A stretch of DNA of 64,000 nt from NCBI GenBank assembly GCA_950097015.1, contig CATNEN010000030.1, positions 4,712,001 through 4,776,000 of the forward strand, read 5' to 3'. Below the pieces are notes generated by a model. The model was given only the letters and a program-made list of their open reading frames with translations, had not been told where the DNA came from and did no database searches. Positions within the stretch are counted from its first letter, which is position 1, and the number at the start of each line of letters is the position of its first letter. The position numbers and the translations under genes were made by a program. This stretch comes from Macrostomum hystrix. Its lineage: Eukaryota > Animalia > Platyhelminthes. Positions 1 to 64,000 of this stretch are shown here, in pieces.

Positions 1-1589
1 CCAACAATACAACAGGGAACTGTGTTCAGTTCGCCACAGTTCCCTGTGTGTTAGCCCTCGGTGAGCACACAGTTCATCACTCGCGTAGCTTCCTGCGCCA
101 CTCGAGGGGACGCAGCAACTCCACTGGTACGTCGTCAGGTCCCGTAGCCTTGTTTATAATAAATTAAAAAAATATTATTAACTTAAGGCTCCACTGATGT
201 CGAACAAAAGAGCAGGAATTGTAAATCGTCACACTATACGAGCCTCTTAGTTTTGTTTTACGAGGCTTCACAGAGCCCATTATTAATGGCGACTGACTCC
301 TTTTAATTGATGATTCTACGCTCGTAAATGAAGCAACTCTTACGAAAGCAACTAAGCAACGAAAATATGCGAGGCCAGCAGGCAGGATTCTGAATAACTT
401 CTGTCTAGGGTTACTACTATTGTTTTATTTCATAGACTATTTTTTTATTTATACCATTTATTTTACATCGACAGCCTTTCTCTGAAGCACGTGAAGTACG
501 TGCGCTAACGTTCACCCTCAAGTGCACACTTTGAGGATCCCTCCTTGACCACTTTTTGCCAAAAAAAATTTTCTGTTATATAATTTTATTATACATTACT
601 TTATATAATTTTAGAATTTTTCTTTTTTATTTCATTACATTTACGAGCGTATATAATGAAATTTCTATTGCACTTATAATAATATTATTGTGTAATTATT
701 GCTACTCGTCATTTAGTTATTGTTATTTCCATTTTTATTAACAGCAATATTAATTTTTTTATTTATAGCCAAGTTTATTTTGAACTCTCGCTTCATAGGA
801 GTTTAAACCGCATCGTTTCCTGCATGGCAGCCGGGCCACTAAGCTGTTTGCGCTGCCATTCGGCTATATGTGGCCGCGGCGTCGCCTGGGTTTGCTGAAG
901 CTAAAGCTGTTCCTGTTTCTCCTACTAAGTCAATACAAGCTTCGAGCTGGCCAGGTTCCGACTGCACAGTCTAACGATGGCCTCCTTGGTGTTGAAATCC
1001 TACCTTGGACTGAAGATTTCGCCTTTGAGATCCAACCAAGGGGTTAAAAGGGCGCAACATTCACAAAATTAGTACCTGGACTACAATTGTACATATTCAA
1101 GCATATGTTTTGCTGCTTCAGGTTGACTCGCACAAGTGTATAAGTCCTTATTCTTCTTTTTTAGATAGTTTAAGCCGAATCGGATATTTTTCTTTGTAAT
1201 GTACTTTAGTGTCAAAATAGTTATTCATGCCTCTTTAACTTGTACATAATGAATGTATTTACCTACTTAACGTTTCTTTCTTTGGTACAGGGGAGCTACA
1301 GTTATTGGATTAGTCATTGTCATTTTGGTAATTTTTTAGCTATTTTGAATATCTGCAACGTTATTTCTCTTTAGAATAAAATTCAAATACATCTTTATGA
1401 TATTGCCTTGAATGGTGATAGACAAAAAACGGACTCTTGGAAAAGTAATGATCATGCGAAATGTTTAGAATAATGGCTTCTGTCGACATTGATCACTTTA
1501 TGGTGAACCCATCAAACTAGACGATGGAGCTCGACTTTTAAGCTTATTATTCTAATATGATAATATTAGATGGCCTTCCATATGCCACA

Positions 1590-3540
1590 ATTTATCAGAG
1601 CTTATCATGCGGCAAGTAGCTAGGATTGCCTGCCATACCGAGAATTGCTCGAATGCTGTACCAGCTCAAAAGGTACCATCTGAGGTCTCGTGGTCACCAG
1701 GATCCAAGATGCAGATTGCCAACACGTTGTCAAGAGCGTACTTGCCAGAGACCGAGGCAGCTTTGGATGATGAATTCGAGGTACAGGCCCACCAGGTGTG
1801 CAGGAGTCTACCGATATCTGCCGTTCGGATGCAAGAAATTCGTGACGAGACTAGCAAGGATCGCGACTTGTCTCTTGGGGCACAGTTCGTTCAGGATTGT
1901 TGGCCAACGGATTTCCACCGTGTTTGTTCATCTATCCGTTCTTACTGGAGCTTCAAGGAAGAATTGGTCTATCACGAAGGCGTACTGCTGAAGGTGAGCC
2001 GTGTTGGGTCATAGCGATGGTAAAAAGCTGTTGTCAGCTGTATTCAACAAGCGCATCGTTATATGGCTTTTCACCTTTAGTACAGTGCCTGTTTCTCTCC
2101 GTGTCAGAAGTTCCAGGAGATTCTGCACGAAGGCCATGCTGGAATGGGCAAGACCGAATCGCGTGCGCATCAAATTCTGTACTGGCCTGGAATGTCAGCC
2201 GATATCAAACGGTTCGTGAGTCGCTGCACTACGTGCCAGGCGTTTCAGACTGCCAGTCTAAGGAAGCCGCTGATGAGCCATCAGGTTCCAGATTCACTAT
2301 AGATAAAGGTTGGCTGCGATTTGCTTGGCTTTAAGAATGACAAGTCGTTACATGTTACTACAGCCATTGGATTGAGTTGGCAAAATTGGGCCAACAGTCA
2401 GGAGCTGCTCTGGTAATTTCTAGAATCAAGTCGATGTTTTCCGTTTCGGAATCGTCAAGGAGCTAGTCAGCGACAATCGGACGAAGCTGATTCGGACGAA
2501 GCTGCCAGCAGACAGCAGAGCATTGCTCCAGGACGGACAACCGAGTTCTCCAAGTTTCCGCTGCAGGCGGTTCAACAGCATTACTACGACCAGCATAGCC
2601 GATCTCTATCAGAATTTCCGAGTCAAATTGGGCCAACAGTCAGGAGCTGCTCTGGTAATTTCTAGAATCAAGTCGATGTTTGCCGTTTCGGAATCGTCAA
2701 GGAGCTAGTCAGCGACAATCGGACGAAGCTGACAGCAGACAGCAGAGCATTGCTCCAGGACAGGACAACCGAGTTCTCCAAGTTTCCGCTGCAGGCGGTT
2801 CAACAGCATTACTACGACCAGCATAGCCGATCTCTATCAGAATTGCCGAGTCAAATTGGGCCAACAGTCAGGAGCTGCTCTGGTAATTTCTAGAATCAAG
2901 TCGATGTTTGCCGTTTCGGAATCGTCAAGGAGCTAGTCAGCGACAATCGGACGAAGCTGCCAGCAGACAACAGAGCATTGCTCCAGGACAGGACAACCGA
3001 GTTCTCCAAGTTTCCGCTGCAGGCGGTTCAACAGCATTACTACGACCAGCATAGCCGATCTCTATCAGAATTTCCGAGTCAAATTGGGCCAACAGTCAGG
3101 AGCTGCTCTGGTAATTTCTAGAATCAAGTCGATGTTTGCCGTTTCGGAATCGTCAAGGAGCTAGTCAGCGACAATCAGCCCCCGTTTTGCTCATTCAAGT
3201 TTCAAGAGTTTGTTGCCGAGTTCGGTTTCCGACACACGCGATGGTCTCCAGGTAATGCGCAATCTAATGGAACGGCTGAGAAGGCTGTCAAAGTAGCAAT
3301 GAGCATTCTGCGGAAATCGGACCAGCCGGAGCTCGTTCGGAACCTTCCGGACCTTCACCTGGTTCCGCAGCAAGCCACTCCAGAGGCTGAGGACGTCATC
3401 GAAGTGAGCCAAGAGGGCGCAGCCAGTCCGGAAGCAACGGCAGCAGATCGAGCCGCCGCTGAGACTTGCGAGCTGCCACGGCGGTCGGCCAGGACCACTA
3501 AGGGCGTGCTGCCTGCCCGCTACCGATCTGATGACTGAAT
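1590..3540 (+). mobile_element. Degenerate Ty3/Gypsy pol remnant (RNase H C-terminus, integrase Zn finger, core and C-terminal tail)
   Basis: Frameshifted motifs PRIARMLYQLKRY/PGSKMQIANTLSRAYLP (RNase H end), LHEGHAGMGK...YWPGMSADIKRFVSRCTTCQ (HHCC), ELVSDNQPPF...SNGTAEKAVK (integrase core) and ELPRRSARTTKGVLPARY (C-terminal tail). Confidence 0.9.
2383..3176 (+). repeat. ~228-bp tandem repeat (3 units plus a partial) made of two fused integrase fragments
   Basis: AAATTGGGCCAACAGTCAGG recurs at 2383, 2625, 2853 and 3081. Confidence 0.9.
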
Positions 3541-3552
3541 ATTATTGTGATG

Positions 3553-3743
3553 GACTGTTCAGTGACTGTTTATTGACTGTTTAGTGACTGTTTATTGACT
3601 GTTTATTGACTGGTTAGTGACTGTTTATTGACTGTTTATTGACTGTTTATTGACTGTTTATTGACTGTTTAGTGACTGTTTATTGACTGTTTAGTGACTG
3701 TTTATTGACTGTTTATTGACTGTTTAGTGACTGTTTATTGACT
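3553..3743 (+). repeat. 11-bp minisatellite (GACTGTTTAKT)n
   Basis: Direct tandem repeats in the 3' region of the Gypsy remnant. Confidence 0.9.
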
Positions 3744-4060
3744 ATTATTAGCAGTGCGTCCAATTTTAGTTTTTATCTGTTTTTGTGAGCATTTACTAAT
3801 ATTTGTTTGCGCTTGCCTCTGCTAAAACTTCATTTTCATGATTCGAAATGCTAATGACTTTTTGTGTTGCTTTCTGCTCTGAGTTTTTGTACATGAAAAT
3901 TTGAAATTAAATTTTTATTCCTTTCAATTTCTGCGTGATGCAAAAAATTTTTTTTCCTTTTTTTCCCTAATGTTCGAGTCGCAATATTTTTTGTTAGTTT
4001 TAAAGTAACTTTGTCCTGTAACTCCTAATAATTTGTCTGTATTTACTCTTTTTGTTGCTT

Positions 4061-4533
4061 TTAGAAGGGAGATGTCATGACTGTGAGCGTTTGTGCACAA
4101 GTGTGTACACCAGTCTAGGTGTACATGATATAGCTTTCGCTCTCTCTCATGCTACCGCTATGTATTCGCTTCTGGCTCTGCGTGTGCTACTAATGTATCG
4201 GCTGAAGCCAAATAGAATGGTTTTAAGCGTTGCTCTCGTCCGCACTCATCACAGTTGGTACCATAGGCATAGATAGATGTCTTTTGCTTTTTAGGATTAC
4301 TATTTGGATATTAGCCATACTATCTACTGCGCTAAGTAGGCGAGCTCTTACTATACAGTAGCCTCATACAGAAACGACTGTTTCTATTGTACGTAATCAT
4401 TCTCATTTGTAAATTGTGTGGTGAAGTATGTGAGCTCATATTTAATATAAACTGTATACTCGTAAACTAAAAGTTTGAATCTGCTGTGTTCGTGGTTTTG
4501 CATTTATCTAATGAAATAATTGAACATCGAACA
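4061..4533 (+). mobile_element. Probable polypurine tract and 3' LTR of the Gypsy remnant (right end uncertain)
   Basis: TTAGAAGGGAGA is followed directly by TGTCATGA at 4073. An AATATAAA signal lies near 4444. Confidence 0.55.
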
Positions 4534-5889
4534 GTAAAAGAACCTAGTCTGAGCAAACATCCAATTATGCTGCAGGTAAGTTTGCGGGGCTCCATTTGCT
4601 GTGTCGTTGCTGGCAGCTGGATATGAAAGGGAAGCGACAACGCTAGGATACATTTTTTAAGTTAGGTGCTTTTAGTTGGAATATTATACAATCAGGTTGT
4701 TCAAATTAGCTCAGTCTGTACGACGAGTTTATAAACACACATTCAGCAGATAATATATTTTCTACTCGTGGCGAACTAATTTTCAGCCCGCTGCTTGGTC
4801 CCATCCATAATAAATTTCCTTGCCTTAGCGTTCCTCATTTCAAAATATTGTCCCGCTAAAACTCAATTACAGCCCAGAGTGGAAGAGCTGGCGAGGGGCT
4901 TTTTTTACATTTTATCACATTTTTCGAGTGCGTGGCAATGCAAGGTTTAAGTTATAAAACATTGTATCACTCTTACCATCTTATGTATGCTGCAAATTTA
5001 AGCACCTTTCTAAGTAACTTTCTGCCTTCACTGAATTCGTTTATCAAAAACTTGCGGTGTTGTTAAAAAGTTGTACAGTTGTACAGTGATATCTTGTTAT
5101 CCTTAAAAAAGACTGCATAACTGTTTTTAAAGTTTCAGAAAACAAAGCAAAGGCAAACTTAAGCATCCATAGAAAAATGTTAGAAAATTCTACAACTAAG
5201 GGAGATTAACACATAAAAGTTCTTTTCCCCATTCCTTTTGTCAACTTTAAGTGCAGTCAAGAAAAAGCAACGTCTTTTTGTATTGCAATTCCATGATAGA
5301 AAGTCTATCGTCCTGGGACACAGGACGTATAACGTCCTGGGTCCTTAGGAATCGCATTCTCTTTTTGAGAATATTAAATTCAAGAACGTTTACGATATCA
5401 ATGTTTTAAGTAGTTATTTTTCACCTTATTACCTTGAATCTATAGTTGCCTTAAATCTTAGTTGAATCATCTTTAAAAAATGATTAATAATGCCAAAAGT
5501 CTAGACTTTTTGGTCTCCTGAAATCACTCTCATTCTCCTAATTTATAAAAATTAACCCGTCCTGTTTTTCAGCAAATCGCAAAACCTATAAAATAACATA
5601 ATATCACATAATCATAACATCATAATCTTTATCAATTAAATCATAATCAAAATTACCGCCTTGGTAGTTGCTGCCGCTGACAATATTGGTACCAACGCAG
5701 CAGGTAGTGATGCCACTCTCGCTAGTGCAGCTTCCACCGTCGGCGAACATGCAAAATTCACCATGAGTTCGCTCTCGATGCGAAGAAGAGTGTTCAGGAG
5801 ATGACTTAAAAAAGAGCGAAGGCATACAATTAGTTATAAATGTAAATATAGGAATACATTAAATATATCCCAGTTGAGCTAATTATTCA

Positions 5890-6130
5890 GCCTACTACAC
5901 AGCCGCAGCAATTGCGTTGCGCATCTGAAGGATGCGTACGGCTGTTCAGTCTATGAAATGGGGGAAATGGGGGGACGCCACATCCACCTTAAATTAACCC
6001 CGCTTAATGCTGGTACCCATTTAACCGCTGGGTGAACTGAAGCAACGCAGAGTGAAGAGTCTTGCTTATGGACACAGATTGAACCCTCAATCGTCAATAT
6101 TCCTTCAGCCACTAGCTTACAACCCCCTAG
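5890..6130 (+). mobile_element. Possible SINE/L2-tail-like fragment in an intron
   Basis: CTGGTACCCATTTAACCGCTGGGTGAACTGAAGCAACG...GAGTCTTGC resembles, from recall, invertebrate L2-related SINE tails. Not verified by search. Confidence 0.35.
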
Positions 6131-6438
6131 GCGAAAATCCCCGCATGGTCTACTTCAGCACTACATAATATTTTGTAATATAGGAAATGTTTCTTACTGA
6201 AGTCGAAAGAAAGAAGGCATCTTTTTGGCATGCGATTTGTTGGTTATCTACCGCCGCTGAAATGAACTCCTCCATTTGCTGTATCTTATCCACGACTGTC
6301 TCTCTGCCAGCTCCTGTTGGTAAAATAATATTTCACAGTATATATGTAAGGTTGTGACACGTAAAACCTAACTGAAGCATAATTAGTGGCCATAATCAGT
6401 TTTTAATAATTAAAATAGTGTGATTAATTAAAAAATCA

Positions 6439-6507
6439 GAACGTTACTCTTCGAAGAGTAACGTTCGTAGTAGGATACGATCCTATTACGATCGTAATAG
6501 GATCGTA
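6439..6507. other. Two adjacent perfect palindromes (28 bp and 32 bp)
   Basis: GAACGTTACTCTTC|GAAGAGTAACGTTC at 6439-6466 and TACGATCCTATTACGA|TCGTAATAGGATCGTA at 6476-6507. Confidence 0.95.
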
Positions 6508-9500
6508 GTAAAAAAATGAATTATATGCTTATCTGCTATAAATTACTCGTACATGGATTTGTAAAATCTACAGTTACACGAAGCATTTGCATTGTGCAAC
6601 ATGTCGGCACTCGATTTTAAATATTATAAGTAAAGGTTTAAAGTTCTATTTTTTATGCCACAAAATCGCGTGCTGGATAAAATAAAACTTTGTGAAAGTA
6701 ATAAAGGAAAGAGAGTCGTTGTGCAAAGAGTCGTAAAATACTCTAAAGAAAGCTTACTTACCAGACAGCCTGGAAAAAATTAACTTTGAGAGAAAAATGC
6801 CGCCAAACGTAAACAGGGCGATTCCGGTAGTGCAGCCAACCAGCCATATAACGATGCGCTTGTTGAATACAGCTGACAACAGCTTTTTACCATCGCTATC
6901 CAGGTTGCCAATGCCATCTCTGCTTCAGCTTCGCTTACCATTATCACCATCCGTTTGTGGCTCAATTGTGTTAACGGTTAAGGTTGAATTGGCCCTGTGG
7001 CTCACACTACATCCCTCACAGTCTGTGGCAAGCAAGCAGAGCACATGCACCCCAGCATGCTTTGGTTGACGGTGGAATCGCAGGCCTCTATCACTTTCGC
7101 CCAAGGCAAATAGAATAGGAATAGAACCGTTTTTTCCATCCAAAATAAAGTAGCTAATTTTACCAAAGGCGCCATCCATCTGGATCGAACGCCTTAAGAT
7201 GCATGAAATTGCGATCAATGTCTGTATTTAGAGACAAATTAATCTGCAACAGTTGCTCAGAAGGAACAACCCATTTTGGAATATTGTCATTGCGATCTTT
7301 TACAACCACTTTTACCATACAGTTACCAGTGTTTAAACGCTGTCCGCGGTCCACAGCTCGGACAGCAAATATCAATGATTTTTTAAAAGAGCCCATCATT
7401 GTTCCACTCTCGCGGTCAATGATGCTTGCAGTAAGGATTTGGGCAAAGTAGTCGCTTAAAGAGATGATGCGAAATGGTACCTGTTGATCATTTATAGAAA
7501 CTATGGCAAAATTCAACCCTGCGTTTTAAAAGCCTTTACAACAAAAGTGTCTGGGTCTTCATTCTCATAGACTTCGAATGTGTGAGTGGATTGACTAAAT
7601 TTGGGCTCTACGTCGTTTTCATCAATAATATGAACGACCACTGGAACATATGTATTTAAAGCAGGATAGCCATTTTCCTTAGCAACGATATTGAACTTCC
7701 ATATTTTAATGTGTTCACTGTCTAGCACACGTGTCGTCTGCACCTCTCCGTCTCCTGTCACGCGAAAAAACACCGTATGGTATGGGCTCTGGTAGGAAAT
7801 TCGTCTATTTTGATTAGTATCAAGGTCTGTCGCTGTTACTCTAGCAACATAGGAAAGAGCAGGAAGGTTTTCTTTAACTATAAAGTCGTATGCCATCTGA
7901 GAGAATACAGGCTTTTCATCGTTGACATCCTGAATTTCAACAAAAAGCCTAACTGAAGAATTAAGAGTAGGCGAGCCTCTATCGTGACAATAAAAAAACA
8001 TTATAAGAATCCTGAACCTCACGATCAAAGCGATCCTAACTAAGGATCTCGAAAGTTTGCTGTTTCTCCACTTTCTCGAACCTTTCTGATCTGTCTGGCA
8101 GCAAGCTAAGTATGAAAAGACTGGCTGTCGGGCCCTCAATTTTACATTCAGCTTCGCCACCTGCACCAGAATCATAGTCAACCACCGACGCCAAGCCGAG
8201 CAGGCTATTCGGTGCCGCGTTCTCTGAAACTGTTAGTCTGTTCGTGGCTCGCATTTCTTCTTTGCTGAGATGAACTGTGAAAAGCGGTACAAAATCGTTT
8301 TCATCCAGAATGTCGATCCCTACTTGAATTGTCGAAGACTTTCGGATCAAGGCGCGGTCTGTTGCAATGGCGCTAAACTCAAAGAAATGGGTCTCTGCAA
8401 GGTCAAAATCTAGAGCCTTCTACAGCCACAGGAGGCCGCGCAGCCGGTCAAGCTGAAAGTAGCTCAGCACCTTTGCTGGGTACCTGGAGCAAAGTAGTAC
8501 TCGATTTCGCCATTCCTGCCTTTATCGGGATCAGTAGCGTACAACTGCAGTACTGTGGTCCCGTAGGGTGCAGTTTCAGAAACTTTGGCACTGTAGTGTG
8601 ACTGATTAAAGGCCGGTCGGTTGTCATTCAAGTCTTCTATAATTATGAGAAGGTCAATGCTGGATGATCAAGGCTCTTTGCCTAGGTCTTGAGTGTAATG
8701 TTGTACCGCTCAATTTTCTCACAATCAAGAGGATGCTTTAGCAATAGGCTGATCGTCTCAGAATTTCCCTGTGTTTTTAGTGTGGAGTTTTTTAATCGGA
8801 AATTCAACGGTATTGAACGGTAGAAATTCAATTCGCTAAGTTAAGAAGTACCTTAAGGTAAAATGTAATTACGCGAGCTATGTTACCGAATTGTGAAAAA
8901 ATACACCCGTACATACATGGACTTAAGAAAACACGAGCTAAAATTTGCTGACATTTTTTCAGCAGAGAGAATGATTAGACTTCTCAATGTATACATCTAA
9001 CTAACAGCAGTACCATCACACTATACGAAATCGCTAATTTTTATTTAACCGGTATTTCTTTTTTCTAAATTTGATGCTCTATCTTTCACTTTTAGCTTTC
9101 CGCCAAACTTTAAAACTATTTTTGTAGCAACTTAAGTGACCTTGCGTAAAATAAGTTAACGATATATCGACTTGGATACTTAACTCATCTCCAGAACTTC
9201 TTATTTGAAAGAGTGTCCTTGCGATGTGAAAGTCATTATAAAGTTGCCTGTGCACTTACCTGAAATTCCAACAAGGAAGCAGAAAAGCGTTTGCTTCTAA
9301 CTTCATCACCGATAATGCCGAATGTTTCAGATGGATCTAGCAGTTCGTAAACAATAGTACCGTTGTTGCCAAAATCAGGATCCCTTGCTGCCTCTACCCC
9401 AAATAAGTCGCCAACTCGATGGTCCACGGTTAGTAAAACTTCTAAATTGTTTCGCAACCACAGTGGGGCATTGTCATTCACGTCAAGAACAGAAATAGTT

Positions 9501-10517
9501 ATGTCAATAGTATGATCGCATGAAGGTTTCTTCACTGTCCAACTTCGATGCACAAAGCCTTAAAGCTCAATTGACAAGCTTGGTGCTTGTCGCAGTGCTC
9601 TATTGTGTCGCGTCTATGCGTCTGCGAATAGGAAGAGTGCCTTGTGGTTCTAGCTCCAGGTAGCTGACTCAAGAGTTCGGATCGTCATTGTTTGGCATCA
9701 TTAAGAAGCTAACATTCTCAGCGCCAAAAGCAGCTGTATTGGCTAAGTGACCAACTTCCGAGCCCTTAAGTTGCTCCTCAACAACAGTGAACTTTATCAC
9801 TGCCGCATCAGCTGATGAATGATATTGTTGACCATAGAGTGACACTAGAAGAGACGGCAGAAGGACCAGCAGCGGTTTCATTTCGATGTTTGGATGCTTT
9901 CTTCTCGCGAGTACGATCGTCAATTTTTTAAGTAAAAAGCGAGGGTTATTAAGCTTTGCGGAATTCCATCTTGACTTAGAGAATCTGATTACTGCGTCCC
10001 TTTTAACTACGTAGAATTTATCAGAATAAATTTTTCCTACTTAATGTTGCTCTTGTAGCATTGTTCTTAATTTTGCACATAGCAATATCTTACAAATTTT
10101 TGCAAAATAATCGTTCGTTCGTATGCTTACTGAGTCGTTCAAGGATGGCCCTTTACGAATTTACATTTTTTAAACAAACTGATGCAATTAACCATGGGTA
10201 TAATTTGTGCGGAAGTTACTGCCGACTTCAGGACTTTCTTTTGAGGATTCTAATCATCCCCTTAAAACTGAGCTGAATGCCGGAGAGGATATATGAGCGC
10301 GGAAGGGGAAGAGATTAGTAAACTAGCTGGAATTTAGATTTTTAGGATCCCCACTCTATTTTAAGTATTTATATTCAGATACAAAGTCCAAAATATGTAG
10401 GCGCCAATTAGTTGGCAAGAGGTCCCAAATCAGGATTCTGATTGTCGAGAATGCGAATGCTGCTTCGATGCAAGTAAACATACCCGGAGAGTTAATCCAT
10501 AAAACTGAGCGCACCCT

Positions 10518-12254
10518 TGTAGTGTTTGACGGCGCCTCACCGGACCAGTTGTAGAGGTTTTTCGGTAATGAGGCGAGAGCAAGGCGGTGGTTCAATTGGT
10601 TAATGGGTTTATAGAATAATGTTATTGGAATCTAGAAAAAGGGGGTTAGTGAAGAGATTCCAGCTGAGCTGCTGTATATTTATAATGTTGAGATAATCTT
10701 CCGGAAAGTTCTAGAAAAATATAATGCATTATAACAAAATGATTGTTAAGAAAATACTGCTAGTTATTTATCGCTAGTTTTACCAGCAGAATGCGAATAC
10801 TTGTTAATAATTAAATATATTGAAATACAGTAAATGGGAAATTGTTTCAGACACAGAACTTTCTAGAAAACGTACGAATAGAAATTTCTCGAAGGTCACT
10901 ACAACAGTCCCCCCGCGGAAGACGGAGTCCCTATGGAAAAGTACAGTATCTATGGTTTGAAAATATGCGATGAAATGCGGTACTTAGGATAAGTTACTGT
11001 CAATTCGAATGGATTCGGCGATGGAGTCTGGTGTGATGGCGATCGATCCACTCGTGTCCTCGACTGGTCTCCCGGTTGGCGGGTTGTCGGACGTGGGACC
11101 AAACTGGGTGCTGCCGGATGCAGACAGACGACACCCTGGATGAGGTGCACCGGAGAAAGGCGGGTTGTCGCTCTGCGGCCGAGGGGACCAGGCGAAGCGC
11201 ACGAGACGGATGTCGATGTTGATGGTTTCGTGGTGAAGATTGCTGGCTGAATGTGGTGATGTCGCTTCGCGGTAGATGTGTCGAATGGAAATGCGGCTGG
11301 TCCACTCGTGCGTCCTTCTGTGTTGCTCCAGAATGGCGGGATGGCGCTGGGGCTGGTGCGACCTACGGAAGTTGCCGAGTTGCAGACAGACGACTCCCTG
11401 GACTGCGGCGGGGGACGACGGCGGGCAGTCGCTCTGCGGCTGGGCAGCATAGAGGGAGCGCATGAGATGGGCCGGAAACTGCGGATGTGATGCGACGGTG
11501 TGGCCGGGACGATCACCGGTTTGTCGGCTGACCTCGTGTTAGGCCTTTGAAATGGTGACTCCCCGGTGATGTTGGTCGGAACTGCTTCGGTTGAAGGCTC
11601 TTGGAGATGCTGGATCGGTGCAGGAAGCTCGGTCGATAGGCCTTTGTTAGCCCGTGTTGGCGTGGTTGATTGGTCATCGAAGGAGTCCTGCGTTGCTGTG
11701 GAGTTGCTGCGGAATCGGATGATTGCTGAGTGGATTGTGAGGCATTGTTGTCGATGGTACATGCGATGTGCTGCCGGTGATGATGACGGGCGAAAGTTCA
11801 GGCGATATTTTTACATGTTTGTTTGTTGTCCTGCCCCTGGCGGGGCTTCGGCGCCTCGCCGGACCAGTTGTAGTGTTTGACGGCGCCTCACCGGACCAGT
11901 TGTAGAGGTTTTTCGGTAATGAGGCGAGAGCAAGGCGGTGGTTCAATTGGTTAATGGGTTTATAGAATAATGTTATTGGAATCTAGAAAAAGGGGGTTAG
12001 TGAAGAGATTCCAGCTGAGCTGCTGTATATTTATAATGTTGAGATAATCTTCCGGAAAGTTCTAGAAAAATATAATGCATTATAACAAAATGATTGTTAA
12101 GAAAATACTGCTAGTTATTTATCGCTAGTTTTACCAGCAGAATGCGAATACTTGTTAATAATTAAATATATTGAAATACAGTAAATGGGAAATTGTTTCA
12201 GACACAGAACTTTCTAGAAAACGTACGAATAGAAATTTCTCGAAGGTCACTACA
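10518..12254 (-). mobile_element. Non-autonomous mini LTR retrotransposon (TRIM-like, 1737 bp)
   Basis: Two apparently identical 386-bp LTRs (10518-10903, 11869-12254) with TGTAGTG...CACTACA termini and a 4-bp TSD CCCT. On the minus strand, a TGG-starting PBS follows the 5' LTR and a GGGGG PPT precedes the 3' LTR. No gag/pol domains are recognisable in the 965-bp interior. Confidence 0.92.
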
Positions 12255-13502
12255 CCCTAACCACCTGGAAAATGATGACTAGTTAGGTCGAAGTGCAGTC
12301 CGGAAAAATTGCCAACGAGGAGCGAAGCGAGCGTAGCTCCTCGTTGGCAATTTTTTCGGACAAACGAGACCGAGATAAGATTGCCCGGAGACTCCCCAAC
12401 GTAAAATCAACGTTTTAGAAACTAAAATTGATGCCGAATTAAAACTACTTGAGATGAAACCATGTGTGACCCCTCTATGGACGTAAAACATTTAGGGCTA
12501 CAAGATGAGCGACGTGAAATTTCCATAGCAACGCGTCTTGCGGTTGCCATGCAACGAAAAAGTGACTTTTCTGAGAGCCGTCGAAATCTTGAATCTCAAA
12601 AAATAAGGATTCACAATATACAGTCAAAAATTGATTGAACCCAACTTTTGGCAAATTTTCGGACCTATAAGACACTGATTGGTTATTTTCCGCTAAATGC
12701 TTACCTCGACAGGTAATTCTGTAAAAGTATGTTTTTCAAATGTCGAAAAATGTGCATTTTTTTCAACTTTCAACAGACGCAGCTCATATGTCGCGCGTCA
12801 GCGCGACCTATGAGCTGCGTCATACTTACGATGGCACCTGGGACTGTTACATGACGCACGACTTTAACCAAGATACTCACTTTAACTGTACATTAGCACC
12901 TGTTAATTACATTTGAATATTCGTCGGGTATTCGAACCAAAATAGAGGAAATTAAACCTTGTTGCGAGACTCTAAAAAGTACATGAATGCGGTCATTTAG
13001 GTAAGATCTACATGTTTATAATTCATTTTGAGCCGTTTCGGCGCATTGACTCTGAGCCATCCACTATACTAAAAATGAAATGCTTGCTTGGTTGGTTGCT
13101 TGGTTGCTTGTAATTGATTTTCTCCCGAACGGCTCAACCGATTTTCACCATTTCTTCACCAAAAGATGCCAAATATGGGGACAATTATACACGTATTTTT
13201 ATTAAGCTTAACTTTATTGCTAAGGGGATTAAGTATTCGAAAAACATTATTTTGTCAAAGGTCAAACCATCTTGGCCTATTGAGAATTTTACTCACTGCC
13301 ACTGAATTAGAATTGCATCGTCAAATTGCGCAACAACCCCTAGCTGATTGAATTTGAAGCCTGCACTCTGGAGACAAATTGGAAATAAATGTACACAACC
13401 AACCGCGAGACTGAGTGTACTCTATTTTCTTACTTCATTGTACAAAGCCAGAACTTTGAGAATTCATTTTATAAGGCTGATTTTTGCACCCACTAACCAA
13501 CA

Positions 13503-13574
13503 GTCGGAATAGCCGATGTGTAGGCACTAGGAATAGGTTATAGGCTAGGCTAGGGTTCGATTCTGCACTGCGTC
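13503..13574 (+). promoter_or_regulatory. tRNA(Leu/Ser)-like segment with Pol III A- and B-box-like motifs, repeated in each unit (also ~17856, 20992, 24128, 27264)
   Basis: GTCGGAATAGCCGATGTGT(A)AGGCACT...GGGTTCGATTC resembles tRNA-Leu GTCAGGATGGCCGAGCGGTCTAAGGCGCT...GGGTTCGAATC. The A-to-B spacing is tRNA-like, but there is no full cloverleaf. Confidence 0.5.
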
Positions 13575-13655
13575 AAATCATTTAGACTAATTTTCAGCCA
13601 GTAGTGATTGAAGATTATTTTGATTTTTTTTTCATTTCGTAAATAAAATATCATA

Positions 13656-15808
13656 AATCATAGCAAACCTGAGTTTGAATCATGGCAAAAATAGAGCTTG
13701 AATCATGGCTAAACCAGAGTTTGAATCATGGCTTAACCAGAGTTTGAATCATGGCTAAACCAGAGTCTGAATCATGGCTTAACCAGAATTTAAATCATGG
13801 CTAAACCAGAGTCTGAATCATGGCTTAACCAGAGTTTGAATCATGGCTAAACCAGAGTCTGAATCATGGCTTAACCAGAATTTAAATCATGGCTAAACCA
13901 GAGTCTGAATCATGGCTTAACCAGAGTCTGAATCATGGCTAAACCAGAGTCTGAATCATGGCTAAACTGGAGTCTGAATCATGGCTAAACCATAGTCTGA
14001 ATCATGGCTTAACCAGAGTTTGAATCATGGCTAAACCAGAGTCTGAATCATGGCTAAACCAGAGTCTGAATCATGGCTTAACCAGAGTCTGAATCATGGC
14101 TTAACCAGAGTTTGAATCATGGCTAAACCAGAGTCAGAATCATGGCTAAACCAGAGTCTGAATCATGGCTAAACCAGCGTCTGAATCATGGCTAAACCAG
14201 AGTTTGAATCATGGCTAAACCAGAGTTTGAATCATGGCTTAACCAGAGTTTGAATCATGGCTAAACCAGAGTCTGAATCATGGCTTAACCAGAATTTAAA
14301 TCATGGCTAAACCAGAGTCTGAATCATGGCTTAACCAGAGTCTGAATCATGGCTAAACCAGAGTCTGAATCATGGCTAAACTGGAGTCTGAATCATGGCT
14401 AAACCATAGTCTGAATCATGGCTTAACCAGAGTTTGAATCATGGCTAAACCAGAGTCTGAATCATGGCTAAACCAGAGTCTGAATCATGGCTTAACCAGA
14501 GTCTGAATCATGGCTTAACCAGAGTTTGAATCATGGCTAAACCAGAGTCAGAATCATGGCTAAACCAGAGTCTGAATCATGGCTAAACCAGCGTCTGAAT
14601 CATGGCTAAACCAGAGTTTGAATCATGGCTAAACCAGAGTTTGAATCATGGCTTAACCAGAGTTTGAATCATGGCTAAACCAGAGTCTGAATCATGGCTT
14701 AACCAGAATTTAAATCATGGCTAAACCAGAGTCTGAATCATGGCTTAACCAGAGTTTGAATCATGGCTAAACCAGAGTCTGAATCATGGCTTAACCAGAG
14801 TCTGAATCATGGCTTAACCAGAGTTTGAATCAAGGCTAAACCAGAGTCTGAATCATGGCTAAACCAGAGTCTGAATCATGGCTAAACCAGCGTCTGAATC
14901 ATGGCTAAACCAGAGTCTGAATCATTGCTAAACCAGAGTTTGAATCATGGCTTAACCAGAGTTTGAATCATTCTAAACCAGCGTTTGAATCATGGCTAAA
15001 CCAGAGTTTGAATCATGGCTAAACCAGAGTTTGAATCATGGCTAAACCAGCGTTTGAATCATGGCTAAACCAGAGTTTGAATCGTGGCTAAACCAGAGTT
15101 TGAATCATGGCTAAACCAGAGCTTAAATCATGGCTAAACCAGCGTCTGAATCATGGCTAAACCAGAGTCTGAATCATGGCAAAACCAGAGTCTGAATCAT
15201 GGCTAAACCAGCGTCTGAATCATGGCTTAACCAGAGTTTGAATCATGGCTTAACCAGAGTTTGAATCATGGCTAAACCAGAGTCTGAATCATGGCTAAAC
15301 CAGAGTTTAATTCATGGCTAAACAAGAGTCTGAATCATGGCTTAACCAGAGTTTGAATCATGGCTAAACCAGAGTTTGAATCATGGCTAAACCAGAGTTT
15401 GAATCATGGCTAAACCAGAGTCTGAATCATGGCTAAACCAACGTTTGAATCATGGCTAAACCAGAGTCTGAATCATGGCTAAACCAGAGTTTCAATCATG
15501 GCTAAACCAGCGTCTGAATCATGGCTAAACCAGCGTCTGAATCATAGCCAACCAGAGTTTGAATCTTGGCTAAACCAGAGTTTGAATCATAGCCAACCAG
15601 AGTCTGAATCATGGCAAAACGAGAGTTTGAATCATGGCTAAAGCAGACTTTAAATCATCACAGCGTCTGAATCATGGCTAAACCAGAGTTTGAATCATGG
15701 CTAAATTAGAGTTTGAATCATGGTAAAACGAGAGTTTGAATCATAGCCCACCAGGGTTTAAAACATGGCGAAACCTGAGTTTGAATCTTGGCTAACCCAG
15801 CGTTTGAA
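13656..15808 (+). repeat. 23-bp satellite (GAATCATGGCTAAACCAGAGTYT)n, unit 1
   Basis: Direct tandem repeats. An internal 414-bp (18-monomer) higher-order duplication is marked by CTGGAGTCTG near 13967 and 14381. Confidence 0.97.
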
Positions 15809-15811
15809 AAA

Positions 15812-17342
15812 TCAACGTCAACTGGGGAGTCATCATCAAAATGGGGATCAAGGTAAACTGGGGGATAATCGTCAACTGGAGGATCTTGGTAAACTGGGGG
15901 ATAATTGTCAACTGGGGGATCATTGTCAACTGGGGGATCGTTGTGAACTGGGGGATCATTGTAAACTAGGGGGTAATGGTCAACTGGGGGATAATTGTCA
16001 ACTGGGGAATCATCATCAAATGGGAGATCATGGTCAACTTGGGGATCATTGTCAACTGGGGGATCATTGTCAACTGTGGGATCATTGTCAACTGGGGGAT
16101 CATTGTCAAATGTGGGAACATTGTCAACTGGAGGAACATTGTTAACTGGGGATCATCATCAATGGGGAGACTTCATCAACTGGGGGATCATTGTGAACTG
16201 GGGGATCTTTGTTAACTGGGGGATCATTGTCAACTGGGGGATCATTCTCAACTGGGGGATCATTGTCAACTGGGGGATCATTGCAAACTGGGGGATCATT
16301 GTCAACTGGGGGATCATTTTCAACTGGGGGATCATCATCAACTGGGGGATCATTGTGAACTGGGGGATCTTTGTCAACTGGGGGATCATTGTCAACTGGG
16401 AGATCATTGTCAACTGGGGGATCGTTGTCAACTGGGGGAACTTCATTGTCAACTGGGGATCATTGTCAACTGGGGGATCATTGTCAACTGGGGGATCATC
16501 ATCAACTAGGGGATCATTGTCAACTGGGGGTTCATTGTCAACTGTGGTATCATTGTCAACCGGCGGGATCATTGTCAACTGTGGGATCATTGTCAACTGA
16601 GGGATCATTGTCAACTGGGGTATCATTGTCAACTGGGTGATCATCATCAACTGGGGGATCATTGTCAACTGGGGGAACATTGTCAACTGGAGGAACATTG
16701 TTAACTAGGGATCATCATCAATGGGGAGACTTCATCAACTGGGGGATCATTGTGAACTGGGGGATCTTTGTTAACTGGGGGATCATTGTCAACTGGGGGA
16801 TCATTCTCAACTGGGGGATCATTGTCTACTGGGGGATCATTGTCAACTGGGGGATCATTTTCAACTGGGGGATCATCATCAACTGGGGGATCATTGTCAA
16901 CTGGGGGATCATTGTCAACTTGGGGATCATTGTCAACTGTGGGATCATTGTCAACTGGGTGATCATCATCAACTGGGGGATCATTGATAACTGGGGGAAC
17001 ATTGTCAACTGGAGGAACATTGTTAACTGGGGATCATCATCAATAGGGAGACTTCATCAACTGGGGGATCATTGTGAATTGGGGGATCTTTGTTAACTGG
17101 GGGATCATTGTTAACTGGGGGATCATTCTCAACTGGGGGATCATTGTCAACTGGGGGATCATTCTCAACTGGGGGATCATCATCAACTGGGGGATCATCA
17201 TCAACTGGGGGATCATTGTGAACTGGGGGATCTTTGTCAACTGGGGGATCATTGTCAACTGGGGGTTCATTGTCAACTGGGGGTTCATTGTCAACTGGGG
17301 GATCATTGTCAACTGGGGGATCATTGTCAACTGGGGGTTCAT
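15812..17342 (+). repeat. 18-bp satellite (GGGGGATCATTGTCAACT)n, unit 1
   Basis: Direct tandem repeats. Confidence 0.97.
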
Positions 17343-18009
17343 AGTAGCTTTAAAAAGCTGTAAATTCAGCTTCTAAAAAGTCTATACTAGACGAATTAAA
17401 AGTATTTCTGCTCCCCGAAGGGGGGCAAATCTTGCTAGTCCACTATACTAAAAATGAAATGGTTGGTTGCTTGTAATTGATTTTCTCCCGAACGGCTCAA
17501 CCGATTTTCACCATTTCTTCACCAAAAGATGCTAAATATGGGGACAATTGTACACGTATTTTTATTAAGCTTAACTTTATTGCTAAGGGGATTAAATATT
17601 CGAAAAACATGATTTTTCAAAGGTCAAATTCAAAGGTCAAACCACTCACTGCCACTGAATTAGAATTGCATCGTCAAATTGCGCAACAACCCCTAGCTGA
17701 TTGAATTTGAAGCCTGCACTCTGGAGACAAATTGGAAATAAATGTACACAACCAACCGCGAGACTGAGTGTACTCTATTTTCTTACTTCATTGTACAAAG
17801 CCAGAACTTTGAGAATTCATTTTATAAGGCTGATTTCTGCACCCACTAACCAACAGTCGGAATAGCCGATGTGTAAGGCACTAGGAATAAGTTAGGCTAG
17901 GCTAGGGTTCGATTCTGCACTGCGTCAAATCATTTAGACTAATTTTCAGCCAGTAGTGATTGAAGATTATTTTGATTTATTTTTTTCATTTCGTAAATAA
18001 AATATCATA

Positions 18010-18944
18010 AATCATAGCAAACCTGAATTTGAATCATGGCAAAAATAGAGCTTGAATCATGGCTAAACCAGCGTCTGAATCATGGCTAAACCAGAGTCTG
18101 AATCATTGCTAAACCAGAGTTTGAATCATGGCTAAACCAGAGTTTGAATCATGGCTAAACCAGAGTTTGAATCATGGCTAAACCAGAGTTTGAATCATGG
18201 CTAAACCAGAGTTTGAATCATGGCTAAACCAGAGTCTGAATCATGGCTAAACCAGAGTTTGAATCATGGCTAAACCAGAGTCTGAATCATGGCTTAACCA
18301 GAGTTTGAATCATGGCTAAACCAGAGTTTGAATCATGGCTAAACCAGAGTCTGAATCATGGCTAAACCAGCGTCTGAATCATGGCTAAACCAGAGTTTGA
18401 ATCATGGCTAAACCAGAGTCTGAATCATGGCTTAACTAGAGTTTGAATCATGGCTAAACCAGAGTCTGAATCATGGCTAAAGCAGAGTTTGAATCATGGC
18501 TAAACCAGAGTCTGAATCATGGCTTAACCAGAGTTTGAATCATGGCTAAACCAGAGTTTGAATCATGGCTAAACCAGAGTTTGAATCATGGCTAAACCAG
18601 AGTCTGAATCATGGCTAAACCAGAGTTTCAATCATGGCTAAACCAGCGTCTGAATCATGGCTAAACCAGCGTCTGAATCATAGCCAACCAGAGTTTGAAT
18701 CTTGGCTAAACCAGAGTTTGAATCATAGCCAACCAGAGTCTGAATCATGGCAAAACGAGAGTTTGAATCATGGCTAAAGCAGACTTTAAATCATCACAGC
18801 GTCTGAATCATGGCTAAACCAGAGTTTGAATCATGGCTAAATTAGAGTTTGAATCATGGTAAAACGAGAGTTTGAATCATAGCCCACCAGGGTTTAAAAC
18901 ATGGCGAAACCTGAGTTTGAATCTTGGCTAACCCAGCGTTTGAA
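18010..18944 (+). repeat. 23-bp satellite, unit 2
   Basis: Direct tandem repeats. Confidence 0.97.
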
Positions 18945-18947
18945 AAA

Positions 18948-20478
18948 TCAACGTCAACTGGGGAGTCATCATCAAAATGGGGATCAAGGTAAACTGGGGG
19001 ATAATCGTCAACTGGAGGATCTTGGTAAACTGGGGGATAATTGTCAACTGGGGGATCATTGTCAACTGGGGGATCGTTGTGAACTGGGGGATCATTGTAA
19101 ACTAGGGGGTAATGGTCAACTGGGGGATAATTGTCAACTGGGGAATCATCATCAAATGGGGGATCATGGTCAACTTGGGGATCATTGTCAACTGGGGGAT
19201 CATTGTCAACTGTGGGATCATTGTCAACTGGGGGATCATTGTCAAATGTGGGAACATTGTCAACTGGAGGAACATTGTTAACTGGGGATCATCATCAATG
19301 GGGAGACTTCATCAACTGGGGGATCATTGTGAACTGGGGGATCTTTGTTAACTGGGGGATCATTGTCAACTGGGGGATCATTCTCAACTGGGGGATCATT
19401 GTCAACTGGGGGATCATTGCAAACTGGGGGATCATTGTCAACTGGGGGATCATTTTCAACTGGGGGATCATCATCAACTGGGGGATCATTGTGAACTGGG
19501 GGATCTTTGTCAACTGGGGGATCATTGTCAACTGGGAGATCATTGTCAACTGGGGGATCGTTGTCAACTGGGGGAACTTCATTGTCAACTGGGGATCATT
19601 GTCAACTGGGGGATCATTGTCAACTGGGGGATCATCATCAACTAGGGGATCATTGTCAACTGGGGGTTCATTGTCAACTGTGGTATCATTGTCAACCGGC
19701 GGGATCATTGTCAACTGTGGGATCATTGTCAACTGAGGGATCATTGTCAACTGGGGTATCATTGTCAACTGGGTGATCATCATCAACTGGGGGATCATTG
19801 TCAACTGGGGGAACATTGTCAACTGGAGGAACATTGTTAACTAGGGATCATCATCAATGGGGAGACTTCATCAACTGGGGGATCATTGTGAACTGGGGGA
19901 TCTTTGTTAACTGGGGGATCATTGTCAACTGGGGGATCATTCTCAACTGGGGGATCATTGTCTACTGGGGGATCATTGTCAACTGGGGGATCATTTTCAA
20001 CTGGGGGATCATCATCAACTGGGGGATCATTGTCAACTGGGGGATCATTGTCAACTGGGGGATCATTGTCAACTGTGGGATCATTGTCAACTGGGTGATC
20101 ATCATCAACTGGGGGATCATTGATAACTGGGGGAACATTGTCAACTGGAGGAACATTGTTAACTGGGGATCATCATCAATAGGGAGACTTCATCAACTGG
20201 GGGATCATTGTGAATTGGGGGATCTTTGTTAACTGGGGGATCATTGTTAACTGGGGGATCATTCTCAACTGGGGGATCATTGTCAACTGGGGGATCATTC
20301 TCAACTGGGGGATCATCATCAACTGGGGGATCATCATCAACTGGGGGATCATTGTGAACTGGGGGATCTTTGTCAACTGGGGGATCATTGTCAACTGGGG
20401 GTTCATTGTCAACTGGGGGTTCATTGTCAACTGGGGGATCATTGTCAACTGGGGGATCATTGTCAACTGGGGGTTCAT
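18948..20478 (+). repeat. 18-bp satellite, unit 2
   Basis: Direct tandem repeats. Confidence 0.97.
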
Positions 20479-21145
20479 AGTAGCTTTAAAAAGCTGTAAA
20501 TTCAGCTTCTAAAAAGTCTATACTAGACGAATTAAAAGTATTTCTGCTCCCCGAAGGGGGGCAAATCTTGCTAGTCCACTATACTAAAAATGAAATGGTT
20601 GGTTGCTTGTAATTGATTTTCTCCCGAACGGCTCAACCGATTTTCACCATTTCTTCACCAAAAGATGCTAAATATGGGGACAATTGTACACGTATTTTTA
20701 TTAAGCTTAACTTTATTGCTAAGGGGATTAAATATTCGAAAAACATGATTTTTCAAAGGTCAAATTCAAAGGTCAAACCACTCACTGCCACTGAATTAGA
20801 ATTGCATCGTCAAATTGCGCAACAACCCCTAGCTGATTGAATTTGAAGCCTGCACTCTGGAGACAAATTGGAAATAAATGTACACAACCAACCGCGAGAC
20901 TGAGTGTACTCTATTTTCTTACTTCATTGTACAAAGCCAGAACTTTGAGAATTCATTTTATAAGGCTGATTTCTGCACCCACTAACCAACAGTCGGAATA
21001 GCCGATGTGTAAGGCACTAGGAATAAGTTAGGCTAGGCTAGGGTTCGATTCTGCACTGCGTCAAATCATTTAGACTAATTTTCAGCCAGTAGTGATTGAA
21101 GATTATTTTGATTTATTTTTTTCATTTCGTAAATAAAATATCATA

Positions 21146-22080
21146 AATCATAGCAAACCTGAATTTGAATCATGGCAAAAATAGAGCTTGAATCATGGCT
21201 AAACCAGCGTCTGAATCATGGCTAAACCAGAGTCTGAATCATTGCTAAACCAGAGTTTGAATCATGGCTAAACCAGAGTTTGAATCATGGCTAAACCAGA
21301 GTTTGAATCATGGCTAAACCAGAGTTTGAATCATGGCTAAACCAGAGTTTGAATCATGGCTAAACCAGAGTCTGAATCATGGCTAAACCAGAGTTTGAAT
21401 CATGGCTAAACCAGAGTCTGAATCATGGCTTAACCAGAGTTTGAATCATGGCTAAACCAGAGTTTGAATCATGGCTAAACCAGAGTCTGAATCATGGCTA
21501 AACCAGCGTCTGAATCATGGCTAAACCAGAGTTTGAATCATGGCTAAACCAGAGTCTGAATCATGGCTTAACTAGAGTTTGAATCATGGCTAAACCAGAG
21601 TCTGAATCATGGCTAAAGCAGAGTTTGAATCATGGCTAAACCAGAGTCTGAATCATGGCTTAACCAGAGTTTGAATCATGGCTAAACCAGAGTTTGAATC
21701 ATGGCTAAACCAGAGTTTGAATCATGGCTAAACCAGAGTCTGAATCATGGCTAAACCAGAGTTTCAATCATGGCTAAACCAGCGTCTGAATCATGGCTAA
21801 ACCAGCGTCTGAATCATAGCCAACCAGAGTTTGAATCTTGGCTAAACCAGAGTTTGAATCATAGCCAACCAGAGTCTGAATCATGGCAAAACGAGAGTTT
21901 GAATCATGGCTAAAGCAGACTTTAAATCATCACAGCGTCTGAATCATGGCTAAACCAGAGTTTGAATCATGGCTAAATTAGAGTTTGAATCATGGTAAAA
22001 CGAGAGTTTGAATCATAGCCCACCAGGGTTTAAAACATGGCGAAACCTGAGTTTGAATCTTGGCTAACCCAGCGTTTGAA
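21146..22080 (+). repeat. 23-bp satellite, unit 3
   Basis: Direct tandem repeats. Confidence 0.97.
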
Positions 22081-22083
22081 AAA

Positions 22084-23614
22084 TCAACGTCAACTGGGGA
22101 GTCATCATCAAAATGGGGATCAAGGTAAACTGGGGGATAATCGTCAACTGGAGGATCTTGGTAAACTGGGGGATAATTGTCAACTGGGGGATCATTGTCA
22201 ACTGGGGGATCGTTGTGAACTGGGGGATCATTGTAAACTAGGGGGTAATGGTCAACTGGGGGATAATTGTCAACTGGGGAATCATCATCAAATGGGGGAT
22301 CATGGTCAACTTGGGGATCATTGTCAACTGGGGGATCATTGTCAACTGTGGGATCATTGTCAACTGGGGGATCATTGTCAAATGTGGGAACATTGTCAAC
22401 TGGAGGAACATTGTTAACTGGGGATCATCATCAATGGGGAGACTTCATCAACTGGGGGATCATTGTGAACTGGGGGATCTTTGTTAACTGGGGGATCATT
22501 GTCAACTGGGGGATCATTCTCAACTGGGGGATCATTGTCAACTGGGGGATCATTGCAAACTGGGGGATCATTGTCAACTGGGGGATCATTTTCAACTGGG
22601 GGATCATCATCAACTGGGGGATCATTGTGAACTGGGGGATCTTTGTCAACTGGGGGATCATTGTCAACTGGGAGATCATTGTCAACTGGGGGATCGTTGT
22701 CAACTGGGGGAACTTCATTGTCAACTGGGGATCATTGTCAACTGGGGGATCATTGTCAACTGGGGGATCATCATCAACTAGGGGATCATTGTCAACTGGG
22801 GGTTCATTGTCAACTGTGGTATCATTGTCAACCGGCGGGATCATTGTCAACTGTGGGATCATTGTCAACTGAGGGATCATTGTCAACTGGGGTATCATTG
22901 TCAACTGGGTGATCATCATCAACTGGGGGATCATTGTCAACTGGGGGAACATTGTCAACTGGAGGAACATTGTTAACTAGGGATCATCATCAATGGGGAG
23001 ACTTCATCAACTGGGGGATCATTGTGAACTGGGGGATCTTTGTTAACTGGGGGATCATTGTCAACTGGGGGATCATTCTCAACTGGGGGATCATTGTCTA
23101 CTGGGGGATCATTGTCAACTGGGGGATCATTTTCAACTGGGGGATCATCATCAACTGGGGGATCATTGTCAACTGGGGGATCATTGTCAACTGGGGGATC
23201 ATTGTCAACTGTGGGATCATTGTCAACTGGGTGATCATCATCAACTGGGGGATCATTGATAACTGGGGGAACATTGTCAACTGGAGGAACATTGTTAACT
23301 GGGGATCATCATCAATAGGGAGACTTCATCAACTGGGGGATCATTGTGAATTGGGGGATCTTTGTTAACTGGGGGATCATTGTTAACTGGGGGATCATTC
23401 TCAACTGGGGGATCATTGTCAACTGGGGGATCATTCTCAACTGGGGGATCATCATCAACTGGGGGATCATCATCAACTGGGGGATCATTGTGAACTGGGG
23501 GATCTTTGTCAACTGGGGGATCATTGTCAACTGGGGGTTCATTGTCAACTGGGGGTTCATTGTCAACTGGGGGATCATTGTCAACTGGGGGATCATTGTC
23601 AACTGGGGGTTCAT
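22084..23614 (+). repeat. 18-bp satellite, unit 3
   Basis: Direct tandem repeats. Confidence 0.97.
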
Positions 23615-24281
23615 AGTAGCTTTAAAAAGCTGTAAATTCAGCTTCTAAAAAGTCTATACTAGACGAATTAAAAGTATTTCTGCTCCCCGAAGGGGGGCAA
23701 ATCTTGCTAGTCCACTATACTAAAAATGAAATGGTTGGTTGCTTGTAATTGATTTTCTCCCGAACGGCTCAACCGATTTTCACCATTTCTTCACCAAAAG
23801 ATGCTAAATATGGGGACAATTGTACACGTATTTTTATTAAGCTTAACTTTATTGCTAAGGGGATTAAATATTCGAAAAACATGATTTTTCAAAGGTCAAA
23901 TTCAAAGGTCAAACCACTCACTGCCACTGAATTAGAATTGCATCGTCAAATTGCGCAACAACCCCTAGCTGATTGAATTTGAAGCCTGCACTCTGGAGAC
24001 AAATTGGAAATAAATGTACACAACCAACCGCGAGACTGAGTGTACTCTATTTTCTTACTTCATTGTACAAAGCCAGAACTTTGAGAATTCATTTTATAAG
24101 GCTGATTTCTGCACCCACTAACCAACAGTCGGAATAGCCGATGTGTAAGGCACTAGGAATAAGTTAGGCTAGGCTAGGGTTCGATTCTGCACTGCGTCAA
24201 ATCATTTAGACTAATTTTCAGCCAGTAGTGATTGAAGATTATTTTGATTTATTTTTTTCATTTCGTAAATAAAATATCATA

Positions 24282-25216
24282 AATCATAGCAAACCTGAAT
24301 TTGAATCATGGCAAAAATAGAGCTTGAATCATGGCTAAACCAGCGTCTGAATCATGGCTAAACCAGAGTCTGAATCATTGCTAAACCAGAGTTTGAATCA
24401 TGGCTAAACCAGAGTTTGAATCATGGCTAAACCAGAGTTTGAATCATGGCTAAACCAGAGTTTGAATCATGGCTAAACCAGAGTTTGAATCATGGCTAAA
24501 CCAGAGTCTGAATCATGGCTAAACCAGAGTTTGAATCATGGCTAAACCAGAGTCTGAATCATGGCTTAACCAGAGTTTGAATCATGGCTAAACCAGAGTT
24601 TGAATCATGGCTAAACCAGAGTCTGAATCATGGCTAAACCAGCGTCTGAATCATGGCTAAACCAGAGTTTGAATCATGGCTAAACCAGAGTCTGAATCAT
24701 GGCTTAACTAGAGTTTGAATCATGGCTAAACCAGAGTCTGAATCATGGCTAAAGCAGAGTTTGAATCATGGCTAAACCAGAGTCTGAATCATGGCTTAAC
24801 CAGAGTTTGAATCATGGCTAAACCAGAGTTTGAATCATGGCTAAACCAGAGTTTGAATCATGGCTAAACCAGAGTCTGAATCATGGCTAAACCAGAGTTT
24901 CAATCATGGCTAAACCAGCGTCTGAATCATGGCTAAACCAGCGTCTGAATCATAGCCAACCAGAGTTTGAATCTTGGCTAAACCAGAGTTTGAATCATAG
25001 CCAACCAGAGTCTGAATCATGGCAAAACGAGAGTTTGAATCATGGCTAAAGCAGACTTTAAATCATCACAGCGTCTGAATCATGGCTAAACCAGAGTTTG
25101 AATCATGGCTAAATTAGAGTTTGAATCATGGTAAAACGAGAGTTTGAATCATAGCCCACCAGGGTTTAAAACATGGCGAAACCTGAGTTTGAATCTTGGC
25201 TAACCCAGCGTTTGAA
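24282..25216 (+). repeat. 23-bp satellite, unit 4
   Basis: Direct tandem repeats. Confidence 0.97.
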
Positions 25217-25219
25217 AAA

Positions 25220-26750
25220 TCAACGTCAACTGGGGAGTCATCATCAAAATGGGGATCAAGGTAAACTGGGGGATAATCGTCAACTGGAGGATCTTGGTAA
25301 ACTGGGGGATAATTGTCAACTGGGGGATCATTGTCAACTGGGGGATCGTTGTGAACTGGGGGATCATTGTAAACTAGGGGGTAATGGTCAACTGGGGGAT
25401 AATTGTCAACTGGGGAATCATCATCAAATGGGGGATCATGGTCAACTTGGGGATCATTGTCAACTGGGGGATCATTGTCAACTGTGGGATCATTGTCAAC
25501 TGGGGGATCATTGTCAAATGTGGGAACATTGTCAACTGGAGGAACATTGTTAACTGGGGATCATCATCAATGGGGAGACTTCATCAACTGGGGGATCATT
25601 GTGAACTGGGGGATCTTTGTTAACTGGGGGATCATTGTCAACTGGGGGATCATTCTCAACTGGGGGATCATTGTCAACTGGGGGATCATTGCAAACTGGG
25701 GGATCATTGTCAACTGGGGGATCATTTTCAACTGGGGGATCATCATCAACTGGGGGATCATTGTGAACTGGGGGATCTTTGTCAACTGGGGGATCATTGT
25801 CAACTGGGAGATCATTGTCAACTGGGGGATCGTTGTCAACTGGGGGAACTTCATTGTCAACTGGGGATCATTGTCAACTGGGGGATCATTGTCAACTGGG
25901 GGATCATCATCAACTAGGGGATCATTGTCAACTGGGGGTTCATTGTCAACTGTGGTATCATTGTCAACCGGCGGGATCATTGTCAACTGTGGGATCATTG
26001 TCAACTGAGGGATCATTGTCAACTGGGGTATCATTGTCAACTGGGTGATCATCATCAACTGGGGGATCATTGTCAACTGGGGGAACATTGTCAACTGGAG
26101 GAACATTGTTAACTAGGGATCATCATCAATGGGGAGACTTCATCAACTGGGGGATCATTGTGAACTGGGGGATCTTTGTTAACTGGGGGATCATTGTCAA
26201 CTGGGGGATCATTCTCAACTGGGGGATCATTGTCTACTGGGGGATCATTGTCAACTGGGGGATCATTTTCAACTGGGGGATCATCATCAACTGGGGGATC
26301 ATTGTCAACTGGGGGATCATTGTCAACTGGGGGATCATTGTCAACTGTGGGATCATTGTCAACTGGGTGATCATCATCAACTGGGGGATCATTGATAACT
26401 GGGGGAACATTGTCAACTGGAGGAACATTGTTAACTGGGGATCATCATCAATAGGGAGACTTCATCAACTGGGGGATCATTGTGAATTGGGGGATCTTTG
26501 TTAACTGGGGGATCATTGTTAACTGGGGGATCATTCTCAACTGGGGGATCATTGTCAACTGGGGGATCATTCTCAACTGGGGGATCATCATCAACTGGGG
26601 GATCATCATCAACTGGGGGATCATTGTGAACTGGGGGATCTTTGTCAACTGGGGGATCATTGTCAACTGGGGGTTCATTGTCAACTGGGGGTTCATTGTC
26701 AACTGGGGGATCATTGTCAACTGGGGGATCATTGTCAACTGGGGGTTCAT
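25220..26750 (+). repeat. 18-bp satellite, unit 4
   Basis: Direct tandem repeats. Confidence 0.97.
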
Positions 26751-27417
26751 AGTAGCTTTAAAAAGCTGTAAATTCAGCTTCTAAAAAGTCTATACTAGAC
26801 GAATTAAAAGTATTTCTGCTCCCCGAAGGGGGGCAAATCTTGCTAGTCCACTATACTAAAAATGAAATGGTTGGTTGCTTGTAATTGATTTTCTCCCGAA
26901 CGGCTCAACCGATTTTCACCATTTCTTCACCAAAAGATGCTAAATATGGGGACAATTGTACACGTATTTTTATTAAGCTTAACTTTATTGCTAAGGGGAT
27001 TAAATATTCGAAAAACATGATTTTTCAAAGGTCAAATTCAAAGGTCAAACCACTCACTGCCACTGAATTAGAATTGCATCGTCAAATTGCGCAACAACCC
27101 CTAGCTGATTGAATTTGAAGCCTGCACTCTGGAGACAAATTGGAAATAAATGTACACAACCAACCGCGAGACTGAGTGTACTCTATTTTCTTACTTCATT
27201 GTACAAAGCCAGAACTTTGAGAATTCATTTTATAAGGCTGATTTCTGCACCCACTAACCAACAGTCGGAATAGCCGATGTGTAAGGCACTAGGAATAAGT
27301 TAGGCTAGGCTAGGGTTCGATTCTGCACTGCGTCAAATCATTTAGACTAATTTTCAGCCAGTAGTGATTGAAGATTATTTTGATTTATTTTTTTCATTTC
27401 GTAAATAAAATATCATA

Positions 27418-30400
27418 AATCATAGCAAACCTGAATTTGAATCATGGCAAAAATAGAGCTTGAATCATGGCTAAACCAGCGTCTGAATCATGGCTAAACC
27501 AGAGTCTGAATCATTGCTAAACCAGAGTTTGAATCATGGCTAAACCAGAGTTTGAATCATGGCTAAACCAGAGTTTGAATCATGGCTAAACCAGAGTTTG
27601 AATCATGGCTAAACCAGAGTTTGAATCATGGCTAAACCAGAGTCTGAATCATGGCTAAACCAGAGTTTGAATCATGGCTAAACCAGAGTCTGAATCATGG
27701 CTTAACCAGAGTTTGAATCATGGCTAAACCAGAGTTTGAATCATGGCTAAACCAGAGTCTGAATCATGGCTAAACCAGCGTCTGAATCATGGCTAAACCA
27801 GAGTTTGAATCATGGCTAAACCAGAGTCTGAATCATGGCTTAACTAGAGTTTGAATCATGGCTAAACCAGAGTCTGAATCATGGCTAAACCAGCGTCTGA
27901 ATCATGGCTAAAGCAGAGTTTGAATCATGGCTAAACCAGAGTCTGAATCATGGCTTAACCAGAGTTTGAATCATGGCTAAACCAGAGTTTGAATCATGGC
28001 TAAACCAGAGTTTGAATCATGGCTAAACCAGAGTTTGAATCATGGCTAAACCAGAGTTTGAGTCATGGCTAAACCAGAGTCTGAATCATGGCTAAACCAA
28101 CGTTTGAATCATGGCTAACCTAGAGTCTGAATCATGGCTAAACCATAGTCTGAATCATTGCTAAAATAGAGTCTGAATCATGGCTAAACCAGAGTCTGAA
28201 TCATGGCTAAACCAGAGTCTGAATCATGGCTAAACTAGAGTCTGAATCATGGCTAAACCAGAGTCTGAATCATGGCTAAACTAGAGTCTGAATCATGGCT
28301 AAACCAGAGTTTGAACCATGGCTAAACCAGAGTTTGAATCATGGCTAAACCAGCGTCTGAATCATGGCTAAACCAGCGTCTGAATCATGGCTAAACCAGA
28401 GTTTGAATCATGGCTAAACCAGAGTCTGAATATTGGCAACACCAGAGTTTGAATCATGGCTAAACCAGCGTCTGAATCATGGCTAAAGCAGAGTTTGAAT
28501 CATGGCTAAACCAGAGTCTGAATCATGGCTTAACCAGAGTTTGAATCATGGCTAAACCAGAGTTTGAATCATGGCTAAACCAGAGTTTGAATCATGGCTA
28601 AACCAGAGTTTGAATCATGGCTAAACCAGAGTTTGAGTCATGGCTAAACCAGAGTCTGAATCATGGCTAAACCAACGTTTGAATCATGGCTAACCTAGAG
28701 TCTGAATCATGGCTAAACCATAGTCTGAATCATTGCTAAAATAGAGTCTGAATCATGGCTAAACCAGAGTCTGAATCATGGCTAAACCAGAGTCTGAATC
28801 ATGGCTAAACTAGAGTCTGAATCATGGCTAAACCAGAGTCTGAATCATGGCTAAACTAGAGTCTGAATCATGGCTAAACCAGAGTTTGAACCATGGCTAA
28901 ACCAGAGTTTGAATCATGGCTAAACCAGCGTCTGAATCATGGCTAAACCAGCGTCTGAATCATGGCTAAACCAGAGTTTGAATCATGGCTAAACCAGAGT
29001 TTGAATATTGGCAACACCAGAGTTTGAATCATGGCTAAACCAGCGTCTGAATCATGGCTAAACCAGAGTTTGAATCATGGCTAAACCAGAGACTAAATCA
29101 TGGCTAAACCATCATCATCAGCATGGCTAAACTAGAGTTTGAATCATGGCTAAACCATCATCATCAGCATGGCTAAACTAGAGTTTGAATCATGGCTAAA
29201 CCAGAGTTTGAATAATGGCTACACCAGAGTTTGAATAATGGCTAAACCAGATCTTGAATCATGGCTAAACTAGAGTTTGAATCATGGCTAAACCAGAGTC
29301 TGAATCATGGCTAAACCAGCGTCTGAATCATGGCTAAAGCAGAGTTTGAATCATGGCTAAACCAGAGTCTGAATCATGGCTTAACCAGAGTTTGAATCAT
29401 GGCTAAACCAGAGTTTGAATCATGGCTAAACCAGAGTTTGAATCATGGCTAAACCAGATCTTGAATCATGGCTAAACTAGAGTTTGAATCATGGCTAAAC
29501 CAGAGTCTGAATCATGGCTAAACCAGCGTCTGAATCATGGCTAAACCAGAGTTTGAATCATGGCTAAACCAGAGTCTGAATCATGGCTTAACCAGAGTTT
29601 GAATCATGGCTAAGCCAGAGTTTGAATCATGGCTAAACCAGAGTTTGAATCATGGCTAAACCAGATCTTGAATCATGGCTAAACTAGAGTTTGAATCTTG
29701 GCTAAACCAGAGTCTGAATCATGGCTAAACCAGCGTCTGAATCATGGCTAAAGCAGAGTTTGAATCATGGCTAAACCAGAGTCTGAATCATGGCTAAACC
29801 AGAGTCTGAATCATGGCTAAACCAGAGTTTGAATCATGGCTAAACCAGAGTTTGAATCATGGCTTAACCAGAGTTTGAATCATGGCTAAACCAGAGTTTG
29901 AATCATGGCTAAACCAGAGTTTGAATCATGGCTAAACCAGAGTTTGAATCATGGCTAAACCAGAGTTTGAGTCATGGCTAAACCAGAGTCTGAATCATGG
30001 CTAAACCAACGTTTGAATCATGGCTAACCTAGAGTCTGAATCATGGCTAAACCATAGTCTGAATCATTGCTAAAATAGAGTCTGAATCATGGCTAAACCA
30101 GAGTTTGAATCATGGCTAAACCAGATCTTGAATCATGGCTAAACTAGAGTTTGAATCATGGCTAAACCAGAGTCTGAATCATGGCTAAACCAGCGTCTGA
30201 ATCATGGCTAAAGCAGAGTTTGAATCATGGCTAAACCAGAGTCTGAATCATGGCTAAACCAGAGTCGGAATCATGGCTAAACCAGAGTTTGAATCATGGC
30301 TAAACCAGAGTTTGAATCATGGCTTAACCAGAGTTTGAATCATGGCTAAACCAGAGTTTGAATCATGGCTAAACCAGAGTTTGAATCATGGCTAAACCAG

Positions 30401-31463
30401 AGTTTGAATCATGGCTAAACCAGAGTTTGAGTCATGGCTAAACCAGAGTCTGAATCATGGCTAAACCAACGTTTGAATCATGGCTAACCTAGAGTCTGAA
30501 TCATGGCTAAACCATAGTCTGAATCATTGCTAAAATAGAGTCTGAATCATGGCTAAACCAGAGTCTGAATCATGGCTAAACCAGAGTCTGAATCATGGCT
30601 AAACTAGAGTCTGAATCATGGCTAAACCAGAGTCTGAATCATGGCTAAACTAGAGTCTGAATCATGGCTAAACCAGAGTTTGAACCATGGCTAAACCAGA
30701 GTTTGAATCATGGCTAAACCAGCGTCTGAATCATGGCTAAACCAGCGTCTGAATCATGGCTAAACCAGAGTTTGAATCATGGCTAAACCAGAGTTTGAAT
30801 ATTGGCAACACCAGAGTTTGAATCATGGCTAAACCAGCGTCTGAATCATGGCTAAACCAGAGTTTGAATCATGGCTAAACCAGAGACTAAATCATGGCTA
30901 AACCATCATCATCAGCATGGCTAAACTAGAGTTTGAATCATGGCTAAACCATCATCATCAGCATGGCTAAACTAGAGTTTGAATCATGGCTAAACCAGAG
31001 TTTGAATAATGGCTACACCAGAGTTTGAATCATGGCTAAACCAGAGTCTGAATCATGGCTAAACTAGAGTTTGAATCATGGCTAAACCAGAGTTTGAATA
31101 ATGGCTACACCAGAGTTTGAATCATGGCTAAACCAGAGTCTGAATCATGGCTAAACCAGAGTTTGAATCTTGGCTAAACCAGAGTTTCAATCATGGCTAA
31201 CCCAGCGTTTGAATCATGGCTAAACCAGAGTTTGAATCATGGCAAAAACCGAGTTTCAATCATGGCTAACCCAGCGTTTGAATCATGGCTAAACCAGAGT
31301 TTGAATCATAGCCAACCAGAGTTTGAATCTTGGCTAAACCAGAGTTTGAATCATAGCCAACCAGAGTCTGAATCATGGCAAAACGAGAGTTTGAATCATA
31401 GCCCACCAGGGTTTAAAACATGGCGAAACCTGAGTTTGAATCTTGGCTAACCCAGCGTTTGAA
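27418..31463 (+). repeat. 23-bp satellite, unit 5 (~4 kb, with higher-order repeats)
   Basis: Variant TTTGAGTCATGG at 28060/28635 (575 bp = 25 monomers) and 29969/30429 (460 bp = 20 monomers). Confidence 0.97.
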
Positions 31464-31466
31464 AAA

Positions 31467-32725
31467 TCAACGTCAACTGGGGAGTCATCATCAAAATGGG
31501 GATCATGGTGAACTGGGGGATCATGGTAAACTGGGGGATAATTGTCGACTGGGGGATCATTGTCAACTGGGGGATCATTGTCAACTGGGGGATCATTGTC
31601 AACTGGGGGATCATTGTCAACTGGGGGATCATTGTCAAATGGGGGATCATTGTCAACTGGGGGATCTTTGTCAACTGGGGGTTCATTGTCAACTGGGGGT
31701 TCATTGTCAACTGGGGGATCATTGTCAACTGGGGGATCATTGTGAACTGAGAGATCATTGTCAACTGGGGGGTAATGGTCAACTGGGGGATAATTGTCAA
31801 CTGGGGAATCATCATCAACTGGGGATCATCATCAACTGGGGGATCATTGAGAACTGGGGGATCTTTGTCAACTGGGGGATCATTGTGAACTGGGGGATCT
31901 TTGTCAACTGGGGGATCATTGTATACTGTGGGATCATTGTCAACTGGGGGATCATTGTCAACTGGGGGATCATTGTCAACTGGGGGATCGTTGTCAACTG
32001 GGGGATCATTGTCAACTGGGGGAACATTGTCAACTGGAGGAACATTGTTAACTAGGGATCATCATCAATGGGGAGACTTCATCAACTGGGGGACCATTGT
32101 GAACTGGGGGATCTTTGTTAACTGGGGGATCATTGTCAACTGGGGGATCATTCTCAACTGGGGGATCATTGTCAACTGGGGGATCATTTTCAACTGGGGG
32201 ATCATCATCAACTGGAGGATCATTGTCAACTGGGGGATCATTGTCAACTGGGGGATCATTGTCAACTGGGGGATCATTGTCAACTGGGTGATCATCATCA
32301 ACTGGGGGATCATTGTCAACTGGGGGAACATTGTCAAATGGAGGAACATTGTTAACTGGGGATCATCATCAATGGGGAGACTTCATCAACTGGGGGATCA
32401 TTGTGAACTGGGGGATCTTTGTTAACTGGGGGATCATTGTCAACTGGGGGATCATTGTCAACTGGGGGATCATTTTCAACTGGGGGATCATCATCAACTG
32501 GGGGATCATCATCAACTGGGTGATCATTGTGAACTGGGGGATCTTTGTCAACTGGGGGATCATTGTCAACTGTGGGATCATTGTCAACTGGGGGATCATT
32601 GTCAAATGGGGGATCATTGTCAACTGGGGGATCGTTGTCAACTGGGGGTTCATTGTCAACTGGGGGTTCATTGTCAACTGGGGGATCATTGTCAACTGGG
32701 GGATCATTGTCAACTGGGGGTTCAT
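31467..32725 (+). repeat. 18-bp satellite, unit 5 (variant order differs from units 1-4)
   Basis: Direct tandem repeats. Confidence 0.97.
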
Positions 32726-33480
32726 TGTAGCTTTAAAAAGCTGTAAATTCAGCTGCTACAAAGTATATACTAGACGAATTAAAAGTATTTCTGCTCTCCG
32801 AAGGGGGGCAAAACTTGCTAGTACACTGCTAAAGTCGAAAAACGTGATTTAGGCTATTTTTATGCATTTTTTATGATACAAATGTACAAAAAATAAGAAA
32901 CGACGACATGCTAGGAAAATCGGAATTTTTAGGCAAAGTGCACAACTAAATTGCGCACAATATGTATATCTTGAAATTTCGTCTTAGTTTATTGAAGTCG
33001 TTGCCGGTACGGAAATGTACTTTAACGACAGTACGGGGGACTTGCATACCGAACATACTTTTTAGCCTGTAACTTTTGAGCGGATTACCGGAGCGCGGCG
33101 TGCTTGGTGTCATTGAACTACATTTTTGATGTAATTTTATTTGAGTGTATGTTCGCTGTCATTGCACGATGTTTTGTACACCTCAGGCCAGGTCACGTGA
33201 CTTGCTGGAAATGAAATAATGACTTTGTACCTATACGAAGGATAGGGGAAGCATAAGAATGAGCCAAAATTTGTACTTATTAGAAACATCTAGATGACTG
33301 CTCTCAGAAAAAGTGACATTCACGTCTGTCAGTTGCAAAATTTAATTGACTGTCAAAGTTACCGTGTGCAGTGCACCCAATTACCGTGTGCAGTTCAAAA
33401 GCTGCATTCCATAAAAAAACTTTGGTTTTCACAGAGAGCGGTCAAAGTCGAATGCTGCTGTCAGCGACGACTCCGAACGG

Positions 33481-33690
33481 GGGGCGGCTGCTGCTAGCGC
33501 GGCGAGCGAATTTTGCAACCCCAACCAAGGGGCGGCTGCTGCTAGCGCGGCGAGCGACTTTTGCAACCCCAACCAAGGGGCGGCTGCTGCTAGCGCGGCG
33601 AGCGACTTTTGCAACCCCAACCAAGGGGCGGCTGCTGCTAGCGCGGCGAGCGACTTTTGCAACCCCAAACCAAGGGGCGGCTGTTGCTGG
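33481..33690 (+). repeat. 48-bp GC-rich minisatellite, ~4.3 copies
   Basis: GGGGCGGCTGCTGCTAGCGCGGCGAGCGACTTTTGCAACCCCAACCAA repeated. Confidence 0.95.
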
Positions 33691-35314
33691 CGCTGCTGCC
33701 GCTACCAGCGCTAACGATATTGAGAGGGGGCTGGTCGGGAAGGCCAGTAGCTGCAGCTGACTGTTAAACGGGGCTTCATCTCGCTGCTTTTATATATTTT
33801 TATTAATTAAAACTAAAGTACTTGTCTTCGTTCCTCGAACCCAGTTTCTGTTTAAGGCAGTGTTTTCACAGTGTACTCTTTAAGCACTCTTAAGTACTCT
33901 GGTACTCTTTAAGGGCGTAGCAATAGAGTACTCTGGTATTCTTTTAAAGTGCGTACTTTAAAGTAGGCAAGTACTTTTTAAAGTGCAACGCATTTCAGTC
34001 TGTCATCATTAATCCTAATTTTGTACTATATGAAAATCTCAATAATCGCTGGTACTCGTGCATTAGTACATACTCGCAACGTAAAATTAGTATATTTATT
34101 ATATGCATTTTATGCTTTGTGAATAACAAATATGTTCGGTCCCATTAATTATATCGTACGTACTGAAGTAACGCAACATCAAAATTATAAATTAATTTAG
34201 TATTTAAATATTATGTTCCAACCTGTCCATCCTGGTGATTCGAGTTGAATAACTGAGCATTTTAATTAATTAAAGATTAATATATATGGTAACGTGGCTT
34301 GATGGCACCACTCGTGTGTGTCTGCCCGTTCGTGTTGTTGCATGTACAAAACAAGTGCGGTTTTGGATAAAATCTGGATCATCTTTCCTTTAATTATCTG
34401 TTTACGTTTTTTGACAGGTGGGCATATGTAGATAGATCTCCTACTGTCTCTCTCACTCTCCGATTCTCCGCGCTCCCTCCCGCTGTTTTAATTTTGTTTA
34501 TTTTGTTCCCTAATAAAAACAAAAATTCACCCTCTCCCACAGGCTGTGACTGTGGGTCCCACATTCGGCTGTCAGTCAGTCAAGGAGATATTAGCGCTCA
34601 TCAAGATTTTGATACAGGAGTCAATGATGCAGTAGTCTGCTCTATTAAAGTGCTTCAGTGAGTATCCTCAGTACAAAGGCCGCTAAGTTTTGGAATATTT
34701 ATTAAGTTTTTTGTTCATTTTATTGGGTGACATGATCAGAAGTAAAAAATAATTCGAAATATTAAGCAATATTAATGCACTTCGACCTGCTAAGGTGGCA
34801 CACCTTCAATCTAGTTTAGGCACTAAATGTTCTAGACAAGGATTACTTAACTATCCATTCCTTTTGTTTTTTTATCACTTTTTTCAGATAAACTTTTTTC
34901 AAAGGTGACATACCGTTACTGTGCTCTTTATGTTTTGTGTTTGAATTGATTACGTCTAGCTAAAGTGCAAAAAATTAAATATGATTTCTCGGAAATCGAT
35001 GTGTTTACTAGCATTTTACGCGATGCAAGCGGAATAGTCAAATACAGGACAACGACCAATTCATTTTGGTTCTTACTAACAAGGATTAAAGGAATAAAAA
35101 TTGTTAATTAAAATTTATACTTGTACGGTCTTACCTTAAAATGTTTTTATAATAATTGTTGTAAAAATGTATTAATGCAAAACTAAAACCTAATGTTGAT
35201 ATTACATTTTGCTTAGAAAATCAATAAATCAATTAAATAAATCAATTAAATGTGTAGCTTTATTTCGTGAATTACTTGTGTGGTGTAAACTATTTATCGA
35301 AGCTCAGGAATATA

Positions 35315-36500
35315 CAGTGTTGGGCACAAGTCCGTTAATGTGCGTTAACCGTTAAAGTCCGTTAAAGTCCGCTAACGTTTTTTTAACTTTAACGGATCTC
35401 AGTTAATTTTTTTTCTCTTAACGGATTCATGATTTTCCGTTACTTTTTTTACGATTTAACTTCAGTTAACTTCCGTTAATTACGAATTTTGCACAAAATT
35501 CGCGTCAAATGAAAAGACTTGAACTCAGCATTTTTTCGCAACAATTTCAGAGAATCGGTCTAGATCGAAGTTGGCCCAAGTGACCAATTCACGTGGTTTC
35601 GCTGAGTTGGATAGTGCCAATGCCCACTGGTTATTATTATTATTGATTAATAGTTTGGCACAGTTTCAGTTTGGCTGTGACTAGTATTGATTAACTGATT
35701 AACAATGCTGAGTATGCATTATTTGTTAATCATTTTAAACGCATATTGCGCTAAAAAAAATAAAAAAAGAAACCGCTGCTACGCATGATGTTGGTTTCTC
35801 TTACGGAAAGAATAAAGTTACAGAAGTTGAGATAGATGAGGTGTGCAATATACTCTGAATTTGCTTCGAGTTCTCCAATGAATCTGCTGACTGGTTAAAA
35901 GTCTCTACAATATTAGAGTCGTTCTATCAGTGTATACTTTAGTATAGTGGTAGACTGGTAGTGCGGTTGTGATTGTGACTAGTGCCTGCACTGCCTGGTA
36001 GTGTGGTGTGGTTTAGTAGTTTCCGCCGCTTTTGCCCAATTAGCTTTTGGCTTTCTTCTACCTATCTTAGCCTTTCTTACTTAGGGCTTTTCATAATTTG
36101 TTCCATATGCCTATGTCTATGTCTATCTATGTAGTATGTATGAATATGCGGCTATGCCCTAGCCCCTTGTCTGTGCTTTTTATTCACTGCTGCGCTACTT
36201 TTGATATTTTACCCGGTGGTCAGTGGTCACACTGTTAATGCATCAGCTGACTCTGGAAACACCACTTGAAAATGGTGTCTCATGAAAATTACTTTGGAAA
36301 TCATGTGTTGCCGTGTTGGTTTCTCGTGCCCTTTATTAATTTTTATTTTTAACGCTTTTAAATTAACGCTTTTTAACGCTGAAACGTTAAATTTTTCTGA
36401 AATTAACGGCTAATGTTGTAAAACGTTAACTTTTTTGTAATTTTAACTTTAACGGATCGATGTTTAATGCGTTAAAAAAAGTTAACGATGCCCAACACTG
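35315..36500. mobile_element. hAT-like non-autonomous DNA transposon (1186 bp)
   Basis: TIRs CAGTGTTGGGCA/TGCCCAACACTG, a perfect 8-bp TSD GGAATATA and many subterminal TTAACG/CGTTAA motifs. Confidence 0.9.
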
Positions 36501-36664
36501 GGAATATATAGTTTCAGGTTTTTTCAGCTGAAGATGCCGGGCCATCTTTGATATTTTGTTGCAAGTTGCAAAGATCTGAGCTGAGCAAATCCAAAGATCC
36601 ACCCCAATCCACGTCACGCCATTGGGCCAATAACATGCCTGCAGAGCAAGGCAGCAAATGAAGG

Positions 36665-37048
36665 GTTAATAATAATAATAATTGCAGGAGGGCTGCGGGC
36701 AGTGGCACATCATTTGGTGACACTAGACCCGCAGCCAGCGAGGAGGCAATTCTGCCCATTTCGCTGACTCCTGAGCACACACGTACACAGATACTGTACG
36801 CAGGCACACACTCACACAGGTGTGTACATCTGCCCTGACTTTTTCATCGTCAGGCAGTGTACATTTCACTGTGCCTTGGAGGTTGGCCCTCAAGGGCGTA
36901 AATTGCACGACAAGCCCTCAAGCCTTCTCTCGGCGCCAAAGCCAAGCCAGGCGCCAAGCCCCAAATAAATGTGGCCTCGCCGTGGAATCGAACTTAGTGA
37001 CCGTGGTGCAAGAGGCAAACGCGATAACCGCTCTGCCACCGACCCCCC
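36665..37048 (-). mobile_element. tRNA-derived SINE
   Basis: Minus-strand head with A-box TGGCAGAGCGG and B-box AGTTCGATTCC. (ATT)n tail near 36668-36682. Confidence 0.65.
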
Positions 37049-37899
37049 GATCCCAGGGTTACAGAAAAACTTTAGTTTTGAGGAACTGAAGATTATTTGA
37101 TTTTATAATATGCTTAGGAAGCTTCGGAAAGGCTATGCCCTATTGTAGTTCAATAGTTTATTTTATAAAAATTGTTCTGCATCAAAGTTACTGTTTGTTT
37201 TACTGGTGTAGCGAAACTTTTTTCTTGACAGACTACTTTATCAGCAATATAATACACAGTCATGTATTTTTGTTACATAGAAATAAGAATGGCGTCTAGT
37301 ATATTATAATAGTTTCTTACTTCTATTATACTAGAAGTATTAGAAGTAAAATTCTGTGCTATTAAAATTATCGACTCGATTACTATATTTATATTATATT
37401 TAGTAGTCCTTGGTCCTTGAGCATGCCAGATTAGCAGTATCCGCAAGCTGGAGACCCCCGATGGCTCGTCTGGTGGCTGAGCTTGTGGCGGGACTCAGTC
37501 TGGTAGATCTGAGCGACGGAACCACTTGTCTGGAAGTTCTGCTTGGCGAGCAGCTTCCTGGAATGAATAGATTATGAGAGGAATAGAATTATAATTATTT
37601 TATTGTTGAAACCTAGTTTTACACTTTTGTACCTTCTAATGCGCTTCAGTTAGCAGAATGTTTTGTTTACAGTAGCAGTTGTTTACACAACTAAAATGAG
37701 TATAAATGGCACATAGTTCATTATAGTTGGGTTATTATAGGTTGATATGTCCCACCAGAGACTTCCCGTTATTACGGATATTTGGGAAAAATAAAGAACG
37801 CAGTTCGAAATAAACTAAATTCGCAATTCGCACAAACTGCAGTTCGAACCTACTCTCTTTTGGTACCAACAACAACAACAACAACAAAATACGCAAGCC

Positions 37900-38335
37900 C
37901 CAAACGTCAGGGAGGCGGCGTCAAATGATGCGCCGCAGAGCCAGCGCGCGCGAACATGGTCCGCGCCGGTGGCAGTGTCGGGCGCCCTGGCGTCGCTCAG
38001 CAGGCAGTCGACGTAGCGGCGGGTCCGAGCCTGGCCGCGCCTGAACGGGCCCTGCAGGGTGAGCAGAAGGACGTCCTGGGCAGGCTGGCGGCAGTAGCTT
38101 TCGGCCCGAATGACGTGGCCCGCTAGTCGAAGTCGTCGCTGGCGCAGGATGGTGGACGGGCGTTGCAGCTGAGCTCTCTCGTACAGAGCCTCCGTCCCGA
38201 CGCTCTCGTCAGCTTGAAAGGCCGCACGGAGCAGCCCCGAGTGCGCCGAGTCCAGCTGCCGCTCCAGCGTAGCCGTCAGCGTCCACGACTCGGCGTTGTA
38301 CAGCAGGACGGTCTCGATCACCGCCTGCCACAGCC
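37900..38335 (-). mobile_element. RTE-clade LINE 3' fragment
   Basis: ETVLLYNAESWTLT...RQRRLRLAGHVIR...RRGQARTRRYVD is a typical RTE ORF C-terminus. Confidence 0.85.
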
Positions 38336-38438
38336 GAGCCCTCTGGAACAGCCCTCTTTTGGTACCGTCATCACATTTTGTAATTTTAATACGTCACATT
38401 TGGAACAGCTGTGTAGCGAGCTGTTCGCTGCATTACTT

Positions 38439-38560
38439 TTAGAGCCATTATAATCGCAGAGTCATTACAATTGCAGAGCCATTATAATTGTAGAGCCATT
38501 AGATTTGCAGAGCCATTTTATTTGCAGAGCCATTTTATTTGCAGAGCCATTATATTTGCA
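38439..38560 (+). repeat. ~17-bp minisatellite (TGCAGAGCCATTWTATT)n
   Basis: Degenerate tandem repeats. Confidence 0.8.
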
Positions 38561-38859
38561 AATTTGTTCAAATATAGCCGACATCTCCTCGCATCGTTGG
38601 CAGAATACCATCCCACGGATGACCTCGGTTGGTTCGGTCGGCGGCGCTTCGGCTGCGGCAGCAAACGTCGGCAAGCCAAGGACACGCAGAGGCCAGCGCA
38701 GCGCACAACGTCGCACTGAGCGACGGCGCTAGCGCAACGAGCCTGGGCGACTTCGCGGTGCTCTTAGACGCCAGCCGCTCCCAGTCTCTGCAGCTTCTGG
38801 CCTGATTCCGCCGGGTGGCGCCGGCGATCATGAGGCTCAACACCATCGGGCCCTAGCTG

Positions 38860-40620
38860 TACAAGGTGGCTGCCTTAGGCTCGGCACGCTGAATTGCCGA
38901 ACCCCGAAGGCCTCCTGGCGTCGCTCGCTTTCTACTTGTCCTTTCTACGGCTGGACCTCATCATGCTGCAGGAGGCATCCATCGTGGCCGAACCAGGTCT
39001 CCAGTCTGTGGACTTCGGTGCCGGGTGGACTCTTCTATATACGTCGGAAGACGGCCGCGGTCAGGCGGCGACGGTGTACTGATCGGACCACGCCTTCAAC
39101 AAAGCGTCCCACTGTCCCCACGCCTATTACGGGTCGACCTGCACCTGCGCACTCGATGCATTCGCCTGTTCTGCGCCTTACGCGCCCACGGCTGCTCACC
39201 CAGAGGAGTCGTTTTCTTCGACTCTCTGGCTGGGCAGCTCTAGGAGGTGCCGAACGCTACTAGTGCTCGGAAACCTGAACGCAGCCCCGCGTAGGTCCGA
39301 GCGGTCGTGAAAATAGCAACACGGATGCGCTGGAGAAACTGCTCGAGCGACTGGATCTGGTGTCTGCAAACACGCAATTCCGCAAGCCACCAGCCCTACT
39401 AGTCACCTTCACGGGCTGCAAGAGGAGGCGGCGGAATGCACGCGGACGCAATGCCACGAGGCGACTGGCACAACTCGATCGATCACGTGCTTCTTCGCGT
39501 CCGCGAGCGCCGTTGCATCTTCAACTGCGACACCATGGCTCCCCTGGCGCTCCGATCTGACCATCGACTGCTGCTCTGCGACCTGCGGCTCAACGACCCA
39601 CTCTACCAACCTCCAAAACAGCGGCCACTGCGTTACTACTGTGCATTGCTGGACCCCCGCGCGAAGCGCCAGTTTACAGGCGCGTTCTGCAGCGCGCTTG
39701 GCTACCAGCAGGAGTCAGACTACGCCGACATTTGCACCGCCGTAAGAACTGCCGCTGAGAAAACGGTTCCGCTGATACGACCTGCACAGCAATCACTGCC
39801 AGTTTGGCAGAGCGACACGAGCATCAAGCAGGTACTGTAACGATTTCTTATGCAACAAATTGAGTCCTCGCAGTAAGAGCCCGTTCATACGGCAGTGAGC
39901 CAATTGAGGCCGAGAGTCAAAATATATTTAAGTTTAACAGAGCGATAAGGAAGGGGGGTTGGTTAGAAGGGTAACATGTGCGCGGACTGGCCAGAGGTAA
40001 GAGATGAAACGCAGGGGAAGGAAAGAGAGACGAGGTGAGAGCCAATCAGAGCCGAGAGAGAAGATAAGGCTAATAAATAAATTGAACAGGCAGGGGGAGA
40101 GAGGAGAGAGTACATTAAGAGGGCGCGTGAAATGAGAAACCAGGGAGAAGTTAATACAGGCACAGCAAAATATCAAGCGCCTACGGAGAAACCGGTGGCC
40201 CACACACGAAGCGGAAGAAGCCTTCGCGCACCTTTTGGCTGAATGCCAACGGGGCTGCAGTTGACGACGCCAATCAAATCATCACAACGGCCGGCCCTGA
40301 CGTGAGGAGCCCCGCAGTGTGGAGACTCTAACGGGACGCAAGAGGCGTGTGGCGCTGAATTTGGCCGGCGACACTCCTGAAGAGCGCTGAAACGAATTGC
40401 GCGACTTCTTCGTCGGCAACGGGAACGCGCCCCCTCTCCCGCTGCCTGCAAACTTCGCCATGCCTGCTCCGCTGCCAGCCGAGGACTTTTGCACCAGTCC
40501 AGTGACAACGGAGGATGTTATGCATTTCGCTCGAAGAACACCAGGTGGCAGAGCGCTTGGCCCCGACGAGGTTCCGGTCGAGGCGCTGCGGCTCCGATGT
40601 GTAGCCTCACAAGTCGCAGG
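38860..40620 (+). mobile_element. RTE-clade LINE 5' fragment (APE endonuclease and start of RT), frameshifted and interrupted at ~39830-40171
   Basis: LGTLNCRT, IDHVL, SDHRLLLCDL and SPVTTEDV...GRALGPDEVPVEAL. Confidence 0.8.
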
Positions 40621-41450
40621 CGTCTGTCTGTCTGTCTGTTTGACCAGTATTTCTGTCTACAGCCTGTATGCCTGAACCTATTATTTTAAACTTGCTTTTT
40701 TGATTGGGAATTCTTGAGATTGTGCGGATCTCTTTGTTTAAAAAATGATAATACCATTTTACCATAATGGTAAAATGGCTAAATACTCGAAAAGCATTCT
40801 TTTTGCTGTTATTTTCAATGGTCAAACATTTTCATCTTTAGAAGAGGGCCCTGAACTGCCCATTTTAATTGATTACATGATTGATTTTTACCGTACGTAT
40901 GTTAGTTGAGGGCAACTGAGCTTGAGTTGCGCAATACTTTCTTTGCTTAGGCCAACTGGCTGAGTGATTTGATTTGATTTGTAAAAAATGTACTTAACTT
41001 CATTTATAAGTGATAGAATGTACGCATATACTTCAATGCAATTCAAACTGTTTCACTCTAGCAGACTTTCAATTTAAAGGCTGTTTTGTAGACTTTTATC
41101 GATAAGCGGAACAGTCGTATTTCTAGAACTAAGGCTGGGTTAGTCTCTGCTAAAGGGAGGCTTTGCTTCTCTGTAAAATGGGAGCATTGGTTCTTAGCTA
41201 AGGGTGGCTTTGGTTGACTACAACTTCTGCTTAAAGGTGGCATTGTTTTCTACTTAGGGGGGACTTAGGTAAATAAGAGGCATTAAGTCGCTACTAAAGG
41301 AGGCATTGATTGCCTGTTGGTGGAAATTTCTTACCAGTTGGTGTGGCGTTGGTTGGGGAAATAAATTTTTCGTTTGCTACGTTTGTTTGCCTGTGTTTTA
41401 CCCCCTGTGGGGATTATGTTTGGGCTACCCGGAGGGGGCTGAATTGCTAG
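40621..41450 (+). mobile_element. Second-family non-autonomous Helitron, 5'-truncated
   Basis: (TCTG)n near the 5' end and a 3' GC-rich hairpin-like motif followed by CTAG at 41450. Diverged direct copy of 41451-42062. Confidence 0.65.
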
Positions 41451-42062
41451 TCACACTACAGAGATTTAGTATAGTTTTGGAAAAAAAATCGGTTCAGGCA
41501 TTCAGTCTGTTGACTGACAGATCTGTCTGTCTGTCTTTCTGACCGGTATTTCAGTCTACAGACTGAATGCCTGAACCAATTTTTTTCAAACTTGCTTTAA
41601 TTGATTAGAATTTTTTGTGAGATTGTGTGGATATCTTTGTTTTGAAAATCTAATGGTAAGTTGGTAAACTGCTAAAAAACTAGCTTTTTGCTGCTATGTT
41701 CAATGGTCAAACTTTTTTGTTCATAGAAGAGGCCCGATACTGTCAATTTAAATTTGGTTGTATCAGTGCTTTTCTCAACCGCGCATGTGTTAGTCAGTAA
41801 TGGGCTGGCTGAGTTTGAGTTGCGTACTCTCTTTGCCTAGGCCAGATAGCTGAGTGATTCGATCATTTCTTTGTTCTTTGCTGCTGGGGGGAATCTGCTG
41901 CTGGGGGCATTAGTTCTCTGCTGCTGGAGGCATTAGTTTTCTTCTGCTGGAGGTATTAGTTCTCTGCTGCTGGGGGGCCATTTTGCGTCAGCCAAAATGT
42001 GTTTGTTTATCTGTAGACGGGATTATGTTTGTGCCACCCTGAGAGAGGGGCTAAATAGCTAG
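41451..42062 (+). mobile_element. Second-family non-autonomous Helitron (612 bp)
   Basis: Starts with TC immediately after CTAG. Contains (TCTG)n and internal ~21-bp repeats at 41880-41975. Ends CCCTGAGAGAGGGGCTAAATAGCTAG|T. Confidence 0.7.
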
Positions 42063-43865
42063 TCCCAAAACCTAAAGGTACCTTAACAAGCAAAAATGTA
42101 CTTTCACAAGCCCTTAAATTTCACAAGGCCTGTAGATTGGATCTCTCCATCGTGCTTTTCGATGTTAAAAAGCGACTTTTTTCGATATTAGTGCTTATAT
42201 TTAGAAGCGGCTAAGTCTAGAACTGCCGATTAATCTTAACCCGCGCGCGCGACTATCGCTGAGACATAACTAGGGCAGCTGGCAAAGCGGGTCAAAGACC
42301 AATGCTTGCCAGCGCGGAGGAATGGGAGAAAGGGGAAGGGGTGGGGGAGAGAAAACGGCTGAGGCAGATGATGTGGGAAACAACTGCATGGGGGAGAGGA
42401 TGGGGAAAAGGATGAGGGAGAAGAGCAAGGGGAAGAAAGTTCTAGGAAGAATGCAGAGGATAAAGAAACGGGATGAGTGAAAGAAAGGGAGTGGTGTAAG
42501 TGACTTCTTAAAATAAATTGAGTCTTAGCAGTAAGAGCCTGCACTTTAACTGCACTTTAATTGTTTCGCCTTCTATCGTCCTTTTAGCCCATAGACTACG
42601 CATCCTGCCCGCCCCTTTGTTAACTAAATCGTTGTCTATGGTTTAATTCCTTGCTCGGTACAGTTCCCCTTTAGTTGCTTCTAGTGCGCACTAAGACCAC
42701 TAGTTCTTCGGACCAAATGCTTTTCACTTTCTTAACGTTTAAATACAAGCAAGGAAATTTTATCCCAAGCGACACTATCTAATGCTATCTAGAGCCTAAC
42801 TAAGGCTCTGAGAGTGAACCCCGATTGATGTCTGTGGACAATTCTTAAAGACAAGTCCAGCGCGGAGGAAGGAGCGCGGAAAGTTCTAGCGCGCTTACTT
42901 AAGGAGGACTATAAGGAAAGGTCATAATAAATCGAGGCCCGGCTCGAATGCAGTAAAAAACCGTGAACATGAAGAATGAATGAGCACGGCAATCCTCCTG
43001 GGTGATTTACGATACCAGATCGCGGTTTGGAGAGGAATTATTGCTTAACTAGCGCATACATTAAAGGTATGGGACCGCGATCAGCCATTCCTACAAGGAT
43101 CAAACAAACTCGGGGATCAGGGTTCGACAGCTACTGAGGTAGAAATCGTAGTCATCACGATTAATGATATGGGCAGCCAGATGCTAGGTGAAGGAGAGAC
43201 GATTTCTCTACCGAGGGGACATTCAAAAGTTTCGAAATTTGGCTACCTCTAAACACTATGCAGAAAAATTTTCAAGTTGTGAAACTAAGGGTTTGTGAAA
43301 GCGAACCAACATTTTTGTGTTCACTTTTCCCACTGCATGACAGGGCAGGAATCTAACATTAAAGCGATTGAAAGGACTTATTGTTTTAAAGCATTATAAG
43401 TACTGTGCCTCGCCGGCAGATGAATAAATAACAGAGACGATGGATTGGCTCAATTGACGGGGATGATAAGACGGGAAAGATCAGACAATCGAGAGTTGAG
43501 GTACGCGACAGAAGTTAAAAAGAGGAGAGCTGAGACAGGAGAGAGATAAAAAAGGGGTAAAGAGAGATAAGACAGGGCAGAGATGAGACAGGGGAAATAT
43601 GAAACAGAGGAGAGATGAAACAGGGGAGAGGTTGTCTCTCCATTTTTATGTTTGTTCTGCTTACCAGTGCTCACTTGCTTACTACTATCAGTGATAAAGG
43701 ATCTTAATATATACAAGCAAAATATGATGTATGGTTTTTGGGATACGTGATTGGGTTTTTATTGGATATTGGGTTTATGGATGTGACCACTAACATATGG
43801 TTGTGCTGTTGCAACCACTACCAAAAGTCTTCAATATAGAACTTTGCAAAATACGAAACACTGAC

Positions 43866-45096
43866 CGGCCAACAGTTTGATGGCAAAGGTCCACGTTGTG
43901 CCCAGTTTTTGCGCTAGTCTCCATAAAGCAAATTATGTCGCACTCCTGCAAGAACAATACGAGCATTAACTGAAAGCAACCTCTTAAATTAAGTTAAAAG
44001 TCGCAACACGCAAGACTTGCTACCTGCGCCAGTCGCTGTCCCTCCTGAGCGCTGACCTCACGATCCGCTTCAAGATCCGCCTTGTTGGCTATTAGAATTA
44101 TGAACACATCCTCTGAACCGTACTCACGAATATCAGTTAGCCAGCCTCGGACATTGCAGAACGTCTGCCGACTTGTCAAATCGTAGAAAAGCAGAATAGC
44201 TGCGTGACATTCGGTAATTTATGCTTTGTATTTTACATGCTGAACTACTTGTATAAGTATCTCGCGGTTTTTAAACACCCGCAAATAAAACGTCCCAAGC
44301 CAAAGTGGAAATCTGGCTTTAATAAATCTTAACATAGTCCTCATTGATCACTCAATTTTTAAACAAGTGTTTAACAAGAGATTTTTTGAGTATTCAGGTA
44401 GTTCATGAGTTGTAGTGATCAGTGAGAAAATGAAAAAGTACAGGACTCACTTGTACAGAAGTTTTTTATGAATGAAAGCTAAATACGAGTATCTGAACGA
44501 CTTACAGTCAGCGTCTCTGTAATAGGCGCTAGTAATGCTTCGGTATCTCTCTGTGCCGGCCGTATCCCAAACCTTAAGATTCAAGCATTTGATTGCAGTT
44601 TTGTATTTGTTTATTATTTATATTGTGACTAACATTTGACAGAGTTGCATAAGTTTTTCGTTTACCTGAAAGCGAACTTTGTGGCCATCAACTGGGAGTG
44701 TCCTGCTCTTGAATGGAAAATTGCAGAAGTTTTATTTGCCTTTAACACATTTATCGATAAGAACGATATAAAAATTTTCATTTGTGTATATTGATATAAA
44801 AAATCCTGAAAAATATATAACGAGCGTACATGCAACTGAAGATCTTCTGAGTCCCAACATACCCGGTAGTCCACTCCAACCGTGCTGATGAATGTGTTAC
44901 CGGGAAACTTGGCATCCTTGAACTGGTGAAGGAAACTAGTTTTGCCTGAGCCGCTATCACCAACCAGCATCACTTTGCATGTCGCGTCAAACGGATCTAT
45001 GCTTATTGACTTCTTTAGCTGACGCCGGCCCTGCTCCTCTTCAGTGACCTCGCTCGGCAAGGCGAATCGAACTCCTGATTGCTCATAGGTTAGATT
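43866..45096 (-). CDS. RAB26: Rab26/Rab37-like small GTPase (partial). Exons 45096-44863, 44707-44666, 44572-44506, 44199-44024, 43945-43866
   Basis: Splices in frame to KVMLVGDSGSGKT...TFISTVGVDYR|SRTLPVDGHKVRFQ|VWDTAGTERYRSITSAYYRDAD|SILLFYD...ANKADL...Q|ECDIICFMETSAKTG, with AG/GT boundaries. First and last exons not located. Confidence 0.85.
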
Positions 45097-48000
45097 CTGA
45101 GACGTAAATTGTTAGATAGAGATAGAGAAAGCTGAAAGCTCAATGCTACATGTGAACGTATACGCTTGCAAGTTACATGTACTAGCTTTTATATTGAAGG
45201 CATGATTAGAATATAAATAATTGCCATTAGATCTGGAAAGCTAGCTGTCACGCTTTCTAGACTTTACATGGAACTGTTGAACTTTGTACCACAGCTCAGC
45301 TGCAATCGAAAATAAGAAGTGGATGGCTCTTCGCTGTTTTAGAAAATAAAGACAGATATGAAGGCCCTTGAAGATTCCGGATGATTCAATCTATCTTTTA
45401 TTATTGCTCCCACGATTAGTAGACTCATTGTTGCTGTAGTGGTATCGAGGGGGTAGTGATTTCAAGCAAAGGCTACACGTACAGTATACAGAGCGTTTAT
45501 CATGCTTACTTACCATAATCACAATTTACTAACTGTAGTAATCGGGAAAATAAGCAGTAACTTTAGCGGAAGAGCTGTCACAGCAGATATGATTTTATCA
45601 GTAAACTCTCGCCAGGAGCCACTCATCTATCGCGTTACTACAATAGAGTTTTCAAAGTCTGAAACAAACTCAAAAAATCATTAAAAAGTATAAAAGCATT
45701 TGCGAGAAGTTGGTACTCGTATCAACCTCGTGAAAAGGTAAAAAATCTGTAAATGAGAGCGACCGAACAGATTCTTCACTCGCGTATGATCGGTTTCACA
45801 GTTCCTACCACCCAACATTAACAGTTAATCTCGCATCTATGATAAAAAGCCTTAAGAAACATACAAGTAGCTAGTATCCTGATAAAAGGAACAAAAAGTT
45901 TGTTGCATTATTTTTACTCTGATTTCAGATTTCAAAAACCAATCCGATAAAATCCTAATTATTGTAGCCATTTTTGCCTTGTCGCATGCAGCTTCCACAC
46001 ACAGGAAAAAAATTAAAACCTACCTAACAAACCTAACATATAAAACCTACCTTATTGTATCGAATAAACTGGTGATACGCCGTTCCTTTACAAAGCCGAC
46101 CAACTTGTAAGTTTTAAATGCACCTAATTTTCAACGCGAACAATTCAGTTTGACAATCGAGCTAGCACAAAAATAAGTTGTTCGAAACTGACTGGCGCAA
46201 CCTTCGGACAGAAAGATAACAGAAACTCACTACATTATGCACGACCTATATCTGCACGTGAAAACCAAGAGAGTACATTAACCGGAGCACGGCTTTATCT
46301 CGTATATTGTATAGTTATAGGTATCACAGATTCACAGGTAATATGCAACTCGTAAACGAAGCTTGGGGCCTTAAGTAGTTATGAACTATAGAATAACGAC
46401 GGTCATATCATTGGACTACTGCAGAAGAGTGGTGAACTCAAAGGACTCGAAATTAACATATGGGCTGCATGTTGCAGTGGCAGCTTAACCCGTTAAACAC
46501 AACATGAGACAGCTCATATTTTTTTGCAAAACGAAGGAGAAAAAAATATTAAAGGAAGGAATGAAATTTAGGCGGTTAACGCTATTCAGATGTTTTATGT
46601 GTTGGGATTAACGTATATTTTTATTTGTTTGCTTTGGTATGAAGTTTATGAGGAAAATTTGCTGTGACTAAGGATGAAGTAACACAGTAAACAGCATAGC
46701 AAAAAAGCGAATAAAATTTTAAAACGGTAAGACAAAATAAGCCATATTATTGATTGGAATCTTTTTTAATAAGTTATCACCTCGTAGTTAAAGGTAGTTT
46801 TTTGGATATCCCTCGTATAAAGCTGAGACATGGAATAATAATATTTTCTATAATTCAATTATAGATTCAATTTAATTTAAAGCATGATAAATCAATTTCA
46901 AATTAAGGTTAGAGTTTTACAGCTAGCTCCATGTCTTTACTACGCAATGAGATTTTACACGTATTCTGCTGAACTTGCTTTCCAGATCGGGAAGCTTGGC
47001 AAGTGAATAGTGCGCAAAATGAGTGGGTACAACTAAGGTAAAGTTAATACAAGTAGTTTAAAGTTGATACAATTAGTTCACTCAAAGCAAAAACGAGTTA
47101 CCTAAAATCAACAAAAGACAACTTTAAATCAAGGCAACTAATTGCGTAGGTAATCCAGGTAGCTAACAATTTCATACATTTCTGGACATGCAAACTAAAT
47201 TAAGACGTTCTACATTAGACGAAGCTCAATTAGAATAATTAAAGGAAAAACTGCAATAGATGGACTGCACGTGATGAATTAAAAAAAATTATATTCGACG
47301 GACAGCCAGCCAATCAAGAGCACCTATTGCAAACATAAAAATAGCTCAGATGCGAGATAATGGTCCGACCGAGCGTTGCTTTGTTGGAGGTTAAACCGGG
47401 GGTTGGGGGCTTGTGCATTGGTGCGGGGGTGCATGTACGTTTCCTGGTCGCGGGGCCGCCCCCCTCTTGGGGTTGGCCTTGCCCAGCCCTATTTAGTGTG
47501 GCACGCTGTGCGCCGGCGCGTCTCTCCGAGAGGCTTATTGATTTTTTTTGCGCCAATGTTTCTGCTTTTAATTTACAATGAATAGTGTTTCTCTTTTAAA
47601 TTGCCTTCGTCTCGCTCATAAAATAAAATTTCAGTAAGCACATTGATAATGCTCGATTCTTAAGGGCCAGGTTCGAACTTGCGCCCGCCGTGCCAACCGC
47701 CTGGCTTCGACTCACTGGTTTAACCTATATAAAATTGCAACACAGGGGTTTCAATTGCTAAAATAAATAGACCCAACCACTTCTTATTTAGGTTTTCGGA
47801 AAAGCAGTACACATTTTTGGTATCAAGGAAAAAATAACGCATTTTTGTCATCGTAAAGACTGCTTTTACGAGCGTAGACAGTTTTAATCTGTCGAAATAA
47901 TAAGTGGTTACACAATTGCATGGTGAAAATAAGTCTACAAGCCAAGAGAACTACAATTTAAAGTCAAAAAGCATGTTGAGACTAGTTGACACGATATTTT

Positions 48001-50826
48001 ATATTATATAATGTGATGTATATATGAAAATTTAAATCTTTTAAAATTCGATCAGTCCATTTAAACGGTCAGCGAGTTAGTCAGTGTTCGTCATTAGTTG
48101 AGCAGTAACTTTTCGAAATTCGTGACATCAAATGTATTTTTGACAGCAAAGCCAACTTTTAATCGTGAGAGCCAGTCAGCTGGCTAGCAACATAGTCAGA
48201 GCCGCGCTTCCTTAGCTCTCCCTCAGCTGGAATAAAGTAGAAGGATTTTTGTATTAGAAAATAAAGTCTTCCCTTAATCGCTGTATTTCGATGGATACGC
48301 ATTGGTTCACTTATTGTCCTTTTACAGACGTGCTTTTACTGATTTTTTACTGTTGTCAAATTTATGTAAAAATGAATTAACCATTGCGTCGTACTTAAAG
48401 GCGCTTTACGATTATCTTTGCAAATATCATAAACACACCAAATAGCATTCATTAATCTCACACAATCTCTGTGGCCAACGGCCAAATGGCTGAACCGTAT
48501 TCAAAACAAATGCTGACTTTTACGAGCGTAGCTTGTACAGAATGCAAGCTAATGCAAAGAAATAGGTGATTCAGTTCTCCTTTCCTATGCACTCCTGCTG
48601 GCCTTTCTGGCCCATTACTTCGAATGAAGTTTGCAGTCAGCAGAAGAACAGCAGCGAGCTAGCAAGCGCACAACCGCATAGAGGAAGAAATCGGTTGAGG
48701 CAAGAAATGGCAGGCGCAGAGGAAGAACATGACTAACCAAAGTAAAAAGGGCAGGACAGAGGAAAACCAAAGGTGAAAGCCAAGAACATTGATTGTGGCT
48801 ACAGGTAATGTGGGCCTTGGAGGTCTTGGAGGAGGTCTGAAGGATTTGAACAGGCCCTGGCAACCACAAAAAGGGATCTGTGGAGAATAACAGTTCAGTA
48901 GGCAAACCGATAGTGTTGAGAATATCTAAACTTTTCTTTCATAGGATTTTTGGAGGCTAAAAGCATCATTAGTAAATTATATTACAACTTATTATTATTA
49001 TTATTATTATTATTGCTATAACCATTTTCAATTGTGAGGTGTGGCAACAAAGTCAAATAATTTTTTCGCATAACTCATTTACAGAGTCAGCAATTGTACG
49101 AGCTAACAGAAATTGATTTATTTCATAGCGGCTTTACTTACAACAGAAATAGCGAAAAAATTTAGCTTCAATTTAGAAGTGAATTTGAAATTGTTTGCAA
49201 CTGGAACTAATCCACAATTAAAAAACGAGGAAAGTAACCACTTTAAATTTAGAGCAGCAATACGAGTATCTGCGAAAAAATCTCTCGTGTGAAAAATCTC
49301 TAGTGCGATGACGTTTTGACTCATAATAACTCTCAATATATATGGTATTGAGAGTTACTCCAATGGACGCTAGTTCGATTCTCCCTTCAAGTCACGATTA
49401 ATTTCGGGACTTGTTGGAGGGTTTAGACAGTAGCGACCGGCGGAGGTGCACCATATTTCGTGCAATCAAAGCTTGGAATAATAGCTTCGCTCCTACCTTC
49501 TGTGTGCCTGTTCTGCGTTGTGTGCGTTGGCGCTGGGGCGTGAGGCCTTGGGGGGCGGGTGTACACCGCCTCGCGCTTTCTGGATTTCCGTCAGCGCGAT
49601 TGGATAAGTGTACACTCATCACCCGCCTCCCCCTGAGGACTGATTTCTTTTCAGCCTTCACCCGGCTTGGTCTGCTCTATGCGTGTGGGGCTCGGGTGGG
49701 GGGCACTGCTGCCTATTCTGGGTGCCTCCTGCCCTCCCCGGCTGGTCTGTGCTGCAGTGTGTGTGCCTGCTCAGGGGAGGCGGCGCGATGGGCGCTAAGC
49801 GCCTAGTTCGCCGGTCTGGGGGCGTGCCGCTCCGTCGCTTGTGCGACAAGTGCCCCGGGCCCCCCTGCAAATAGATAGATAGAGATAGTGGATTCATGGA
49901 CGTCCACTTAAAGACAACACAGTGTTGCTCGGCCTACACCCTCTGGAGTATGAGGTTAAACGGTGCAGAAATTTTAACCCAGCTGAACACTAGTCATTGG
50001 CCTGAAGCAGTATCCAGAAGCACAGTGTACCACTGGATTGAAGAGTTTTAAGCTGATGTACGGATGTGGCTGATTTGGTGGACGAACTCCAGCATCTGCT
50101 TTTAAAGCTCTTGGAGATTGAATCCTTGACCTCATGGAAACTGATTCTCAACTGACAATCCGCTGTAGATAACCTGCTTACCTGGTGTAATAAATGCATC
50201 CAACAGAAAAGAACTATGTTTAGAAAGTCTCAGTTGAAATTGACGAAGATAAACTTTTTTGATAGACAACTGACTTACTGTTTCCTGGTGCTCCATATAC
50301 AACCTACAAGTTCCTGTCTATGTAGAGATGCAGTATGTAGTGAAGAAGTAATAACTTTAAAACAGTTTTTATCTTTTCAGAATTGAACAGGAAGAGCTAT
50401 TAAGGAGGGCAAAAAAAGTATTTAAAATAAAAATAATTGTGTTACTTGTACTACGCCGCTATGAAATAAATCAGTTGCTGATAATACGAGCGTATTGCTA
50501 GCTTTTAGGAAAGATATGGGAAAGAGTCCTAAGACTGATTAGTCACCCTCCGTACAATTCTCAAACTGGTACGTACTTATACTGGTTCATTGATGAACTG
50601 GTATAAGTTACTAAATTGTTTGTAACCAAATCATATGTTACACTTTCGAACTCAGAAGAAAATTATTTTTTTAAATGACTAGAAGTCTCAAATATATTAA
50701 CTAAAAAAATTAACAGGAAAAAAAATTTAAAGCTTAACTCGTGCGACTTTTAGATTAATTAGCATTTTTATAAACTTATACAAATATTGTTTCTACAAAG
50801 CTGAGGGACAGCTGCTTGGTGCTTAC

Positions 50827-53800
50827 CATCCTTGACCAGTTGTCCAGTGGCATCTTGCACCTTTTTGATAGTATCGTCGATGTGCTTCTGATGCTTCGAA
50901 ATGAACGGACGGATGACGCGATTGTAGAGCAGTACAGAGCCATTCGCTTGGATAGGCAACATCAGGTAAATGAGAAGCAAGCATTTAATAAAAGCGTACA
51001 GCGGGATCCACCACAAAAAAATGTCAGTGAATGTTTCAAGAAGACTGAAGCCAGCATACACAACCCAATAGGTTAGCCACTTGGTATCATCCTCCTTGTC
51101 ATGGGTCTCGATGGCTTTCACTGAGGCGTAAGCGGGATAGAGAAATCCAATGAAATTGGCTAGGAACTGGGATCCATAGCCAAACATTAGGTAGATAGTC
51201 ACGAAAGCTAGGACGCCTAAGATAAGGAAATTGAATATTTAATTTGGGATATTGTTAAAGTTGATCAAGGAAGGTGCATGTGAAAATCATTTTACTATTT
51301 CTTACAACATTCAAACAAAATTTCTTGCAATTAGCCTACTTCATTTAAAAAATGCAATATTTTAGACAACAGGTGTGGCAAGTACTTCAACAGCTTTTGA
51401 GGTGGCTAGTAGTGGCTAGTAGCTAGTAGGCTAAAATAAAAGTAGTTTTACTAGGCCTTGGGCCTAGCAATGTTCATAATCATTAATTTGTCTATATAGA
51501 GTAACAGGGCTTATAACTTTATCTTCCTCTCTCTTGGTAGTGTATCACTCTGCATGAGCAGTTTATCCTTCTAAGGCACTGGTCTCTTATGAGTCTCTTC
51601 TCCTATTCTCCAGTCTTTGCTGGGCATTTTCTATGGATCAGAGGGTCACAGCCTCAAATAACCAACTCAACACTTGAACACAATTTTACTCAGTTATAGC
51701 TTATTTGCTTTTTGCCACACTGGCACATTGATTTGTCTCATAGGAATTGCACTCATTTATATACACAAAAAAGGTTTGTCAAAGTGAATGAATTCGACAG
51801 AATATTTGTAATATTTTACATATAAAAATTATTTACTGCATTTAAACAAAGAGCATAGGTACAAATTTGACTTTTAAAAAAATAATTAAAGCATCACTAC
51901 TACAATAGCTAGGCATAGTAATATGATTTTTGGGATGATAAGTTCATGACAAAATCTCCCATTCTCCAATCTACAACAATTACAATTTTAATGTACTTTA
52001 GGGTAAAACATCATGAGGCTAATTCCATGAGATGATGGTTGTTGTGTTGGCGTACATAATAATCATTATTTGTACCAAAGACAAAATAACTTTAGACTTT
52101 GTATGTTCTATATTGATGGGTGTGACCTCTAGATAAGGATAATATACATTTTAAAGTAATTTTATTTACTGTGTTAATGTAGCAGACAGAAACTTTCAAT
52201 TATGGTCACTTTTGGTGAAAGTTGACATATTCAAATTTTCAATGTAAGTTCAAGATTCCTATGAAACAGGCAAGTTTTTGTCTCAATCAATCATTTGTTG
52301 TAGTAAACAATAGCTAGATAAATAGTTATAAACAAATGATAAACAAATGTCACATGTTAGTAGCCAGTTTTAAGTGTGTTGCACATTTTTTCTTAGATGG
52401 TGGTCGTTGGACTGATGGTTGTTTGTTTCAAAAAACGACCATCATTTTTTAAAACAGCATAAGGAATCTCTCTATTTTGGATAATATCTTGGGTTTAAGA
52501 TTGTTTATAACTAATATTAGTTCTAATAAAAATATTTAATGCTTTTCTAACCATAAAATGTATTATACTAATCTCATATTTCAGATCAAGCCTACCATGT
52601 ACTTGTACCTTCAACAAAACATAAACTTCAAGATTGCCTGACTTGATAATCATAAAGATGTTTAGTAGGCCTAGGCCTAATCCTTAGTAGGCCTAATATA
52701 GGAAATAGTGCATAAAACAATTAAATAAACCAATGGCTTAGTATGACTTAACAAAAAAGATAATTTGATCAGCCATTAGCAGACTAAGCACCATGGATAG
52801 TAAGGTACCTGGACACTTTGTCATCTTACAACTTCGTCATCCAGATGACGATCTGTCCAATATCTCAGAGGGTGGATTACGAAGAGACTTAGACTTGTGG
52901 ACACTTCGTCATCTATAAAACAAAAGTTTTCAAAGTTAGAACAGAACCACCCCTCCCCACCTCCTCACATCGTGTTGGCACCTATCTTTCTCTTATAACT
53001 CTTATAATGAAATCAGTTTTGACACCTCTTTTTGACAATTTAGAGTGTGAAGTGTGTTCACACCTCTGCCCCACCACCCCACCCTCACTTTATTGATGAC
53101 GAACTTGATTGCTTGTTATTAGTAGATAACGAACTGACCAAACTTTAAAGCATGCAAATTGGCTGGGCCTGGATAACGAAGGGTCCTACCTTCCAAGTGG
53201 ATGACGAAGTTGTAAGATGACAAAATTGTAAGATGACGAAGTGTCTAGGATCCAATAGTAAAAATGTCCTTAAAGCAGTTTAACAATTAAAAAATTAAAA
53301 TGGCCATGCAAGTCGGCAGGAACAGGCCAGGGGCTGCAAAATGGAGATGATGTCTTTGGTGGCATAATAGATTTATTCAAGGCCATGTGAAGCTTCCACC
53401 ACTCTTCACGATCACATTAACTTTCCACTTCATTTCTGGCCCAGATTCAACCTAGATACAGGTCAAAAAAATTAATTTAAGGCATATAAAACTAGATTAA
53501 CAGCAGAGGCTATCTTAAAGGCTTGAATTCCAAGAACATGTATTGTCTTTAAAATTGACAGAAGAAACTTTTATAAGAGAAATTGATTAAAAATACACAA
53601 CTTGAGAACAGTACTGATGTTATATTTAGTTAATGGTAGGCCCCCCTATGAATTTTATCAAATTTAATTTTTACCTATTGCTAAGCCGAAATGATTAGGC
53701 CTACACTGAATACTGAAATCTAAAGCAGAAAGATATTCATTCTGTATATAATTATAAGTAGGCCTATCTAAAATAGCTATACCTATGAACTTGTATATAG

Positions 53801-53970
53801 TATAAACAATGTACATTCCTATTTCTGGAATGTAATTAGGCCTAGGGCCTATACTTACCAACTGCTAGGTAGATTCGCTTGATTCCAGTTTTATCCTCAA
53901 ATGCTTTGCCAGCTTGACCAATGATATTGTCCTTGTGAAGAAACTTATCTAGCTTATTGATATATTCCAT
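50827..53970 (-). CDS. REEP5: REEP5/DP1/Yop1-family ER-shaping protein. Exons 53970-53859 and 51216-50827; final exon not located
   Basis: MEYINKLDKFLHKDN...EDKTGIKRIYLAV|GVLAFV...IGFLYPAYASVKAIET...DDTKWLTYWVVY...IPLYAFIK...NGSVLLYNRVIRP, with phase-1 GT/AG boundaries. Confidence 0.92.
52804..53253. mobile_element. Mutator-like MITE (450 bp) in REEP5 intron 1
   Basis: Imperfect ~40-bp TIRs GGTACCTGGACACTTTGTCATCTTACAACTTCGTCATCC / GGATGACGAAGTTGTAAGATGAC...GAAGTGTCTAGGATCC. Flanks GATAGTAA/AATAGTAA match 7 of 8. Confidence 0.6.
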
Positions 53971-54579
53971 TATACGTTCTATTTTACACAATATTTTGTT
54001 ATAAAACTGAACAAAAATGTGCAGTGCAATTTTTATTAACTTGCTGATATATAAGTTGTGACAGTGTTCGTTTATCGTGGCCGTATGGTTCTTGTAAATT
54101 ATGCTTTCTTTCTTACTTTTCTTATTATAACAATACAGTATCCGAAATTTTATGTACGGTACACTATTTTGGTTTATATTTTGTACTTTATCTCTTCATA
54201 TGTATTCACAAGCTTTTTGCTCAATATTTATTTTATTCTGTGACTAGAAAGTAGTACTTGGCTCTGACCTTGACCCAATATTCTGATTGGCTTCCTATAC
54301 GTACACCTGGGTATTATTGTACCATATTTGTTCAACACCTAATTAGTACTTTTTATTGTTATAATAATAACATGTTTTGAGTGTTGCCATCGCCATCCCC
54401 TCACCACGTTACAGCTAGTCGAACAAACGCGAATATAGAAAGCAATTTAGATTTAAAATTCCAACCCAAATCCGCTACACAACAACTCTAAGTAAACATG
54501 TGATATTTGTCTATATGTGAATTGAACATGTGATGTTGAAACACAATGTGAAAGTTATAGCTAGGTAAAAAAGCCGCGT

Positions 54580-55100
54580 GCTGAGTCCTGACTCCATCAT
54601 CGCTGACCGGAGGTCGCGCCTGGCGCCTGGCGCATCTCCTCAGAAAGGTTTTCAACTCCGTTGCCAGCGATGACCTAAAGATGCGCCTGCTTCGCGCTAC
54701 CGTAAGCCATGCAATCCTTCAGTACGGAGTGGAGGCAGTGCCAATGACTGACTCGAGTTCTCGAGCCCTGGACGCTGCCTATACCGATCGCTGCTGCTTT
54801 TCGCCCTTATCCACTACCCAGAGCGGCTGCCGACCTGCTGATGGAGCGAGCCCGTGTACCTTAGCTCAGCGTCACCATCCAGCGGCGCCGGCTGATGCTT
54901 GTCGGCCACTGCCTCCGCAGCTGCGGGAGCAAAACCCACTGGCGCTCACCCCTACTGCATGCACCAGCCGACTGAGCGTCTCCGACGGGGCCAAAGCCGG
55001 ACCACCACGCTGACCGCCACGCTGGAGTCCGATCTGCAAGACTTTAACCTGAGCCCACAATCCCTCTCGTCTCTTCTGCTAGCGAGTGCGCGCAAAGTGC
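54580..55100 (+). mobile_element. RTE LINE 3' fragment
   Basis: KMRLLRATVSHAILQYGVEAVPMTDS...RRLMLVGHCLR. Confidence 0.75.
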
Positions 55101-55792
55101 CTATCCTAACCTTCGGGCCCATATTTATAAGTTTATACATTGCTTGCTGCTAGCTATTTTTCGTAAAAACTTGGCAGTCTTTACGGGTCTGGCGAGTTGT
55201 TTGCACTCTTTTGAGGCGGGCGTTAACGTCGCGATGGGCCTAGCTGTGGCTTTTCTTTACTTTCACATCGCGTAGGTTTTCGCGAAGATATTGGCTTTCG
55301 TTCTCGCCCATATGGAAGTTAAGTACGGCCCTGGTGTCAACCCCTGGCTCTTCCTCTTGGCTGGGAGTTCTCCCTTTTAGTTGCTAGTGTAGTGGTACTA
55401 GTCTGCAAAAGCAATTGCAGGAACACGTAGAGAAAATTTCATTTCCCAGCTTGATACCCTCTGTTTACAGAGGAAAGAGAGCTTAAACAGGTTGCTCACT
55501 CTACTATTTATTTAAGCGAATGTTCATACGAGCCTCGTATGAATAAATTTTAATTGTATAAAAATATTATTAAGATTATTTTAATAAAAGCTTGTAAATT
55601 ATATATTTTAATGACTACGAATATTTTAATTTTTCGGATTTTCTGCAGAGGCAGGCAAGCTTATGCATCCGTTTATACAGTTAAAGGTTTATGGTTGCAG
55701 CATGCTGTGCTAAGAACTATATTGTTGGTTTGAGCGAATTCGTATTCAGGTATTATAATACTCATAAAACAATTGAGCATCGAAAAATCAGT

Positions 55793-58151
55793 CTAGTCAA
55801 AGTCAAATTCTTTAACAAAAGAATCAGATAAAAGTTTAACAACAGAGTTTAAGCCTAAAATAATTGCCTGAGCAATTTTCTCAGCGGGTACGTTAGCGGG
55901 GAGACCGTTTAGTAAATTTATAGAAGTTCCGTCGCACGGGAAGACACAATGATGCGTAAAAGCCTTTTGTACCAACATCATCTTATCATTCATAATTCTT
56001 AGACGCAAATCATCCAATGTAAAGTTCGCTTTAGTCCCCTCAAAGTGATTTAGGGCACTTGTCGCATTTTCCAGCGCCGAAGACGCTACTTCTTGCAAGC
56101 GCTGACGAACGCCATTGAGCTCACTTCTGTCGTGCTCGGTGTCGCCTTCGTCACTCGTATCATCGGATGATTCAAAGAAGTTTTCATAAAGGCGCCTGCG
56201 TAAGACGTCGGCAAATGCTGACATGTTTAGTGGTAGCAGCGGCGAATCAGAGAATGTGTATACAAGTGTCGCTACAGATTGTGTCAAGCGTACGTGGGCC
56301 GCTCCGCTAGGGTCAAGCATGCGATAGAGACTAGAAGTCTCGTATCTAGTGTGATATAGATCATAAAGCGTAAGCGTCTTTTGAGGGCCACGGATGTAGC
56401 TGATATCGCAGGCGGGTACACCCAGAGCACGAGTGAACGAAAAATAGTCGGAAGAGTCATCAAGCTTGTAAAAAAAATGCCGTGGCGTGTCGTCAACATC
56501 TATTGCATCTGGAGCTTCAAGTAGAACATCATTGATAGCATCTCTCAGTTGTTCGGAGGCCTGAATTTTAAAATGCAAATCATTTACGAAATATGCACTT
56601 ATAATTGAATGTTCATAATGCATTTAATGTAATACATGTATTTCCGCATCACGGTTGAAAAAATGTGTATGCTAGTGCGATCACAAATAGGCCGTGTGTT
56701 AATTTATCGAAATCAGCAGCAAATAAAAACATTTTTTTACTTACTTGAATAAGCATTTTCCAATCGCCCATTATATCCGTATCGGTATTGAAATATGCTA
56801 CCAGTCTGCTCCCAGCCCGCATGTATTCTTCTTCCACCCACTCGACGCTGCCCATCAATCCAATCTCTTCTGCATCCCACGTGGACATAAGTATTGTGCG
56901 CCGCGGCCGCCAGCCAGTCGTCCGGCTCAGCTCTGCTAGTGCCCAACTAGTCTCCAGCAAAGTTGCTACACCAGTGTGTGGATCTACGGCGCCACCAAAC
57001 CAGGCATCCCGGTGACTTCCAATCAGAACCACTCGATCTGGCTCCCGAATACCAGGAAGCTCTGCGCATGAGTCATGCACCTGGCGGTAGCCAAACTTCA
57101 GCGGCCAGTTAATATGTAGGTATGGCATACTCTCGGTGGAACTGTGGGAGAAGAAAGCCTTCACTAGGGCATCTGCGTCCGCCATGGAGATCGGAATCAC
57201 TGTAACGTTTAACGCAGATTTCCAACCTCCTTTACCACCAGGTTCACGTCTGCTGGCGTACCACCGAGATGGATAGCCTGGAGTAGTCGGGTCTCCAACA
57301 GTGTCCTCCGTCCCACCAATATGAAAAATGACAGCCGTATCAGGCAAACCCGGGCCTTCAGGATATGGTTGTGATCGTATAGGACCTCTCTCTTTGTTGC
57401 CTGCCACGTCATCTACTTCATCACTTGGTGATGTGAAAACAAGCAAAATACCAGTATTATTTGTACTTTTGGCTGCAAGACGCATTATCATTTCTATTGA
57501 GGAAGTCTCGTTTGATCGGACAAGCACCAGATTACCATCAAGAAGGTTTGTCAAATTTTCCACGCTATTAAATAGATAAAAGTCTTCGAGTCTGAGAAGA
57601 CCAAAGTTGCCGCTAAGTGGTCGTGAGAAGGCATAGAAAGCCCTTGACAAACCTTTGATACTTCTATCTTCTTGTGCTAACGGCTTGTCAAGCTCAAGTG
57701 GCTTGCAGCTCTGTGTCTCAAAGCAAACCGACACACTAGGCTCTTCCTCCTTCTTGTTTGACTCCTGCTGATCGACCTCATTCAATGATTCAGTCTTGAT
57801 GGCTTGGTCGAAGTAGGACATTGGTACTTCATATGATCTTCGAGCTACTTGGAAGCCCAGTGTTCGCCAATAGTTCTCTACATACTCGACATGGTGCATA
57901 GCTGTTTTAGAGCCGGCAAGCGAAGAGGTACGGGAGAGCTCCCGGATATGGGCTTCGAGTCGTTCACTGGAGTTGCTTCCTAAGATGATCCGCAGGGTGT
58001 TGCGATTAGTACGAAGCGAATATTCTCTATCCACGAGTGGCTGCTGGGGCAGGCCCGAGGTATAAACAATTACATTACCGATTGAGAGAAGCACAAGTGT
58101 GATCAGAAGGCTCACGGTAAATTGCTGCACCATCTCAAATCTTTGGACCAT
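55793..58151 (-). CDS. Glutamate carboxypeptidase II / NAALADase-like M28B peptidase, ~724 aa. Exons 58151-56745 and 56560-55793
   Basis: N-terminal type II TM segment, GDPTTPGYPS, GSHRDAW, VDPHTG, WDAEEIGLMGSVEW, YFNTD, LYHTRYET and MNDKMMLVQKAF. One phase-0 GT-AG intron. Confidence 0.93.
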
Positions 58152-60080
58152 AGTTAGTCTGCTACGCTTTTATTATTCTCTCTTTGTGCTTTGTTTTCCT
58201 TTCTACTTTTTATCTCCATAGAAAATGTAAGAATATATATATTTTTCCGAAAAGATTAAATTGGCCTATAAATCACAAGACTGCAAGTTCGACCGGCGAT
58301 TCTAGGACCACCTAATTAGGCATGCCTTAGCATGCATATTGTAGGCTAATGGCAGCTCCATACATGCCATACTTCGCAGTACCAATTACCGGCATAAATG
58401 AAGAATTTCTTGAATCCTAGCTCTCTCAGAGTCCATCGGTCATTCAGCCTTGCCCTCTCGTTAGGATATTCGGTTCGAAGACTACTATGATTCACCTTAT
58501 TTTGCTTTTATGAAGGCGTTCATTAAGAACGCAACTGCATGATGGAGTTATCGTGTTTCGCTTATGATCGTATTAGTGGAAGACGCTTTTATCCAGCTTC
58601 ATGCAATGCATGCAATGCATATCCAGCAATGCACAGACTTTGAATGGGTAAAGAGGGCATAAACGACGTGAATCTCCCAGCAAGACGCACACCCGTACAA
58701 GACCGTAAACTATTCAAGACACTCACCTAGAATCCCAAAGCACCACATCGACACTCTACAAAGCCAGCAGAGTCCTGACACCTGTCCTCCTCGTGAACTT
58801 AGGAGGAAAATTAGCTATTATCAGCTATAGTAAGTTAGAAATAGAAAAGGTTTTTCGATCACATTGTAACCCAACTTAAATAATTAAAAAATAGAAAAAG
58901 AAGAGGGCCATCCATATAACTCTCTTTGACTTATGACATGATTCATCATCCATTACTCACACGGCAAGAGCATCTGGAAGTCAACCCAGAAATCATAAAT
59001 ACTATAGATAGCATGCACTCAGATGCTATAGCGCAACGGACTTGCCTGTAGTTGTTACAGCTTCCACAGGCTCTGGTGCTGGCGCTTGAGCCATTTTTCA
59101 ATGTTGTTTAGATAATCGTCAATAATCCTGACGAAGCATGGACGCAGATTTTATGAGCCGTCTCAGCTGCAACCTTGGCATAGTGTTCCCTTGGAGCGCT
59201 TAGCCTCCGTGGGGTGTTTGGTTTCACGCTCTTTCTTACCTCTTACGCTCGTCCGAGTGCCAACCAGTGAGAGCTTCACGTTTACACCGCGAGATGGGGT
59301 TGAATTCCTCGTAGCTGTCACCACCTGAAGGGGTGGGAAAGAGCTTCCCAGCTGCTGAGGTGAGAGAGGCCCTGGGGTTCGCAGCAGGGTAGCCTTCCAG
59401 CTCACCCCGGCCGAACCCGGCATTCGTGAACCCTGAGTGATACCAGTTGCAGCTGCTTGCTATCGATGTGTGCTTGACACTTAATCAGTGGTCAGAAACT
59501 TAGCAGCCACTAACCCTCAATAATGCAGCAGGTCTCACCAACAAAACGGGAAAGGAAGAAGAGGCTTTTAAGTATACATTTCAAGCTCCATCTATTCTGC
59601 TTCTGTTTCCACTCTCTAGCAGATAAGTATTTTTATGGCATCGTACCACTCGGTGTGGTATTATGGTATTCGTGTCATCATATAGTATTTTGCCTTAGTT
59701 ATTTTATTATGATTTCCAGATATCTGGACTCCTTCACTTTGATTGTCTGATTAGATATTAGACGGAATTTATTTTGGCCTTCTTGCTCGCCTTAGTAATG
59801 CTGGAATCTTGCTTATGCAAAAATGTAAAGTCACTGCAGTGAAGCAAGGAAAAAAGAAAAACTGTTTTTGACACCCTAGTATATAGATAGAATACAATCG
59901 TATTTCCTTTAAAGAATAGAAATGATTCGTTTATTTTAACTAGAATTATTTTATTTTGGGATTTAGGACAGCTAGGTAAATAAAAAAAATTTGCAGTTGA
60001 ACGATTTATATAAGTAAGGCAACAAATTTAACGGACAAAAATCTAAATTCACGTCGAAGCTCAAATCCAACCAAAATGTT

Positions 60081-60539
60081 CTACTCATCATCGACCTTGC
60101 GTTCATGGTTCTGGTACAATTGATTTAACAGATTCTGTTCACGAAAGCGTGCAAACTCAGCTGGGTACATCTCTTTAATAAACTCCCACTTTATTGTCTG
60201 GAGCCGGGTTCCAGTTCGGCCTTGTTCTGACTGGCTTACGTACCAAATGTAACCGTTACGCAGGAAAGAAAACATTCGAAATCTCACGATAGAAAACACT
60301 TGTGAGCCGAACATGCGATCAAACGTACCAATAAAGAAGTAGCGTGAGTGATAGCAGTAAAATATTGTGGCCCACAACATAAGGAAAGCAGCTATACCCG
60401 TGCACAGTGAGAAAGCCTTGTCACTGCAGATGGTCATGAGGGACTTGATGATCAGGCTTCTATAGAGAAAGAATGTAGCTGAAAAGTCGTCCAGCGGCTT
60501 TGTAAACTCATTGTCATCTTTAAAGTTTCTGTTAACCAT
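60081..60539 (-). CDS. Hypothetical 152-aa membrane protein
   Basis: ATG-started ORF in AT-rich flanks with a hydrophobic core (AFSLCTGIAAFLMLWATIFY). No family recognised. Confidence 0.45.
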   Translation of the reverse strand: MVNRNFKDDNEFTKPLDDFSATFFLYRSLIIKSLMTICSDKAFSLCTGIAAFLMLWATIFYCYHSRYFFIGTFDRMFGSQVFSIVRFRMFSFLRNGYIWYVSQSEQGRTGTRLQTIKWEFIKEMYPAEFARFREQNLLNQLYQNHERKVDDE

Positions 60540-61189
60540 TTTCTATCAAATAAAAACTAACAGCTAATCTGGCTAAAGGAGTGAATGGCGTAAAAGTGAA
60601 ACAAATATATGAATATATGAATATATGCCAACCCGACGAAATACATAATGATCTATCTATGGTAATTTGACGCATCTCAATGCAAATACATACATTTCAC
60701 GTTCTATTTGGAATAATTTCCCGATTTATAAAACACAAACTTAAATTAGATTATTGAAGCCGTGGCAGTACAGGCAAGAAACAAGCACCCTAAAAAACGG
60801 ACTTCAAGATCAAACTTTGTCTTTTTGCAGCATATATCGTATGCTGTATTCCCTTGATAGGCCCGTCTCTATTCAAACTTTGTAAGGAATGTAACCACCA
60901 AAAAGCTAAAATAATTTTTTAAGCCGACCACAGTCACTGAAAGTTTAAGTTCAGTAGCGGAGGGACATTATTTTTGTGATGGTGAGAAGAAATGCGCAGC
61001 TAATATACGAGTAAATGTATACGATCTGTGCAGTTGCCGATCATTCGCATGCGTGAGTTGTGCTCAGCAGCAAGGGTATTGAACTCGCGCAGTTGCCGCA
61101 TGAGAAACTGCAGCACCCATGTGCTATCGCGGCCAAACAGTGAAGGCGGCTACAGCAGTACTCTGCATCACTTTCCAAAATGCGATTTG

Positions 61190-61990
61190 ACTGCCCAAAC
61201 GTGGATCACCATTTTTAATGACGCAGACATAAAAGACTTTAATGACCTGCTCTCACCTGCAAGGACCCGTGTGCTGCTCAACACGCCGTCACCAGACTTT
61301 GCGAAGAAGCCGCCCGAGTTGGCCTCGTGGTCAATGGCCCACAAAAACGAGGTTCTTCATGCGGGAACCAAAAACAGTCCATCGCTGACTCTCCCGAGTG
61401 GTGAACAAATCATGTCCTGCGACGACTTTCGCTACCTCGGTTCCCTCGTCATGACCCCTGAGACCATCATGGCAAGCTGCCATCAAGCTGTGCCAGATTT
61501 TCTCCTCTGGTGCCCCCGACGAATTAAAGATGAAGACTTTTCATGCTACCGTCGAAACTATTCTGCTCTACGGCCTGGAAGCGGTCCCCATGACTCAATC
61601 AAGGGAAAGAAGTATCGACGCCTCACCCAGAGCCCTTCTTCGCTATGCTATCGGCGTCCGCTACCCAGAGACCATCTCCAACAGTGACCTGGCGAGACGG
61701 ACGGGCGATCTGCCGGTCAGCACAATTCTCCGTCGCAGGCGTCAAACCCTCGCTGGTCACGTCCTCAGGCGCTTCAACCGCGGAGAGGCGAACCCGCTTG
61801 CCATGGCTCTGCTGCATCAGCCCACTGACCTAAAAAACCTAAGAAATAAAACACCAACTCTTGCGCCACGATATCGAATTTAAGGACGATAAGCGAGTCT
61901 GTTGGCAACATATCGTGCAATTCTACTCAACCGAGTGCTGGCGTGAGCTGAGGCTGGCGGTGAAGTTAACAGACTTTAGAAACATCCAAG
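61190..61990 (+). mobile_element. RTE LINE fragment (RT end and C-terminus), frameshifted
   Basis: CDDFRYLGSLV and KTFHATVETILLYGLEAVPMT...RRRRQTLAGHVLR. Confidence 0.8.
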
Positions 61991-62712
61991 CGCACAAGTG
62001 CGAGACGAGCTGCTGAGAATTCAAACTGGCCCGGTTGCACAGAACAGTTTATTTGCAAAGCGATTTTTTTACATAGGCTTTAATGAGCGAAACATTTCAA
62101 TTAACAACAAACAGATTATCGGATCTGCCAAGTCAACCGAAGTCAACTTCAATGCGTTCGGAGCTACCTATGGCCGGTGCCTCCCTCACCGCTGGTCCCG
62201 TCTATCATCTTGCATCCCTCTTCCAGCTCATCCTCTACGGGATCCGCCCTGTTCTTGCTCATCTCCCACTGCATGATCTGCCCCCCTTCCAGCTCGTTCC
62301 AGAAATTCAGTTTCGACGCTTCTGGCTTGCCTTTGTGCCATTGAGGACATGTCTGACACATTGCTCAATGCTAATAACTTGGTTATAGGGTTATAAGGGT
62401 CTCAAACTCAACCTCTCAAATAAGGGTCACATCTCATACCCTTACAATAGCACTGGCCTGATACACATCTGATACACTTGGCCTCTCAAGAAATTACCAT
62501 CTACTTAAATTCAAACAGAGTTGAACTTCATCTGTCTGACTCTGACTGACCCCTGCCATTCCGTTCTCTCTCCCAGACCCGCCATAAATCTCTTGGCGTT
62601 CAGTGATTTCTCAAACTTTCAATAAAGAGAGGGGGCGCAGTGTCTTTAATTATTCGTCCAACTTTCTTAATTATTAATCCCCGCTATATCAAAGTCTAAA
62701 TTTATTCTTCCA

Positions 62713-62928
62713 TCCACTATACTAAAAATGAAATGGTTGCTTGGTTGGTTGGTTGGTTGGTTGGTTGGTTGGTTGGTTGGTTGGTTGGTTGGTTGGTTGG
62801 TTGTAATTGATTTTCTCCCGAACGGCTCAACCAATTTTCACCATTTCTTCACCAAAAGATGCCAAATATGGGGACAATTATACACCTATTTTTATTAAGC
62901 TTAACTTTATTGCTAAAGGGATTAAATA
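62713..62928 (+). mobile_element. 5' end of the same Helitron family as the array, with expanded (GGTT)n
   Basis: A|TCCACTATACTAAAAATGAAATGG...ACGGCTCAACC...GATTAAATA matches 13060-13235. (GGTT)n at ~62740-62802. Confidence 0.9.
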
Positions 62929-64000
62929 CGAGGGTCACTCAGAAAGTCTTTAGCCTGAACAAGAAAACAGCAACATATGAACTAAAAAACCATTACAACT
63001 GCTCAAAGTACTCTCCCCCCGCATTGATACAGGCTTGCATCCTGTGGAACCAGCTGTCGAAGCACTGCCGCCAATCCTCATCCCGGAGGTCCCCGATGAC
63101 GTCTTTGAACTCATTCACAGCTTCTTCCAGCGAAGAAAAAATCTGGCCCTTTAATATCTCCTTGCACTTCGGGAATAAAAAAAAGTCGCACGGTGCCAGG
63201 TCTGGACTGTACGCAGGGTGAGTCATCAGCTGGACACCACAGTCGGCCAGAAACTCGAGAGTTTGAGCTGCCGTGTGCGCACTGGCATTGTCGTGGTGCA
63301 GAAGCACCCCACGCATTCCGCACCTTGGGCGCCTCTGGCTCAAAGCAGAAAAAACTTTGGGCAGGCAAACCGTTGTGTACCAGTCAGCGGTGACTGTCCG
63401 GCGATCTTCCAGTGAAACGGAAGCCACATGTCCAGTGCGCATGAAGAAGCAGGCCACCATCTGCTTGCCGACACTCCGGTTGCGTCGAAACTTGGTTGGG
63501 CTGTCCTCGTCTCTGAAGGTCCACATGGATGACTGGCGCTTGTTTTCGGGGTCGTATTGATAAATCCAGGTCTCATCTCCCGTGAGGATGTCCCAGATAC
63601 GCCGGCTGGTCCCAGATTCGAATTTCTGCAGCATAAATCGGCACCAAGCCACCCGGGTGTCCCTCTGCTCGTCCGACAGCTGATGGGGGATCCACCGGGA
63701 AGCCAGCTTCCGCACTCCGAGGTGTTCGTGCAGAATGGTGTGCACACTCCCCGATCCAATGCCCATCTCCTGCTGGATCTGCTGGTAGGTCACTCGCCGG
63801 TCAGCGTCAATCATGCTGGACACAGCTCAGATATTTTCTGGGGTCACTGCGTTGCAGGGTCTCCTGGATCGATGCTCATCTTCGAGGCTTTCTCGACCTC
63901 GGCAAAACTCAGCGAACCAGTTTTTGACGGTTGCGTATGAAGGACACAGATGAGCGAAAACGTCTTGTAAAGTTTGAAATGAATCGGCCGGCGACTTGCC
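62929..64000 (-). mobile_element. Mariner (DD34D) transposon with a nonsense codon; extends beyond the window
   Basis: TA|CGAGGGTCACTCAGAAAG terminus, and motifs WIPHQL, TGDETW, HHDNASAH and YSPDLAPCDFFLF. In-frame TGA at 63827-63829 separates the HTH region from the catalytic domain. Confidence 0.95.

Follow-up and report, generated by a model that had tools for sequence, protein, structure and literature searches.

Tandem Helitrons are usually read as the footprint of rolling-circle replication. Among the closest described systems are the Helibat and Helraiser elements of bats, which start with TC and end with CTAG, have a hairpin approximately 11 nt before the 3' terminus, are inserted between A and T with no target duplication and also form head-to-tail arrays (PMC4778049; PMC5876387). 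Such head-to-tail Helitron arrays are reported from plants and Drosophila as well as from bats (PMC5876387; 10.1101/2021.06.02.446622). In the oyster, the non-autonomous rolling-circle element Cg_HINE_11_12 contains two consecutive arrays whose monomers are unrelated; they are found in fixed orientation and genome-wide (PMC7492417). Moreover, McGurk and Barbash described a double-insertion model in which site preference leads to tandem dimers and these are expanded by unequal exchange (10.1101/158386).

Here, we describe a 19.8-kb block in the flatworm Macrostomum hystrix (GCA_950097015.1, contig CATNEN010000030.1, 4,712,001–4,776,000, forward strand; this whole stretch of 64,000 nt is called the window, and all positions are numbered within it), composed of five head-to-tail units that run from TC to a hairpin and CTAG, i.e., non-coding Helitrons with two short satellites apiece. 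The block is bounded by A|TC at 13060 and CTAG|T at 32821, and its internal joints are exactly CTAG|TC. The CTAG ends lie at 17438, 20574, 23710, 26846 and 32821, TC follows directly after the first four (17439, 20575, 23711, 26847), and T follows the last one at 32822; all A|TC, CTAG|TC and CTAG|T junctions of the first-pass annotation, which gave the G of CTAG as the junction coordinate, are present at these positions. Within the element, a 5' body of approximately 0.6 kb is followed by a 23-bp and then by an 18-bp minisatellite, and a 96-bp tail, which contains the terminating hairpin and CTAG, closes the element. Unit 1 (13060–17438, plus strand, 4379 bp), a presumed founder of subfamily A delimited by its ends, TRF arrays and hairpin, comprises the body (13060–13655), the 23-bp array (13656–15808), the 18-bp array (15817–17342) and the tail (17343–17438) with the hairpin at 17409–17427 and CTAG at 17435–17438. 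Units 2 (17439–20574), 3 (20575–23710) and 4 (23711–26846) follow on the same strand with 3136 bp each. Unit 5 (26847–32821, plus strand, 5975 bp), the presumed founder of subfamily B as judged from its ends, TRF arrays and alignments, contains the body (26847–27417), the 23-bp array (27418–31463), the 18-bp array (31472–32728) and the tail (32729–32821), with a C>T change in the stem of the hairpin. According to TRF, units 1–5 hold 94, 41, 41, 41 and 176 copies of the 23-mer and 85, 85, 85, 85 and 70 copies of the 18-mer. A sixth, truncated family copy with an A|TC start is located at 62713–62925 (plus strand), where it is broken off by a Tc1/mariner-type element.

The units are canonical Helitron-type (Helitron1) non-autonomous elements, because they combine a 5' TC, a hairpin, a 3' CTAG and precise A|T insertion without duplication with the absence of terminal inverted repeats. 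TCCACTATAC opens each of the five units, the sixth copy and 26/26 sampled copies, and CTAG, which agrees with the CTRR criterion, terminates all units and 31/31 sampled 3' ends. T follows 492 family 3' ends and another base follows about 16–21, some of these being chance 13-mers. Each unit has a hairpin with an 8-bp stem and a 3-nt loop 11 nt before the 3' end (folding z-scores of −2.0 and −2.9 for the 40-mer and the 96-nt tail, respectively). No inverted pair, terminal or subterminal, joins both ends of unit 2, and an assignment to the Helentrons or HINEs was rejected on this ground. A chance origin is excluded, as both the 23-nt 5' terminus and the tail at the 3' end are found hundreds of times in the genome, where the family has roughly 500–700 copies. 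The genome also contains 67 Helitron_like_N matches with open frames of up to 1840 aa. Four of them, at C1:10780544, C7:6741448, C1:16406556 and C29:5629316, have a same-strand family 5' end 2.8–4.6 kb upstream of them by comparison of coordinates only. A PIF1 helicase fragment that adjoins a family 3' end at locus L039 was considered as an autonomous partner and proved to belong to a neighbouring truncated Helitron.

The order of body, 23-bp array, 18-bp array and hairpin-CTAG tail that the first-pass annotation had described is present in 5/5 units; its additional tRNA-like segment with a Pol III-type promoter is not borne out. ARAGORN found no tRNA in the body of this copy and Rfam none at the gathering threshold or at E<=10, and no Rfam tRNA was found at E<=1 in 19 other family copies. 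That the body holds a tRNA-derived Pol III promoter, making the element a transcribed SINE-like cassette, is accordingly very unlikely: the sole trace, read from the sequence, is the B-box-like GGTTCGATTCT (13554–13564, plus strand), preceded at approximately 45 nt by a weak A-box-like stretch, and its 10/11 fit to the B-box consensus is roughly at chance level, as we estimate approximately 0.1 such occurrences per 600-bp body. Conservation of the region is uninformative in this respect because the whole body is uniformly conserved (95–100% throughout among the copies compared).

The first-pass annotation had counted five Helitrons, and there are indeed five complete TC/CTAG units; they do not correspond to five separate events. 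Units 2–4 are mutually identical with 0 differences over 3136 positions. Unit 2 agrees with unit 5 at all of positions 1–1043 and with unit 1 over positions 1141–3136 except for 2 mismatches, which places the crossover zone in the 23-bp array at 18482–18578 (plus strand), between the end of the left-anchored identity to unit 5 and the start of the right-anchored identity to unit 1; the zone is repeated at +3136 in unit 3 and at +6272 in unit 4. Given the assembly, these identities point to one unit 5/unit 1 recombinant that is present three times. As units 2–4 are identical chimeras of units 5 and 1, the block would therefore go back to a two-unit founder that has grown by unequal crossover in the 23-bp array. 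Between the two outer units, the body shows 14 mismatches and 31 gap positions, the tail 5/93 differences and the 18-bp array 99 mismatches and 283 gap positions, and these two units fall into separate clades among 27 bodies (21/577 differences), the body of unit 5 differing from those at L005/L006 at 1/579 positions and that of unit 1 from the one at L028 at 7/577.

Each outer unit also has a nearly identical 18-bp array at an unlinked locus. The array of unit 1 is 99.87% identical, ungapped, to the one at L032 (C38:26.25 Mb), and the array and tail of unit 5 are 99.7% identical, ungapped, to L012 (C38:10.95 Mb), so that the 18-bp arrays and their unlinked partners show 2–4 differences in 1.35–1.5 kb; the neighbours of both partners differ from those of the block. 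With their different subfamilies and their 99.7–99.9% identical relatives at unlinked loci, units 1 and 5 look like separate insertions. The same identities support the view, put forward in the first-pass annotation as satellite delivery, that the satellites are probably cargo which is copied faithfully at transposition. The two arrays co-occur in fixed order in the family as proposed, a 23-bp array following the body in 26/26 sampled copies and an 18-bp array preceding the tail in 26/27. The locus shows that long minisatellite arrays are transposable almost unchanged and directly documents the dispersal of satellites by a canonical Helitron in a flatworm. In the three-level repeat that had been suggested, the middle level, the higher-order block, consists only of irregular multi-monomer duplications of 100% identity (414 bp in unit 1; 460, 575, 1794 and 2369 bp in unit 5). 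No regular higher-order period was present across the arrays, where ungapped autocorrelation drifts because of indels and local scans returned irregular block duplications only. Open reading frames of 201–211 aa in the 18-bp arrays were rejected as genes, as they represent read-through of the 18-nt period, in which peptides such as NDPPVD recur.

The whole block occupies one A|T site without target duplication within a dispersed repeat of approximately 1.3 kb. The left part of this host repeat (12278–13059, plus strand) ends in ...CTGAGCCA and is 91–93% identical to paralogous copies by blastn, and the right part (32822–33343, plus strand) is 94–96% identical to them. By coordinates, 26 paralogous copies are contiguous across the site, and in the 18 empty sites read among them the sequence is always ...GAGCCA|TACACTGCTAAAG. 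The host target motif TACACTGCTAAAG, i.e., T, six bases and CTAAA, is retained beside the 3' end of the block (32822–32834, plus strand). Another copy of the host repeat (L073, C39:14923900–14928655) is occupied at the same nucleotide by a member of a different subfamily and reads ...CATGCTAG|TACATTGCTAAAG. At C14:1283047 and C2:4783354, the host repeat was matched through its right flank alone.

A similar motif recurs in the family. T-N3-11-CTAA is found in 375/492 (76%) of the family 3' flanks, against a background of 4.6–6.6% of A|T sites with the motif within 18 nt in non-Helitron DNA of the window. Spacings and flank classes were tallied by eye on the first 100 flanks listed, out of 375 to 492: the commonest distance from T to CTAA is 6–7 nt, approximately 54 of the 100 flanks are not Helitron starts, and A precedes the 5' end in 45/100 flanks outside trains, many others carrying extra TCC or TCT pieces. 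The 5' side therefore appears looser than the classical A|T rule. The target motif is similar to the 5' end of the element itself (TCCACTATACTAAAAATG), a likeness that would explain repeated insertion at one spot. On balance, we lean towards the reading that the Helitrons of this flatworm pick an extended, oriented motif, T with CTAAA 6–8 nt later, which copies their own first 14 nt. If this is true, the motif outlasts each insertion and any 5' end already in place is itself a target, and head-to-tail trains, including those of mixed families, would arise by serial site-specific integration and not from rolling-circle concatemers. The exact joints of this family would then be explained by its first base being the only suitably placed T. 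In a sibling family of mini-Helitrons of approximately 345 bp, the joints lack TC and read CTAG|TAATATACTAAAAATG; here, it would be the third base that is the T at the preferred spacing. The motif, if it holds, would give a simple reason for one-way Helitron trains and for the transition from transposon to satellite at the scales of monomer, block and whole element.

Taken together, the block is probably a train of non-autonomous canonical Helitrons in which two founders landed separately at one A|T and an unequal crossover followed. Units 1 and 5, as distinct members of the family, would have integrated separately at the same nucleotide, with the site chosen by the motif downstream of the cut, a T followed by CTAA(A) 6–8 nt on. 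As an insertion would keep this motif whole beside the new 3' end, and as the motif is likewise present in the 5' end of the element, an occupied site should stay a good target, and a second insertion should give an exact CTAG|TC. Given the assembly, the following step is displayed by the units themselves, namely an unequal crossover between the 23-bp arrays of units 5 and 1 that would have created the chimeric middle unit; later unequal exchange at the 3136-bp period would have yielded its three identical copies, and the same process may have produced the large block duplications inside the arrays. The younger-looking unit 5 lies on the 3' side, a position consistent with renewed use of the host motif and not with a landing on the start of the resident. 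The history of this locus would thus be legible base by base, as two separate hits on one nucleotide and then ordinary unequal crossover.

The exact CTAG|TC joint is also that of Helraiser circles, and tandem arrays are commonly ascribed to rolling-circle replication (PMC5876387; 10.1101/2021.06.02.446622; PMC12001565). A circular intermediate or a failed 3' termination could have produced a multimer that integrated once, in agreement with the presence of the entire block in one site. However, a concatemer of one element predicts equal units, and the outer units differ in subfamily and arrays, each has a 99.7–99.9% identical partner elsewhere, and the middle units demonstrably recombine the outer two. 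Besides 83 exact joints within the family genome-wide, there are many joints to other Helitron families, and joints between different families are not producible by a concatemer of one element. For this block, a concatemer is therefore already disfavoured and we regard it as unlikely; a pre-formed dimer of a unit 1-like and a unit 5-like element may have been copied in one piece via a skipped 3' end.

A similarly low probability is assigned to an artefact of the assembly, either a wrong copy number of the 3136-bp units or a mis-join between 23-bp arrays that mimics the chimera. The 0 differences over 9408 bp and the general difficulty of assembling long, identical, minisatellite-rich repeats speak for it, but the genome, with its 220 Mb in 42 contigs, would seem to be assembled from long reads, so that 9.4 kb could be spanned by a single read, and similar structures exist at other loci, such as on C14, where a two-element period of 8710 bp is present three times. 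Furthermore, a tandem this clean, in which the outer units are intact and two differences from unit 1 are private, would not result from a simple mis-join. Five independent insertions, one for each unit, would account for the complete ends of every unit in a family that repeatedly strikes the same spot, yet this reading is very unlikely, because units 2–4 are identical and composed exactly of segments of their two neighbours, changing from one to the other within the 23-bp array, and three transpositions of a mosaic of its own two neighbours are far less likely than local unequal exchange. No free chimeric 3136-bp unit is found among the 100%-identity hits outside the locus, which comprise the 5' body alone.

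In comparison with known systems, the block is a tidy example of an already known kind of array, as satellite-carrying rolling-circle elements and Helitron chains are both published; the target motif is the new point relative to the first-pass annotation. The latter had not recognised an architecture of two abutting satellites plus a Pol III-type promoter; for the two satellites, the oyster Cg_HINE_11_12 with its two consecutive unrelated arrays is a precedent (PMC7492417), just as head-to-tail Helitron arrays are (PMC5876387; 10.1101/2021.06.02.446622). The family shares all features listed above for Helibat and Helraiser. It differs from them in its flatworm host, in its cargo of two minisatellites and in an A at the 5' flank in less than half of the solitary 5' ends tallied; moreover, the preference reported for Helraiser is the AT dinucleotide, no downstream motif being described in the accessible part of that report (PMC4778049), whereas CTAA is found in 76% of the 3' flanks of this family. 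Like the Cg_HINE elements, it has a satellite-like array at the centre of a non-autonomous rolling-circle element, but those are Helentrons with subterminal inverted repeats and oligo-T targets, while this family has TC/CTAG ends and no such repeats. DINE-TR1 and DINE-1 of Drosophila and Heli2Xen of Xenopus are likewise members of the Helitron superfamily with internal tandem repeats able to seed satellites (PMC4067079; PMC12001565), although they belong to the Helentron/Helitron2 lineage and contain one repeat type with monomers of approximately 150–166 bp instead of two short minisatellites. Tens of head-to-tail junctions in one genome are also known for Helitron-1_DPe on the Y of Drosophila pseudoobscura, where the clusters were ascribed to rolling-circle replication and the available text describes neither a dissection of heterodimers or recombinants nor a target motif (10.1101/2021.06.02.446622). 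Finally, the two-step history read for the block is that of the model of McGurk and Barbash, which was developed on other classes of Drosophila transposons and with short reads, whereas, in the present case, a single Helitron locus still shows both the founder pair and the recombinant in legible form.

The window (G000:C30:4712001-4776000, from a genome of 220 Mb in 42 contigs) contains at 13060-32821 five units in one orientation, each of which starts with TCCACTATACTAAAAATG and ends with a GC-rich hairpin (8-bp stem, 3-nt loop), 11 nt and CTAG; a search for an inverted repeat pairing the 5' and 3' ends of a unit found none. Neighbouring units meet at CTAG|TC with zero intervening bases, and every unit is built in constant order from a body (571-596 bp), an array of a 23-bp monomer (94, 41, 41, 41, and 176 copies in units 1-5), an array of an 18-bp monomer (85, 85, 85, 85, and 70 copies) and a tail (93-96 bp). 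This confirms the five-unit block with TC/CTAG ends reported in the first-pass annotation, and the A/T site, these ends and arrays that are nearly identical at unlinked loci bear out its reading as Helitrons with satellite cargo. A GCTT/GGTT microsatellite at 13081-13110, 24 nt into the body, occupies the same place in other copies and accounts chiefly for the variation in body length between them (column conservation 0.56).

The 400 bp that border the block at each end come from a dispersed host repeat of ~1.3 kb, the halves of which lie at 12278-13059 and 32822-33343. By coordinates, both flanks are directly contiguous in 26 other copies, and all 18 copies read carry the empty site ...CTGAGCCA|TACACTGCTAAAGTCG, so that the whole 19,762 bp lies between one A and one T, with neither target duplication nor deletion relative to the empty sites. 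Judged by its sequence, the block is a Helitron insertion, single in terms of site, with the canonical Helitron signature. The host repeat may itself be a deletion derivative of a P-element-like element such as that at locus L070, where an ORF (93-899, plus strand) with a P-element transposase-like HTH domain (PF12017) stands beside an empty copy. Two further repeats in the window are unrelated to the Helitron, a GC-rich 48-bp repeat just past the host repeat (33481-33693, 4.4 copies, 97% matches) and a 228-bp repeat (2492-3176, 3 copies, 98% matches). Open frames with a cadherin domain (7513-8181, minus strand) and an M28 peptidase domain (56649-58151, minus strand) place the train among ordinary host genes.

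A first-look genome search gave ~670 candidates of this non-autonomous family for the body and ~570 for the tail. The 23-bp array followed 26 of 26 sampled bodies and the 18-bp array preceded 26 of 27 sampled tails; the co-occurrence of the two arrays in this order held wherever a copy was short enough for both to be visible. A truncated sixth copy begins in the window at 62713 with an A/TC start, contains a (TGGT)17 microsatellite at 62734-62803 and is cut off at ~62925 by a Tc1/mariner-type element, whose minus-strand ORF (62993-63823) encodes a mariner-type DDE transposase domain (PF01359/PF13358).

In the fetched loci, 31 of 31 family 3' ends are followed by T. Genome-wide, exact family 3' ends followed by T number 492, and at least 16 among the matches listed are followed by another base, several of them probably chance 13-mers. 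The T is followed after 3-11 bases by CTAA in 375 of the 492 flanks genome-wide (76%), compared with a background of only 4.6-6.6% of A/T sites with CTAA within the next 18 nt in the window's non-Helitron DNA. Flank classes and spacings were tallied by eye on listed rows: among the first 100, the commonest spacings were 6, 7, and 8 bases, in this order, and a rough count of the first 100 motif-bearing flanks gave 23 5' ends of the own family, 23 5' ends of related Helitrons (e.g., TCTAATATACTAA or TTATATACTAA) and 54 other sequences. With Helitron starts set aside, the motif is still present in roughly 60% of flanks. It occurs at the block's host site, TACACTGCTAAAG, and the element's own start, TCCACTATACTAAAAATG, repeats the pattern, there with a spacing of 8. 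On the 5' side, an A precedes only 45 of 100 non-train ends (eye count on listed rows), and many solitary 5' ends are preceded by extra TCC, (ATCC)n or TCT/TCTTCT pieces (e.g., CATCCATCCATCCATCC|TCCACT), which could be remnants of earlier insertions or could reflect imprecise 5' cleavage. The sections of the Helitron literature available to us give an AT (or TT) dinucleotide rule only and contain no downstream motif of the CTAA kind; a target motif that extends beyond the dinucleotide and imitates the element's 5' end is what we regard as new.

Such a motif bears on how the block arose. The outer units 1 and 5 fall into separate clades in a tree of 27 bodies, differing at 21 of 577 positions, and each has closer relatives elsewhere: the unit 5 body differs from two copies on contig C29 at 1 of 579 positions, the unit 1 body from locus L028 at 7 of 577. 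For the 18-bp array of unit 1 (1526 bp), the best partner lies at C38:26.25 Mb and aligns without gaps, with 2 mismatches over 1500 bp; for that of unit 5 with its tail, a copy at C38:10.95 Mb shows 4 mismatches over 1350 bp. The neighbours of these C38 relatives differ, and the near-identity implies that the elements carry and copy their arrays as cargo, each array retaining its succession of monomer variants. Units 1 and 5 are therefore not sister copies made locally, and the separate clades and different array relatives argue against a concatemer of a single element; the two founders look like separate arrivals at one nucleotide. In a second host-repeat copy (L073, C39:14928655) the same nucleotide is occupied by a member of another subfamily (3' junction ...CATGCTAG|TACATTGCTAAAG; 24 copies of the 23-mer, 37 of the 18-mer), a coincidence that we estimate at the order of 1 in 10,000 without sequence preference (~30 host copies, ~700 elements, 220 Mb). 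Being positioned on the downstream side of the cut, the motif survives insertion, and since the resident 5' end mimics it, an occupied site would stay a target. A second integration there would create the exact CTAG|TC joint, and one protein surface would read both 5' end and target.

The middle units have another origin, and the annotation's five Helitrons do not amount to five events. Over their 3136 positions, units 2, 3, and 4 show 0 differences. A left-anchored alignment matches unit 2 to unit 5 over 1043 bp with 0 mismatches (the body and 472 bp of the 23-bp array); a right-anchored one matches unit 2 positions 1141-3136 to unit 1 with two mismatches (the remaining 23-bp array, the entire 18-bp array and the tail). 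Units 1 and 5 themselves are separated by 14 mismatches and 31 gap positions in the body, 99 mismatches and 283 gap positions in the 18-bp array and 5 of 93 positions in the tail. By these alignments the block is, as assembled, two founders and one recombinant in three copies. They agree with an unequal crossover in which unit 5 of one chromatid and unit 1 of the other recombined within their 23-bp arrays. The product would be unit 1, a chimera (5' part of unit 5, 3' part of unit 1) and unit 5, and repeated exchange out of register by the 3136-bp period would then give three chimeras. The number of identical 3136-bp units may be an assembly error. Multi-monomer blocks are also duplicated with 100% identity inside the arrays (414 bp in unit 1; 460, 575, 1794, and 2369 bp in unit 5), irregularly, so that no regular higher-order repeat results.

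Trains are not confined to this block: the genome holds 83 exact own-family joints and many joints to other Helitron families in both directions. A mini-Helitron of ~345 bp, with its own hairpin GGCTACCCAGAGGGTAGC and a CTAG end, forms arrays with the whole element as monomer (L013:1-1650, L029:1910-3579 and genome-wide rows), often adjoining a 5' end of the block's family. Its joints vary by unit (CTAG|TAATATAC..., CTAG|TCTTCTAATATAC..., CTAG|TCTATCTAATATAC...), some without TC (CTAG|TAATATAC) and others with stacked TCT/TCTA pieces. Joints this variable would be expected from neither a concatemer nor simple unequal exchange, but would fit serial integration near resident starts. Rep-domain matches number 67 in the genome, four of them, by coordinates only, located downstream of 5' ends of the family at distances of 2.8-4.6 kb. 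Two Helitron Rep-domain matches in 1840-aa frames (G000:C38:19325762 and 19332186), separated by 6.4 kb and on the same strand, may represent a tandem pair of autonomous Helitrons. At L039 (C25:4277113-4280208, minus strand) a PIF1-type helicase fragment (PF05970 and Pif1 2B domain) lies ~240 bp past a 3' end of the family, with which it shares the strand; it probably belongs to a truncated autonomous Helitron that follows in the train.

The proposed tRNA-like segment with a Pol III promoter found no support, as ARAGORN and Rfam gave no match at any threshold in the block copy or 19 others, and a B-box-like match of 10/11 at 13554-13564 is the only trace. Nor is the architecture as unfamiliar as the annotation held. 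The array itself is of a kind already known, namely Helitron trains and satellite-carrying rolling-circle elements: tandem Helitrons are known from bats, plants, and Drosophila (PMC5876387; 10.1101/2021.06.02.446622), and dimer formation followed by expansion has been proposed as a route to satellites for other transposons (10.1101/158386). The oyster element Cg_HINE_11_12 (PMC7492417) resembles the units of the block in that two unrelated arrays follow each other inside one non-autonomous rolling-circle element.
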